DNA of 34,203 nucleotides. Source: Alphaproteobacteria bacterium. GTDB lineage: Bacteria > Patescibacteriota > Microgenomatia > UBA8517. The DNA is taken from the NCBI GenBank assembly GCA_035494495.1, contig DATJGY010000054.1, positions 1-34,203 of the forward strand, given 5' to 3'. The notes below the pieces were generated by a model. That model was not told the DNA's origin and did not search any database. It saw only the letters and a program-made list of their open reading frames with translations. Below, one piece after another: positions 1 through 34,203 of this stretch. The first letter of the stretch is position 1, and the number at the start of each line of letters is the position of its first letter. The position numbers and the translations under genes are program-made.

Positions 1-345
1 TCCAGCTCATCCATTCTTAATATTGCCAATGTTGGTGAAAAACATTACAAAGCAGTAATTGAGGCTTTGAGTATTCTTAAAAAATCTCAGGAATTAGAAA
101 GAATGGTAGCCTTGGTCGGAGAAGGGGAATTGTCTCCAGATAATCAGCTTGCTTACAAAAGAGCAAGCTTGATTAAAAATTATATGACCCAGCCATTTTT
201 TGTTGTGGCCCAGGCAACAGGCAGGGAAGGAAAATATGTCCCTCTTAATAAAACTGTTGATGATATTGCTGATATTTTAAGTGGAAAATACGATTCAAAA
301 AAACCTGAAGACCTTCTATTCATCGGAGGGATCGAAAATGGATAA
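1..345 (+). CDS. atpD: ATP synthase F1 beta subunit, C-terminal fragment (5' end outside window)
   Basis: Frame 1 is open from nt 1. The translation ...VGEKHYKAVIEALSILKKSQELERMVALVGEGELSPDNQLAYKRASLIKNYMTQPFFVVAQATG... matches the conserved C-terminal domain of F1-beta. The epsilon gene follows. Confidence 0.9.
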   Translation, partial: SSSSILNIANVGEKHYKAVIEALSILKKSQELERMVALVGEGELSPDNQLAYKRASLIKNYMTQPFFVVAQATGREGKYVPLNKTVDDIADILSGKYDSKKPEDLLFIGGIENG

Positions 346-583
346 AGTTGATGTAATTGTAAGAAAGAGAGACGGAATTGTTTTTCAAGGCAAAGTTTTT
401 GCAGTTTCTTCAACTAACGAAGTAGGAGATTTTGATGTTTTGCCGGGGCACGCCAATTTTATCTGCACTATCAAAAACAAAGTGGTAATTCACTCTGACC
501 AGAACAATAAAAAGGAGTATAAAATAGATACTGGAATTTTGAGAGCAAAAGACAACAAAGTTGAAGTTTATATTGGGATTTAA
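338..583 (+). CDS. atpC: ATP synthase F1 epsilon subunit, short form (81 aa, N-terminal beta-sandwich only)
   Basis: ATG 338 overlaps the atpD stop. The motif DFDVLPGHANFI resembles the epsilon GxLPGHxP motif. Position after atpD fits. Confidence 0.75.
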   Translation: MDKVDVIVRKRDGIVFQGKVFAVSSTNEVGDFDVLPGHANFICTIKNKVVIHSDQNNKKEYKIDTGILRAKDNKVEVYIGI

Positions 584-587
584 AGTT

Positions 588-617
588 TTGACTATAATTT
601 ACTTTTTTTGATAGAAT
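588..617 (+). promoter_or_regulatory. sigma70-like promoter TTGACT-18-TAGAAT, 6 nt upstream of ATG 624 (leaderless candidate)
   Basis: Hexamers read directly: TTGACT at 588-593 and TAGAAT at 612-617. No SD lies between the -10 box and the ATG. Confidence 0.45.
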
Positions 618-623
618 CAGCAT

Positions 624-845
624 ATGAGTTTACTAAGCATATTAAGAGGTGAAACCGAAATAAAATTCAACATAGCTGAGAAAAATTTTTCAGGAAAATT
701 TAATTATCTAGAATCAAATCAATGCCAACCTTGGAGACTAGATACAACTGTAGATAATATACCAGTAACTGGTTTTGGTGAGTCGAAAAAAGAAGCGAAG
801 GAAAATTTAATACAATTCATAAAAAACCATCCATTTACCCATTGA
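624..845 (+). CDS. small hypothetical protein (73 aa), possibly a HicB/UPF0150-like fold
   Basis: Clean ORF. The segment TGFGESKKEAKENLIQFIK resembles the xGxxxEEAxxNxxEAI segment of HicB-like proteins. No HicA partner was seen. Confidence 0.4.
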   Translation: MSLLSILRGETEIKFNIAEKNFSGKFNYLESNQCQPWRLDTTVDNIPVTGFGESKKEAKENLIQFIKNHPFTH

Positions 846-885
846 CACCCCTGTTGCCCTTTGATATCTTCTGATTGACATCACA

Positions 886-1104
886 ATGGAACCAACAGTA
901 AAAAAAACAATCAAATTAAACAATCTCCCAGATCTTTTAACCGTTCGTGAAGTTGCTGAAGTTTTACGGGTTTCACCACTAACCATTAAACGATGGGGAA
1001 AAAGAGGAAAATTAACGCCAATTAGAATTAACTCCAGAGGTGACCGTCGTTATAAAAAAGAAGCAGTATTGTGGCTATTGGGAATTCAGGGAAAAGAAGA
1101 CTAA
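886..1104 (+). CDS. helix-turn-helix DNA-binding protein, excisionase/MerR-like (HTH_17 type)
   Basis: LLTVREVAEVLRVSPLTIKRWGKRGKLTPIRINSRGDRRYKKEAV is the typical excisionase-family HTH signature. Confidence 0.7.
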   Translation: MEPTVKKTIKLNNLPDLLTVREVAEVLRVSPLTIKRWGKRGKLTPIRINSRGDRRYKKEAVLWLLGIQGKED

Positions 1105-1106
1105 AT

Positions 1107-2837
1107 TTAATCCAGTTTAATTTGTAAATTCCAAAAGTGAGAGTATAAACTTTCTTTGTTTTTCAATAGTTCTTCATGAGTTCCAATTTCTTTTATTCTC
1201 CCATGTTCCATAACTACGATTTTATCAGCTCGCATAATAGTTGATAAACGATGCGCAATTATAATAGTAGTTTTATTTTTTCTTGCACGCCAGAAAGCAT
1301 CTTGAATTAACTTTTCAGATTCACTGTCCAAATGACTTGTTGCCTCGTCAAAAATAACAATGTCGGGATTACTCAAAATCATGCGCGCAATTGCTAACCT
1401 TTGTTTTTGGCCGCCGGAAAGTTTAACTCCGCGTTCACCAACTTCAGTCTCGTATTTTTTTGGCAAACTTTGTATAAAGTCATCAATATTTGCGAGTTTT
1501 GCAGCGGATTTAATATCTGAAAAATTTGGTTTATCTTTTCCGTACCCAATGTTATATGCAATAGTATTATTAAACAAAATTGGTTCTTGCGGAACAACAC
1601 CAATGAAACTTCTCAAATCACTTTTTGTGAAATCTCGAATATCAATACCGTCAATCAAAATATGGCCTGACGACAGGTCAAAGAAACGCATAAGTAATTT
1701 TACGAGTGTAGTTTTTCCTGATCCACTTCTGCCAACAAGAGCAACTGATTCACCTTTTTTAATTTTAAGTGAAATTTCTTTAATAGTATTTTTAGCTCTT
1801 TCTTTGTAGGCAAAAGAAATATCATTAAAATTAATTTCTCCAGCAACATCATCAATTTTAATTGGATGTTCTGGATCTTTAACTTCAATTTCATAGTCCA
1901 GTAGTCCAAAATATTTTTCAATATCAGCATAATTTTTAGAAATATCTTTAAAGCTCCATGTTAAATCCCAAAGTCGAGGAATGAAGTTATTAATAAAAGC
2001 CGTGACCAAAACAAAATCTCCAATATTTATTTTTCCAGATGCCGCGGCCTGTAAACTGAAAAATAAAATTGCAAAAACGCCAAGATTAATAATACTGCCA
2101 ATTGTTAAATCAACAACTCGGAAAGAATTCGCGAAATCCCAAAGAGCTTTTTTCCAATCTGTAAATTTGGTTTCAAGTCTATTTTGTTCATAATTTTCTT
2201 TAGCAAAAAGTTTTACAGTTTCATAATTAATCATGTTGTCTGTAATTACAGAAGAGATATTATCTTCCTGATTATTAAATTCAATTCTTTTAGCTAAGTT
2301 CGTTTGAAGTAAAAATTTGGCTGCAAGCGATGTCAAAATCATTGAGATAATAGCGGCAACAGTAAGTTTAATGTCGACAGTTGAGAAGAAATAAAACATG
2401 ATAATCATGCCTGTGACAGTTTCCAAAATCCTATGGTGAAGAACGTCGAAAATATTAAAAAATGCAGAGTCGCCGCGTTTGAAAATACTAATTAAACTTC
2501 CAGTACTTTTGTTGGAATGAAAAACAAAATCTAAATCTTGAACTTGTTTAAAAACTTTTGACCTTAGATTAGCTGCAGCATCAATTACATTAAAGTCTCC
2601 TGCGACATTGGTCAAAATATTAAAAATCAACCTTACTATACGAACTCCAGTGTAGATAACCAAAATCCAAATCAACTTTTGGTAATTATTATTGGGAATC
2701 TCGTCAATAAATAATTTGTAAAAATAGGGAGTTAAGTCACCTAAGATTGTAGTAACGATCACTAAAACTATAAAACCAGCAAAAGCCAATTTTTTCTGAG
2801 CAGCAAAGTGGTAAAAAGTTTTTAGAATTTGGAACAT
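1107..2837 (-). CDS. ABC exporter, fused permease/ATPase (MsbA/multidrug type)
   Basis: Walker [10 protein letters not shown], signature LSGGQKQR and Walker [10 protein letters not shown] are present, with an N-terminal multi-TM domain. There is no N-terminal C39 peptidase domain. Confidence 0.9.
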
Positions 2838-2862
2838 AGAAGTCCAATTTTACATTACTTTA

Positions 2863-2891
2863 TGCTATAATACACATACTTTCTTTATTTA
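2863..2891 (+). promoter_or_regulatory. promoter region for the 7TM/ATP-grasp operon
   Basis: An extended -10 TGcTATAAT lies at 2863-2871. A second -10-like TATTTA at 2886-2891 sits 6 nt before ATG 2898. No SD is visible. Confidence 0.4.
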
Positions 2892-2897
2892 AATCCC

Positions 2898-3683
2898 ATG
2901 CGCAAAATTTTTGTTGTCTTCTTATCTTTAATGGTTTTGGGAATTTGCCTTTTTACGCCTATTGCTGCTTTGGCCCAAAGCCCAGAAAGTTTGCTACATG
3001 GCCAGCAAGTTACCTCAGTTTGGCCATTCAATCCACTTAAATACGCCATTCGTGGGGCAGTAGCCTCAGGAGTTCCAGCCAATACAATAGTACTTCTGCT
3101 TCTTTTGCCAATTATCGCTTTTGTCATAGCTTTTGCCAGAAATGTTGTTGGAATCAGAGGTTTCGGAATTTTCTTGCCCGCCGCACTATCTGTAGTTTTT
3201 GTTGCCACAGGCCCAATTATTGGTATTGGCTTATTTTTAGTAATTGTTTTGGTTTCTACACTAGTTCGTATAGTCCTGAGAAAACTCAAAATTAAACTTC
3301 AGTATTTGCCTCGTATGGCTTTTATTCTTTGGGCAGTGGTAGTCGCGGTTCTCTCAATTTTATTTTTGGCTCCCGTTTTGAAATATCAAGCACTTTCCAA
3401 TGTTTCTATCTTTGCCGTATTAATTCTCATTTTACTTGCTGAAGATTTTATAAGAGTACAATTAGGGAAGAGTATTAAAACTGCTTTAAATTTGACTGCA
3501 GAAACACTTATTTTGTCCTTAGTTTCGTACTTTTTTATGACTCTCAAAGTTTTGCAAAATTATGTTTTATTGAATCCTGAAATCTCTCTTTTAGCCGTTG
3601 GAGCACTTGATATTTTACTCGCTAAATATTCTGGCCTCAGATTAATGGAATTTTACAGATTCAGAAAGCTCATTGCTACTTAA
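2898..3683 (+). CDS. signal peptide + 7-TM membrane protein, resembles the 7TM module that partners ATP-grasp ligases (7TM_transglut-like, without the transglutaminase domain)
   Basis: N-terminal signal-like MRKIFVVFLSLMVLGICLFTPIAALA, then seven hydrophobic spans. Motifs GIRGFGIFLPAAL and the C-terminal GLRLMEFYRFRK match my memory of PF14402. It lies directly upstream of an alpha-L-glutamate-ligase-like gene. Confidence 0.6.
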   Translation: MRKIFVVFLSLMVLGICLFTPIAALAQSPESLLHGQQVTSVWPFNPLKYAIRGAVASGVPANTIVLLLLLPIIAFVIAFARNVVGIRGFGIFLPAALSVVFVATGPIIGIGLFLVIVLVSTLVRIVLRKLKIKLQYLPRMAFILWAVVVAVLSILFLAPVLKYQALSNVSIFAVLILILLAEDFIRVQLGKSIKTALNLTAETLILSLVSYFFMTLKVLQNYVLLNPEISLLAVGALDILLAKYSGLRLMEFYRFRKLIAT

Positions 3684-3705
3684 CTATTGATCTACTGATC
3701 TTTCT

Positions 3706-5022
3706 ATGAAATTATCAAATATTCTTGGCCTCAATGCTCGTACTCAATTGTTTACCTACAAATATAATACTCGTCGTGGCAGAAATATAGCCAATTCAAA
3801 AATCCAAACAGCTAGAATCCTAAAATCGGCAGGTGTATTGCATCCCAAAATTTTTGCAAAATTTAAAGATCCAAGCAATGTTTTTGATTTTGATTGGCAA
3901 TCTCTCCCTGATAAATTTGCCCTGAAACCTTCCCGAGGATTCGGTGGCGAAGGCATTATTGTTGCCAAGAAAAAATTAAAAGATGGTTCATGGTTAACTA
4001 CTCAAAAAGAAAGAATTACAGCTGATGATTTGAAACTTCATACTTTAGACATTTTGGAAGGCGCTTATTCTATGGGAAATGTTCCTGATGTAGCTTTTAT
4101 TCAAGATTATGTCGGCCGCCACAAAGCTTTTAGGCGTTGGGCATATCGAGGCACGCCTGATATCCGCATTATTATTTTTAATAAAGTTCCCATTATGGCC
4201 ATGCTCCGGCTTCCTACAAAAGAATCGGGAGGACGAGCTAATTTGCATCAAGGAGCTCTTGGAGTTGGAGTTGATATTGCAACTGGAATTACGACACGAG
4301 CTATTTGGAATGACCAACAAATAGTTTTTAAACCTGGGACAACTAAGAAACTCCGAGGTATAAAAATACCCAACTGGACAAGTATTTTAGAAACCGCAGT
4401 GAACGCCCAAATAGCCTCAGGGCTTGGATATATTGGTGTTGATATGGTTTTAGATCCTGAAAAAGGTCCAATGGTTTTGGAATTGAATGCCCAGCCTGGA
4501 TTAGGAATTCAACTGGCTAACATGGAAGGCCTTAAATCTCGGCTTGACCGGGTTGATGACTTGGAGGTAAAAGATGCCGAGCATGGAGTTAAAATTGCCA
4601 AAGCCTTATTTGCGGGGAGATTTGCCAGTAGAGTGAATCTTGAGGAAGGTATTAAAACGATTAAAGCAGTTGAAAAAGTTAAAGTTTTGTCTAGCCTTGG
4701 CAAAAAGGTTGAAGTTTTGGCTAAGATCGATACTGGTGCTTGGAGCAGTGCGATTGATGCCGATTTAGCCCGTGAATTGGGAATTTTCACAAAAAGCAAA
4801 GTTTTATTTAAAAAGAAAAAATTAAGCGCATTAGGTGAAGAGGAGAGGCCGGTTATTCCGATGACTTTTTGGTTAGCTGGGAATAAAATCTCAACAAAAG
4901 TAACGGTGGCGGATAGAAGCGATTTGAGATATCAAGTGTTAATAGGTAGGATTGATTTGAATGGTTTTTTGGTTAGCCCAGAAATTGATCAAGAAAATCT
5001 TAGAGAAGCTAAATGGAACTAA
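3706..5022 (+). CDS. alpha-L-glutamate-ligase-like ATP-grasp enzyme fused to a C-terminal RimB/retropepsin-like peptidase domain
   Basis: ATP-grasp motifs: ALKPSRGFGGEGIIV, DIRIIIF, GRANLHQGALGVGVD and GVDMVLDPEKGPMVLELNAQPG. C-terminal peptidase motifs: AKIDTGAWSS (DTGA at nt 4729-4740) and DRSDLRYQVLIGRIDLNGFLVSP, typical of the PF05618 family. Confidence 0.75.
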   Translation: MKLSNILGLNARTQLFTYKYNTRRGRNIANSKIQTARILKSAGVLHPKIFAKFKDPSNVFDFDWQSLPDKFALKPSRGFGGEGIIVAKKKLKDGSWLTTQKERITADDLKLHTLDILEGAYSMGNVPDVAFIQDYVGRHKAFRRWAYRGTPDIRIIIFNKVPIMAMLRLPTKESGGRANLHQGALGVGVDIATGITTRAIWNDQQIVFKPGTTKKLRGIKIPNWTSILETAVNAQIASGLGYIGVDMVLDPEKGPMVLELNAQPGLGIQLANMEGLKSRLDRVDDLEVKDAEHGVKIAKALFAGRFASRVNLEEGIKTIKAVEKVKVLSSLGKKVEVLAKIDTGAWSSAIDADLARELGIFTKSKVLFKKKKLSALGEEERPVIPMTFWLAGNKISTKVTVADRSDLRYQVLIGRIDLNGFLVSPEIDQENLREAKWN

Positions 5023-5023
5023 A

Positions 5024-5914
5024 ATGAAAAAAATATTAATTTTAACAAGCGGTAAAAAAAGCAAACTCAGATCTTTTAAATTGTCTCTGCGAGATCTAAA
5101 AATTGATCTAACCACAGCCTCGTTTGATGATATTTATTTTGATTCAAATAGTCGAGATTTGATGCTGAAAGGGGAAATCAAACTAACTGATTTTAAAGTA
5201 ATTTATTTTAGATTGGTAGGAAAAAGTTTAGAAACTGCCAGTTTGGTTGCTGAATATGCTAAGAAAAAATGGATTAAAATTATCGACAAAATATACACTA
5301 AATCCCAAGTTTTCCCAATAACTCAAAGTAAGGCTTTGGAGATGAAAGCACTTGCTGATGCTAAAGTTTCCATTCCAAAGACGTTTTTTGGATCAGTTGC
5401 AGAAATTACTAAAAAAGGGCCTACAATGTTTAATTTCCCATTTGTTATTAAAAGCACTTCCGGCAGAAAAGGAAGAGAAGTTTATAGCCCGCAAAATATT
5501 AAAGAACTTCGTGAATTATCAAAAGTTTTAAGTGATGAAGAAAAATCAGGTAAAAGTTTTTTTGCTCAGGAATTCATTAATTGTACAAAAAGAATTAGAG
5601 TTCTAATCGTTGGTGGCAAAATACTTGGAGCAATTAGTCAAGGAACTAAATGGAGAAAAAGAGTTTCTGGCTATGTTCCGGACGAAAATGAGAAAAAAAT
5701 AGAAAAATTTGGGATGAGCAAGATCATTGAAAAGTTGTCATTAGCCGCTTTTTACGCAGTTGGAATTGACATTGCCGGAATTGATATTTTGATTGACGAA
5801 GTAACCGGCAAATATTTGGTGATCGAGGTAAATGCAGCTCCATCTTGGAAATTGATTAAAAAATATTGCAAGATTAATGTTGAATATGAAATCCTTAAAT
5901 TTGTATCAAAATAA
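5024..5914 (+). CDS. RimK-type ATP-grasp ligase paralog 1
   Basis: ATG 5024 lies 1 nt after the upstream stop. Motifs: FPFVIKSTSGRKGREVY, AQEFINCTKRIRVLIVGGKILGAI and GIDILIDEVTGKYLVIEVNAAPS. Confidence 0.7.
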   Translation: MKKILILTSGKKSKLRSFKLSLRDLKIDLTTASFDDIYFDSNSRDLMLKGEIKLTDFKVIYFRLVGKSLETASLVAEYAKKKWIKIIDKIYTKSQVFPITQSKALEMKALADAKVSIPKTFFGSVAEITKKGPTMFNFPFVIKSTSGRKGREVYSPQNIKELRELSKVLSDEEKSGKSFFAQEFINCTKRIRVLIVGGKILGAISQGTKWRKRVSGYVPDENEKKIEKFGMSKIIEKLSLAAFYAVGIDIAGIDILIDEVTGKYLVIEVNAAPSWKLIKKYCKINVEYEILKFVSK

Positions 5915-6488
5915 TTTCAAAAAATTTGGAGTTGACCATAAATCTCTTTTGTGGAAAACGCGTGGCGCGGCCCATCAGAGATTTAGACAATTTTGGAAAG
6001 AAATAAACTTTGACAACAAAAAAGTTTTGGATATTGGTTGTGGTTTTGGTGAGTTTGGAAAGTTTTTGTTAAAGAGATATAAGAATGTTGATTATACGGG
6101 GATTGATATTAATCCAGAATTTATCGCAGCAGCGTCGAAATTAGTTTTGGGAGGAAGATTTGAGGTTGCAGATTTCAATAAATTAGATAGTAAATATCAG
6201 GTTGTGATTGCATCAGGGGTCTTAAATTCGAACACAGAAGGCGACAATTTGGAACACAGAAAAAATGCAATCCAAAAAATGTTTGATCTAACTTCACATG
6301 TTTTGGCTTTTAATATGTTGGGTGGTCACCCAGCTCCAAAAAACAAAAAGGACAGTAATGTTTGGTATGTAGATAGTTTGGAGATTTTGGAATTTTGTAT
6401 GACGTTAACTTCACGAGTAATTCTGCGACAAAATTATCATTCAAAAGATTTTACAATTTTTTTGTACAAAGGGAGGAAAGAGGTATAA
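5877..6488 (+). CDS. class I SAM-dependent methyltransferase
   Basis: Motif I VLDIGCGFGEFG, followed by YTGIDIN and VIASGVL. The start could be 5877 or 5886. It overlaps the upstream gene's 3' end. Confidence 0.8.
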   Translation: MLNMKSLNLYQNNFKKFGVDHKSLLWKTRGAAHQRFRQFWKEINFDNKKVLDIGCGFGEFGKFLLKRYKNVDYTGIDINPEFIAAASKLVLGGRFEVADFNKLDSKYQVVIASGVLNSNTEGDNLEHRKNAIQKMFDLTSHVLAFNMLGGHPAPKNKKDSNVWYVDSLEILEFCMTLTSRVILRQNYHSKDFTIFLYKGRKEV

Positions 6489-6496
6489 TACAACAT

Positions 6497-7072
6497 ATGG
6501 ATACAGAACAAGAAAATTACAACCACAATCTGATCGAAGTTGGCGAGTGGTTTGGTGATATGGAAAAAACTGGGGAAGTTAGAAAAATTGATCAGGTCAC
6601 ATTAAATATAACTTTCGATAGTTTAGGTGGTTCACTGGAGATTAAAGAAGAGGAAGAAAAGTCTCTTAAAGAATACACAAATAAAGCCAGTAAAGAAGGA
6701 ATGATTGCAATTTGGGGAGAATCGAGAATGAAAGATTTTAATAATTTTTGTAAGAGTTGGATAGTCAATTTTGAAAATACTGATGGTAATAAAGAACTCC
6801 CAAAGTTAGACCAATCAGGCAAAAAAAATTCCGGAATGAAACAGTTTTTTCATGAAGTAACTGCTTACGCCTATGGAATTATGGATGAAGAAACATTTGG
6901 TCTTTTTACAGAAACTCGAATTGAAAATGGAAAGTTATGGCAAGAAGGCAAAAAAGATCAAAGAGAAAAGTTAGAAACTCCAAGTTCTAAAGGTGAAAAA
7001 ATATTAATTAGTTCAATTCCGCCTGGATTTATTCCGGATTTTTGGAATTGGTTAAAAACTTCAAAAAAATAA
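6497..7072 (+). CDS. hypothetical acidic protein (191 aa), no recognisable family
   Basis: ATG 6497 lies 8 nt after the methyltransferase stop. Same strand, embedded between ligase genes. No motif recognised. Confidence 0.5.
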   Translation: MDTEQENYNHNLIEVGEWFGDMEKTGEVRKIDQVTLNITFDSLGGSLEIKEEEEKSLKEYTNKASKEGMIAIWGESRMKDFNNFCKSWIVNFENTDGNKELPKLDQSGKKNSGMKQFFHEVTAYAYGIMDEETFGLFTETRIENGKLWQEGKKDQREKLETPSSKGEKILISSIPPGFIPDFWNWLKTSKK

Positions 7073-7074
7073 AA

Positions 7075-7974
7075 TTGAAAAAAATATTAATCCTTGCTGG
7101 GCAGCGAAATGAAAACAAAGATAAATTTATTGAATATCTTACCGAATATTTTCGTGATAAAAATATAGAAATTGATTTGGATATTTTTTCCAATGTTTCT
7201 GTTTTGTTAAATCAAAATAAAGTTGAGATGTTTGTAGGAGACAAAGACATTCGTGATTTTGATTTAGTGTACTTTCGTTCCACAAAAGGTTTCCAAGCTC
7301 TAGCTAAAACCATGGCCACAATTTTGGATTTTTTAGAAATAAAATATATTGATAAAGTTTGGGGAAAAGCTGCTGCGGTGGGGGACAAACTCACATCTTT
7401 TGCTAGGTTAACCACACAAAAATTGCCCGTTATCCCAACTCTTTTTTGCAATGTAAGTAATAAAAAAAAGATACAAGATTTTGCCAGTGAGGTTAATTAT
7501 CCTCTCATTGCCAAAGATTTGGTGGCGCAAAGATTGGAAGGAATATATGTTATCCATTCGATTAATGACATCAATAAATTGCCCGAAGTTAAAGAAAGTG
7601 GTGCAATTGTAAATTATTTATTTCAAAAATTTATTGACATAAAAGCAGAATATAGATTAGTAGTTTTGGGAGATACAGTTCAAGTAACTCATACAAAAGT
7701 TGCTAGAAATTATTCCGGGCATAAAGTTCATCATTTGGATGAAAACAGTACAATTGAATTTTTGGATTCAAATATAATGGATGAAGTAAATAAAATAGCA
7801 GTTAACGGAGCAAAAGCCTTGGATCTTAATATTGCAGGTGTTGATATCTGTATCGAAAAAAGTACCAATAAACCTTGGATAATTGAAGTTAATCGTGGGC
7901 CGGGAATAGATTACGATACTACTTTCTCTCCCGAAATGTCAGAATTCGCCAAATACTTGGAAAAAATTGTATGA
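7075..7974 (+). CDS. RimK-type ATP-grasp ligase paralog 2 (glycine-rich loop degenerate)
   Basis: TTG 7075 gives an N-terminus (M)KKILILAG parallel to paralog 1 (MKKILILTSG). TTG 7042 is an alternative start. Motifs: YRLVVLGDTV and GVDICIEKSTNKPWIIEVNRGPG. The loop YPLIAKDLVAQRLEG lacks the usual GxG. Confidence 0.6.
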   Translation: MKKILILAGQRNENKDKFIEYLTEYFRDKNIEIDLDIFSNVSVLLNQNKVEMFVGDKDIRDFDLVYFRSTKGFQALAKTMATILDFLEIKYIDKVWGKAAAVGDKLTSFARLTTQKLPVIPTLFCNVSNKKKIQDFASEVNYPLIAKDLVAQRLEGIYVIHSINDINKLPEVKESGAIVNYLFQKFIDIKAEYRLVVLGDTVQVTHTKVARNYSGHKVHHLDENSTIEFLDSNIMDEVNKIAVNGAKALDLNIAGVDICIEKSTNKPWIIEVNRGPGIDYDTTFSPEMSEFAKYLEKIV

Positions 7975-8762
7975 CTTACGATTTAGTAATTGTAACCACC
8001 AGCCCTAAAGCTTACGCTCCACAACGAATTAAAGAAGAATTAACAAAGAAGAATTTGTCCTGCAAAGTTTTAAAATATGAAGATGATATTCCTAACGCAA
8101 AACATATTTTCTTTAGAAGTTTCGGAGAAAATGGGAAATATGTTGATCTAATCAAAAAATTAAATAGCCCGAAAGTCATTAATTATAAGTCGTTTAAAAT
8201 TTGGCCAAAGTTAGATAAACTCACTCAATATTTAGAATTGCAAAAAGCTAAAATTCCAGTAGTTGAAACCTCTTTGGCTCCGAGAAATGATTTTCCATTT
8301 ATTGCAAAAGTAAGTAGTAGTAGTCAGGGGCGGGGAGTTGAAAAAATAACTAACGACGAAGATCTTAAAAATTTTGTAAAAAAGCATGCTGGTGAAAAAG
8401 TTTTTTCTGGAAAGATCCTTTTTCAACCATTTTTAACAGCCGGAGAAGATCTCAGAATAATTGTTATTAAAAATAAAGTTTTAGGAGCAATGAAACGTAT
8501 TGCCAGAAAAGGAAAATATCTAACTAATTTTTCGCAAGGTGGAAGAGTAGAAAATTTTAAACTAAATAATGATATTGTCAGTATTGCTTTAGCGGCTGCT
8601 AGCCATTTCAAATTGGATTATTGTGGAGTAGATTTAATGCAGGACAATGGTGGAAATTGGAAGGTTTTAGAGGTAAATAGAGCTTGTCAATTCAAAGGAT
8701 TTGAAAAAGCAACTAATATTAATATTGCCAACTTAGTGATCGAATACTTATTATCTGAATAA
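7971..8762 (+). CDS. RimK-type ATP-grasp ligase paralog 3 (most canonical)
   Basis: ATGA overlap with the upstream gene. Motifs: FPFIAKVSSSSQGRGVEKI, DLRIIVIKNKVLGAMKR, TNFSQGG and GVDLMQDNGGNWKVLEVNR. Confidence 0.75.
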   Translation: MTYDLVIVTTSPKAYAPQRIKEELTKKNLSCKVLKYEDDIPNAKHIFFRSFGENGKYVDLIKKLNSPKVINYKSFKIWPKLDKLTQYLELQKAKIPVVETSLAPRNDFPFIAKVSSSSQGRGVEKITNDEDLKNFVKKHAGEKVFSGKILFQPFLTAGEDLRIIVIKNKVLGAMKRIARKGKYLTNFSQGGRVENFKLNNDIVSIALAAASHFKLDYCGVDLMQDNGGNWKVLEVNRACQFKGFEKATNINIANLVIEYLLSE

Positions 8763-8779
8763 CTTAGTTACTCTTCGAA

Positions 8780-8806
8780 TCTCGTGAAATTAAATTTTTC
8801 ACGAGA
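8780..8806. terminator. bidirectional hairpin between the convergent ATP-grasp operon and rplL
   Basis: TCTCGTGAAA (8780-8789) and TTTCACGAGA (8797-8806) form a perfect 10-bp stem with a 7-nt loop, with T/A-rich flanks. Confidence 0.6.
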
Positions 8807-8827
8807 CCGAAGAAAATACAAAAAATC

Positions 8828-9217
8828 TTACTTCAACTCTACCTTTGCTCCTGCTGCTGTTAATTTTTCGCTAGCTGCTTTAGCATCTTCTGCTTTAGCA
8901 TCTTTCAAAATTTCAGCTGGAACTGTTTCGGTCATACCTTTGGCTTCCATAAGAGTTAAGTTTTGATTAATCTCACGAAGAGCTTTGATTACACCGATTT
9001 TGTTAGCTCCTGCATCAGTCATTACAACAGTTTTTGTACTGCTCTCATCACTTGCTGGAGCGGCGTCGCCGGCCGTAGCTGCAGCAGCGGAGGCTGGGGC
9101 GGCTACTGGCATTGCTGAGACTCCAAGTTTATCTTGAAGTGCAGTTACAAGTTCTGAAAGTTCTAGAACTGTAAGCTTTGTAACTTCTTCTACTAATTTT
9201 TCCACATTGTTTGCCAT
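8828..9217 (-). CDS. rplL: 50S ribosomal protein L7/L12
   Basis: Ala-rich hinge and a C-terminal domain ...KIGVIKALREI...LMEAK...AEDAKAASEKLTAAGAKVELK. SD AGGAGGTG lies upstream. Confidence 0.95.
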   Translation of the reverse strand: MANNVEKLVEEVTKLTVLELSELVTALQDKLGVSAMPVAAPASAAAATAGDAAPASDESSTKTVVMTDAGANKIGVIKALREINQNLTLMEAKGMTETVPAEILKDAKAEDAKAASEKLTAAGAKVELK

Positions 9218-9741
9218 TATTTTTCACCTCCTGCCTTGGTTTGAATTATATATACCAATTTTTGTAAATTGCCACTTAATGTTCCAGTTAAACCATACAT
9301 CGGGGATACTAAAGACCCAAGTAATTGACCCAAAAGTACCTCTTTTGATGGAAGGGTTGAAATCTTAGCTAGAGATTGGGAATCTTGAAAAACGCCGTCT
9401 ACAACTCCAACTTTAAATTTAGGTAATTCGAATTCTTTCGCAAATTTGCCCAAGATTTGAATTGGAGCAACTGCATCTTCGGTAGCAATTACGATTGCGG
9501 TTTGACCAGACAAGATTTCATCTGTTAGCACATCTTTGTCGATTTTTGCGGTTTCTGCGGCTCTTTTAAGAAGTGTATTTTTAACAACCACCATACGAGC
9601 TCCTATTGCGTTCAAACGATGTTTAAGCTCTTGTTGCGCTTGGACGTTAAGACCTGTGTAATTAACTAGTACGACAGATTTGGCGTCTTGAAGATCTTTT
9701 ACAAGATTATCTACTAATGTAACTTTTTGTAGTTTTTTCAT
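9217..9741 (-). CDS. rplJ: 50S ribosomal protein L10
   Basis: The translation is typical L10. TAATG overlap with rplL. SD GAGGAA. Confidence 0.95.
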   Translation of the reverse strand: MKKLQKVTLVDNLVKDLQDAKSVVLVNYTGLNVQAQQELKHRLNAIGARMVVVKNTLLKRAAETAKIDKDVLTDEILSGQTAIVIATEDAVAPIQILGKFAKEFELPKFKVGVVDGVFQDSQSLAKISTLPSKEVLLGQLLGSLVSPMYGLTGTLSGNLQKLVYIIQTKAGGEK

Positions 9742-9791
9742 ATTCCTCGTTGCGACTTACTTTTGATGCGCAATTTCTATGGACTGGGAGT

Positions 9792-9820
9792 ATTATATGT
9801 TACAATTATTTTATGGTCAA
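9792..9820 (-). promoter_or_regulatory. promoter for rplJ-rplL: TTGACC-17-TATAAT (minus strand)
   Basis: Reverse complement of 9815-9820 is TTGACC and of 9792-9797 is TATAAT, with a 17-nt spacer. This gives a leader of about 44 nt to ATG 9741. Confidence 0.5.
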
Positions 9821-9836
9821 GGAGGTGAATTTATAA

Positions 9837-10019
9837 ATGGCAGATAAATTAGGAGAAGTATCGCAATCGACTGTACAAGACAGTGAGAGTATACATCCTG
9901 GCGCTGTGGAGGAAGCAAAGTTAGTTAACAAGCATATAATAAAGGACGAATCAGCTGACAAGGAGGTTTTAAAAGGAACTCTTAAAAGGTTAATTAAGAG
10001 TATTGAAGAAACTGCATAA
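9837..10019 (+). CDS. possible small acidic protein (60 aa) antisense-embedded between rplJ and rplA
   Basis: Strong SD AAGGAGGTGA at 9820-9829, 7 nt before ATG 9837. No recognisable family and no clear promoter. Confidence 0.4.
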   Translation: MADKLGEVSQSTVQDSESIHPGAVEEAKLVNKHIIKDESADKEVLKGTLKRLIKSIEETA

Positions 10020-10020
10020 G

Positions 10021-10707
10021 TTATACAATCTGCAATTTTACTGAAGGGCTCATTGTAGACTTTACAAATCCTCGTACAATTTGTTTACTGCCTCCAAAAG
10101 CCTTCAAAATAGCTTCCAAATTGGCTTTAATTTCTTCATCTTTTTGACTAACTTTGCCCAAAACAGTGTGGATTAAAGGCGCTTCTTTTTCAGTTTTTAA
10201 TGTAACTTGTGATGCAGAAAAACTTTTAGCCTTTTTAGGATCGGGAATTAAAGTTCCATTTTTTGGATTTGGCATCATCCCGCGTGGGCCCAAAAGCTTA
10301 GCAAAAGGAACCAACTTAGGCATCATATCGGGAGTACTTACCAAAATATCAAAGTCAATTTTGCCTGCTTTCAATTTTTCAATTGTTTCATCAGATGCTA
10401 CCTCCACTTTTTTAACACGGCCAGCAGCATGGGGAAGAGTAATTTGAACCGAAGATCCTAACTTTTTCATTACCAAATGCAGCTCAATTGTGCCGTCAAA
10501 CTTGGAATACGATAACTCTTTAACCAATTTTATAGCTCCATCTATCGAATATGCTTTACCATTTTCAACTTTATTTCTTGATACTGCATATTTCTTGGAG
10601 CGAATTTTTTCCTCCACAACTTTATTAACTTTTCCTTGGCCCTCCGAAGCACTTTGCGCGGAGGGGGCTGCTGCTTCTTTGGCTGGTTTCATTTTCATTT
10701 TTCCCAT
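10021..10707 (-). CDS. rplA: 50S ribosomal protein L1 (with an N-terminal extension of about 25 aa)
   Basis: Typical L1 translation (KYAVSRNKVENGKAYSIDGAIKLVKE...LGPRGMMPNPK). Confidence 0.95.
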   Translation of the reverse strand: MGKMKMKPAKEAAAPSAQSASEGQGKVNKVVEEKIRSKKYAVSRNKVENGKAYSIDGAIKLVKELSYSKFDGTIELHLVMKKLGSSVQITLPHAAGRVKKVEVASDETIEKLKAGKIDFDILVSTPDMMPKLVPFAKLLGPRGMMPNPKNGTLIPDPKKAKSFSASQVTLKTEKEAPLIHTVLGKVSQKDEEIKANLEAILKAFGGSKQIVRGFVKSTMSPSVKLQIV

Positions 10708-10711
10708 GTTT

Positions 10712-11137
10712 TTAGTTTTCTACTTTTATTCCCATTGATCGGGCAGTGCCCTCAACAATTTTCATAGCTGCGTCAATATCTTTGGTATTTAAATCATCAA
10801 GTTTATCTGTGGCAATAGCTTTGACCTGCTCACGAGTCAAAGTTCCTGCAATTTCGCGTGGAGTTTTGCCAGATCCCTTTTCAATTCCCAGAGTTTTTTT
10901 AATCATGTCGGCAACTGGGGCTTTTTTAATAATGAAATCAAACGATCGATCTTCGTAAATTGTAATAACGGCAGGCACAACTTGGCCTTTCATATCTTTA
11001 GTTTTGTCGTTATATGCTTTGACAAAGTCCATGATAGCAACACCGTGTTGACCTAATGCAGTTCCAACTGGAGGAGCGGGAGTAGCCTCAGCGGCTTTTA
11101 AATTAATTTTAACTACTGTTTTTACCTTTTTTGCCAT
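10712..11137 (-). CDS. rplK: 50S ribosomal protein L11
   Basis: Typical L11 translation (PAPPVGTALGQHGV..., KTPREIAG...). Confidence 0.95.
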   Translation of the reverse strand: MAKKVKTVVKINLKAAEATPAPPVGTALGQHGVAIMDFVKAYNDKTKDMKGQVVPAVITIYEDRSFDFIIKKAPVADMIKKTLGIEKGSGKTPREIAGTLTREQVKAIATDKLDDLNTKDIDAAMKIVEGTARSMGIKVEN

Positions 11138-11301
11138 ATTTCGATTTTTTAAAATCTGCCTCAGAAAATTCCGAGGTGATGCAATTGTAACAAATTAGTT
11201 GAATATTTAAAAGGGGAATCTGTGGAGGTGTTACAGGGCAAGCGCTTCAATCATTTTTGTGTTTTTTTTATGATTGTTTTTATAAGCGCCTGCCTGTTTT
11301 T
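11138..11301 (-). promoter_or_regulatory. structured leader upstream of rplK (two hairpins)
   Basis: Composite hairpin at 11237-11294: GGCAAGCGCTT/AAGCGCCTGCC plus an inner CAATCAT/ATGATTG. The single mismatch becomes a G-U pair only on the minus-strand RNA. A second 7-bp hairpin lies at 11159-11176. No SD precedes the rplK ATG. Confidence 0.35.
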
Positions 11302-11403
11302 TTAATTCTTTTTGTCTTTACGTCCCCTGCGGATTAGGAGCGCTGCTCCTACCAAACAGATTGTTAATCCTGCAGTTATTATTACGGGAACCATTTGGTC
11401 CAT
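11302..11403 (-). CDS. small ORF, 33-aa single-TM peptide (MDQMVPVIITAGLTICLVGAALLIRRGRKDKKN)
   Basis: Hand-translated; below the ORF-track size cutoff. SD AGAGGAG lies 8 nt upstream of ATG 11403. Hydrophobic core followed by a basic tail. Confidence 0.4.
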   Translation of the reverse strand: MDQMVPVIITAGLTICLVGAALLIRRGRKDKKN

Positions 11404-11471
11404 TTTATTTACTCCTCTCTGAACGTTAGGATCCGTCGCAAATGACGGCTGGATATTTACTATCGGATATA

Positions 11472-11500
11472 AGTATATAGATATAGAGGCTAAAAGTCAA
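11472..11500 (-). promoter_or_regulatory. promoter TTGACT-17-TATACT (minus strand) just downstream of nusG
   Basis: Reverse complement of 11495-11500 is TTGACT and of 11472-11477 is TATACT. Confidence 0.5.
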
Positions 11501-11505
11501 ATAAT

Positions 11506-12117
11506 TTACACTTTTTGGATTTGTAAGAAGTCTAACTCAACCGGAGTCTCGCGGCCGAAGATTGAAACCAAAACTTTAACTTTACCTTTTTCCTCATCCA
11601 TTTCATGAATTGTACCCAAGAAGTCGGTGAATGGGCCGTCAACAATTTTAATAGCCTCGCCAACGCCAAATTTAGTTTTGTATCTCGGAGCTGGAGCTGC
11701 AACGAACTTTTGAATATTAGCAACTTCGACTTCAGAAAGAGGAGTTGGATTATTACCAGCGCCAACAAAGCCCGTGATACCTGCAGTTGTACGAACTGCA
11801 AGCCAAGTAGGATCATCTAAAATCATTTTAACAAGCAAATATCCAGGGAAAATCTTTTCTTTAACGGTAGCCTTTTTGCCACCGCGGATAATAACACGAT
11901 CTTGAGTTGGAACTAACATTTCAAAAATTTTACCTTGCAAATTCATGGTTTCAATTCTTTGATGAAGTGTATCCATAACACGCATTTCATGGCCTGAAGA
12001 AGTGTGAACTACATACCATTTTGCTCGTGGATCTTCTGTTTGAGCAACAACAATATGGCCAGGAATTTTCTTTTTTCCTGTTCCTCTTTCTGAAACTTGT
12101 ATTTGATCGTTATCCAT
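11506..12117 (-). CDS. nusG: transcription termination/antitermination factor NusG
   Basis: NGN domain (KWYVVHTSSGHE) and KOW domain (GEAIKIVDGPFTDFLGTI). Position between secE and rplK. Confidence 0.95.
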   Translation of the reverse strand: MDNDQIQVSERGTGKKKIPGHIVVAQTEDPRAKWYVVHTSSGHEMRVMDTLHQRIETMNLQGKIFEMLVPTQDRVIIRGGKKATVKEKIFPGYLLVKMILDDPTWLAVRTTAGITGFVGAGNNPTPLSEVEVANIQKFVAAPAPRYKTKFGVGEAIKIVDGPFTDFLGTIHEMDEEKGKVKVLVSIFGRETPVELDFLQIQKV

Positions 12118-12118
12118 A

Positions 12119-12304
12119 TTATCTAACTACAATTAAAGCTAAAGCTTTTGTAAACAAAAAATCAAGCCCGCCAACATAACCTCCTAAAATTCCGGAAACT
12201 AAAAAAACTATTAACGTGAGCCTAATTACATCTTGTCTTTTTGGCCAGACAACTTTTGAAACCTCAAGTTTAACTTCTTGAATGAAATTCAAAATTTGTT
12301 TCAT
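12119..12304 (-). CDS. secE: preprotein translocase subunit SecE
   Basis: 61 aa with a single C-terminal TM segment, immediately upstream of nusG. Confidence 0.85.
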   Translation of the reverse strand: MKQILNFIQEVKLEVSKVVWPKRQDVIRLTLIVFLVSGILGGYVGGLDFLFTKALALIVVR

Positions 12305-12313
12305 TAGGATCCA

Positions 12314-12342
12314 AGTATACCAGAAATCTTTTTAAATGCTAA
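12314..12342 (-). promoter_or_regulatory. promoter TTAGCA-17-TATACT, 9 nt upstream of the secE ATG
   Basis: Reverse complement of 12337-12342 is TTAGCA and of 12314-12319 is TATACT. No SD. Confidence 0.4.
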
Positions 12343-12373
12343 TATACAAATTTCATGCAAATGATACGAATTG

Positions 12374-12739
12374 CTACGAATTCTGATTGATTCTCAATAT
12401 TCTTTTGGGTGTCAAATACTGACTTTGAAAATTTACCAATATTCCTAATTTAATTCCACTTGCAATCAAATATCTTTGAACTTGAAAATAATGCTCTTTC
12501 GTTATAATTCTTTCGGTTTTTAATTCCAAAATAATTTTATTGTCAATCAAAAAATCTAAGATATTGTTTGTTTCTCCTATTTTTAATTCTCTTTTGTAAT
12601 TAATATTTTCTTCTTTGAACAGCTTTTCAACAAAATCGCCATACTGTTTTTCTCTCGAATATCTACCTAGCTCATTGTGTGCTTTGTAACATATCCCAAC
12701 TATTTTGTAAGATAATTCAGGATAAATTATATCTGACAT
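12374..12739 (-). CDS. GxxExxY family protein (PD-(D/E)xK nuclease-like)
   Basis: YKAHNELGRYSREKQY plus DFLIDNKIILELKT (D...ExK), typical of the GxxExxY family. Confidence 0.8.
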   Translation of the reverse strand: MSDIIYPELSYKIVGICYKAHNELGRYSREKQYGDFVEKLFKEENINYKRELKIGETNNILDFLIDNKIILELKTERIITKEHYFQVQRYLIASGIKLGILVNFQSQYLTPKRILRINQNS

Positions 12740-12744
12740 AAATC

Positions 12745-12750
12745 ATTTTA
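12745..12750 (-). promoter_or_regulatory. -10 box TAAAAT, 5 nt upstream of ATG 12739 (leaderless candidate)
   Basis: Reverse complement of 12745-12750 is TAAAAT. No SD. Confidence 0.35.
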
Positions 12751-12799
12751 ACTTATTTGCATATATTTGTAGCATTCGTATTTATTAGTAGATTAGAAT

Positions 12800-12805
12800 T
12801 ATAAT
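12800..12805 (+). promoter_or_regulatory. -10 box TATAAT, 5 nt upstream of ATG 12811 (leaderless candidate)
   Basis: TATAAT at 12800-12805, preceded by TAGAAT. No SD. Confidence 0.4.
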
Positions 12806-12810
12806 CTCAT

Positions 12811-13479
12811 ATGGAAATGCCAAGCTTTAAATTTGAAAATGCTGTTTGGAAGAATGATTTTAAGATTGTAGCTGGAATTGATGAAGTGGGAAGAGGATCT
12901 TTTGCCGGACCTGTAGTCGCTGCGGCTGTCGCCTTTGCTCCAATGTCCAATTACCAATTTCCAATGACCAATGAATTTTCAAATGAAATAATTATCAATG
13001 ACTCAAAGCAGTTAACTGCGAAGCAGAGGGAAATTGCAGACATTTGGATTCGGAAACATGCTTTGGGTTTTGGAATTGGGGAAGCAAGTGTAGCTCAAAT
13101 TAATAAATTTGGTATCAAAAAAGCCTCAGAAATTGCCTTTAGAAAAGCGATAATCAATAGTCGGTTAGCTGTAGACTTTTTATTAATCGACGCCTTTTAC
13201 ATTCCCTATGTTAAAAATTTAAGGCGCAAAAACCAGAAAGCAATAATAAAAGGGGATACAAAATCAATTTCAATTGCCGCGGCTTCAATTATCGCAAAAG
13301 TTTACAGAGATAAATTAATGGCAAGTTTAAGTAAACAGTCCAAGTACAAGAAATACGGTTGGGACAAAAATAAAGGATATGGAACCAAACAACATCGCGA
13401 AGCGATATTAAAATATGGAATTACCAAATTGCACCGAAAGCTTTTTGTTAGAAACTGCGTTTCTTCTCAAGTTCAATAG
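12811..13479 (+). CDS. rnhB: ribonuclease HII
   Basis: GIDEVGRGSFAGPVV, NDSKQL, ASIIAK and HR motifs are present. Confidence 0.9.
   Translation: MEMPSFKFENAVWKNDFKIVAGIDEVGRGSFAGPVVAAAVAFAPMSNYQFPMTNEFSNEIIINDSKQLTAKQREIADIWIRKHALGFGIGEASVAQINKFGIKKASEIAFRKAIINSRLAVDFLLIDAFYIPYVKNLRRKNQKAIIKGDTKSISIAAASIIAKVYRDKLMASLSKQSKYKKYGWDKNKGYGTKQHREAILKYGITKLHRKLFVRNCVSSQVQ
12938..12972. repeat. five tandem heptamers NNCCAAT inside rnhB, translated in frame
   Basis: CTCCAAT GTCCAAT TACCAAT TTCCAAT GACCAAT. It encodes part of APMSNYQFPMTNEF between the DEVGRG and NDSK motifs. Confidence 0.85.
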
Positions 13480-13642
13480 AGTGGGCAATTCGATATTTAG
13501 CTTCTTTGCGTTTTTCAGAAGGCTTTTTGTAAGCAGTTAAATCACGATATTCCTGCATTACGCCTTCCATGAGCGTTTTCTTGCGAAAACGAGCAATAAG
13601 CTTGTCGTCAGTTTCACCCTTTTTCTTTTTTAGTATGAACAT
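13448..13642 (-). CDS. rpsU: 30S ribosomal protein S21
   Basis: GETDDKLIARFRKKTLMEGVMQEYRDLTAYKKPSEKRK is typical bS21. Confidence 0.9.
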   Translation of the reverse strand: MFILKKKKGETDDKLIARFRKKTLMEGVMQEYRDLTAYKKPSEKRKEAKYRIAHSIELEKKRSF

Positions 13643-13701
13643 ATATAAAGTCGCCTCCCCTCCGGGCCATAGGCCCTACGGGCCGGTGGCTCTCCATCTA
13701 G
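13643..13701 (-). promoter_or_regulatory. GC-rich structured 5' leader of rpsU
   Basis: The minus-strand RNA reads ...CCGGCCCGUAGGGCCUAUGGCCCGGAGGGGAGGCGAC.... GGGCC can pair with either flanking GGCCC. A long purine SD GGAGGGGAGG follows. Confidence 0.35.
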
Positions 13702-13707
13702 CGTGTA

Positions 13708-13736
13708 ATTTTAACATATGTTATGATTTATGTTAA
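13708..13736 (-). promoter_or_regulatory. rpsU promoter TTAACA-17-TGtTAAAAT (minus strand)
   Basis: Reverse complement of 13731-13736 is TTAACA, and 13708-13716 gives TGTTAAAAT. It overlaps the gmd start. Confidence 0.45.
13719..13727 (+). promoter_or_regulatory. extended -10 TGtTATGAT, 8 nt upstream of ATG 13736 (leaderless gmd candidate)
   Basis: Read directly. It shares the palindrome AACATATGTT (13713-13722) with the rpsU promoter. Confidence 0.35.
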
Positions 13737-14743
13737 TGGCAAAGAAAATTGCACTCATTACAGGAATTACAGGCCAAGATGGAAGCTATTTAGCTGAACT
13801 TTTGCTTGAGAAGGGATATGAAGTTGCTGGAATTGTACGAAAAACTTCCAATGAAGCATATGCAAATATTGATCATATTCAAGATGAATTAAAATTATTC
13901 CAGGGTGATTTATTGGATCCTGTTTCTTTGCGCGAAATTATCCAGCGAGTAGCGCCCGATGAAGTTTACAATCTAGCTGCGCAATCTTCTCCTGCCGAAT
14001 CATTCAAACAACCAATTCACACAGCTGAAATCACTGCTATCGGAGCTCATCGCGTCCTTGATGCAACCTTAGATGTTAATCCCAAAGCAAAATTTTACCA
14101 AGCTTCAAGTTCAGAAATGTTTGGTTGGGTAAAAGAAATTCCACAAACTGAAGAGACGCCGTTTAATCCCGCAAATCCATATGCCGTAGCTAAACTTTAT
14201 GGCTACTGTATGACCAAGATTTATAGAGAAAGCTATAAAATGTTTGCAACAAACGGAATTTTGTTTAATCATGAGTCGCCTCGAAGACATTTAGTTTTTG
14301 TAACTCAAAAAGTAGCTTATGCCGCAGCCTGTGCCAAATTAGGTATAAAATCTTCCCAACATTTAAATGAAGAAGGGGAACCAGTTTACAAAAATGGCAA
14401 AGTTTCTCTTGGGAATTTAGAGGCTAAACGTGATTGGGGATTTGCTGGAGATTACGTTGAGGCAATGTGGCTAATGATGCAAGCTGAAAAGCCTGATGAT
14501 TTTGTTGTGGCGACAGGGGAAACTCATACTATAAAAGAACTTTGTGAAGAAGCTTTTTCCTACGTTGGTTTAAATTGGGAAGATCATGTAGTAGTTGATC
14601 CTAGATTTGTTCGCCCAACAGAAACCGGGCCATTGGTTGGGGATGCAACAAAAGCCAAAAAGATCTTAAATTGGGAACCTAAGACAAAATTTAAAGAATT
14701 GGTAGCGATGATGGTTGACTCGCATTTAGCACGACTCAAGTAA
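13736..14743 (+). CDS. gmd: GDP-mannose 4,6-dehydratase
   Basis: ALITGITGQDGSYLAELLLEKGYEV, the YAVAKLY catalytic motif and NHESPRR. ATG 13730 is an alternative start. Confidence 0.9.
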   Translation: MAKKIALITGITGQDGSYLAELLLEKGYEVAGIVRKTSNEAYANIDHIQDELKLFQGDLLDPVSLREIIQRVAPDEVYNLAAQSSPAESFKQPIHTAEITAIGAHRVLDATLDVNPKAKFYQASSSEMFGWVKEIPQTEETPFNPANPYAVAKLYGYCMTKIYRESYKMFATNGILFNHESPRRHLVFVTQKVAYAAACAKLGIKSSQHLNEEGEPVYKNGKVSLGNLEAKRDWGFAGDYVEAMWLMMQAEKPDDFVVATGETHTIKELCEEAFSYVGLNWEDHVVVDPRFVRPTETGPLVGDATKAKKILNWEPKTKFKELVAMMVDSHLARLK

Positions 14744-15148
14744 TATTTTTACAATCTCAGAGCTTGAAGCAACTTTTATTTTTTTAATTTCTATCACTTT
14801 AGCATCAACTTCTTTTGCGTGATCTTTTTTCTTGTCTAAAATTGGATCGCCCTGAGTCACTGCAATAAAACTTGGTTTTAAATTTTTGACTAAATTCCTA
14901 TAATCTTCATCTTTCATATCCTCACCCAAAATTAAAACCTGGTCAACAAATTGTAGAGATTCCAGAATTTCTTTCCGTTGATGTTGATTATGAATTGGAC
15001 GAGTAGAACCTTTTAGTTTTTTAATATTTGCGTCTGATTCTAAAGCTACAATTAGATAATTTCCAAGTTTTTTGGCTTCTTTTAAAAAATGCACATGACC
15101 AAAGTGGAGAATGTCAAAGCAACCACCAACAAGAACTGTTTTTTTCAT
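14726..15148 (-). CDS. cytidylyl/adenylyltransferase-family protein (HxGH nucleotidyltransferase, TagD/RfaE-II/RibL-like)
   Basis: GGCFDILHFGHVHFLKEAKKLG. The start is trimmed to ATG 15148 because the longer ORF would run through tRNA-Trp. Confidence 0.75.
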   Translation of the reverse strand: MKKTVLVGGCFDILHFGHVHFLKEAKKLGNYLIVALESDANIKKLKGSTRPIHNQHQRKEILESLQFVDQVLILGEDMKDEDYRNLVKNLKPSFIAVTQGDPILDKKKDHAKEVDAKVIEIKKIKVASSSEIVKILLESC

Positions 15149-15151
15149 GAG

Positions 15152-15222
15152 CAGGTCCAGAGGGAATCGAACCCCCATTAGAGGATTTGGAGTCCCCTGG
15201 TCTACCATTAACCTATGGACCT
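15152..15222 (-). tRNA. tRNA-Trp (anticodon CCA), no encoded CCA tail
   Basis: Hand-folded cloverleaf: acceptor AGGTCCA/TGGACCT, anticodon loop CTCCAAA, T-loop TTCGATT. Confidence 0.9.
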
Positions 15223-15238
15223 AAATGGTAACTAGGGT

Positions 15239-15247
15239 ATTATAGCA
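15239..15247 (-). promoter_or_regulatory. extended -10 TGcTATAAT for tRNA-Trp (minus strand)
   Basis: Reverse complement of 15239-15247 is TGCTATAAT. The tRNA 5' end lies 17 nt downstream. Confidence 0.45.
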
Positions 15248-15261
15248 ATTTCTTGAGGCAC

Positions 15262-15290
15262 TTGACAGGTCCTTATTTTGACACTAATAT
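15262..15290 (+). promoter_or_regulatory. promoter TTGACA-17-TAATAT, 6 nt upstream of ATG 15297 (leaderless candidate)
   Basis: TTGACA at 15262-15267 and TAATAT at 15285-15290. Confidence 0.5.
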
Positions 15291-15296
15291 AGGACT

Positions 15297-15536
15297 ATGT
15301 CTACAATACAAGCAACTCAAATAAAAGTCACATTACCTGATGAACTTTATTTACATCTCAAAAGCAAAGCCGAAAGGTTTGGTTTGGGTTTGGCTTCATA
15401 TTTAAGGCATTTGGTAATAAATGATGTTAAAGATGTAGATATTCCGGTTTTTAAAATGAGTGCTGAAAGAGAAAAAATAGCTTTGAAAGCCTTGGAAGAT
15501 TATAAATCTGGCAAGACTTCATCTTACAAATTCTAA
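15297..15536 (+). CDS. ribbon-helix-helix antitoxin
   Basis: KVTLPDELYLHLKSKAERFGLGLASYLRHLV is RHH-like. It shares one nucleotide with the downstream toxin gene. Confidence 0.6.
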   Translation: MSTIQATQIKVTLPDELYLHLKSKAERFGLGLASYLRHLVINDVKDVDIPVFKMSAEREKIALKALEDYKSGKTSSYKF

Positions 15537-15796
15537 TGGAAATTAGGACAACTTCTCATTTTGATAAAAATCTTTCAAAAAAGTTAAAAAGCAATTTTCA
15601 GCTTAAAAATAAAGTTAATAAACAAGTTGGATTATTACAACAAAATTTGCGCCATCCTTCTTTAAAACTTCATAAATTAAATGGTGAAAGAGCTCAAGAA
15701 TATTCTTTTTGGATAGAGGGAAATTTGAGAATTACTTTTATGATTGTTGACCATGTAATTCTATTTACAGATATTATTACTCACGATGAGTATTAA
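15536..15796 (+). CDS. RelE/ParE-superfamily toxin
   Basis: NLRHPSLKLHKLNGERAQEYSFWIEGNLRITF...ITHDEY is the typical RelE/StbE-type signature. Confidence 0.65.
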   Translation: MEIRTTSHFDKNLSKKLKSNFQLKNKVNKQVGLLQQNLRHPSLKLHKLNGERAQEYSFWIEGNLRITFMIVDHVILFTDIITHDEY

Positions 15797-15797
15797 C

Positions 15798-15989
15798 TTA
15801 TTTTAACTTTGAGGATTCTTTGTGAGAAGTAGACTTGCGGCAGTTATTACAAAACTTTTTAATTTCCAATTTTGAACCTTTTTTGCCTTTTGTTTCCATA
15901 TTAACTTTATTCCTGTCTGTTATGTAATTTTGACTTTTACATACAGAACAAGTTAAAGATACTAATTCGCGAGCTCCCTTTTTTGCCAT
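15798..15989 (-). CDS. rpmG: 50S ribosomal protein L33 (zinc-ribbon type)
   Basis: CSVCKSQNY...KKFCNNCRKSTSHKE. Confidence 0.9.
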   Translation of the reverse strand: MAKKGARELVSLTCSVCKSQNYITDRNKVNMETKGKKGSKLEIKKFCNNCRKSTSHKESSKLK

Positions 15990-16018
15990 AACGGTATTTT
16001 ACACGAAGCTAAGTGAAG

Positions 16019-16048
16019 TGACAAGCTCCGTTTAAATTCTGATATAAT
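16019..16048 (+). promoter_or_regulatory. promoter TGACAA-18-TATAAT for tRNA-Thr(GGU)
   Basis: Hexamers at 16019-16024 and 16043-16048. The tRNA starts at 16061. Confidence 0.35.
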
Positions 16049-16060
16049 TACGACTTAAGC

Positions 16061-16132
16061 GCCTGAGTAGCTCAGTGGCAGAGCACTTTCTTGGTAAGAA
16101 AGGGGTCGTGAGTCCGATTCTCACCTCAGGCT
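16061..16132 (+). tRNA. tRNA-Thr (anticodon GGU)
   Basis: Acceptor GCCTGAG/CTCAGGC, anticodon loop TTGGTAA, T-loop TCCGATT. Its 3' end shares 1 nt with the convergent queA stop. Confidence 0.9.
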
Positions 16133-17130
16133 CATTCAATTATCGAAGCATCTCCAAAAGAGAAGAATCTGTATTTTTCTTTGATAGCAATTTTGTACGC
16201 TTTTTTCATTAGTTCCATTCCAGCCAATGCATATACCATTGCCAAAAGAGTTGACTTTGGAAGATGAAAATTGGTAATTAATGCGTCGACGAACTTAAAT
16301 TTATAATCGGGATAAATTAACAAGTTGGTGTAGCCTGAAGTTCTTGGCAAAGCTTCTAAAACTCGAGTTGATGTGCTTCCCACAGCAATTATTCTTTTTC
16401 CATTCTGCTTGGCTTTATTTAATCTCTCAGCAACGTCTTTTTCAATCTCAAAATATTCAGAATGCATCGGGTGATCTTCCAATTTTTCAGTTTTAACTGG
16501 TAAAAAAGTTCCAAGCCCAACATGCAAAGTTACATATTCAATTTGTACGCCTTTATTTTTTAACTTTTCCAAAAGCTCTGGAGTAAAATGGAGCCCAGCA
16601 GTTGGAGCCGCAACCGATCCGACTTTATCGGCATACACAGTTTGATATGCCATTCTTAAACTATTTTCTGATTTCTTGGACTTTATGTATGGTGGAAGCG
16701 GAGTCTTGCCATGTTGGTAAAGCAGTTCAAATAATTTTTCTTTTTCCAAATCAGTTTCCAAAATTACCGTTTGCTCTTCGTGTCCAATAGCTTTAAAAAT
16801 ATGATTTTCAAAATTAATAATTTGGCCAATTTTCAAACCTGGTTTAGTTAGAGCTTTCCAAACTTTGTTTTTAATTTCCTCGACAAGTAGAACTTCGATT
16901 TTGCCTCCCGTATTTTTCTTACCAAAAAATCTAGCTGGAAAGACTTTGGTTTTGTTTAGAATTAAAACGTCATTTGAAGTTAACATGTTTTCAATTTCGT
17001 GGAAAATATGATGAGAAATTTTTCCACGTTTTTTGTTAATTCTTAATAATCTAGAATGGTCTCGCGGAGAAGCGGGTGATTGGGCAATAAGCTCACTAGG
17101 CAAATTGTAATCAAGATCTGAGATATTCAT
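16132..17130 (-). CDS. queA: S-adenosylmethionine:tRNA ribosyltransferase-isomerase
   Basis: LDYNLPSELIAQSPASPRDHSRLL, AAPTAGLHFT, and a full-length match to the QueA architecture. Confidence 0.95.
   Translation of the reverse strand: MNISDLDYNLPSELIAQSPASPRDHSRLLRINKKRGKISHHIFHEIENMLTSNDVLILNKTKVFPARFFGKKNTGGKIEVLLVEEIKNKVWKALTKPGLKIGQIINFENHIFKAIGHEEQTVILETDLEKEKLFELLYQHGKTPLPPYIKSKKSENSLRMAYQTVYADKVGSVAAPTAGLHFTPELLEKLKNKGVQIEYVTLHVGLGTFLPVKTEKLEDHPMHSEYFEIEKDVAERLNKAKQNGKRIIAVGSTSTRVLEALPRTSGYTNLLIYPDYKFKFVDALITNFHLPKSTLLAMVYALAGMELMKKAYKIAIKEKYRFFSFGDASIIE
17119..17127 (+). promoter_or_regulatory. extended -10 TGaGATATT, 5 nt upstream of ATG 17133
   Basis: Read directly. It lies inside the first codons of the divergent queA. 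Confidence 0.3.
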
Positions 17131-17132
17131 TG

Positions 17133-18317
17133 ATGGAATTATACTATCAAAAGAAGTATAATCGCTTACTTTTTAAATTTATGTTTAACATTGCTGATTT
17201 TGCAAGTTCAATAGTTGTCCTGACTGGTCCCTCTGGATCGGGTAAAGATGAAGAGCGTAAAAAATTGTTGGCAGAATGTGAAGCTAAAGGGATTAAATTT
17301 TTTTATAGATCTTCTGGTGATCTCTTCAGAGCGGCTGCGAAAAGTAATAAAGCTATTTCCTCAGAGATGGCAAAAGGTTTTGTTGGAACACTTGAAACAA
17401 TAATGCAACCACTTGTTGATGTTTTTGAGCAGCATATTGTAACTATTCTTGAAGGCAAAAATTCAATTTTAGCTTTGGATGGAGTTTTAAGGATTGGGAA
17501 AAAGACTAGAGAAGATGGTGTCGTTATTCCACCTCAAATAGAACAAGTTGGAGAAGCTTTTACTCGCGCTTTAAGACATGTTTTGGAGAATAGACCTGAA
17601 TTGCGAGAAAAACTAGATTCTGAATTAGTATCTCAAGTTTTAAGTCACGAAGATGTTCCTTGTTTAGAATTGCAACCAAGTGGCATTACTCTTGATTTTG
17701 CTTCGAATATTCAACATTGTCAGCTGGTGATTCCAAGAGGAGACGCCGAAGCCCTAATGCGTGTTAGGTCGAGTAAAGCTTTGACTAAAATAAAGGAAGA
17801 GCTTGAAAATAATCATCGTGATAAAGATGTAGAGAATCTGTTAAAGTTTTTGGATAAAGCTTGTTGGATTCAATCTGGAGAAATATTCGATAAACCAAAT
17901 ATATTTGCCCATTTTACCGATGCAGAAGGGGCCGTTGCTGATTATTATATGAAAACATTAATAAAGGACTTTTATGGATCTCAAGGATTTGAAACTCCTG
18001 ATAAGCCATCATTAAAATCTGCAATTGAAGGATACCTTCTAAAAGCCGAAATTACTCTTCCCGAAGGTTTTGAAATTCCAAGAGAAGATGATGATAAAAG
18101 AAAAACCAAAGATGGTAGATTGAATGCGTATAGAGATGAAACGATACCAATGTTAGTAAGTCTGGGACTTACTCATGAAGAAGGATCGAGATTGACTGAA
18201 ATTAGCAACGGCCCAAGTAGAATGGATTATGAAACTTTCAAACAAAATGCTCAAATAGCAGCCGAAAAAATTGTGGAATATACCATGCCGTACAGTGGAA
18301 ACAGAGAAAGAAGATAA
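17133..18317 (+). CDS. adenylate-kinase-like P-loop kinase with a very large internal insertion
   Basis: P-loop LTGPSGSGKD, SSGDLFRAAA (compare AK STGDxLRAAV), LDGVLR (compare LDGFPR) and, about 200 aa later, REDDDKRKTKDGRLNAYRDETIPM (compare RxDDxxexxxxRLxxYxxxTxP). ATG 17181 is an alternative start. Confidence 0.55.
   Translation: MELYYQKKYNRLLFKFMFNIADFASSIVVLTGPSGSGKDEERKKLLAECEAKGIKFFYRSSGDLFRAAAKSNKAISSEMAKGFVGTLETIMQPLVDVFEQHIVTILEGKNSILALDGVLRIGKKTREDGVVIPPQIEQVGEAFTRALRHVLENRPELREKLDSELVSQVLSHEDVPCLELQPSGITLDFASNIQHCQLVIPRGDAEALMRVRSSKALTKIKEELENNHRDKDVENLLKFLDKACWIQSGEIFDKPNIFAHFTDAEGAVADYYMKTLIKDFYGSQGFETPDKPSLKSAIEGYLLKAEITLPEGFEIPREDDDKRKTKDGRLNAYRDETIPMLVSLGLTHEEGSRLTEISNGPSRMDYETFKQNAQIAAEKIVEYTMPYSGNRERR
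17138..17143 (-). promoter_or_regulatory. -10 TATAAT, 7 nt upstream of queA ATG 17130 (leaderless candidate)
   Basis: Reverse complement of 17138-17143 is TATAAT. No SD. Confidence 0.4.
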
Positions 18318-18318
18318 C

Positions 18319-18687
18319 TTACTTATTAACTTTTAATGAGATATGGCTCACAAGCATATCTCGGTTTTGTTGGAGGTTGAAAAAAAGACCACCGTTTTCA
18401 TCAGCTCTTTGTATGGGACTCCAGCCATCTCCGATTCGCATACGTAAATTTCCATTTTCATCAAATCTAATTCCTAGCGGCTTTTCATTATACAAAAATT
18501 CAAAACCATCTTGTTTTGGTTGGCGATTTGGACTTTCCGGAATTATATATGGGAGAACATCAACTTGATCTTTTTGCAGATAAATACCAAATTGACGAAT
18601 ATGATCCACAAAAATTTGTTTTTGACGCTCTAAGTCAACGTCTGGGGGGGGTGTAACGGAAGTGAATTTTTCTTGCAATAAAGACAT
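18319..18687 (-). CDS. hypothetical protein (122 aa)
   Basis: Clean ORF with a -10 box 7 nt upstream. No family recognised. Confidence 0.5.
   Translation of the reverse strand: MSLLQEKFTSVTPPPDVDLERQKQIFVDHIRQFGIYLQKDQVDVLPYIIPESPNRQPKQDGFEFLYNEKPLGIRFDENGNLRMRIGDGWSPIQRADENGGLFFNLQQNRDMLVSHISLKVNK
18644..18651. repeat. G8/C8 homopolymer inside codons 12-15 of the 18319-18687 ORF
   Basis: Eight consecutive G on the plus strand. It encodes the TPPP segment (codons ACA CCC CCC CCA). Confidence 0.9.
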
Positions 18688-18694
18688 GAGGAGA

Positions 18695-18700
18695 AATATA
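18695..18700 (-). promoter_or_regulatory. -10 TATATT, 7 nt upstream of ATG 18687 (leaderless candidate)
   Basis: Reverse complement of 18695-18700 is TATATT. No SD. Confidence 0.35.
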
Positions 18701-18736
18701 TCACATTTTTCGATGGAATTGTACGCTCAAAAAAAG

Positions 18737-18742
18737 TATAAT
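18737..18742 (+). promoter_or_regulatory. -10 TATAAT for the tRNA-Thr/tRNA-Tyr pair
   Basis: Perfect TATAAT 13 nt upstream of the tRNA 5' end. The -35 element is weak. Confidence 0.35.
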
Positions 18743-18755
18743 ACAGAGCATACGT

Positions 18756-18831
18756 GCCGACGTAGCTCAGCTGGTAGAGCAGGACTTTTGTAAAGTCAAG
18801 GTCAGGGGTTCAAATCCTCTCGTCGGCTCCA
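18756..18831 (+). tRNA. tRNA-Thr (anticodon UGU), CCA encoded
   Basis: Acceptor GCCGACG/CGTCGGC, anticodon loop TTTGTAA, T-loop TTCAAAT, then the discriminator T and CCA. Confidence 0.9.
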
Positions 18832-18832
18832 A

Positions 18833-18917
18833 GCTGAGGTGGCAGAGCGGTCAAATGCATGAGACTGTAGATCTCACGTTCGAAAGAACTACGGGGGTTC
18901 GAATCCCTCCCTCAGCA
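18833..18917 (+). tRNA. tRNA-Tyr (anticodon GUA), long variable arm
   Basis: Acceptor GCTGAGG/CCTCAGC, anticodon loop CTGTAGA, 16-nt variable arm, T-loop TTCGAAT. Confidence 0.9.
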
Positions 18918-18926
18918 CAAAGAAAT

Positions 18927-20060
18927 ATGGGTATCGATAATAATGTTTTAATAAATAATGAACCTGTTGAGTTTGTGTCTAAACCAGAGGTTAAAGAAAA
19001 AATAAATCTTCTCGAAAACAGTATTCTAATCCATGGTTTTAGCAGTAATATAAACACTGGCAATTCTTATGCCATGGAGCAGATAAATTTAGAGAAGATA
19101 TTACACAAAGGTGCATTGGCTACGCCTTCAAGACGCTCTTTAACTCCTGAAGAGAGAGCCCGCTATCAAACAGATGCTCCATTTGATCTTGACAGATTGA
19201 CGTTCCATGTATGGAAAGGTGACGAGGAAGATAATGTTAATTACATAAACGAGGCTTTTTTTGCTGTTCCTCCAGTTGTCTTGGCGGGTGCAGTTTTACA
19301 TGAAGATCCTGCTTGGGCAGGTAGAGCAATATCGGCCTTTCGTACTGATGGTATGGAAATTTCATTAAATAATGGTTTATTATTTTGTTCTCCCGAGTAC
19401 GCTTTACAGTTTCAAGATATATTTCAAGAATTAGCTACTAAGTCAGAGATGAGATTAGATGAATATATACGAAAACATGTCGTAATACTTCCTAGAGAAA
19501 ATTTTTCAGATATAAATAATTTGTGGAAATCTGTTTCAACAAGAATCAAGCCGTCTAATGGGGTAAGTGCGCAAATTGTTACCGCTGATCAAATGGAACC
19601 ATCAAACGGAATTGATTTTACCAAATCTTTGTCTGGCGCAACTCCTGTTACTGTCGAACAACTAGGAGATGGAAAAATATTAGAAATAAATAAAATGACC
19701 GAGTTATCAAATTGGCTCACAAATATAGTAGATAGAGATAAACGAAGACTTGATAATATTGTTTCTAATCTTAATGATAACCCCTTCGATATAGAAACCC
19801 TAAGAGAAATCCCTCATTGGTTTAAAATACTGGATTTGCTTAACAAATTTAATCCGGAATCAGATGAGATTGTATTTTTCAATAAAGCAAGAGCTGTTTA
19901 CGATCAGATTCGGATCAAGGCACTTAGAGAAAACAACACAATCTTAAAATTAAGATATCCAAACGCTCAAAAAAGTAGTGAGCGTATTCGACCTGCTATT
20001 TCTGAACCTGTGGTATTTGTAGATGAAAATGGTGAGTATCGTGTAATGCAACCTTTGTAG
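18927..20060 (+). CDS. hypothetical protein (377 aa)
   Basis: The start is trimmed to ATG 18927 because the longer ORF overlaps tRNA-Tyr. No family recognised. Confidence 0.55.
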   Translation: MGIDNNVLINNEPVEFVSKPEVKEKINLLENSILIHGFSSNINTGNSYAMEQINLEKILHKGALATPSRRSLTPEERARYQTDAPFDLDRLTFHVWKGDEEDNVNYINEAFFAVPPVVLAGAVLHEDPAWAGRAISAFRTDGMEISLNNGLLFCSPEYALQFQDIFQELATKSEMRLDEYIRKHVVILPRENFSDINNLWKSVSTRIKPSNGVSAQIVTADQMEPSNGIDFTKSLSGATPVTVEQLGDGKILEINKMTELSNWLTNIVDRDKRRLDNIVSNLNDNPFDIETLREIPHWFKILDLLNKFNPESDEIVFFNKARAVYDQIRIKALRENNTILKLRYPNAQKSSERIRPAISEPVVFVDENGEYRVMQPL

Positions 20061-20088
20061 GTCAAAGAAAAATTTTCCTATTTACAAA

Positions 20089-20242
20089 ATTGACCCCGTT
20101 ATCAAGGGAATCGGTATGCTTCCTGGAAATCTCCAGGTGGGTAAGCTGTCAACTCTTGGAATCCTCAAGCTGAACTTCCGCCTTCCCAATTTTAAAAAAT
20201 AGTCAGAAAGTTTAAACCGACTCTCTCTTTAACAGGGTCAAT
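20089..20242. ncRNA. candidate structured RNA of about 150 nt (unclassified)
   Basis: Long-range pairing of ATTGACCCCGTTA (20089-20101) with TAACAGGGTCAAT (20230-20242), extended by AAGGGA/TCTCTT and TCGG/CCGA. An internal hairpin CCTGGA-AATC-TCCAGG lies at 20122-20137. -10-like boxes are present on both strands. Confidence 0.25.
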
Positions 20243-20250
20243 TAATTATA

Positions 20251-20853
20251 TCAGATGACTCCAAATCCAGGCACGAGGAGATTTAGGACGAAGCTGATAA
20301 TCGGGTCAATTATTATTGAGATCAAAGAACTACCTCCAAAAAGTGGGAAAATAAGCACAAATAACAAAAACAAACTATAACGCTCAGGAAATAAATCAGG
20401 GAAAATTTTGCTGCCGTCCAAAGGATGAACTGGAATTAGATTAAAAATTGCCAATGAAACATTAAGTAGGATAACAGGAAAAAAGAGATTAAAAATGAGT
20501 TCAGATGGGAAGATTCGTATTACAATTGCCAAAAGTGTAGCAAGAAGAATATTTACAAAAGGCCCAGCAAGAGCAATTATGGCCATGTCTTTTTTCGGAT
20601 TTTCTAAATTGTAAGGATCAACAGGAACTGGTTTTGCCCAACCAAAAGGAATAACTGGAATTCCAACCGAGCGCATAATTACCAAAATCAGAAGTAGGGA
20701 AGTTCCAACTGGATCGTAATGTTTGATGGGATTTAAAGTTAATCGGCCTAAAACACGAGCTGTAGGATCTCCCAAACGGTTAGCCATCCAAGCATGCGCA
20801 GCTTCGTGAATTGTAATTGTAATGGCGAAAGCTAAAATCCAGATGATAATCAT
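20251..20853 (-). CDS. site-2 protease family (M50) membrane metalloprotease
   Basis: HEAAHAWMA zinc motif within a multi-TM protein. LIPVHPLDGSKI. Confidence 0.8.
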   Translation of the reverse strand: MIIIWILAFAITITIHEAAHAWMANRLGDPTARVLGRLTLNPIKHYDPVGTSLLLILVIMRSVGIPVIPFGWAKPVPVDPYNLENPKKDMAIIALAGPFVNILLATLLAIVIRIFPSELIFNLFFPVILLNVSLAIFNLIPVHPLDGSKIFPDLFPERYSLFLLFVLIFPLFGGSSLISIIIDPIISFVLNLLVPGFGVI

Positions 20854-20882
20854 TGCGATTGAAACTAATTATATAGTATAAT
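20853..20882 (+). promoter_or_regulatory. promoter TTGCGA-18-TATAAT, 7 nt upstream of rpmB ATG 20890 (leaderless candidate)
   Basis: Hexamers at 20853-20858 and 20877-20882. No SD. Confidence 0.5.
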
Positions 20883-20889
20883 CGCTCTC

Positions 20890-21150
20890 ATGGCTTATAT
20901 TTGTGACAATTGTGGAAAAGGAACAGTGGCTGGTCGCCAAAGTACACATCATCGTGGTGTTGCTGGAAAACGCTGGAGAAAAAGAGCTCCAAAAACTTTG
21001 AGAACTTTTAAACCTAACTTGCAAAAAATTGCAGTTACTTTGAATTCAGTTAAGCTTCAAATGCAGCTTTGCACAGATTGTATTAGTAGATTTATAATTG
21101 ATGGGAAGATCAAGAAAGCCCAAAGAACTTCAGTTAGTGCTATCATTTAA
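20890..21150 (+). CDS. rpmB: 50S ribosomal protein L28 (Cys-containing type)
   Basis: CDNCGKGTVAGRQSTHHRGVAGKRWRKRAPKTLRTFKPNLQ is typical bL28. Confidence 0.85.
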   Translation: MAYICDNCGKGTVAGRQSTHHRGVAGKRWRKRAPKTLRTFKPNLQKIAVTLNSVKLQMQLCTDCISRFIIDGKIKKAQRTSVSAII

Positions 21151-21153
21151 AGA

Positions 21154-21510
21154 ATGAAATCATTTTTAAAATTTGTAGTTTGGGTAATAGTTTTGTTTCT
21201 TCTATCATTTCTCCATGTCTATTTAATTGCAGGTAGAGATGACAGTTTTGAAACACTTATATTAGCTTTTCTTGTAATGCCAATTGGAAGCACAATAGTT
21301 TTTCAACTATTAACTTACTTTAATAAGAAGCTATCTTTTTCAAATCATTTTGCAAGAATTATTGTGGTCATATTGCCTTCTTTTGCATACTCTCTTATAT
21401 TACACTCTGCTGTTTTTCATACCTTCTTGGCAATATATTATTTGGTTATCAGTTTTGTGGGTGATAAGATTAGGATGTGGATTGAGGCTAGGGGAAAGAA
21501 AAATAACTAA
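21154..21510 (+). CDS. hypothetical membrane protein (118 aa, about 4 TM)
   Basis: Hydrophobic spans. Starts 3 nt after rpmB. Confidence 0.5.
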   Translation: MKSFLKFVVWVIVLFLLSFLHVYLIAGRDDSFETLILAFLVMPIGSTIVFQLLTYFNKKLSFSNHFARIIVVILPSFAYSLILHSAVFHTFLAIYYLVISFVGDKIRMWIEARGKKNN

Positions 21511-22358
21511 ATAAGATCTACTTTGTAAGCTTCTTTAAATTGTTTGTAAGACACTGGAGTTTTGCCTTCCATTTGAACTTCATCCAAAATTAGTTTTCCA
21601 TCTTCAATATGAGCTTTCAAGATTTTCAATCTTTTTTCATTTGCCAAAAATGTATAAATCCCGGGCCATGGTTGATAAGCTCGTAACTTTCTTTCAATTT
21701 CAATCGGATCGTCTTTTTCTAAATCCACAAATCCATCCTCTTTTTTGATAATTTTAGTGTAGGTTACTTTTGTTTCGTCCTGAACTTTTGGAGTAATTTT
21801 TCCTTTCATGTACGGTTCAATAAATTCCAAAATAACTTCTGCGGATCTTTGAAATAATCTTGCACGAAGAATCTCGGTTGTGTCATCTGGATTGATATCT
21901 TCTTTAAATTGGGAAACAATTTTTCCGTGATCAACTTTTGCGTCCATTAAAATTGTAGTTACACCAGTTGTAGTTTTCCCATCGCGAATTGCAGCTGTAA
22001 TTGGAGAGGCGCCGCGGTATTCAGGAAGAAGCGACGGGTGAATTACCAAAATGCCATGAGGAAACATATTAATTACGTCTTGGGAAATAATTTCGCCGTA
22101 AGAAGCTAAAACTCCAATATCGGCAACGACTTTGTTGTCAATCAACTCTGAAGATTGGTAATAAGTATCAATCTTGTGATCATGGGCCCATTTATCAACT
22201 GGTGAATAACTTAAAACTTGTTTGCGGCCAACTGGTTTTGGGCTTTGAGTTACAACGGCCACAATTGGAGATTTTCCGGGACCGGTTACAAACTTCTTGT
22301 GTAAAGAAGTGAGTACTGGCATGACATAATCTGGTGTTCCAAAAAATACAATCTTCAT
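21507..22358 (-). CDS. fmt: methionyl-tRNA formyltransferase
   Basis: MKIVFFGTPDYV, HPSLLPEYRGASPI, and position downstream of def. Confidence 0.9.
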   Translation of the reverse strand: MKIVFFGTPDYVMPVLTSLHKKFVTGPGKSPIVAVVTQSPKPVGRKQVLSYSPVDKWAHDHKIDTYYQSSELIDNKVVADIGVLASYGEIISQDVINMFPHGILVIHPSLLPEYRGASPITAAIRDGKTTTGVTTILMDAKVDHGKIVSQFKEDINPDDTTEILRARLFQRSAEVILEFIEPYMKGKITPKVQDETKVTYTKIIKKEDGFVDLEKDDPIEIERKLRAYQPWPGIYTFLANEKRLKILKAHIEDGKLILDEVQMEGKTPVSYKQFKEAYKVDLI

Positions 22359-22359
22359 G

Positions 22360-22893
22360 TTAGATTAACTCCACCTCTTCCCACTCATCATCTTCCACTT
22401 TATATAATGGCTTCTTTTCCTCCAAAAGTCGATCAACAAACAAAATCCCATCCAAATGATCAATTTCATGCAAAACTATTTGGGCATTAAAATCCAAAAA
22501 TTCTTCGGTAATTTTTTCACCTTTTTCATTTAAATATTTTAAAGTTACCTTGTTGGCACGTTTTAAAGGACCATAATAATAGGGAAGAGACAGGCAGCCT
22601 TCAAGAATTTCGTTGTGGGATTTGCGTGAACGGTGAACAGTAGACGGTGAACCGATTTTCAGAATTTCTGGGTTAATTACTATACGTTTGAAGTTTTTGT
22701 AGTTAGCAAGAAAAATTCTTACATTTTTGCCAATTTGGGGTGCAGCCAAACCAACACCTTCTGGAGCTTTTTGAGTTTTCAAAGTATCTTGTAAGTCCTG
22801 AACTAGTTTCAAGATCTTTTTATCAATTTTCTTAACAGGTTGGGATTTCTTCCGCAAAATCGGATCACCAGATTGGATTATTTTTTGAATCAT
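22360..22893 (-). CDS. def: peptide deformylase
   Basis: GVGLAAPQIG, EGCLS and HEIDHLDG motifs. Confidence 0.95.
   Translation of the reverse strand: MIQKIIQSGDPILRKKSQPVKKIDKKILKLVQDLQDTLKTQKAPEGVGLAAPQIGKNVRIFLANYKNFKRIVINPEILKIGSPSTVHRSRKSHNEILEGCLSLPYYYGPLKRANKVTLKYLNEKGEKITEEFLDFNAQIVLHEIDHLDGILFVDRLLEEKKPLYKVEDDEWEEVELI
22625..22652. repeat. four tandem heptamers of the GTTCACN family inside def, translated in frame
   Basis: Plus strand reads CGTGAAC GGTGAAC AGTAGAC GGTGAAC. The coding strand reads GTTCACC GTCTACT GTTCACC GTTCACG and encodes GSPSTVHRSR just before EGCLS. Confidence 0.85.
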
Positions 22894-22900
22894 GCCTACA

Positions 22901-22906
22901 AGTATA
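22901..22906 (-). promoter_or_regulatory. -10 TATACT, 7 nt upstream of def ATG 22893 (leaderless candidate)
   Basis: Reverse complement of 22901-22906 is TATACT. No SD. Confidence 0.4.
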
Positions 22907-22937
22907 TCAGAAGATCAAATATTAATGTTTAAATCTA

Positions 22938-22980
22938 GCTAGCAGTTACAAAGGAAAAAATCTCCAAGGTAACTGCCAGC
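22938..22980 (-). terminator. hairpin downstream of the 23006-23446 gene (possible terminator)
   Basis: GCTAGCAGTTAC pairs with GTAACTGCCAGC: a 12-bp stem with one mismatch and a 19-nt loop. The T-tract is weak. Confidence 0.3.
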
Positions 22981-23005
22981 CAGCATAGGGATAGAAAAAA
23001 ATTTT

Positions 23006-23446
23006 CTATTTGGGAAACATCCGTGTAATATCCTTAGCCCAGAACCACCAGTCATCGTATTCGACGCGGTTATTTTCAAAGAACTCTATGATCGCTCTTT
23101 TCAAAGATTCCCAATCGTTTTCTTTCGGGCAACCGGCCTGCGGATCATCCCACATCCAAAGTGGCCCACCCTTTAGGTCGTACCAAGTGTAAATATATTC
23201 CCCGTCATGGCATTGCCACATTAAATCTCCCTTCGCTAGAACAAGTCCACCCCATTCCGGCATATTTTGTGGAAGTTGGGTAGGACTTTCCCATACGATA
23301 GCGTGAGTATTTCCCGCCTGGAAATAATGCGCGATGCTATTTACCAACTTCTCCCGGATCGGGGTAATCAATGTGCTGCATGCAACGATCAATAAACTGC
23401 CGATTACCAAAATCTTTGAAACAAGTTTCAGACCAGCTGTGTTCAT
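23006..23446 (-). CDS. Trp-rich putative lipoprotein (146 aa), compositionally GC-richer than its neighbours
   Basis: SD AAGGAG lies before ATG 23446. Lipobox-like LLIVAC. Many W residues (WMWDD, DDWWFWAK). Confidence 0.55.
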   Translation of the reverse strand: MNTAGLKLVSKILVIGSLLIVACSTLITPIREKLVNSIAHYFQAGNTHAIVWESPTQLPQNMPEWGGLVLAKGDLMWQCHDGEYIYTWYDLKGGPLWMWDDPQAGCPKENDWESLKRAIIEFFENNRVEYDDWWFWAKDITRMFPK

Positions 23447-23590
23447 AATCTTTCTCCTTAAGTTGAAGTTAGAAGGCACAATAGGCGGAAAAATTACCGC
23501 TTGGTACGGACATTATTTTCTATCCCTTTGTAAACGTGCTCTTTTAATAAATCGCAAAATCTGATCTATAAAAGTAGCGAAGTATAATTC

Positions 23591-23604
23591 AGAGAGAGAG
23601 AGAG
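23591..23604. repeat. (AG)7 dinucleotide microsatellite, intergenic
   Basis: agagagagagagag read directly. Confidence 0.9.
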
Positions 23605-23624
23605 TATCTGTCAACTATAGGATG

Positions 23625-25484
23625 TTATTTGAGGCTTTCAAGTGTTTGTTTTGTCAACTCATCTTTTGGATCGATAAATTGCAAAACATATTCCAACTGT
23701 TTTTTTGCTTCTTGTTTATCATTTTTCTCAATTAGTAAAAAAGCATATGCAAGTCTAGCTTCTTTGTAATTTGCTTTTAGATTAATTGTTTTTTTAAGAA
23801 TCGCGATCGCTTTGTCTTGGTCGCCAAGACGGGCGTAAGTTAAACCCAAATTGTAATAAAGTTTTGCATCAGTTGGAGAATATTTTATGGCGTCTATTAA
23901 AACATCTTTTGCTGAGTCTAAATCATTAAGCCTTAAAAAAATCCCAAATCTAGATTTTTTAAAACTTGGATTGTTTGGCGAAAGATCAATAGCTTTTTGG
24001 GATTCACTAAGATCAGAATTTTGTACAGCTAGAGCATTATGATAGATAGCTTGATTTGGTTGTAAATTAATCGCACCTGCAAAATCTTTTTTGGCGTAGA
24101 GAAGATCAGCATACCAGTACGTCGTTATGCGCGATAGTACATAGAACATAGTACATAGTACAAAGAATATAAAAAATTTCTGTAAGTTTTCTAATTTGTT
24201 CTCGGTTTGTACTTTGTACTCTGTACTGAGTACTACTCCCACCGCTGGGAACAAGAAAAGTTCTAACTGTGTTGGAACTACTGAAAAGCCGAAGAAATTT
24301 GTAATTAATAAACTGAAATATCCTGCCAATAAAGCATAATTTCTAGTTTTTATAAAAATTACTAGTGAAAACAAAATTAAAATGAAATATGAAATCAGTC
24401 CAAAAGCTCCAGAATTTGCAGCGAAGTTAAGATACTCATTATGTGCTTTGTTGTAAATAAAATCCCATTCAGAAACTAAGTTATGTTCCACTGGGCGGAA
24501 TTGGGGATAGGAAAATGCAAATGTTTCAAGACCCGACCCGAAAATTGGATAATGACGCCAAACTTCTAGCGCTCCCTTCCAAACTATTTTGCGGATTTCA
24601 CCTGACTCAGTACCACCAGATTCCAAGGCAGGTGTTGCAGATTGCGGAATGCGGGAGTTAGTATTGGGATTAAAAATAAAAAATAAAATTAAAAATGAAA
24701 AATTAAAAATTAAGAACGATTTCCAATTTTCTCTAAAATTTTTAATTAAAGAGATCATCCAAAAAATCAGTGAGCTAATTCCAAATGCAATTAGTCCAGA
24801 TCGAGACTTAGTAAATAATAAAGTTATGAAAAATAAATTAGATAAACAAAAACAAATTAAAAAATTTATAAATTTGTGATTTGAAAATTTATTGAAAATT
24901 GAAAATTGAAGATTGAAAATTATTGGTAACAGTGCAACCAAAAAAGCAGCAAGCCAATTCGGTTGACCCAATGTTGAAAAAACTCGGGATTGTACATCCT
25001 GCACCCAAATATTTTTGTCAATTCCAAAATGCTGGAGAATGCCGTAAATACAAACTATAACGGCAGAAAATAGTACACAGTACAAAGTACGAAGAGCAGA
25101 TTTTTTATCTAAATTGGAAACAAAAGCCCAGTAAAGCAGACTATAGCAAATGGTCGATAGCAAGCCGCCGTTAAAGCGTGAGTAATATCCAAAGAGTGAA
25201 GTTTGTGGATCAAGGGAAAAAATGGTTGAAATGATTTGTGACAAAAGAAAAATTAACAGTGGAATATCAAGAAGAGTTTTTTGAAAAATAAATTTCCTTT
25301 CTAAAATACATCGAATTATCCAAGTTGCAATTATTAAAGTGGTGAGAATGTAGACAAGAACCATTTTGTTAAATTCAAAAACCTCAGAAGTAAAAGGCCA
25401 AAGAATTAAAGGAGTAAAAAAAAGTAAAAAGGCAAAGAGGAAAAAAATTAGTTTTTTCACTTTATTTTTTGACTTTTGACTCAA
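23625..25484 (-). CDS. O-antigen ligase/polymerase-like (Wzy_C) polytopic membrane protein with C-terminal TPR repeats
   Basis: Many TM spans. IYNKAHNEYLNFAANSGAFGL is the typical Wzy_C loop. The C-terminus has TPR-like repeats (AKLYYNLGLTYARLGDQDKAI...). Confidence 0.75.
   Translation of the reverse strand: MSQKSKNKVKKLIFFLFAFLLFFTPLILWPFTSEVFEFNKMVLVYILTTLIIATWIIRCILERKFIFQKTLLDIPLLIFLLSQIISTIFSLDPQTSLFGYYSRFNGGLLSTICYSLLYWAFVSNLDKKSALRTLYCVLFSAVIVCIYGILQHFGIDKNIWVQDVQSRVFSTLGQPNWLAAFLVALLPIIFNLQFSIFNKFSNHKFINFLICFCLSNLFFITLLFTKSRSGLIAFGISSLIFWMISLIKNFRENWKSFLIFNFSFLILFFIFNPNTNSRIPQSATPALESGGTESGEIRKIVWKGALEVWRHYPIFGSGLETFAFSYPQFRPVEHNLVSEWDFIYNKAHNEYLNFAANSGAFGLISYFILILFSLVIFIKTRNYALLAGYFSLLITNFFGFSVVPTQLELFLFPAVGVVLSTEYKVQTENKLENLQKFFIFFVLCTMFYVLSRITTYWYADLLYAKKDFAGAINLQPNQAIYHNALAVQNSDLSESQKAIDLSPNNPSFKKSRFGIFLRLNDLDSAKDVLIDAIKYSPTDAKLYYNLGLTYARLGDQDKAIAILKKTINLKANYKEARLAYAFLLIEKNDKQEAKKQLEYVLQFIDPKDELTKQTLESLK
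24136..24163. repeat. four tandem heptamers AGTACAN (in frame in the Wzy-like gene)
   Basis: AGTACAT AGAACAT AGTACAT AGTACAA. Confidence 0.85.
24207..24234. repeat. four tandem heptamers NNGTACT, inverted relative to 24136-24163
   Basis: TTGTACT TTGTACT CTGTACT GAGTACT. Confidence 0.85.
24690..24717. repeat. A/T-rich period-7 tract (NAAAAAT x about 4)
   Basis: TAAAAAT GAAAAAT TAAAAAT TAAGAAC. This may simply be low complexity encoding an F/L/I-rich TM segment. Confidence 0.4.
24891..24918. repeat. four tandem heptamers ATTGAAA
   Basis: ATTGAAA ATTGAAA ATTGAAG ATTGAAA. Encodes part of NLQFSIFNKF. Confidence 0.75.
25072..25092. repeat. three tandem heptamers AGTACNN (same GTAC family)
   Basis: AGTACAC AGTACAA AGTACGA, followed by a degenerate AGAGCAG. 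Confidence 0.7.
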
Positions 25485-26043
25485 ACATCTTATGAATCAA
25501 ACCAAAAACAATTAAACCATAAAAACCATAAACTAAAGCATTAATAATATTCCAAGTGAAGAAATTATTAGGAACCATTTGGTACCAACCTTCACCTGTA
25601 ATAGGCTGCAATGTACGATAACCATCAGGAATCATTAAAGTTCGTTTCTCATCAATATATACTCCGCCGGTTCGCTCAAATGGAAAAACATATGAAGGCC
25701 TACATAAACCGTACATATATTTTTGAGGATTTTCTGGGGGATATATGCATTGACTATAAAATCCCAATTTTCCCGTTGTTGGAATACTTTGCCAGATTGT
25801 AAAAGAGTATATGGAAAAAATAATAATTGCTAAAAGTAATTTAGCCATAAAATATTTTTTCAAATATTGTCTATTTATAAAAATAACAAATAAGAAAAAA
25901 CCTAAAATCATAAAGAAAGATAGCTTTCCAAGTAAGAAACCAAGTATTGTAGAAAAAGAAAAAACTAGATAAATCGCCATTAACCCAAGAAAGTAAACAA
26001 GAATTATTTTTCCGATAGCGATGAGTTTGGATTTATTTATCAT
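25462..26043 (-). CDS. hypothetical membrane protein
   Basis: Several TM spans. ATG 26043 is preferred over TTG 26079, which would overlap the upstream gene. Confidence 0.5.
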   Translation of the reverse strand: MINKSKLIAIGKIILVYFLGLMAIYLVFSFSTILGFLLGKLSFFMILGFFLFVIFINRQYLKKYFMAKLLLAIIIFSIYSFTIWQSIPTTGKLGFYSQCIYPPENPQKYMYGLCRPSYVFPFERTGGVYIDEKRTLMIPDGYRTLQPITGEGWYQMVPNNFFTWNIINALVYGFYGLIVFGLIHKMFESKVKK

Positions 26044-26068
26044 TTTTATGACATTCAAGCTTTGCTTA

Positions 26069-26380
26069 TTAAAAAACAACTGAGGTAGAGATTCCTAAAT
26101 GGTGGTCTATTTTATCAACTCGTTTATTTGTTTTTTCGTACAAATCATTGGTCGCAGCAACTTCATCTCGCAGATCTTTTAATTCTCCCATTGTTTTATC
26201 TTCTCGTTCGTAATATTGTTTTCTGGTTGGAAGATATTTAATTTCTGCTCGAAGTTCTTCCTTGTTTTCGTCTAGTTTTTTATCAAAATGTGCTTCAAAT
26301 TTATCAAACCTTTCGTTTAGTCGTTTGTTCAAAAGTTTGTCAATATTCTCAAGTGTGACTGGGGTTTGCTTTTTTAGCAT
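26069..26380 (-). CDS. hypothetical coiled-coil protein (103 aa)
   Basis: Charged, heptad-like sequence. -10-like TATACA (reverse complement of 26388-26393) lies 7 nt upstream. Confidence 0.5.
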   Translation of the reverse strand: MLKKQTPVTLENIDKLLNKRLNERFDKFEAHFDKKLDENKEELRAEIKYLPTRKQYYEREDKTMGELKDLRDEVAATNDLYEKTNKRVDKIDHHLGISTSVVF

Positions 26381-26410
26381 AGTTATTTGTATATCGTGGA
26401 AACAGTAAAG

Positions 26411-26614
26411 TCAATTAATAATGGGGTGTGCATTTTTAACTATAATTATGCTGAATAGAATAAAAAGCAAAACAACAATAAAACTTACCCAAAAAAATCG
26501 GCTAAATTTTTTATTTAAAATTGATGAAGCTAGACTTAGGATGAAAATTGCAACACTGAGAGGAGTTAAAGTCATAGCTCCTATTAAGAAAATCTCCGTC
26601 CAATTAATAAACAT
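26411..26614 (-). CDS. small membrane protein (67 aa, 2 TM)
   Basis: Two hydrophobic spans. Preferred over the overlapping plus-strand ORF 26421-26627 because of the promoter geometry. Confidence 0.45.
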   Translation of the reverse strand: MFINWTEIFLIGAMTLTPLSVAIFILSLASSILNKKFSRFFWVSFIVVLLFILFSIIIVKNAHPIIN

Positions 26615-26620
26615 ACATCA

Positions 26621-26629
26621 ATTCTAACA
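26621..26629 (-). promoter_or_regulatory. extended -10 TGtTAGAAT, 6 nt upstream of ATG 26614 (leaderless candidate)
   Basis: Reverse complement of 26621-26629 is TGTTAGAAT. Confidence 0.4.
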
Positions 26630-26634
26630 CACCC

Positions 26635-26663
26635 TTTGCAACTTTCTTTTTGGAAGCTATACT
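26635..26663 (+). promoter_or_regulatory. promoter TTTGCA-17-TATACT, 8 nt upstream of mreB ATG 26672 (leaderless candidate)
   Basis: Hexamers at 26635-26640 and 26658-26663. Confidence 0.4.
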
Positions 26664-26671
26664 GCTTTGCA

Positions 26672-27739
26672 ATGCAATTTCCAATCAAAATCCCTTTCAA
26701 GATTAAAATCAAAAATCCGGTTGATCAGCTTCTTGGTCTTTTTTCCCATGACATCGGCATTGATTTAGGAACAGCAAATACTCTTGTGTATGTTAGTGGA
26801 AAAGGGATCGTGATCCGTGAACCTTCCGCTGTAGCTCGCCACAAAAAAACAAAAGAAATTTTAGCAATTGGCTCTTCTGCCAAAAAAATGTACGGCCGCG
26901 CTCCATCAACAATTGAAGCAATTCGTCCTTTGCGAGATGGAGTTATAGCTGATTTTGATGCAACCGCAGCAATGCTTAAACATTACATTGCAAAAGTTCA
27001 CGAGTCGGGAAGTGCCATGCCAAAAATTCCCCGCCCGAGAGTTGTTATTGGAATTCCATCGGGAGTCACTGATGTTGAAAGAAGAGCTGTTGCCGATGCC
27101 GCGATTGATGCTGGCGCCCGGGAAGCCCATTTGATTGAAGAGCCAATGGCTGCTGCAATTGGGGCGGGTTTGCCTGTTGATGGGCCGGAGGGAAATTTTA
27201 TAGTTGATATTGGTGGCGGCACGAGTGAGATTGCTGTAATTTCTTTGGGGGGGATTGTAATTGGCCGCTCTGTTAGAGTTGCTGGAGATGAAATGGACGA
27301 GGCAATTATTAATTATGTTCGCTTGAAATACTCACTACTTTTAGGGCAACCATCGGCAGAAAGAGTGAAGATAGAAAATGTTCCGGGATTTGTGGTTGTT
27401 CGCGGCCGAGATTTGGAAACTGGTCTTCCAAAGTCTATCAAATTAACGAGTGAAGAAATTAAAGAAGCTCTATCGCCAACGATTCAAGAAATTGTTACAA
27501 ATATTGTTGACACTTTGGAGGAAACTCCGGCGGAGCTAATTAGCGATATTATGGAAAGGGGAATTACCTTGGCCGGCGGCGGAGCGCTAATTGGTGGAAT
27601 TGACAAAATTATTTCAGATGCTACTAAAATGCCAGTCCATATTGCTGACGATCCTTTGAGTTGTGTTGTAAGAGGTTGTGGAATTGTATTGGAAAATAGA
27701 GAATTGTTGAAGAGGATTCAGATTACAAAAGGACTATGA
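26672..27739 (+). CDS. mreB: rod-shape-determining protein MreB
   Basis: DIGIDLGTANTLVYV, DGVIADFD, IVDIGGGTSEIAVISLGG and GITLAGGGALI. TTG 26636 is an alternative start. Confidence 0.9.
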   Translation: MQFPIKIPFKIKIKNPVDQLLGLFSHDIGIDLGTANTLVYVSGKGIVIREPSAVARHKKTKEILAIGSSAKKMYGRAPSTIEAIRPLRDGVIADFDATAAMLKHYIAKVHESGSAMPKIPRPRVVIGIPSGVTDVERRAVADAAIDAGAREAHLIEEPMAAAIGAGLPVDGPEGNFIVDIGGGTSEIAVISLGGIVIGRSVRVAGDEMDEAIINYVRLKYSLLLGQPSAERVKIENVPGFVVVRGRDLETGLPKSIKLTSEEIKEALSPTIQEIVTNIVDTLEETPAELISDIMERGITLAGGGALIGGIDKIISDATKMPVHIADDPLSCVVRGCGIVLENRELLKRIQITKGL

Positions 27740-28555
27740 TGAGAAGATTTGATCCCACTCCCAATCTTCCATCATCCGCGATTCAGTTGGTTTTGAAGGC
27801 CCAAGAACCGGATATGCTTTTTCGAACAACTTATTGATTAGTCTTGCCTCTTCATCTTTCTTTTCTTGTACAATTTTATCAACGCTCTTATACTCTATTT
27901 GTAGTGGTTTTACGTGTCCTATTAAGTCGTGTGCTAGCGATTTTATAAAATTTTCTTCTCCAAATATAAATTCATCATTATAAATTTCTAGCTTAATTCG
28001 ATCATAAACTTGCTGAGGATATGTATTATGATCGTATTCTTCTTTATAGGGACGGATTATTAAAATTTCGTGATAACGTAATATGAAGCTATCTACTAAC
28101 TTTTGACATCCTCTAGCAAGGATTTCGTTTGATTTTACGAAGTTTTCAAAATCAGTTTGATTTGATAACAACAATTTTATATTTTCCTTGTTTTCTGCGA
28201 GTGCTTCGTCAGTAAATTCAAGTCTTGGTACAAATGGAACCCATTTACTTGCATCATGAAAAATTTGTTTTACTTCCTTTAGTGTAATGAGGTTGGTCAT
28301 TCCATCTTCCATTCTGGTCGTCAAATCTAGGAATAACTCTTCTTGTGCGGCATCGGTTTTTGTTGTTGGTACAGCTTTATTTTCTAAATTTTGATGCTCA
28401 TAAAGCATTGTTAGCAATAACCCAGTTTCAAGATTCTTACGTTCCTTAATAATGTTAATTTCTGTTTGGTATGTAGTATTAAACTCTATTTCAAGAGTAG
28501 AGGGTTGATAAAATTGATTCTCGTTTTTCATAATTGTACCCGCGAATAATACCAC
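27734..28555 (-). CDS. hypothetical protein (about 265-273 aa)
   Basis: Clean ORF. The start is either GTG 28555 (a -10-like TAAAAA lies 6 nt upstream) or ATG 28531. No family recognised. Confidence 0.5.
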   Translation of the reverse strand: MVLFAGTIMKNENQFYQPSTLEIEFNTTYQTEINIIKERKNLETGLLLTMLYEHQNLENKAVPTTKTDAAQEELFLDLTTRMEDGMTNLITLKEVKQIFHDASKWVPFVPRLEFTDEALAENKENIKLLLSNQTDFENFVKSNEILARGCQKLVDSFILRYHEILIIRPYKEEYDHNTYPQQVYDRIKLEIYNDEFIFGEENFIKSLAHDLIGHVKPLQIEYKSVDKIVQEKKDEEARLINKLFEKAYPVLGPSKPTESRMMEDWEWDQIFSS

Positions 28556-28569
28556 AGAAGTTTTTTAAA

Positions 28570-28578
28570 TGTTAGAAT
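28570..28578 (+). promoter_or_regulatory. extended -10 TGtTAGAAT, 6 nt upstream of mrdA ATG 28585 (leaderless candidate)
   Basis: Read directly. No SD. Confidence 0.45.
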
Positions 28579-28584
28579 AGTTTC

Positions 28585-30066
28585 ATGCAATCTTGGCTTT
28601 CGTGGTTTTTGAGGGGACTTCTGTTTGTTGCATTTTTAATATTGTTGGTAAAAATGTTTGAACTTCAAATTATCAAAGGAGAATACTATCGTCATCTTTC
28701 AGAAGAAAATCGTATTAAACATATAGCGATTACCGCAGATAGAGGAAGGATTCTCGCTTCGGGAGGAGAGTTGTTAGCAGGTAACAAAGATGGAAACAGG
28801 ATATACCCGCTCGGTAGTAATTCTGCCCATTTGATAGGCTATTTAAGTAAAGTAAATAGCGAAGAAATTAACACTATTAATCCAAAATGCCCTGAAAAAG
28901 GTCCACGTATTTCCGGCATGATGCTTGGAAAAACCGGATTGGAAGAAGAGTACGAATGTGAACTTTTGGGAATTCCCGGCGAAGAATTAATTGAGGTTGA
29001 TGCTAAGGGCGAGAAACTTAGATCGCTTGGCAAGAAAGATCCGATTCCCGGACAAGATATAACAACAACTATTGATTATGGAATACAACTTGCAACCGCC
29101 CAAGCAATGGAAGGTAAAAAAGGCGCTGCAATTGTTACAACTCCACAGGGTGAAGTTTTGGCTTTTTATTCCGGCCCTTCTTTTGATCCGCAAAAGATTT
29201 CCGATTCTCTTGCGAGTCCTGATTTGCCATTTTTCAATCGAGTTATAAGTGGAACTTTTCACCCGGGCTCAGTTTTTAAGCCATTGGTAGCGCTTGCCGC
29301 ACTGGAGGAGCGTGCGATTGATAAAAATTTTTCATACAACGATCAAGGTGTAATTAATGTTGGTACTTTTTCGTATTCAAATTGGTATTTCAGTGAATTC
29401 GGAAGAACTGAAGGCCAGATTGGTTTAACCAAAGCTTTGGCAAGATCAACTGATACTTTTTTTTATAAAATTGGTGAGATGGTTGGACCTGAAAAAATTG
29501 CGTCTTGGGCGCAAAAATTTGGTTTAGATAAAAAAACCGGAATTGATTTGCCAGGCGAAAAAGCTGGATTAATTCCAACTCCCGAGTGGAAGAAGAAAAC
29601 AATTGGTGAATCTTGGTTTTTGGGAAATACATATCACATGGCAATTGGACAAGGAGATGTAGCTGTAACGCCTTTGGAAATTAATACATATATTTCTGCA
29701 ATTGCAAACAACGGGAATTTTTGTATTCCACATTTGATTAATAAAACTTCAGATTGCATTAATTTAAAGGTTAAACAGGAAAATATTGACGTAATTAAAG
29801 AGGGTATGAAAGAAGCGTGCAGTGAGGGCGGAACGGCTTATACTTTTTTTGACTTTGCCGCGAAACACGATGATATTCAGGTAGCTTGTAAAACTGGAAC
29901 GGCAGAGGTGGGAACAGATGGCACTCCGCATGCTTGGTTTACATTAATGGCACCACTTGAAAATCCACAGGTTGTTGTGACAATTTTGATTGAAAAAGGC
30001 GGCCAAGGTTCGCAAGTTGCAGGCCCTATTGCACGAAAAATTCTTGACTATGTATATTTTAGGTAA
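28585..30066 (+). CDS. mrdA: penicillin-binding protein 2 (class B transpeptidase), short N-terminal domain
   Basis: N-terminal TM segment. SxxK as GSVFKP, and KTGTAE. Confidence 0.85.
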   Translation: MQSWLSWFLRGLLFVAFLILLVKMFELQIIKGEYYRHLSEENRIKHIAITADRGRILASGGELLAGNKDGNRIYPLGSNSAHLIGYLSKVNSEEINTINPKCPEKGPRISGMMLGKTGLEEEYECELLGIPGEELIEVDAKGEKLRSLGKKDPIPGQDITTTIDYGIQLATAQAMEGKKGAAIVTTPQGEVLAFYSGPSFDPQKISDSLASPDLPFFNRVISGTFHPGSVFKPLVALAALEERAIDKNFSYNDQGVINVGTFSYSNWYFSEFGRTEGQIGLTKALARSTDTFFYKIGEMVGPEKIASWAQKFGLDKKTGIDLPGEKAGLIPTPEWKKKTIGESWFLGNTYHMAIGQGDVAVTPLEINTYISAIANNGNFCIPHLINKTSDCINLKVKQENIDVIKEGMKEACSEGGTAYTFFDFAAKHDDIQVACKTGTAEVGTDGTPHAWFTLMAPLENPQVVVTILIEKGGQGSQVAGPIARKILDYVYFR

Positions 30067-30595
30067 CCTACTCAAATCAGATAAAAAGGCCATCGCTGTT
30101 GTTGGATCAAGAAATATGTCAGCTCGCGGCGAAAAATTAACCAGAGATTTTGTAAAAGAATTAGTTACGAATGGATTCACGATTATTTCAGGATTGGCGC
30201 GAGGAATTGACACAATCGCTCATCAAACAGCTTTGGAAAATGGAGGGCGAACAATTGCAGTTTTGGGTTGTGGACTAGACACAATTTACCCTTCGGAGAA
30301 TAAAAATTTAGCTCAAAAAATAATTAAACATGGCGCTTTGGTCTCCAAATTTCCACCGGGAACTAAACCATTTGGCAAAAATTTTTTGGCGAGGAATAAA
30401 ACTATAGTTGAGTTATCACAAGCAGTTTTGATTATTGAAGGGGAAAAAAGAAGTGGAACTCTCTCAACCGCAGCTCATGCGGCAAACTTGGGAATTGATG
30501 TTTTTGCAATTCCAGGTAGCGAGGCAACTGATTGGTTAATCGAAGAAGGAGCAAATAGTGTAAAATCACCTGAAGAGTTATTAGAAAATTTATGA
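30050..30595 (+). CDS. dprA: DNA-processing protein DprA, Rossmann-fold core only
   Basis: IAVVGSRNMSARGEKL..., ISGLARGIDTIAHQTAL, TIAVLGCGLD and RNKTI. The conserved dprA-topA linkage is present. Confidence 0.8.
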   Translation: MYILGNLLKSDKKAIAVVGSRNMSARGEKLTRDFVKELVTNGFTIISGLARGIDTIAHQTALENGGRTIAVLGCGLDTIYPSENKNLAQKIIKHGALVSKFPPGTKPFGKNFLARNKTIVELSQAVLIIEGEKRSGTLSTAAHAANLGIDVFAIPGSEATDWLIEEGANSVKSPEELLENL

Positions 30596-32565
30596 ACCTA
30601 ATCATCGTTGAATCACCAACTAAAGCCAAGACTCTTGGGAAATTTCTTGGAAAAGATTATGTGGTTGAGGCAACTATGGGCCATATTAAAGATTTACCAA
30701 AAAGCAAACTTGGTGTGGATATTGAACATGATTTTAAACCTGATTTTATTGAAGTTGAAAAAAGAGCTGCAACTATAAAACTTCTTAAATCTAGCGCTAA
30801 AAAAGCAAAAATAATTTTTATAGCATCAGATCCTGACCGCGAAGGAGAAGCTATTGCTCAACATGTAAATGACATAATTTCTGTTCACGGTTCACCGTTG
30901 ACTATTCACCGTATAACTTTTCACGAAATTACAAAGGAAGCAGTAGAAGAAGCTTTAAATCATCCGGGTAAAATTAATCAAGATCTTGTTGATGCCCAAA
31001 CTGCACGCCGAGTTCTTGATCGTTTGGTTGGCTATAAACTCTCACCTCTTTTATGGAAAAAAGTTAGGGTTGGTTTATCAGCAGGGCGTGTTCAATCAGT
31101 TGCCGTTCGATTGATCGTTGAAAAAGAACGGGAAATTGAAAAGTTTAAATCAGATGAATATTGGGAAATATATGTAACAGTTCACCGTTCACCGTTGACG
31201 GTTGACAAGTTTACAGTCCAACTTATCAAACAGGAAATTAAAAACAAAACACAAGCTGACAAAATTTTGGCTGATTTAGAAAAAGCAAATTACAAAGTTC
31301 TTGATGTTAAGAAAAGGCAAGTTGTAAAAAATCCTTATCCACCGTTTACAACCTCAACCATGACCCAAACTGCAGCAAGGCTTTTTGGCTGGTCTTCCAA
31401 AAAAACCATGTCAATTGCTCAAGGACTTTATGAAGAAGGTTTGATTACATACCATAGAACCGATTCATTAAATTTAAATTTTGCGGCAGTTGAAAAAGCT
31501 AGACAACATATTAGCAAAGAATATGGGCAAAATTATCTTCCAGAAAAACCAAGATTGTACAAAACAACTTCTAAATCTGCACAAGAAGCACATGAGGCCA
31601 TCCGTGTGACGGATGTGGGCCGTGAACCGTCAACAGTCAACGGTGAACATGGAGAACAAAAATTATATGATTTAATTTGGAAAAGATTTCTTGCATGCCA
31701 GATGGCATCAGCAATCTATGACGAAACAACTATCGACGTTTCCGCCGCTGTTCACAGTTCACCGTTCACAGTTCACTATCTTCGCGCCTCTGGTCAAATT
31801 ATGATCTTCGACGGTTGGCGAAAATTATTCCCTCTTGATTCTCAAGTTGTAATCTTGCCTGATGTTAAAAAAGATGAGGAATTAAAGAAAATCAAGGTTT
31901 GGGGAGAACAAAAGTTTACACAACCGCCCGCAAGATTTAATGAAGCTTCGTTAATCAAAACTTTAGAAAAGTTGGGGATTGGCCGGCCAAGTACTTATGC
32001 TCCAACAATTTCTACAATTCAAGTTCGAAATTATGTTGAGAAAAAAGAAGGCAAATTTTTCCCGACGACAATTGGAATTGCTGTCAATGATTTTTTGATT
32101 GGCAATTTTCCAGACACATTTGATTATGGATTTACAGCCGGAATGGAAGGCAAATTGGATGAGGTTGCGAATGGAAAACTCAAATGGCAAAAAGAAATTG
32201 GAAGTTTCTGGAAACCTTTGAGCAAAAAAATAGTTAATGTCGAGAAAAATTCAACAAGAGTAAAAATTGAAGTTGAAAAATTAGGTAAAAAATGCCCAGA
32301 TTGTAAGGATGGAGAATTGGTAATTAGAACAGGGAGATTTGGCAAATTTATTTCCTGCTCGCTTTTCCCAGAGTGTAAACATACTGAAAAATACTTAGAG
32401 AAAACTGGAATGCAGTGTCCGGAATGCGGAAGTGGGGACGTGATTGTCAAAAAATCAGGAAAGGGGAGAAAGTTTTTTGGTTGCTCCAGATATCCAGAAT
32501 GTAAATTTGCTTCTTGGCAAATTCCAAAAAAAGAGGAAAATACTACAAATGGAAAGAGTACATGA
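30592..32565 (+). CDS. topA: DNA topoisomerase I with two C-terminal C4 zinc ribbons
   Basis: Toprim domain (IIVESPTKAKT, DPDREGEAIA), active-site region ITYHRTDS, and CPDC...CSLFPEC and CPEC...CSRYPEC. Confidence 0.95.
   Translation: MNLIIVESPTKAKTLGKFLGKDYVVEATMGHIKDLPKSKLGVDIEHDFKPDFIEVEKRAATIKLLKSSAKKAKIIFIASDPDREGEAIAQHVNDIISVHGSPLTIHRITFHEITKEAVEEALNHPGKINQDLVDAQTARRVLDRLVGYKLSPLLWKKVRVGLSAGRVQSVAVRLIVEKEREIEKFKSDEYWEIYVTVHRSPLTVDKFTVQLIKQEIKNKTQADKILADLEKANYKVLDVKKRQVVKNPYPPFTTSTMTQTAARLFGWSSKKTMSIAQGLYEEGLITYHRTDSLNLNFAAVEKARQHISKEYGQNYLPEKPRLYKTTSKSAQEAHEAIRVTDVGREPSTVNGEHGEQKLYDLIWKRFLACQMASAIYDETTIDVSAAVHSSPFTVHYLRASGQIMIFDGWRKLFPLDSQVVILPDVKKDEELKKIKVWGEQKFTQPPARFNEASLIKTLEKLGIGRPSTYAPTISTIQVRNYVEKKEGKFFPTTIGIAVNDFLIGNFPDTFDYGFTAGMEGKLDEVANGKLKWQKEIGSFWKPLSKKIVNVEKNSTRVKIEVEKLGKKCPDCKDGELVIRTGRFGKFISCSLFPECKHTEKYLEKTGMQCPECGSGDVIVKKSGKGRKFFGCSRYPECKFASWQIPKKEENTTNGKST
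30883..30910. repeat. heptamer block 1 in topA (4 x 7 nt)
   Basis: GTTCACG GTTCACC GTTGACT ATTCACC; encodes VHGSPLTIH. Confidence 0.9.
31180..31207. repeat. heptamer block 2 in topA (4 x 7 nt)
   Basis: GTTCACC GTTCACC GTTGACG GTTGACA; encodes VHRSPLTVD. Confidence 0.9.
31621..31648. repeat. heptamer block 3 in topA (4 x 7 nt, inverted orientation)
   Basis: CGTGAAC CGTCAAC AGTCAAC GGTGAAC; encodes REPSTVNGE. Confidence 0.9.
31750..31777. repeat. heptamer block 4 in topA (4 x 7 nt)
   Basis: GTTCACA GTTCACC GTTCACA GTTCACT; encodes VHSSPFTVH. Confidence 0.9.
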
Positions 32566-33160
32566 GAACCGACCTCCTTTAGAAACTGTGTATGGTACCC
32601 TTCCAGACTGGGCGGTAAAAGAACATGTAAGTAGTGGATATATAGGTATAGATCCATTATCTCCTGATTGGGAAAAAAAAATGGGACCTGTAACTATGGA
32701 TTTTCATATGAGTGGACATATTGAAGTTCCCAAAATTGAACCACATTGGCATATTGATACAGCACAAAAGGTTAATGGAAATCACTATGATGTTAGAGAT
32801 CTAGAACCAAAAGGAGCCTTCATTATGCAACCGGGACAATTTATTATTGTTGCAACCAAAGAAAAGTTAACACTACCTAATGATATGGTGGGTAGATTGG
32901 AAGGAAGAAGTAGTCTTGCACGAATGGGTTTGGTTGTTCATTTAACTGCTGGAAGATTTGATCCTGGTTATAATAATAACCCAGTTCTTGAACTAAAAAA
33001 TAATGGTCAAACAGATATCATAATATACGAAGGAATGCCTATATGTGCATTTTCTTTTGAACGCCTAATGGCATCTGTTGAAAGAAGTTATGCAGTTCGA
33101 GGAAGATATACAGGAACAGATATAAAACCTAATTTTGATAGAAAAGATTTACAATTATAA
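32549..33160 (+). CDS. dcd: dCTP deaminase
   Basis: GRLEGRSSLARMGLVVHLTAGRFDPGYNNNPVLELKNNG matches the Dcd core, including the catalytic Glu. ATG 32549 overlaps the topA 3' end. Confidence 0.85.
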   Translation: MERVHENRPPLETVYGTLPDWAVKEHVSSGYIGIDPLSPDWEKKMGPVTMDFHMSGHIEVPKIEPHWHIDTAQKVNGNHYDVRDLEPKGAFIMQPGQFIIVATKEKLTLPNDMVGRLEGRSSLARMGLVVHLTAGRFDPGYNNNPVLELKNNGQTDIIIYEGMPICAFSFERLMASVERSYAVRGRYTGTDIKPNFDRKDLQL

Positions 33161-33163
33161 AAT

Positions 33164-33712
33164 ATGCCAATAGGACCTGAAAGATTACTTGAATTGGTGA
33201 CAACACAAGGATTAGTTAAGGGTTTATCAGAAAGAGAATTAACTAATCCTGAAGGAGCGGGTTTTGATTTGCGACTTGGCCAGGTCTATAAACTTGTCCA
33301 AACTCCAGATGCATATTTAGGTATTAAAGACAGAAAAACTCCAGACATTGAATTGATTGCATCGTATAAGAATGATAAAGAAGTTGCTGATTACATAATA
33401 GGTCCTGGTGATTTTGTTTTAGTTCGAACGATTGAATCAGTGAAATTACCAGTTGATATCGCAGGCTACTGTTTTACTAGGTCAACTCTCTTTAGATCTG
33501 GTTTAGAACTTCTTTGTACTCAGGCTGCCCCGGGTTATGAAGGTGAATTAACGTTTGGTTTAAAAAATGTTGGACCAATGCCTATAAAGATAGAAATGGG
33601 AGCTCGAATTGCCCATATTCAATTTGAACCAGTTGATGGTGGGGGCAATGCTTACAGGGGTCAATGGCAAGGTGGGCGTGTGTCTACTGATGGAGAGGAA
33701 ACTCAAGTTTAA
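33164..33712 (+). CDS. second dCTP deaminase/dUTPase-superfamily protein (Dcd-type dUTPase or bifunctional Dcd-Dut candidate)
   Basis: GFDLRLG, TRSTLFRSGLELLCTQAAPGYEGELTFGLKNVG and ARIAHIQF. Confidence 0.7.
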   Translation: MPIGPERLLELVTTQGLVKGLSERELTNPEGAGFDLRLGQVYKLVQTPDAYLGIKDRKTPDIELIASYKNDKEVADYIIGPGDFVLVRTIESVKLPVDIAGYCFTRSTLFRSGLELLCTQAAPGYEGELTFGLKNVGPMPIKIEMGARIAHIQFEPVDGGGNAYRGQWQGGRVSTDGEETQV

Positions 33713-33714
33713 AT

Positions 33715-34203
33715 ATGTTTAAAGATTTATCACCAGAACAAAGAGGGGCAAAAGAAACTCAGCCATCGTATAACGTAGAACCAAGAGTTTACCCTATGGG
33801 TTTTATACCCACAATTAAAGATAGATTGGTGGACTTTGCCCAGAATACTTTAGGAGAAAGAAATGTGCAACTTAGCACTCTAGGTAAGAATTTAATTGAT
33901 GCAATTCAAAAAGTAGATGAAGGTGAAAATCTTCAAGAAGTTTTTAATTTAGCTCAACAAGTAAAAGATTTTGCAGAAGAAGGTGGAAAAATATCACATG
34001 AAGAAATCGAATTTGTAAATAGTGCATTGCGCACAGAGGAAGAATTGGCTGTTATTTTTGCCAAGGTTTCAAGAAGTGCGGGTTCTTTTGAAGACATTGC
34101 AAGAACAGTTACGGAAGAAGGTGCTAGAAAATTCCATGAGAAATGGACGACAAGTTTAGAAGGATATGGACACGCGTCTGTTGCTGAACATGCGATTGTT
34201 CAC
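33715..34203 (+). CDS. thyX: FAD-dependent thymidylate synthase ThyX, N-terminal part (3' end outside window)
   Basis: Open frame from ATG 33715 to the window end. ...KVSRSAGSFEDI...GYGHASVAEHAIVH resembles the ThyX GHxSxxEH motif, but it is reached only after about 150 aa. Confidence 0.6.
   Translation, partial: MFKDLSPEQRGAKETQPSYNVEPRVYPMGFIPTIKDRLVDFAQNTLGERNVQLSTLGKNLIDAIQKVDEGENLQEVFNLAQQVKDFAEEGGKISHEEIEFVNSALRTEEELAVIFAKVSRSAGSFEDIARTVTEEGARKFHEKWTTSLEGYGHASVAEHAIVH

What the first reader, a model, noticed from the sequence alone, without database searches (positions are those of the whole stretch)
2898..8762. Seven-gene amidoligase island: 7TM protein, four ATP-grasp ligases, a methyltransferase and an orphan protein
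Seen in the sequence: seven co-directional ORFs are packed with junctions of +22, +1, -38, +8, +2 and -4 nt. They are bounded by a divergent promoter region (2838-2897) and a 10-bp-stem bidirectional terminator (8780-8806). Four of the ORFs carry clear ATP-grasp signatures: the K-x-x-G-x-G-x-GV loop, D/E-hRhhhh, N-x-x-x-GG or NLHQGA, and GVDh...hEVN. Established knowledge: RimK adds poly-Glu tails to ribosomal protein S6. The triad of a 7TM membrane protein, an alpha-L-glutamate-ligase-like ATP-grasp enzyme and a retropepsin-like (PF05618/RimB-type) peptidase is a conserved gene neighbourhood that, as far as I recall, has not been experimentally characterised. As I recall, it was flagged in the comparative-genomic survey of amidoligases by Iyer, Abhiman, Burroughs and Aravind (2009) as a predicted peptide-synthesis or peptide-tagging system. 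Inference: here the triad is expanded by three additional RimK-type ligases (one with a degenerate glycine loop), a class I SAM methyltransferase and a 191-aa orphan protein. That suggests stepwise, ribosome-independent assembly, and possibly methylation, of a short peptide or of a poly-amino-acid tail on a protein or envelope acceptor. The divergent MsbA-type ABC exporter (1107-2837) is a possible export route. The island is unexpected in an apparently reduced genome. It converges on rplL exactly where rpoB/rpoC normally follow.
Basis: partly seen in the sequence, partly recalled or inferred. Interest (0 to 1): 0.8.

Follow-up and report, generated by a model that had tools for sequence, protein, structure and literature searches.

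The report
Membrane-tethered peptide-ligase operon, variable cassette
This is a real seven-gene operon from an uncultured Microgenomates (CPR) bacterium: a compact relative of the recently studied Pseudomonas rloABC stress-tolerance system, followed by a swappable set of extra peptide-bond-forming enzymes whose product is still unknown.

Summary
Seven co-directional genes lie at 2898-8762, with junctions of +22, +1, -38, +8, +2 and -4 nt, an extended -10 box upstream and a strong hairpin downstream.

- **Core genes.** Gene 1 is a signal-peptide 7TM protein (PF14402) without the inactive transglutaminase domain of RloB. Gene 2 is an RloC-type ATP-grasp ligase (PF14397) fused at its C-terminus to an RloA/RimB-type retropepsin with an invariant DTGA. 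The "triad" is therefore two genes, and the protease is predicted to be cytoplasmic.
- **Cassette.** Genes 3, 6 and 7 are RimK-family ligases of three clades, gene 4 is a SAM methyltransferase and gene 5 belongs to a small unnamed family.
- **Conservation.** In about 65 related loci the 7TM-fusion pair is almost invariant (52/53) and as conserved as ribosomal proteins L1, L10 and L12. The genes between it and a convergent rplL form a variable cassette: 20 compositions in 49 loci, with this window's the largest.
- **Weaker points.** The ABC exporter is not a consistent partner (10/38). The triad is no longer uncharacterised, because rloABC was studied in 2025.
- **Best reading.** Membrane-tethered, ribosome-independent synthesis and trimming of an acidic peptide or tail, diversified by the cassette.

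It is a new variant of a known kind, and the product is unknown.

The parts
2863..2871 (+). Extended -10 promoter-like box (TGcTATAAT), 26 nt upstream of the g1 start, in the 60-nt divergent intergenic region
   Evidence: Read directly from the sequence. Not picked up by the generic -35/-10 scan. Function is inferred.
2898..3683 (+). g1: signal peptide plus 7TM membrane protein, homologous to the C-terminal half of RloB and lacking the inactive transglutaminase domain
   Evidence: PF14402 at 88.9 bits (cut-off 25). NCBIfam RloB matches only model positions 312-506 of 508. 30% identity to residues 310-501 of Legionella RloB, E 6e-17. Hydropathy shows a signal peptide, about 7 TM segments and a basic C-terminal tail. 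Homologues are 64-87% identical. The AF2 model has pLDDT 68 and no PDB fold match.
3706..4575 (+). g2 N-terminal domain (aa 1-290): RloC-type ATP-grasp ligase (ATPgrasp_ST / alpha-L-glutamate-ligase-like)
   Evidence: PF14397 at 223 bits. TIGR02291 at 275 bits, below its 314 cut-off. 41% identity to Legionella RloC, E 2e-69. The AF2 model's best PDB fold match is RimK 7qys, E 5e-10. The K74, G-loop, GGRANLHQGA and D246...E259-x-N261 motifs are invariant.
4657..4983 (+). g2 C-terminal domain (aa 318-426): RloA/RimB-type retropepsin-like aspartic peptidase, fused in cis behind a conserved helical linker
   Evidence: PF05618 at 30.1 bits (cut-off 27). A profile of the domain hits the RloA crystal structures 9G58 (1.6e-8) and 9G59 (1e-7), plus 2PMA, Ddi1 and ApRick. 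hhalign to Legionella RloA gives 96.6% probability. D342-T343-G344-A345 is invariant in 27 homologues. Net charge is +4 to +15 across those homologues.
5024..5914 (+). g3: RimK-family ATP-grasp ligase, clade A; lacks the N-x-x-x-GG motif
   Evidence: PF08443 at 71 bits. TIGR00768 at 115 bits, below its 143 cut-off. Orthologues occur in L001, L002, L003, L009, L018, L019 and others.
5877..6488 (+). g4: class I SAM-dependent methyltransferase of unknown substrate; usually follows a clade A ligase
   Evidence: PF13847, PF13649 and PF08242 at about 43 bits each. No NCBIfam model reaches its cut-off. Co-occurrence is shown.
6497..7072 (+). g5: 191-aa acidic protein of a small unnamed family found only inside this cassette
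   Evidence: No Pfam, NCBIfam or PDB hit. Homologues are P0122 (53% identity), L007, L019 (hhalign 98%), L027, L035, L046 and L068, all lying between the fusion gene and rplL.
7075..7974 (+). g6: RimK-family ATP-grasp ligase, clade B (the most widespread accessory clade). This sub-branch has lost the glycine loop and R-x-N...GG but keeps the Mg-binding D...E-V-N
   Evidence: PF08443 at 45.7 bits. Start at TTG 7075. Clade B is present in 8 of 9 genome loci and in most metagenome loci.
7971..8762 (+). g7: RimK-family ATP-grasp ligase, clade C, with the full canonical motif set; the closest of the set to true RimK
   Evidence: PF08443 at 101.7 bits. TIGR00768 at 129 bits, below its 143 cut-off. 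PRK10446 (the S6 ligase model) at 65 bits against a 331 cut-off. PDB sequence match to Pseudomonas RimK 7qys at 5e-15.
8772..8813 (.). Hairpin between the convergent g7 and rplL genes; a likely bidirectional transcription stop without a U-tract
   Evidence: Folding energy -20.7 kcal/mol, z -6.07, matched or beaten by 0 of 200 shuffles. Not called by the terminator scan because no T-run follows it.
1107..2837 (-). Divergent MsbA-type ABC exporter; a possible but unproven partner
   Evidence: PF00664 plus PF00005. TIGR02203 at 392 bits, below its 602 cut-off. Adjacent in 10 of 38 metagenome loci and in most, but not all, genome loci.

Best explanation
The island is the Microgenomates (CPR/Patescibacteria) version of the Rlo/Rim type of amidoligase system. 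It has a fixed two-gene core followed by an exchangeable cassette.

**Core (inferred mechanism).** The RloC-type ATP-grasp domain of g2 docks on the cytoplasmic C-terminal tail of the 7TM protein g1. Using ATP, and without ribosomes, it makes an acidic peptide or peptide tail, most likely rich in glutamate. The retropepsin domain fused to the same polypeptide dimerises and trims or releases that chain in the cytoplasm, as RimB does for RimK. The 7TM protein then passes the product to the cell envelope or couples it there.

**Cassette (inferred).** The RimK-family ligases g3, g6 and g7, the methyltransferase g4 and the protein g5 extend, branch or cap the chain. Different lineages would therefore make different products.

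**What is shown:** domain identities, catalytic motifs, the fusion architectures, gene order, and the pattern of conservation and variability.

**What is inferred:** the chemistry, the acceptor and the destination of the product.
For: **Homology to a canonical triad**
- The g2 N-terminal domain is 41% identical to Legionella RloC.
- g1 is 30% identical to the 7TM half of RloB.
- The g2 C-terminal domain matches the RloA crystal structures 9G58 and 9G59.

**Genetics and biochemistry of the Pseudomonas system**
- RloA cleaves runs of at least 8 Glu.
- Deleting rloB or rloC suppresses the defects of the rloA mutants. This implies that RloB and RloC make something that the protease must remove (PMC12239564).

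**Signs of an active enzyme acting on an anionic substrate**
- The DTGA motif is invariant, and the retropepsin domain is basic (+4 to +15) in 27 homologues.
- g2 has the full ATP-grasp motif set, and its best structural match is the poly-alpha-glutamate synthetase RimK.

**Domain fusions that point to one membrane complex with the ligase on the inside**
- 7TM fused to the ligase (P0253).
- TM anchor, retropepsin, 7TM and ligase in one protein (P0261).
- Ligase-retropepsin-MATCAP fusion beside a PKD-7TM protein (L022).
- Ligase-retropepsin fused to a second ATP-grasp domain (L023).

**Conservation pattern**
- The 7TM gene lies directly upstream of the fusion gene in 52 of 53 loci.
- g1 and g2 are 60-86% identical across loci in which L1, L10 and L12 are 46-84% identical.
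- There are 20 cassette compositions in 49 loci, and 48 of 49 carry at least one accessory ATP-grasp gene.
- Junctions are tight or overlapping, with no internal terminator-like hairpin of comparable strength.
Against: - No product, acceptor or amino-acid specificity is known for any member, Pseudomonas RloC included.
- TIGR02291 scores below its curated cut-off (275 against 314 bits).
- The protease is predicted to be on the opposite side of the membrane from RloA. The Pseudomonas logic of making the product inside and cleaving it outside therefore cannot be transferred directly.
- The 7TM model is of low confidence (pLDDT 68) and has no structural analogue. A translocase role is a guess.
- Two of the three accessory ligases here (g3 and g6) lack canonical motifs and may be inactive or have a different chemistry.
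- No export partner is consistently linked (ABC exporter in 10 of 38 loci).
Confidence: 0.5

Rival explanations
1. Peptidoglycan-precursor decoration. The ligases add amino acids to the stem peptide or build the interpeptide bridge on lipid-linked precursors at the membrane. The 7TM protein acts as scaffold, the protease edits the chain, and the cassette explains lineage-specific bridge chemistry. This is a specific sub-case of the envelope hypothesis.
For: - The Pseudomonas rlo mutants show changes in cell shape, ampicillin sensitivity and hypo-osmotic survival, which the authors link to peptidoglycan homeostasis.
- ATP-grasp ligases are known to build peptidoglycan cross-bridges; the D-aspartate ligase of Enterococcus is an example (my own knowledge).
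- The organism has MreB and a PBP2-type transpeptidase.
Against: - No Mur, Fem or lipid II gene is linked to the island in any locus examined.
- The FemAB_like hit is below threshold.
- RloA prefers runs of at least 8 Glu, which is unlike any known cross-bridge.
- MreB and the PBP lie 18-20 kb away and are not linked.
Confidence: 0.15
2. Ribosomal-protein tailing, as with RimK and RimB. The ligases add C-terminal amino-acid tails to S6 or another ribosomal protein, the retropepsin trims them, and the position next to rplJ-rplL reflects this role.
For: - g7 is closest to true RimK (PDB 7qys at 5e-15; TIGR00768 at 129 bits).
- The fused protease is predicted to be cytoplasmic, like RimB (PMC12239564).
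- Convergent rplL lies downstream in 39 of 49 loci.
Against: - The invariant partner of the core ligase is a 7TM membrane protein (52 of 53 loci), which a ribosome-modifying enzyme does not need.
- The orientation to rplL is convergent, with a strong hairpin between the genes, so they are not co-transcribed.
- The whole secE-nusG-rplKAJL region is syntenic in the clade. The rplL adjacency disappears in all 10 loci whose g2 identity is 55% or lower, while the 7TM pairing persists.
- L12 ends in ...VELK, not Glu-Glu.
- The S6-ligase model scores 65 bits against a 331 cut-off.
- g7 is present in only a minority of loci.
Confidence: 0.1
3. The accessory ligases are known pathway enzymes: LysX/ArgX amino-group-carrier ligases, MptN or CofF cofactor glutamyl ligases, a cyanophycin-like polymer synthetase, or graspetide (RiPP) maturases.
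For: Weak partial hits to LysX (90 bits), MptN (104), CofF (72), cyanophycin synthetase (43) and MvdC/MvdD (15-19). Structural matches to ArgX/LysX and PsnB/MdnC appear behind RimK.
Against: - Every score is far below its curated cut-off, which range from 275 to 850 bits.
- There is no LysW-like carrier, no lysine or arginine biosynthesis genes, and no precursor-peptide ORF. The intergenic gaps are 22 nt or less.
- The cassette composition varies too freely for a fixed pathway.
Confidence: 0.05

Closest known systems
rloABC operon of Pseudomonas aeruginosa (Lormand et al., mBio 2025, PMC12239564); the same triad occurs on Legionella adelaidensis plasmid 5 (L020)
   Same: It has the same three modules: an RloC-type ATP-grasp ligase (41% identity), the 7TM module of RloB (30% identity) and an RloA-type retropepsin with DTG (profile E 1e-8 to the crystal structures). 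They are co-transcribed.
   Different: - The 7TM protein has no inactive transglutaminase domain, only a signal peptide and a short linker.
- The retropepsin has no signal peptide and is fused behind the ligase, so it is predicted to be cytoplasmic rather than secreted.
- The gene order is 7TM then ligase-protease, instead of protease, 7TM, ligase.
- One to three (here three) extra RimK-family ligases follow, sometimes with a methyltransferase or g5.
- The host is a CPR bacterium, whereas the paper reports that 96% of RloB hits are from Proteobacteria.
RimK-RimB (with or without RimA) ribosomal protein S6 glutamylation system
   Same: A RimK-family ATP-grasp ligase works with a cytoplasmic retropepsin-like protease that trims poly-Glu. 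g7 resembles RimK most closely, and the g2 ligase model's best fold match is RimK.
   Different: - No gene reaches the RimK family or S6-ligase cut-offs.
- The protease is fused to an RloC-type ligase, not a RimK-type one.
- There is an obligatory 7TM partner.
- No S6 link has been shown.
Iyer, Abhiman, Burroughs and Aravind 2009 (Mol Biosyst 5:1636): predicted ATP-grasp / 7TM-inactive-transglutaminase / aspartyl-protease neighbourhood (source of PF14397, PF14402 and PF05618)
   Same: The Pfam families are the same, and so is the predicted theme of peptide synthesis or peptide tagging.
   Different: The paper could not be retrieved here, so I could not check whether it lists the CPR fusion or the multi-ligase cassette. 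The papers I could search do not mention CPR versions.
Variable cell-surface biosynthesis loci (O-antigen, capsule and teichoic-acid clusters). This is an analogy only.
   Same: Conserved flanking or core genes surround a cassette of modifying enzymes that differs between close relatives.
   Different: The enzymes are ATP-grasp amidoligases rather than glycosyltransferases. A surface location for the product is not shown.

Membership tests
Rlo system (rloABC) | RloC-type ATP-grasp ligase (PF14397 / TIGR02291) | tested here: met
   PF14397 at 223 bits against a 31.4 cut-off, and 41% identity to Legionella RloC at E 2e-69. Caveat: the NCBIfam model TIGR02291 scores 275 bits, below its curated 314 cut-off.
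Rlo system (rloABC) | [quoted passage not shown] | tested here: not met
   Only the 7TM half is present. PF14402 scores 88.9 bits. NF052267 scores 61 bits against a 900 cut-off and covers only model positions 312-506 of 508. All 120 best homologues are 233-337 aa and carry PF14402 only.
Rlo system (rloABC) | RloA: a retropepsin-like aspartic peptidase with a DTG active site | tested here: met
   PF05618 at 30.1 bits against a 27 cut-off. The domain profile hits 9G58 and 9G59 at 1.6e-8 and 1e-7. DTGA is invariant.
Rlo system (rloABC) | RloA carries a signal peptide and is secreted, which is the feature that separates it from RimB | tested here: not met
   The domain is residues 318-426 of g2, downstream of the ATP-grasp domain, with no signal peptide or TM segment.
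Rlo system (rloABC) | The three modules are encoded in one operon | tested here: met
   g1 and g2 are 22 nt apart on the same strand, and the pairing holds in 52 of 53 related loci.
Rlo system (rloABC) | A role in hypo-osmotic tolerance, cell shape or antibiotic tolerance | not testable with these tools
   This needs genetics in a cultivable host.
RimK / S6 glutamate ligase | Score above the RimK family cut-off (TIGR00768, 143.4 bits) or the S6-ligase cut-off (PRK10446, 331 bits) | tested here: not met
   g7 scores 129.4 and 64.9 bits, g3 114.9 and 29.7, g6 57.6 and 24.5. The Pfam RimK domain PF08443 is met for all three.
RimK / S6 glutamate ligase | A substrate S6 protein with a Glu-Glu C-terminus | not tested
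   rpsF is not in the window or in any fetched locus.
LysX/ArgX amino-group carrier system | LysX equivalog score, plus a LysW-type carrier and linked lysine/arginine biosynthesis genes | tested here: not met
   The best score is 90 bits against a 275.6 cut-off. No small carrier ORF and no biosynthetic genes are in the operon.
MptN / CofF cofactor glutamyl ligases | Equivalog score (350 / 300 bits) | tested here: not met
   The best scores are 103.9 and 72.4 bits.
Graspetide (RiPP) ATP-grasp maturases | Maturase equivalog score and an adjacent precursor-peptide gene | tested here: not met
   Scores are 15-29 bits against cut-offs of 230-475. There is no room for a precursor ORF, as junctions are 22 nt or less.

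The most novel reading that the evidence does not exclude
The variable ATP-grasp cassette downstream of an almost invariant 7TM/ligase-protease core would be a ribosome-independent "peptide serotype" locus. Each Microgenomates lineage would assemble its own short, possibly methylated, acidic peptide on the cell envelope (wall, lipid or surface protein). The 7TM protein would be a new kind of peptide translocase or coupling enzyme. The variation would be driven by interactions with hosts or phages, which matter greatly for episymbiotic CPR cells.
Probability: 0.2. Interest if true: 0.8.

Novelty: new variant of a known kind. Interest (0 to 1): 0.55.

Why it matters
The product and the acceptor of the Rlo system are unknown, even though the system controls osmotic survival, cell shape, biofilm formation and beta-lactam tolerance in Pseudomonas.

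The CPR version offers three things:
- **A minimal form of the system.** It is two genes, with the ligase and protease in one polypeptide and a 7TM protein stripped of its outer domain. Within the clade it is as conserved as ribosomal proteins L1, L10 and L12, in very small genomes, which argues for an important function.
- **Natural domain fusions.** These fix the membrane topology and the partnerships between the modules.
- **A natural combinatorial library of accessory ligases.** Products of different cassettes could be compared by mass spectrometry.

If the cassette does encode lineage-specific envelope peptides, that would be a new way for uncultivated, host-dependent bacteria to diversify their surface.

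Tried and rejected
- A single-sequence PDB search with g2 found nothing. A profile of the C-terminal domain was needed to reach the RloA structures.
- A Foldseek search with the 7TM model gave no meaningful match (best E 2.9), and the model is of low confidence.
- g5 gave no Pfam, NCBIfam or PDB match, either alone or as a 3- or 8-member profile.
- Iyer et al. 2009 (PMC3268129) is not held in the library, so what it says rests on my recollection and on the Pfam descriptions.
- Literature searches for CPR or Patescibacteria together with RimK or alpha-L-glutamate ligase found nothing relevant.
- The Klebsiella CfmP ATP-grasp paper concerns a different, TupA-like family. It was set aside.
- Horizontal transfer of the island was considered. 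The cassette (5001-9000) has a lower GC content (0.31-0.33) than g1/g2 and the ribosomal protein genes (0.36-0.40), but so does the ABC gene (0.32), so this is not diagnostic.
- The ABC exporter was rejected as an integral part, because it is adjacent in only 10 of 38 metagenome loci.
- Rfam and tRNA scans found no RNA element in the island.

Full report

Yes. The ORF list and the public gene calls for the source contig show seven co-directional genes between 2898 and 8762. The contig is a 58-kb JGI metagenome contig. Reading the junctions confirms +22, +1, -38, +8, +2 and -4 nt.

TTG at 7075 gives MKKILIL, the N-terminus shared by all orthologues. The public call uses TTG at 7042.

The 60-nt region shared with the divergent ABC gene holds a TGnTATAAT extended -10 box at 2863-2871. 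Between gene 7 and the convergent rplL there is a 16-bp interrupted hairpin at 8772-8813. Its folding energy is -20.7 kcal/mol, with z = -6.1. It has no U-tract, so the terminator scan did not call it.

**2. What the genes are**

- **g1** (2898-3683) has a signal peptide and about seven TM helices (PF14402, 88.9 bits). It matches only the C-terminal 7TM half of the NCBIfam RloB model. It therefore lacks the inactive transglutaminase domain.
- **g2** (3706-5022) is a fusion of two domains.
  - Residues 1-290 are an RloC-type ATP-grasp ligase (PF14397, 223 bits; TIGR02291, 275 bits, below its 314 cut-off). This domain is 41% identical to the RloC-type protein of a canonical Legionella triad.
  - Residues 318-426 are a retropepsin-like peptidase (PF05618). 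A profile of this domain hits the RloA crystal structures 9G58 and 9G59 at 1.6e-8 and 1e-7.
  - The DTGA motif is invariant in 27 homologues. The domain is basic in all of them, with net charge +4 to +15.
  - An AlphaFold model (pLDDT 77.5) has RimK as its best PDB match.
- **g3, g6 and g7** are RimK-family ligases (PF08443). They belong to three mutually distant clades, A, B and C, at 22-32% identity.
  - None reaches the curated cut-offs for RimK, the S6 ligase, LysX, MptN or CofF.
  - g7 has the full motif set.
  - g3 lacks N-x-x-x-GG.
  - g6 and its closest orthologues have lost both the glycine loop and R-x-N...GG, while other clade B members keep them.
- **g4** is a class I SAM methyltransferase of unknown substrate.
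- **g5** matches no Pfam, NCBIfam or PDB entry, but it is not an orphan. Seven homologues were found, at 24-53% identity, and every one lies inside the same cassette.

**3. Context in related genomes**

The NCBI label for this MAG is "Alphaproteobacteria". However, every homologue that carries an informative organism name is from Woesebacteria, Microgenomates or another Patescibacteria group (CPR).

The fusion protein has more than 5000 relatives. The best 120 are 425-450 aa long and 68-87% identical. The 7TM protein behaves the same way.

I examined 19 loci from genomes and assemblies, some of them duplicates of one another. I then examined 80 more from metagenomes. The results were:

- The 7TM gene sits directly upstream of the fusion gene in 52 of 53 loci.
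- g1 and g2 are 60-86% identical to the window across loci in which L1, L10 and L12 are 46-84% identical. They are somewhat less conserved than L11 and NusG (74-90%).
- Convergent rplL-rplJ follows in 39 of 49 evaluable loci. That is every locus whose g2 is at least 58% identical, and none of the ten at 55% or below. The whole secE-nusG-rplKAJL region is syntenic, so I read this as clade synteny rather than a functional link.
- The ABC exporter lies within 2.5 kb in only 10 of 38 loci.
- The genes between the fusion gene and rplL are highly variable. There are 20 different compositions in 49 loci, built from ligase clades A, B and C, a fourth clade D that is absent here, the methyltransferase, g5 and a 770-aa ATP-grasp protein.
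- Of those 49 loci, 48 have at least one accessory ligase (19 have one, 24 have two, 5 have three).
- The window's A-MT-g5-B-C is the largest cassette seen, and it is not repeated exactly. The nearest relatives carry A-MT-B-C (L018) and A-MT-g5-B (L019).

**4. Architectural variants in more distant relatives**

- 7TM fused to the ligase (P0253/L024), with a separate transglutaminase-core protein and a separate retropepsin next door.
- A TM anchor, retropepsin, 7TM and ligase in one protein (P0261). This places the protease outside the membrane and the ligase inside.
- Many proteins of about 790 aa combine the ligase, the retropepsin and a MATCAP-type metallocarboxypeptidase. In L022 one of these lies beside a PKD-7TM protein.
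- A ligase-retropepsin fused to a second ATP-grasp domain, with two more RimK-like genes nearby (L023).

These fusions argue that the modules work as one membrane-associated unit with the ligase on the cytoplasmic face. They also show that the side of the membrane on which the protease sits differs between lineages. In this window the protease is predicted to be on the inside.

**5. How it most likely works**

The only experimental anchor is the Pseudomonas rloABC study (PMC12239564). In that work RloA cleaves runs of at least 8 glutamates. Loss of all three RloA paralogues is lethal in low-osmolarity medium. Deleting rloB or rloC suppresses that lethality, so RloB and RloC make something that must be cleaved. 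RimB, the cytoplasmic homologue, trims the poly-Glu tail that RimK adds to S6.

Combining that study with the anatomy here, I propose the following. Confidence is about 0.5 for the general scheme and lower for the chemistry.

1. The g2 ligase, docked on the basic C-terminal tail of g1, makes an acidic, probably Glu-rich, peptide or tail in an ATP-dependent, ribosome-independent way.
2. The fused retropepsin dimer trims or releases that chain in the cytoplasm.
3. g1 hands the product to the envelope.
4. The cassette enzymes extend, branch or methylate it, which gives lineage-specific products.

Steps 1-4 are inference. The shown facts are the domain identities, the motifs, the fusions, the operon structure and the conservation pattern.

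**6. Rival explanations**

- **Peptidoglycan-precursor decoration.** This fits the Pseudomonas phenotypes and the weak FemAB-like hit in L015. No Mur or Fem genes are linked, however.
- **Ribosomal-protein tailing.** A cytoplasmic protease, the RimK-like g7 and the rplL neighbourhood favour it. The obligatory 7TM partner, the convergent orientation with a hairpin between the genes, and the loss of rplL adjacency in distant relatives all argue against it.
- **Known pathway ligases or RiPP maturases.** These are disfavoured by scores far below the cut-offs and by the absence of any carrier or precursor gene.

**7. Comparison with what is known, and novelty**

The closest known system is rloABC. 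This locus shares its three modules but fails two of its defining features: the transglutaminase domain of RloB and the secretion of RloA. It also adds a multi-ligase cassette. It resembles RimK-RimB in having a cytoplasmic protease, but it is not a member by score.

Its recollection of the 2009 comparative survey matches the Pfam descriptions, but I could not retrieve that paper. I found no literature on the CPR form.

I rate the locus as a new variant of a known kind. Interest is moderate (0.55). The locus itself is a well-conserved feature of the sampled Microgenomates/Woesebacteria relatives rather than an anomaly. The fusion topology, the ribosomal-protein-level conservation within this clade and the variable ligase cassette are new and testable leads to the unknown Rlo product.

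Noticed in passing
whole window (protein names): NCBI labels the proteins of this MAG "Alphaproteobacteria bacterium". Every homologue that carries an informative organism name, and the gene order, point to Woesebacteria/Microgenomates (CPR). The taxonomic label of the bin looks wrong.
   Followed up: partly
P0128, P0153 and about 40 other representatives; L022:4990-7377: Distant relatives of g2 are proteins of about 790 aa that fuse the ATP-grasp ligase, the retropepsin and a MATCAP-type (PF08014) metallocarboxypeptidase. That puts one ligase and two peptidases in a single chain, reminiscent of the tubulin tyrosination/detyrosination pair. In L022 the partner 7TM protein carries PKD domains instead of a transglutaminase domain.
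   Followed up: partly
L015:8308-10620 (also L016, L025, L067, L086-L088): In some loci the ligase cassette is replaced or joined by a protein of about 770 aa. It has an ATP-grasp_3 domain and a weak, sub-threshold FemAB_like match (E 1e-4).
   Followed up: partly
L013, L014 versus L019, relative to the window: g2 identity does not track ribosomal-protein identity. In L013 the ribosomal proteins are 79-89% identical but g2 is only 74%, and the cassette is B-D-B. In L019, L1, L10 and L12 are 63-76% identical (L11 is 89%) but g2 is 81%, and the cassette is A-MT-g5-B. This could mean that the core co-evolves with, or is exchanged together with, the cassette type.
   Followed up: no
window 2898-3683 versus homologues: The window's 7TM protein, at 261 aa, is among the shortest of the 120 best hits. 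It has lost most of the Pro/Ser/Thr/Ala-rich linker and the conserved DITQKTxETLGPLE motif that precedes TM1 in its relatives.
   Followed up: no
window 8828-12117 (-): The order secE-nusG-rplK-rplA-rplJ-rplL is present, but rpoB and rpoC do not follow rplL. No ORF longer than 657 aa exists in the window. The same break is conserved in related loci.
   Followed up: partly
L002/L010:7109-9064: In Woesebacteria GW2011_GWF1_31_35, four small genes including an AbiEii-type toxin are inserted between the ABC exporter and the 7TM gene.
   Followed up: no
L013-L016, L018, upstream of the island: A Peptidase_M32 carboxypeptidase recurs 3-5 kb upstream of the island. In L015 and L016 a Peptidase_S51 (cyanophycinase/dipeptidase E family) protein lies there as well. 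A 72-aa MerR/HTH_17 gene also recurs, and it is present in the window at 886-1104.
   Followed up: no
window 32444-33160 and 33164-33712: Two tandem dCTP-deaminase/dUTPase-like ORFs lie next to each other.
   Followed up: no
window 17130-18317, 18855-20060, 27734-28555: Three large ORFs of 395, 401 and 273 aa have no Pfam match.
   Followed up: no
window 14726-15208 (-) and 15151-15222 (-): The longest-ORF call for the cytidylyltransferase-like gene overlaps tRNA-Trp. The true start must be further downstream, and the public call is 140 aa.
   Followed up: no

Follow-up and report, generated by a model that had tools for sequence, protein, structure and literature searches.

Heptanucleotide repeats have been known in cyanobacteria for more than 30 years and were recognized in 2007 as the commonest long simple sequence repeat of prokaryotes (Mrazek, Guo and Shah 2007), in which 7-nt units far outnumber other unit lengths, according to the passages of PMC4679880 and PMC4692102 that summarize them. 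The same passages give polymerase slippage, with a footprint of ~7 nt, as the cause proposed by Mrazek and colleagues for heptanucleotide repeats in general, and describe the repeats as mainly intergenic, with units in multiples of three reported inside genes (PMC4679880, PMC4692102). Their origin and function still lack an explanation, and the repeats are viewed as a feature of intergenic DNA. A cyanobacterial example is provided by the STRR heptamers of Calothrix PCC 7601, as summarized in the citing paper (Mazel et al. 1990, cited in PMC4692102). Direct repeats of TAACTGA have been described from Beggiatoaceae, cyanobacteria, and Bacteroidetes (PMC4679880), and repeats of GGGAATC or GGGGAYT from Xanthomonas and Nostoc (PMC4692102), with translation initiation or G-quadruplex formation among the proposed roles (PMC4679880, PMC4692102). 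For coding regions, the repeat process is little described, and no paper among the top results of a literature search dealt with heptamer repeats and CPR terms together.

The Rickettsia palindromic elements, said to have been described by Ogata et al. in 2000, are reportedly palindromic, 100–150 nt in size, and of fixed length, and form clear insertions relative to orthologues. Contingency loci are exemplified by the heptanucleotide repeats of Haemophilus HMW1A (PMC8262952). In Coxiella burnetii, the IVS of the 23S rRNA (~430 nt) carries an S23p/four-helix-bundle ORF (TIGR02436/PF05635) between terminal inverted repeats that form a 28-bp stem, with a tandem heptamer number that varies by strain (PMC4990558).

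The window considered here, a stretch of 34,203 nt, belongs to the metagenome-assembled genome of an uncultured member of the Woesebacteria (CPR; 666 kb in 58 contigs, 96% complete), which was compared with a second genome of the same genus. Its def gene is present in a single copy genome-wide and encodes a protein with the GVGLAAPQ, EGCLS, and HEIDH motifs of peptide deformylases, whose best relative in the PDB is the Thermotoga enzyme 1LME (1.4e-28). On the coding strand, the reverse complement of the window, four heptamers totaling 28 nt can be read within def (Table 1), as the initial annotation had stated; the second unit (GTCTAC) departs from the core at two positions. Tandem Repeats Finder independently called the array at 22626–22652 (period 7, 3.9 copies, score 33). 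The peptide assigned to the array was likewise correct; its placement immediately upstream of EGCLS corresponds to a distance of seven residues. An AlphaFold2 model of Def (mean pLDDT 90.8, below 50 only at residues 85–94) places the array at the predicted tip of a disordered surface β-hairpin loop just before EGCLS, where it is most likely a tolerated passenger without a catalytic role. For the block, which has no inverted partner, no structure was predicted in a fold test against shuffles (z = +0.5).

Table 1. Features of the def and topA loci (positions in the window)
Feature	Position	Strand	Details
fmt, next after def on the same strand	21507..22358	-	
def, peptide deformylase, 177 aa	22360..22893	-	PF01327 (Pep_deformylase), 4.7e-42
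EGCLS catalytic motif (motif 2), Def residues 98-102	22588..22602	-	invariant among 44 aligned Defs
Hairpin-tip loop of Def (variable; residues 81-97), flanked by strand 68-80 and EGCLS	22603..22653	-	predicted from AlphaFold2 model and 1LME alignment
Heptamer array in def, 4 units (28 nt)	22625..22652	-	GTTCACC GTCTACT GTTCACC GTTCACG; Def residues 81-90, GSPSTVHRSR
topA array 1	30883..30909	+	GTTCACG GTTCACC GTTGACT ATTCAC; peptide VHGSPLTIH
topA array 2	31180..31206	+	GTTCACC GTTCACC GTTGACG GTTGAC; peptide VHRSPLTVD; GTNAAAA array at the same site in the same-genus genome
topA array 3, antisense to the gene	31622..31648	-	peptide REPSTVNGEH; GTCAAC used where GTGAAC would make TGA
topA array 4	31750..31776	+	GTTCACA GTTCACC GTTCACA GTTCAC; exceeds the orthologue in the same-genus genome by exactly 21 nt (7 aa)

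An insertion of about 9–10 residues before EGCLS had been anticipated, and alignment of Def orthologues showed otherwise. The nearest relatives have Defs of 177–178 residues, and among Woesebacteria the loop is equally long with or without an array; in the same-genus genome it contains none. An excess of roughly nine residues is seen only relative to non-CPR Defs, including that of Thermotoga (1LME). The array took the place of an equally long loop sequence and did not lengthen Def. In the genome and metagenome contigs searched, no relative with a Def identity above 76% was found. In other genera, the same loop, 33–64 nt before EGC, harbors different units: AAAGTNA (four copies), CGACCAA (four), and CATCAGA (three), with TAGAATC, CCGACAA, GCGATAA, and GCTAAAAGTGAAAA (two copies) as further families. 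Longer Def loops of other genera contain inverted array pairs that form hairpins, and non-CPR Defs show a period-7 score in the loop equal to background. The loop peptide is hypervariable among orthologues and K-rich in some relatives. The Def loop is a clade-wide extension and a recurrent hot spot for heptamer arrays. Any mechanism must accommodate three constraints that this case imposes: one disordered loop hosts different families in different genera, it is occupied by an array with its length unchanged, and six of seven bases are fixed against codon usage as the seventh drifts.

The initial annotation had also recognized the def heptamer family in topA, 8.2 kb away (blocks at 30883–31776), and described the def peptide as a cyclic permutation of the topA peptides. 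Both observations hold, the latter because a 7-nt period read in triplets yields the same seven-residue cycle in all three frames. Rather than being confined to these five sites, the family extends across the genome: a count of (GTTCACN)n gave 29 arrays of the form (GTTSAC-N)3–5 in addition to that of def (~30 in total), every one within an ORF and in both orientations (roughly 20 sense, 10 antisense). Besides def, the hosts include topA, dnaX, holB, uvrA, radA, recR, pth, gatB, and murG. With up to two mismatches, a two-unit pattern matched 18 times in the window (1.57 expected; 0 of 100 shuffles reached 18), and a four-unit pattern matched 39 times in the whole genome compared with 0 for a reversed control. 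GTTCAC hexamers in tandem context number 66, versus 2 in the same-genus genome, from which the family is absent as arrays. The encoded peptides differ by orientation, VHxSPxT in sense and STVNSE in antisense. Since ~30 copies of one repeat family occur across unrelated genes, in both orientations and with cores held against codon usage, a DNA-level repeat process, and not the evolution of deformylase or of any other single protein, accounts for the family, as had been proposed.

The isolated hexamer behaves as an ordinary word. GTTCAC occurs 117 + 116 times in the genome (~125 expected per strand), of which 167 occurrences lie outside arrays, compared with 220 in the same-genus genome. A DNA uptake (USS/DUS-like) or Chi-like function was rejected since the hexamer shows no excess outside arrays, and a restriction–modification target since isolated GTTCAC and GTTGAC are not avoided in either genome relative to Markov expectation. 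Likeness to parS, LexA boxes, or CtsR boxes seems to fail on spacing and orientation.

The GTTSAC arrays are the largest family within a broader period-7 signal. The genome contains 36 windows with a score of at least 18/21 at period 7; none of the remaining periods between 2 and 15 exceeds 7 such windows, and shuffles give 0. A lower threshold raises the yield to 56 arrays (17/21) or 81 (16/21), and 48 period-7 arrays were found in the same-genus genome. At CPR def loci, 20–38 arrays occur per 100 kb, versus 0 in 137 kb of non-CPR def loci. When all period-7 arrays are pooled, 64 of 81 (79%) fall in long ORFs compared with 83% of random windows, and a preference for coding DNA was rejected on this basis. 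The process operates at the level of DNA, in both orientations and regardless of coding status; families in which each frame holds a stop persist only in intergenic sequence. Sites are re-used: 16 of 59 array sites have a period-7 array at the orthologous site of the same-genus genome versus 2.5% of controls (p = 5e-10), with the same family at some sites and a different one at others. The array at C29:21434 is identical to its same-genus counterpart at 33 of 35 nt in a host protein of 60% identity, and an array in an M32 peptidase is common to another genus, with 23 of 24 core bases identical and different spacers. A profile search of the genome found no match to MutS_V; RecA is present.

Within the GTTSAC arrays, core bases are 93–100% conserved and the seventh base is free. 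His and Asp codons end in C in 27 of 27 instances (genome usage 24–29%), TCA is used in 28 of 28 (usage 35%), and CCG in 9 of 9 (usage 12%), whereas the seventh base follows codon usage at Thr ACN. In antisense phase 2, all nine units read GTCAAC, the TGA-creating variant being missing (p = 4e-4), and in sense phase 1, GTTGAC appears in 0 of 28 units. Selection purges frame-breaking outcomes, including such TGA-creating variants. Adjacent spacers are identical in 12 of 55 comparisons, which is not above chance (0.26 expected, p = 0.79), and the seventh base resembles its neighbors no more than chance allows, contrary to what an origin by slippage would leave. Whole-unit slippage is expected to copy the seventh base, and neutral decay to hit the cores; as neither is seen, plain slippage is insufficient for the generating or maintaining step.

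As summarized in PMC4679880 and PMC4692102, the repeats of Mrazek and colleagues resemble those reported here in the dominance of tandem 7-nt units, a sporadic, lineage-specific distribution, and the presence of several families per genome. The differences are that 79% of the present arrays, and all of the GTTSAC family, lie within ORFs, including those of single-copy essential genes, and that they are short (3–5 units), have a free seventh base, and re-use the same protein loops. With the STRR heptamers they share a dispersed, tandem organization and an unknown function, but STRR arrays are long, intergenic, and located in large genomes. The STRR3 unit is reportedly CAACAGT; if so, it would be the unit of the GTTGACT subfamily on the other strand (e.g., C11:4627-4653). 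The resemblance to the TAACTGA and GGGAATC/GGGGAYT repeats comprises one favored heptamer per genome, present in 2–6 or more copies at over 100 loci, occasional inverted pairs, an unknown mechanism of spread, and occupation of the same gene interval in related species with altered length and sequence. Those repeats, however, are intergenic, in the case of TAACTGA partly because the unit contains stop codons, whereas the GTTSAC family is translated and kept stop-free by selection. Like the Rickettsia palindromic elements, which are said to be selfish repeats read in frame at surface-exposed, tolerant positions of essential proteins, the def array sits within an essential protein gene; unlike them, it is a 28-nt direct repeat without net length change. 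Contingency loci also have a non-multiple-of-three unit within or beside a gene, such that a one-unit change shifts the frame, but theirs are long, perfect repeats in dispensable surface or restriction genes, whereas the present arrays are short, interrupted, and found in single-copy essential genes, in which an off state would be lethal.

The comparison with the Coxiella IVS involves a set of small cassettes in this genome, built around four 23S_rRNA_IVP genes and a single GxxExxY (PD-(D/E)XK-type) gene. Each of these genes is bracketed by inverted arms of 20–34 nt that are 358–392 nt apart, and two of the arm pairs are clear heptamer arrays. We know of no mobility role for GxxExxY or IVP proteins. 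In contrast with the Coxiella IVS, these cassettes lie outside rRNA, and at def there is just one arm-like block, which has neither partner nor ORF. No cassette armed with GTTSAC was found in the assembly, so the connection between the solo array of def and IVS-like cassettes is one of analogy. Head-to-head pairs of GTTSAC arrays do occur in frame at C44:5027-5081, C30:4240-4294, and C21:6174-6264. Inverted in-frame array pairs fold at z values of -4.5 to -6.7, although one of the three GTTSAC pairs folds no better than shuffles; stem-forming arms were found in the in-frame pairs at C44, C21, and 24131-24236 of the window and are absent at the def block.

We consider it somewhat probable that the def block is one of the short period-7 arrays typical of Microgenomates/CPR genomes, drawn from the dominant family of this genome and carried as a passenger of a period-7 process. 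Such a process would generate or rewrite repeats specifically at period 7, possibly through slippage or template switching in a genome without MutS, and within genes only in-frame products would survive, either as a gain of three units (21 nt) or as a same-length rewrite. Inverted array pairs would supply the ~20–34-nt arms of the small IVS-like hairpin cassettes, and solo arrays such as that of def may, by analogy, be half-sites or relatives of those elements. The coherence of the family, with ~30 arrays in this genome and none in that of the same genus, counts against this explanation in that it calls either for information passed from locus to locus or for a factor specific to this genome; evidence was found for neither.

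A miniature mobile element had been proposed from the outset, and its dispersal at the DNA level is borne out, whereas a fixed inserted cassette is not. Such an element, a four-heptamer cassette of ~27–28 nt or half of an IVS-like hairpin that transposes into genes and survives in frame within loops in the manner of Rickettsia palindromic elements, is unlikely. It would account for ~30 sites in unrelated genes and both orientations with no arrays in the same-genus genome, for clean gains of 21 nt at topA 31750 and C21:1175, and for the head-to-head pairs at C44, C30, and C21; four cores and three spacers make 27 nt, or nine codons, which equals the excess over the Thermotoga Def. The bracketing of four IVP genes and one GxxExxY gene by inverted arms fits as well, as does the Coxiella IVS, which, with its terminal stem and strain-variable heptamers, has been proposed to be mobile or selfish (PMC4990558). 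However, an empty site is seen at topA 31750 and not at def, where length does not differ from relatives, and orthologous sites differ by -20 to +8 codons, with gains of 6, 9, 15, 21, or 24 nt as well as shorter sites. Across copies of 3–5 units compared with the same-genus genome, no fixed length, termini, or target duplication was found. Recent array-to-array copying was rejected: 21-mers common to arrays (1 observed, 0.6 expected) and 14-mers (25 versus 18.3, p = 0.09) are at chance under class-preserving shuffles, and the arrays thus show no sign of recent copy-and-paste. RVT_1, rve, DDE_Tnp_1, Y1_Tnp, and TnpB had no match in the 96% complete assembly, which also weighs against the element in offering no GTTSAC-armed cassette and no long master arrays hidden at contig ends (1 of 116 ends). 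A functional cis-element, in which hexamer cores are sites for a genome-specific DNA- or RNA-binding factor or a complementary RNA and occupy tolerant coding loops because the genome is almost without intergenic space, is quite unlikely. It would explain third-codon core positions held against codon usage next to a free seventh base, arrays that outlast their flanks between species (C29:21434 and the M32 peptidase), and a mild host enrichment for replication and repair (9 of 23 GTTSAC hosts versus 5 of 34 in other families, one-sided p = 0.04); cold-shock OB-fold proteins, moreover, reportedly bind to heptamer repeats at a ratio of one protein per unit (PMC4679880). Yet several unrelated families coexist within one genome, arrays adopt both orientations relative to transcription and arbitrary positions inside genes instead of gene starts, a given site changes family from one genus to another, and the same-genus genome manages without the GTTSAC family. 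Nor is the isolated hexamer enriched or avoided, and no candidate factor emerged.

A further possibility, doubtful at present, is that the cores are actively maintained and that the arrays serve as the units of a system for writing or reading repeats across the genomes of CPR bacteria. Such a system would rewrite tolerant loops in essential genes on the spot, one family after another, and leave loop length as it was. The units might then be arms or half-sites of IVS-like hairpin cassettes, with the small GxxExxY nuclease or the four-helix-bundle proteins as the recognizing factors, or they might pair with a complementary RNA; if so, they would amount to intragenic selfish or regulatory DNA of a new class, as opposed to passive microsatellite noise. 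An artefact of assembly or binning, for example sequences chimerically joined at a repeat, is very improbable. The genome is metagenome-assembled in 58 contigs, but the ORF is open, its flanks match orthologues codon for codon in many independent assemblies, orthologues hold comparable arrays in the same Def loop, the arrays are far from contig ends, and frame-aware avoidance of stops is not expected of an artefact. Protein-level selection for the peptide SP-x-TVH-x to the benefit of Def and TopA is scarcely credible and already contradicted by the data: the mutual cyclic permutation of the peptides that would favor it follows arithmetically whenever the period is 7 nt, the peptides of antisense copies are unrelated (STVNSE, for example), the cores keep their bases at synonymous positions in the face of codon usage, and the Def loop is disordered and hypervariable, with relatives functioning with K-rich or other loop sequences.

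Microgenomates and other CPR bacteria offer a test bed for heptanucleotide repeats, with tiny genomes and arrays in single-copy essential genes whose reading frame serves as a built-in recorder of the process. The arrays create lineage-specific loops in conserved marker proteins, by which CPR alignments, phylogenies, and structure predictions are affected, and may account for part of the "CPR-specific insertions" in housekeeping proteins. In IMG/VR, GTTCACN arrays were retrieved from 25 contigs versus 7 for a reversed-unit control. A phage source was rejected, since the carriers are generic heptamer-rich contigs (33–65% GC) and the control matches as well; in two contigs inspected, arrays without a cassette lie between ordinary phage structural genes. 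As GTTCACN arrays arise in these unrelated contigs, a common unit, including that presumably held in common with STRR3, need not mean common descent.

On the reverse strand at window positions 22625-22652, the array in the peptide deformylase gene def reads GTTCACC GTCTACT GTTCACC GTTCACG after reverse complementation. Its host ORF (22360..22893, reverse strand, 177 aa) is a canonical peptide deformylase (PF01327, 4.7e-42) displaying GVGLAAPQ, EGCLS, and HEIDH; def occurs once in the source genome, with fmt the next gene after it, and the closest public Defs belong to MAGs of Candidatus Woesebacteria and further Microgenomates. The initial annotation of four in-frame 7-nt units was confirmed by the reverse complement, by an independent TRF call (period 7, 3.9 copies), and by pattern counts, the two-unit pattern giving 18 matches in the window vs 1.57 expected and the four-unit pattern 39 in the genome vs 0 for a reversed control. 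A chance origin of the GTTCACN repeat matches is excluded. The array encodes Def residues 81-90 (GSPSTVHRSR), with EGCLS at residues 98-102. As had been proposed, cyclic permutation relates this peptide to the topA array peptides, which follows arithmetically for any 7-nt period translated in triplets. An AlphaFold2 model from a 44-sequence alignment (mean pLDDT 90.8) drops to low confidence in only one stretch, residues 85-94, lying between strand 68-80 and the EGC strand; the array encodes the tip of this surface hairpin, which is disordered. The solo array folds no better than shuffles (z = +0.5).

An insertion of about 9-10 aa before EGCLS, suggested earlier as something to seek in Def alignments, exists relative to distant homologues: exactly 9 additional residues precede EGCLS in comparison with Thermotoga Def (1LME), and the distance from motif 1 to EGC is 52 residues vs 42-44 in non-CPR Defs. 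Within its own clade the insertion disappears, as Defs of the four nearest genera are 177-178 aa with no length difference. The loop flanks align codon by codon across the clade (…INPEIxxI, ~10 codons, KSxxEILEGCLS), and the same-genus genome G001 carries SKKKVANKEKGKNKN, without periodicity, at the array position. Given equal loop length and codon-matched flanks, the array therefore occupies a stretch of loop that already existed at that length; here the sequence changed and the length did not.

The source assembly (665,721 bp in 58 contigs, the window being contig C54; 35.6% GC, 96% completeness) was surveyed by self-similarity at lags 2-15 with shuffled controls. Period 7 gave 36 windows at ≥18/21, every other period ≤7, and shuffles 0; period-7 arrays numbered 56 at 17/21 and 81 at 16/21. 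The def array belongs to the GTTSAC family, in which a six-base core GTT(C/G)AC is followed by a free seventh base (spacer). A strict rule retrieved 29 such arrays in addition to def, all within long ORFs, about two thirds being sense and one third antisense, which supplies the genome-wide count by coding class and strand that had been called for. Period-7 arrays taken together displayed no coding enrichment (64 of 81 in long ORFs vs 83% of random windows), and the families with stop codons in every frame are those found between genes. A two-unit, remnant-like GTTSAC member (GTTCACG GATCACG) lies on the reverse strand at window 26810-26822.

The claim that two unrelated essential genes carry the repeat proved an understatement. 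GTTSAC hosts in repair and replication include topA (four arrays), uvrA, radA (two), recR, dnaX, holB, a UvrD/PD-(D/E)XK helicase-nuclease (two), RNase HI (rnhA), and an ATP-dependent DNA ligase, while def, pth, gatB, L25, tgt, murG, a FemAB protein, and an M32 carboxypeptidase are among the others. Other heptamer families reside in genes for aminoacyl-tRNA synthetases, GAPDH, transketolase, PPDK, FolD, TsaD, SOD, RecJ, RNase HII, and Wzy, among more. The replication/repair excess among GTTSAC hosts (9/23 vs 5/34 other-family hosts, one-sided p = 0.04) is mild and serves as a lead only.

Constraint on the GTTSAC arrays is visible at the DNA level. In antisense arrays, the phase that would read xxG TGA AC contains GTCAAC in 9/9 cases, with GTGAAC dominant in the remaining phases (p = 4e-4); among sense arrays, the TGA-giving phase has GTTGAC in 0/28 units vs 9/49 elsewhere. 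This stop avoidance shows that ribosomes read the arrays under the standard code. C is the final base of 27/27 His/Asp codons (genome usage 29% and 24%), TCA is used in 28/28 (usage 35%), and CCG in 9/9 (usage 12%): the cores are frozen against codon usage. The seventh base varies freely (C30 G21 A20 T42) and, when it falls at the third position of a Thr codon, follows codon usage. Neighboring spacers are identical in 12/55 cases, no more than chance, and different GTTSAC arrays share no spacer or variant strings beyond chance, with no sign of recent copying. Frozen cores, unrelated spacers, and the lack of recent copying together exclude three simple accounts, namely selection at the protein level, slippage of whole units with subsequent neutral decay, and recent copy-paste of the whole block. 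What remains is either a process specifying only six of the seven bases or continuing constraint on the cores.

Across relatives, period-7 arrays are clade-wide and their families genome-specific. The whole 800 kb G001 genome holds 48 period-7 arrays at 17/21 and no GTTSAC array; tandem-context GTTCAC hexamers total 66 in the source genome vs 2 in G001, with 167 and 220 isolated copies, respectively. Six of 40 other relatives contain GTTSAC arrays, 1-5 each, and the density of period-7 arrays at def loci is 20-38 per 100 kb in CPR vs 0 in 137 kb in non-CPR. G001 also holds 13 period-9 arrays at 17/21 (e.g., at the orthologue of source-genome C10:12612) vs 1 in the source genome, and therefore the preferred period is not strictly 7 in every genome.

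Array sites persist even as families turn over: 16/59 source-genome sites with a G001 orthologue are also period-7 there (controls 2.5%, p = 5e-10), some with the same, near-identical family and others with a different family in the same place. In holB (C29:21434-21473), AATTNCC x5 is identical to G001 at 33/35 nt, a conservation exceeding that of its flanks, with protein identity just 60%; rnhB (window 12937) is another same-family, near-identical site. At topA 31180, the source genome has GTTCACC… and G001 GTNAAAA…, and in the Wzy gene (window ~25065-25097) a GTAC-type array corresponds to GTTCACT x4 of equal length in G024, a genome of another genus (C20:8499-8525). The M32 carboxypeptidase array (C19:4602-4628) is common to G024 (C7, L239), where site and register coincide, 23/24 core bases match, and the spacers differ; two further genera display another heptamer (G020, L240) and a period-8 array, GTNNNNCA x5 (G023, L242). 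Set against G001, the 26 GTTSAC sites vary in length: some are gains (+21 nt at topA 31750 and C21:1175, also +24 and +15), some, def included, are equal, and others have shorter loops.

Screening of 155 def genes from relatives, genome_contigs, and metagenome_contigs marked the loop as a hot-spot: many Microgenomates-type genes hold another period-7 array there, 33-64 nt ahead of EGC, with non-CPR Defs at background (≤12/21). A second hot-spot 77-81 nt after EGC (L040, L041, L042) falls in the hairpin equivalent to KYLNEKGE. In longer CPR Def loops, the additional length comes from array pairs in inverted orientation, which are translated in frame and fold into hairpins; those of L078, (NNAGTCG)x4 … (CGACNNN)x4, and the similar L147, L149, and L161 (-29 to -31 kcal/mol) look like "empty" hairpin elements within an essential gene.

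Array families, def arrays, and genes between inverted arms (the first eight rows refer to the source genome; L numbers are fetched def loci)
Feature	Position	Strand	Unit or arms	Arrays or score
GTT(C/G)AC-N family			GTT(C/G)AC-N	~30 arrays
GTAC-type family				~12 arrays
CAATT-type family				~15 arrays
Further families			CTAAT/TAGC-type; GGAATCT-type; others	
GxxExxY gene	window 12398-12718	(-)	arms 12365-12384 / 12771-12790	
IVP / four-helix-bundle gene	C49:6821-7138		(ATTAGNN)x4 / (NNCTAAT)x4	
IVP / four-helix-bundle gene	C57:4091-4402		CAAT-type heptamers	
IVP / four-helix-bundle genes	C12:5616-5900; C28:10355-10663		inverted arms	
L121	def loop before EGC		AAAGTTA AAAGTGA AAAGTCA AAAGTCA	19/21
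L078	def loop before EGC		CGACNNN x4	
L172	def loop before EGC		AAAGTCA	
L022	def loop before EGC		CATCAGA x3	
L128	def loop before EGC		TAGAATC	
L132	def loop before EGC		CCGACAA	
L016	def loop before EGC		GCGATAA x3	
L015 / L065	def loop before EGC		GCTAAAAGTGAAAA x2	
L019	def loop before EGC		TAGCNAT	
L077	def loop before EGC		CCAxCAA	
L040	77-81 nt after EGC		GAAAATG x4	21/21
L041	77-81 nt after EGC		CCTACAA x4	20/21

In the 96% complete source genome, neither RVT_1, rve, DDE_Tnp_1, Y1_Tnp, or TnpB nor a MutS_V domain was detected; RecA is present, and the 5′-3′ exonuclease is a stand-alone 309-codon ORF. One GxxExxY gene (TIGR04256) and four 23S_rRNA_IVP / TIGR02436 four-helix-bundle genes each lie between inverted arms, 20-34 nt long and 358-392 nt apart. 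This architecture, an ORF between inverted arms, is that of the Coxiella 23S intervening sequence (IVS; 428 nt, S23p ORF, 28-bp terminal stem, strain-variable heptamers; PMC4990558), but unlike rRNA intervening sequences the cassette genes are outside rRNA. In-frame GTTSAC inverted pairs fold far better than shuffles at C44:5027-5081 (z = -6.0) and C21:6174-6264 (z = -6.7), as does an in-frame GTAC-type pair elsewhere in the Wzy/TPR gene (window 24131-24236, reverse strand; z = -4.5); in the well-folding pairs, cores are paired and spacers unpaired. A third GTTSAC pair (C30) folds no better than shuffles (z = -0.65). Since the assembly contains no cassette with GTTSAC arms, the def array is linked to IVS-like hairpin cassettes by analogy, a suggestive tie.

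The mobile-element reading of the initial annotation thus survives in part: the repeat is dispersed and acts at the DNA level rather than reflecting Def evolution, but no fixed cassette was inserted, and in def the sequence changed at constant length. As the best-supported description, a lineage-wide, period-7-specific process would generate or rewrite arrays, and the def array would be its tolerated product, filtered by reading frame, at a hot-spot loop.

As relayed in PMC4679880 and PMC4692102, Mrazek et al. 2007 found heptanucleotide repeats to be the commonest long simple repeats of prokaryotes, ascribed them to a ~7-nt polymerase footprint, and called them intergenic, with units in genes being multiples of three. 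The nearest described systems are the cyanobacterial STRR, Beggiatoaceae TAACTGA, and Xanthomonas GGGAATC repeats; a literature search combining heptamer repeats with CPR/Patescibacteria/Microgenomates returned no work with a heptamer term among its top matches. In IMG/VR, exact (GTTCACN)2(GTTSACN)2 was retrieved from 25 viral contigs (L253-L277; 33-65% GC) vs 7 for the reversed control. These contigs are unrelated and heptamer-rich (75 period-7 arrays in 189 kb vs 11 at period 6, 6 at period 8, and 3 at period 9), and their GTTCACN arrays are longer, the seventh base as a rule not varying inside one array. GTTCACN arrays of a Mu-like phage (L260, L267) lie between structural genes.

Follow-up and report, generated by a model that had tools for sequence, protein, structure and literature searches.

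Genes of the CPR (Patescibacteria) repeatedly gain tandem arrays of about four heptanucleotide units in the same surface loops, often with a length increase of exactly 21 nt or 7 aa, and this behaviour has apparently not been described before. Our literature search, which left most subscription journals outside its scope, returned no description of heptamer simple sequence repeats (SSRs) in Patescibacteria. The observation comes from a window of 34,203 nucleotides, by which we mean the whole stretch of DNA that was analysed, where four such arrays are translated within topA; the DNA belongs to a genome of the Microgenomates within Patescibacteria. With moderate confidence we favour the explanation that these four blocks are in-frame heptanucleotide SSR arrays and that they derive from a CPR-wide mutational process, acting at the DNA level, that amplifies 7-nt units in tandem. 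The features that define such SSRs are present, namely at least three head-to-tail 7-nt units, an excess of period 7 and several unrelated units in one genome. Intergenic predominance, a described tendency of SSRs that is no strict criterion, is not found for the CPR arrays.

The host gene topA extends over 30592..32565 on the plus strand (open reading frame and translation) and encodes a type IA DNA topoisomerase I of 657 aa. Its product matches E. coli TopA (4RUL) at E = 1e-145 and carries the Pfam domains Toprim, Topoisom_bac and Zn_ribbon_Top1, as determined on the identical database protein P0001. Block 1 (30883..30910, plus strand) reads GTTCACG GTTCACC GTTGACT ATTCACC and is translated as VHGSPLTIH(R), and block 2 (31180..31207, plus strand) reads GTTCACC GTTCACC GTTGACG GTTGACA and gives VHRSPLTVD(K). 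Block 3 (31621..31648) holds the same GTTSACN family inverted, on the minus strand; its plus strand CGTGAAC CGTCAAC AGTCAAC GGTGAAC encodes REPSTVNGE(H). Unit 2 of this block must contain GTCAAC because GTGAAC in that codon phase gives TGA. Block 4 (31750..31777, plus strand) is GTTCACA GTTCACC GTTCACA GTTCACT, translated as VHSSPFTVH(Y). The preliminary description had placed four stop-free heptamer blocks with these peptides in the gene, and sequence and reading frame agree with it exactly. It had also remarked on the common codon phase of the forward copies. All four blocks in fact start at phase 0, but this is less telling than it looks and carries little weight, because a perfect heptamer array yields one and the same cyclic 7-residue peptide whichever frame is read.

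The blocks are not a product of chance. We count the two-unit pattern GTTSACNGTTSAC, with at most one mismatch, 14 times across the window, 12 of these in topA, compared with 0.23 times in dinucleotide shuffles, and the blocks are richer in GC than the kilobases around them (0.43-0.53 versus about 0.37-0.39), both as first supposed. We held the peptides fixed, resampled synonymous codons and compared the 7-periodicity with the expectation from codon usage. The resulting P values are 0.0014 for block 1, 1.5e-4 for block 2, 5e-5 for block 3 and 1e-4 for block 4, with 0.003 and 3.5e-4 for two further arrays in the genes for peptide deformylase and RNase HII. The signal therefore lies at the DNA level, since synonymous codons are more 7-periodic than the peptides require (P = 5e-5 to 3e-3) and since arrays of other lineages use different units in the same loops. 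It is extremely improbable that the periodicity follows from selection on a peptide motif (VHxSPxTVH), or that the blocks are an assembly artefact. Similar peptides do occur at site 1 of topA in L002, L564 and L580, whose arrays match block 1 in length and register, and L004 has at site 3 the homologous REPSSVVGE, which lacks heptamer periodicity. Against the motif stand the codon choice, the different peptide encoded by the inverted block and the other units and peptides found at the same loops, so that the protein-motif alternative offered in the preliminary description falls away; a selected DNA or RNA motif behind the blocks has little support. An artefact is opposed by independent assemblies, which contain the same arrays in frame and without a difference: L002 and L003 represent one species assembled from different samples and have identical arrays, and P0041 is present on 17 contigs. 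For the window genome, the P0001 cluster has one member.

All four blocks lie in indel-prone variable loops of a 24-orthologue TopA alignment, in line with the original placement in variable segments. The AlphaFold model of TopA is of modest quality (pLDDT 65.5) and was used for secondary-structure context only; it puts the blocks in loops, a hairpin tip or a turn. In this predicted model block 1 sits between helix 83-96 and strand 104-108, in the loop past the Toprim helix, block 2 forms the tip of a beta-hairpin at the turn joining strands 189-198 and 206-211, block 3 is the loop preceding helix 353-368, and block 4 falls in a hairpin turn. The orthologue comparison distinguishes insertion from replacement. 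Block 4 represents a net insertion, exactly 21 nt (7 aa) long, with +7 aa relative to most CPR orthologues and also to E. coli TopA. The window has 27 nt at this position, whereas L004 and L569 have 6 nt, which in L569 read GTTTAT. Compared with E. coli TopA, blocks 1, 2 and 3 amount to just +2, +2 and -1 aa. As judged from the alignment, these three blocks have taken the place of loop DNA of comparable length and have not extended the loops. This argues against simple expansion at blocks 1-3, where extra deletions or a conversion step would be needed.

Heptamer arrays are not confined to topA, where the preliminary description had seen them: its four copies in this gene stand, but the phenomenon is window-wide. 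We detect 7-9 period-7 arrays in the window against 0-0.14 in shuffles, and none with periods 8-14. Their units are of the types GTTSACN, CCAATGN, GTAC and ATTGAAA. Within the 34 kb the GTTSACN family provides five of about 11 arrays, each with four units, four of them in topA, one in def and none elsewhere. The fifth array lies in the peptide deformylase gene (22626..22653, minus strand), with the coding strand GGTTCAC CGTCTAC TGTTCAC CGTTCAC encoding GSPSTVHRS; at this deformylase loop L001 has ATTAGCN x4 and L004 has ATGGAAA x5. The RNase HII gene contains CCAATGT CCAATTA CCAATTT CCAATGA CCAATGA (12940..12974, plus strand), encoding PMSNYQFPMTNE. Four arrays fall in a gene for a Wzy_C/TPR membrane protein on the minus strand: four copies of ATAGTAC, as read on the plus strand (24134..24162); TTTGTAC TTTGTAC TCTGTAC TGAGTAC (24206..24234), inverted relative to the former; 4.4 copies of ATTGAAA (24891..24921); and AGTACAC AGTACAA AGTACGA (25072..25094). 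L002 and L004 have arrays of related TACT-core units at the transmembrane segment matching the array at 24134. The array at 25072 is old, since its place and length are common to L565, L002 and L564.

The abundance of one unit in this window is a difficulty for independent amplification, as five GTTSACN-family arrays among about 11 cannot stem from independent local seeding of random units. It is also what speaks for a specific 28-nt cassette, (GTTSACN)x4, that would act as a dispersed mini-repeat and overwrite loop-coding DNA by gene conversion, template switching or another form of mobility. We regard such a cassette as rather unlikely. In its favour, all five arrays of the family have exactly four units, blocks 1-3 replace loops instead of extending them, and the complementarity between blocks 2 and 3, which share a pattern of C/G variants, is 89% for a stretch of 27 nt and 95% for one of 20 nt. 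L564 has moreover gained a 45-nt (NTAATTG)x5 array, with an older array of that unit 1.4 kb away, and arrays with a TCAC core are seen at topA sites 1 and 4 in clades unrelated to one another. However, we found no shared flanks, terminal inverted repeats or target duplications around the arrays, a 28-nt element cannot enter in frame, and block 4 agrees with an expansion in place by exactly 21 nt beside the GTTTAT-like residue. L001, the closest relative, has none of the topA blocks of the window, and the GTTSACN family is a small minority among the 65 distinct units of 97 CPR arrays. The suggestion of a dispersed family that inserts into or converts loop DNA thus survives in part: block 4 inserts seven residues and blocks 1-3 replace, but with at least 65 units across the lineage this is not one family special to topA.

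The census behind these numbers was made with TRF on pooled syntenic DNA, comprising 641 kb from Microgenomates, 253 kb from other CPR and 336 kb from non-CPR bacteria. It gave 77 period-7 arrays for Microgenomates, where the runner-up is period 8 with 11 arrays, and 20 for other CPR. In the 336 kb of non-CPR DNA there are 0 period-7 arrays, and nearly all periods are multiples of three. Most CPR units are AT-rich and unrelated to GTTSACN, and most arrays are solitary. Open reading frames of at least 120 aa contain 72 of the 97 arrays, although per base of DNA the arrays remain 2.7-fold denser outside such frames (P = 3e-6). Copy numbers of 4.0-4.9 characterize 49 of the 72 coding arrays, the longest of which has 39 nt, versus 9 of the 25 arrays outside long reading frames, which reach 55 nt (Fisher P = 0.008). 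Sister lineages contrast sharply, some being array-rich and others array-free.

Recurrence at the same places is pronounced. Among 53 CPR topA genes, 23 of 25 arrays lie within five short loop hot spots, and blocks 1-4 occupy four of them, hot spots 1-4 in order. Different lineages use different units in the same topA loops, as they do in the deformylase loop with three units in three lineages. A difference of exactly +21 nt from array-free orthologues is found for window block 4, L540, L530, L565 and L529; differences of +15 or +18 do not occur among the arrays compared in this way. Carriers of the TCACC-type array at site 1 of topA fall into three separate clades of an unbootstrapped NJ tree, a spread for which recurrent origin, exchange between lineages and selection are about equally good explanations.

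Once present, the arrays are inherited stably and decay by substitution. L002 and L564 differ by 15% in their DNA, and six arrays have the same place and copy number in both; three others were gained or lost as whole blocks. No copy-number change by unit steps is seen between L002 and L003, which differ by only 16 SNPs, or between L002 and L564 (85% identity). This absence of step-wise variation at any array compared is unusual for ordinary microsatellite slippage and is a point against the favoured explanation. Indels between L531 and L535 (93% identity), both heptamer-poor genomes, have no 7- or 21-nt signature. Phase-variable contingency loci switch genes on or off by unit-step SSR changes, typically at the 5' ends of surface or restriction genes. 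We rejected this assignment, as the arrays lie mid-gene in essential housekeeping genes, are identical across samples and are stable over 15% divergence.

For the favoured SSR process, we envisage that an array is born essentially in one step, through repeated rounds of slippage or re-copying with a register of 7 nt. Copying would start from a short local seed and typically add three units. Three units are the smallest expansion that preserves the frame, because 3 x 7 = 21 nt = 7 codons. Selection would then retain arrays that have no stop in the frame read and that lie in tolerant surface loops or membrane segments, and this filter of frame and loop would lead to the count of exactly four units. 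Established arrays would require no function of their own. More speculatively, the five arrays of the window that share a unit may have been copied from one array to its neighbours, for instance through template switching between direct and inverted copies. The idea of a local seed draws on sequence comparison at two places, site 4 of L564 and block 4 read against L569. At the former, the new array TGCTACA TTCTACA TACTACT TGCTACG runs in register into the conserved Y-L-L-R codons. Against it, no in-register seeds were found in the flanks of the window's own GTTSAC blocks, blocks 1-3 in particular, or of the RNase HII array, where unit-like strings in conserved codons are all one base off; 27 nt downstream of the RNase HII array, for instance, CAATGA lies within the conserved I-N-D codons one base out of register.

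A bolder form of this idea, which we consider unlikely, is that the arrays are the footprint of a dedicated activity in DNA synthesis or repair with a patchy horizontal distribution, for which a reiterative polymerase, a primase or a reverse-transcriptase-like enzyme with a 7-nt register would be candidates. In a single event the activity would add roughly three units at a lesion, and it might re-copy existing arrays into nearby sites, in either orientation. If so, it would be one of the main sources of lineage-specific insertions in the loops of conserved CPR proteins, and the same activity would stand behind STRR-type repeats in cyanobacteria, Xanthomonas, Beggiatoaceae and phages. The contrast between array-rich and array-free sisters invites a hunt for the responsible replication or repair factor.

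The closest described class is that of long heptanucleotide SSRs. As summarized in PMC4679880, Mrazek et al. (2007) report that in many bacteria no class of long SSR is more abundant than heptanucleotide repeats, and they propose slippage over the approximately 7-nt polymerase contact as their origin. The arrays of CPR share with them the head-to-tail 7-nt units, the period-7 excess, many units per genome and a mode of about four units. Described arrays are mostly intergenic, whereas those of CPR lie mainly in genes, some of them essential, in genomes that reach no more than about 1 Mb; coding CPR arrays are also limited to 4-5 units and turn up repeatedly in the same loops of the proteins. 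According to the accounts of Mrazek, Guo and Shah (2007) given in PMC4679880 and PMC4692102, SSRs with units that are not multiples of three avoid coding DNA, and long SSRs of 5-11 nt go with large genomes. With the CPR arrays, the known heptanucleotide SSR excess now includes very small genomes as well as coding DNA, neither of which earlier surveys would predict. The intergenic GGGNATC arrays of Xanthomonas and Nostoc are also reported to favour four units (PMC4692102), where a frame filter cannot act, and this counts against the filter as the source of the four-unit count.

The consequence of the arrays is a set of lineage-specific insertions of about seven residues in loops of otherwise conserved CPR proteins. 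Proteins of the CPR are known to carry lineage-specific insertions of obscure origin. Heptamer arrays would offer a concrete source for these, as 7-residue modules (3 x 7 nt) that enter even topoisomerase I, peptide deformylase and RNase HII. They flag tolerant surface loops in conserved proteins, and they can confound marker-gene alignments and phylogenies of CPR.

The preliminary description compared the blocks with cyanobacterial STRR repeats and with Rickettsia palindromic elements, and the former names the right class of repeat, heptameric tandem arrays. STRR units (CCCCAGT, TTGGTCA, CAACAGT) occur in heterocystous cyanobacteria, mostly between genes and often in many copies. Heptamer tandem arrays, several unit families per genome and dispersal over the chromosome are common to both. 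The window units are, however, unrelated to STRR1-3 and their host belongs to Patescibacteria, so the likeness is one of class and not of homology. Rickettsia palindromic elements are mobile palindromes of 100-150 bp with family-wide sequence identity that are inserted in frame into genes. What the blocks share with them is that repeats are tolerated in frame at permissive surface positions of conserved genes; the comparison otherwise fails, since the blocks are 28 nt long, tandem and singly non-palindromic, show no shared flanks, terminal inverted repeats or target duplications, and only block 4 is a net insertion. TAACTGA direct repeats, in sets of 2-6 copies, are described from marine Beggiatoaceae, some cyanobacteria and some Bacteroidetes; they mostly lie a few nucleotides upstream of start codons, have been proposed as regulator-binding sites and contain stops in one orientation (PMC4679880). 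They resemble the CPR arrays as heptamer direct repeats of patchy lineages with occasional read-through as 7-residue peptide repeats, but a single dominant unit and a position mainly upstream of genes set them apart.

We weighed in the same context whether the GTTCACN/GTTGACN arrays are functional DNA sites, either for a heptad-reading protein, such as an omega/ParG-type ribbon-helix-helix or a nucleoid or segregation protein, or as a DNA-uptake signal. The heptad of the omega repressor of Inc18 plasmids (pSM19035) is WATCACW, located at promoters and centromeres and bound by a ribbon-helix-helix protein. By analogy, and in form only, the window arrays resemble these operators in their contiguous 7-bp direct and inverted units with a TCAC core, and L002 reads GATCACC GTTCACC. 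Their periodicity is retained at synonymous sites, and the arrays of L002 and L564 are as conserved between these two as their flanks (90% versus 80-94%). Conservation beyond the flanks, which we considered as a sign of function, was rejected, as the 90% identity falls within the range of the flanks. In a viral collection, GTTSACN arrays are often found directly upstream of a ribosome-binding site and ATG. We nevertheless hold a functional site to be distinctly improbable. Most CPR arrays consist of unrelated AT-rich units, they occupy coding loops rather than promoters, the sister genome L001 has no GTTSACN blocks, and Pfam scans of 30 window ORFs detect no ribbon-helix-helix or partition gene. 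DNA uptake sequences consist of one conserved motif at high and fairly even genome density; the GTTSACN family is clustered within the 34 kb. The viral counts show no special status: GTTSACN x3 gives at least 120 matches, permuted units 57 and 115, and the same bases at a spacing of 8 or 6 give 111 and at least 120, respectively. With controls about as frequent, we rejected these counts as a sign that GTTSACN or period 7 is special; they reflect how common short tandem arrays are in a very large database, and only period spectra within contigs are informative.

The presence of both orientations finally raises secondary structure as an object of selection, with forward and inverted arrays pairing in mRNA or single-stranded DNA and thereby affecting expression or replication. 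We judge this very unlikely. Pairing is automatic once one unit exists in both orientations, and most arrays stand alone. Blocks 3 and 4 do pair in the minimum-free-energy structure of topA (z = -2.0), but the fold is only marginally better than shuffles, 6 of 200 being as good. The Wzy_C/TPR arrays at 24134 and 24206 fold into a hairpin with z = -4.1, and in L544 two inverted arrays stand back to back immediately upstream of topA.

Re-reading of the sequence places four blocks inside topA at 30883-30910, 31180-31207, 31621-31648 and 31750-31777 (blocks 1 to 4), each made of four heptamers GTTCACN or GTTGACN (the GTTSAC family) and the third inverted, just as the preliminary description had reported. 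All four lie within the ORF 30592..32565, which encodes a type IA topoisomerase I of 657 aa, and start at codon phase 0. This common phase is unremarkable by itself, since every frame of a perfect heptamer array spells one and the same cyclic 7-residue peptide; for (GTTCACC)n it is V-H-R-S-P-F-T. The reverse unit GGTGAAC, started at codon position 2, contains TGA, and block 3 has GTCAAC exactly there. The claim that the blocks are not due to chance holds, with 14 window matches to a two-unit pattern (at most one mismatch) versus 0.23 in dinucleotide shuffles. The same is true for their suggested location, as all four fall inside indel-rich variable loops in a 24-orthologue alignment; an AlphaFold model of modest quality predicts them as turns between secondary-structure elements. 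The finding is real and wider in extent than was first supposed, with arrays across the window and across the Candidate Phyla Radiation (CPR, Patescibacteria).

Within the window, the phenomenon is not specific to topA. A fifth GTTCAC-family array lies on the minus strand in the peptide deformylase gene def (22626-22653), (CCAATGN)x5 in RNase HII (12940-12974), and four heptamer arrays in a Wzy_C/TPR membrane protein gene (24134, 24206, 24891 and 25072); every one is read in frame. At four copies and a self-match of at least 85%, we find seven arrays of period 7 and none of periods 4-6 or 8-12; at 76% self-match there are nine of period 7 versus 0.14 in shuffles. An AT-only tract in the Wzy_C/TPR ORF, (ATTAAAA)x6.7 at 24669-24713, was left out of the clean arrays for its low complexity; TRF scores it also at periods 13 and 19. 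Apart from heptamers, the window has a single strong tandem repeat, a perfect 15-nt x2 duplication (CTGCTTTAGCATCTT, 8875-8904), which duplicates five residues in frame in the L7/L12 ribosomal protein gene. The final bases 34198-34203 read GTTCAC, within a gene annotated as a 588-aa ThyX, and another GTTCAC-family array may begin just past position 34203.

When synonymous codons are resampled for each block peptide at the codon usage of the window, the real sequences stand far above the resampled ones in 7-periodicity (P = 0.0014, 1.5e-4, 5e-5 and 1e-4 for blocks 1 to 4; 0.003 for the def array and 3.5e-4 for the RNase HII array). The preliminary description had held that the same peptides with non-periodic codons in relatives would speak against a DNA-level repeat, and here the result is mixed. 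At site 1, the topA loop of block 1, the related loci L002, L564 and L580 encode HRSP(I/V)T with periodic codons. At site 3, the loop of block 3, L004 encodes REPSSVVGE with non-periodic codons (~72% identical to block 3, hand count), a version that resembles a homologue either decayed or never homogenised. On balance, the period-7 signal is a property of DNA, and we confidently read the blocks as heptanucleotide SSR arrays of DNA-level origin. A peptide motif, for which the recurring peptides at sites 1 and 3 might be taken, is hardly credible beside this codon periodicity; nor is an artefact.

The window TopA matches without any difference a database protein encoded on a 569-kb metagenomic contig, and its relatives belong to the Microgenomates/Woesebacteria group of the Patescibacteria. 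For a census, syntenic neighbourhoods from relatives and from unrelated bacteria were de-duplicated and searched by TRF for arrays of at least three copies. Microgenomates hold 77 period-7 arrays (39 loci, 641 kb), followed by 11 of period 8 and at most three of each remaining period. Other CPR hold 20 of period 7 (21 loci, 253 kb), and non-CPR bacteria none (20 loci, 336 kb), where the arrays have periods 6, 9, 12 and 18, plus a single 14. AT-richness as the sole cause is rejected by a 30%-GC Woesebacteria locus without any array and by shuffles, which yield none. Density is uneven, as 15 of the 39 Microgenomates loci carry no array and others reach 0.3-0.4 per kb. L001, the closest relative of the window (TopA 79% identical), lacks all four topA blocks. 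A perfect (GTGAATA)x3.3 array with an ATTCAC core (L531 909-931, L535 1004-1026, also L575, L625 and L591) is conserved, beside flanks that are 100% identical, among several related Woesebacteria, apparently outside any real gene; it is missing from L534.

The 97 CPR arrays comprise 65 distinct units with a mean unit GC of 0.23, which makes the GTTSAC family unusually GC-rich. Stop-free ORFs of 120 aa or more hold 72 of the 97; the other 25 fall in the 9.5% of bases outside such ORFs (P = 3e-6). Coding DNA is thus comparatively poor in arrays, as purifying selection would predict. Coding arrays are narrowly sized, 49 of 72 having 4.0-4.9 copies (median 31 nt, maximum 39 nt), versus 9 of 25 with 4.x copies outside long ORFs (Fisher P = 0.008), where they reach seven copies and 55 nt. 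That the heptamers are protein-binding heptads appears quite improbable in the face of so many distinct units.

Arrays recur at the same places. Among 53 CPR topA genes we count 25 period-7 arrays, and 3, 8, 2 and 0 at periods 5, 6, 8 and 9. Five short stretches contain 23 of the 25 (+185-222, +279-331, +574-631, +989-1062 and +1154-1201 nt); blocks 1 to 4 occupy the last four of these. The deformylase loop after INPEIL carries three unit types (GTTCAC-type in the window, ATTAGCN in L001, ATGGAAA in L004), and in three lineages one Wzy transmembrane segment bears arrays of related units with a TACT core. Whether the blocks are insertions or replacements had been raised before, and both occur. 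Compared with E. coli TopA and most CPR orthologues, block 4 inserts seven residues, its segment measuring 27 nt versus 6 nt in the array-free state. The loops of blocks 1 to 3 differ from E. coli by only +2, +2 and -1 residues; with lengths this nearly equal, these blocks replaced loop DNA. We used flanks to find the array segments in other lineages: five independent arrays (block 4, L540, L530, L565 and L529) exceeded the array-free state by exactly 21 nt, and no difference of +15 or +18 was found. The rule is simple arithmetic, 3 x 7 nt being seven codons.

Once present, arrays change little. L002 and L003, one species from two samples, have identical arrays and 16 clustered SNPs, all within 226 bp (17470-17695) near frr/rseP, a patch that suggests a small recombination event. 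L002 and L564 (DNA 85% identical) share six arrays unchanged in position and copy number, whose 90% identity lies within the range of their flanks (80-94%). They differ by entire arrays: a 45-nt (NTAATTG)x5 array 1.4 kb away from an older array of this unit, ATGGAAN x4 upstream of topA, and the array at topA site 4, the block 4 loop. An octamer array (AATAAGCA)n near 16064 of L002 also differs from L564 by 21 nt. The site-4 array of L564 reads TGCTACA TTCTACA TACTACT TGCTACG, its last units coinciding in register with conserved Y-L-L-R codons; judged from the sequence, it would be the clearest case of growth out of a local seed. L569 has GTTTAT at the block 4 position. Certain arrays are old: that at window 25072 has the same place and length in L565, L002 and L564, and block 1 is common to L002, L564 and L580. 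In a quick neighbour-joining tree, which lacks support values and whose deep branches are short, three separate clades contain carriers of TCACC-type arrays at site 1; L001, the sister of the window, has an alternative CAAAT-type form with +7 residues. This distribution may reflect either recurrent re-writing of loops or exchange or sorting of alleles.

We lean towards a three-stage life cycle as the somewhat more probable account. An array would arise from a local seed in one step, keep a 7-nt register and as a rule gain three units; it would be filtered by reading frame, absence of stop codons and loop tolerance, and afterwards be stably inherited and decay through substitution. This fits most data but not period 7 itself, the replacement at blocks 1 to 3, or the five arrays of one unit family (GTTSAC) among the ~11 of the window. 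Independent seeding cannot explain these five, and inspected flanks of blocks 1 to 3 and of the RNase HII array hold no in-register seed. A specific spreading cassette, which would supply one shared unit, seems unlikely. Complementarity between blocks 2 and 3 amounts to 89% over 27 nt and to 95% over 20 nt, with C/G variants matching. The two Wzy GTAC-type arrays are inverted to each other and fold as a hairpin (z = -4.1); pairing of blocks 3 and 4 is weak (z = -2.0). In L544 (8020-8113), a distant CPR genome, (GAAATTA)x6 and (TTTCTAA)x7 stand back to back as mutual reverse complements, a predicted ~40-bp stem directly upstream of topA. Together, these pairs suggest that nearby arrays may be copied from one another by template switching. 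A selected RNA or DNA structure is very improbable.

The classical heptamer arrays are the cyanobacterial STRRs. According to PMC4679880 (citing Mrazek et al. 2007) and PMC4692102, heptanucleotide repeats outnumber every other class of long SSR in many bacteria, SSRs with units not a multiple of three are mostly non-coding, and long 5-11-nt SSRs are typical of large genomes; slippage across a ~7-nt polymerase contact is the proposed cause (Mrazek et al. 2007, as cited in PMC4679880). In the literature searched, which includes few subscription journals, heptamer SSRs are nowhere described for Patescibacteria. The window arrays represent a coding, small-genome form of this known class, with recurring loop hot spots. 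In a viral collection, GTTSACN x3 occurs in at least 120 contigs whose GC spans 0.32-0.73, in many cases immediately ahead of a start codon. These counts do not indicate a special status of the heptamer or of this unit, as control patterns are similarly frequent (57 and 115 matches for permuted units, 111 at spacing 8, at least 120 at spacing 6). Contigs seeded by one heptamer array hold many more (286 in 1.04 Mb), versus essentially only the seed array at spacing 6 or 8, so that heptamer-rich genomes form a class with many units per contig. Viral-collection loci L017, L036, L048 and L039 carry 10-19 heptamer arrays each, of many units. GTTCACN arrays there often leave just a few bases to the ribosome-binding site and ATG that follow (for example L048 10581-10620, L026 1282-1314, L054), a placement similar to that of the Beggiatoaceae TAACTGA repeats, which PMC4679880 places mainly upstream of start codons.

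The gene neighbourhood has features of its own. A same-strand cluster at 2898-8762 comprises genes for a 7TM_transglut membrane protein, for a fusion of a sugar-transfer ATP-grasp with a Zn_protease-like domain, for three more RimK-like ATP-grasp proteins and for a SAM methyltransferase, together with an ORF without Pfam match (6395-7072); it has the appearance of an operon for peptide ligation or modification. A small PD-(D/E)XK nuclease gene (PF13366, 12374-12739) lies between nusG and rnhB. The DprA ORF (29990-30595) encodes ~200 aa versus 360 aa in L001 and L002, and L004 is short too (194 aa). The window DprA ORF shares bases with the penicillin-binding-protein ORF upstream of it, and its stop codon shares bases with the topA start codon (ATGA). 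Two adjoining dCTP-deaminase-like genes (32444-33712) are followed on the source contig by the ThyX gene, whose product is unusually long at 588 aa, and by a dUTPase-like gene; relatives have a different pyrimidine block, with ThyA/DHFR or a 318-aa ThyX.
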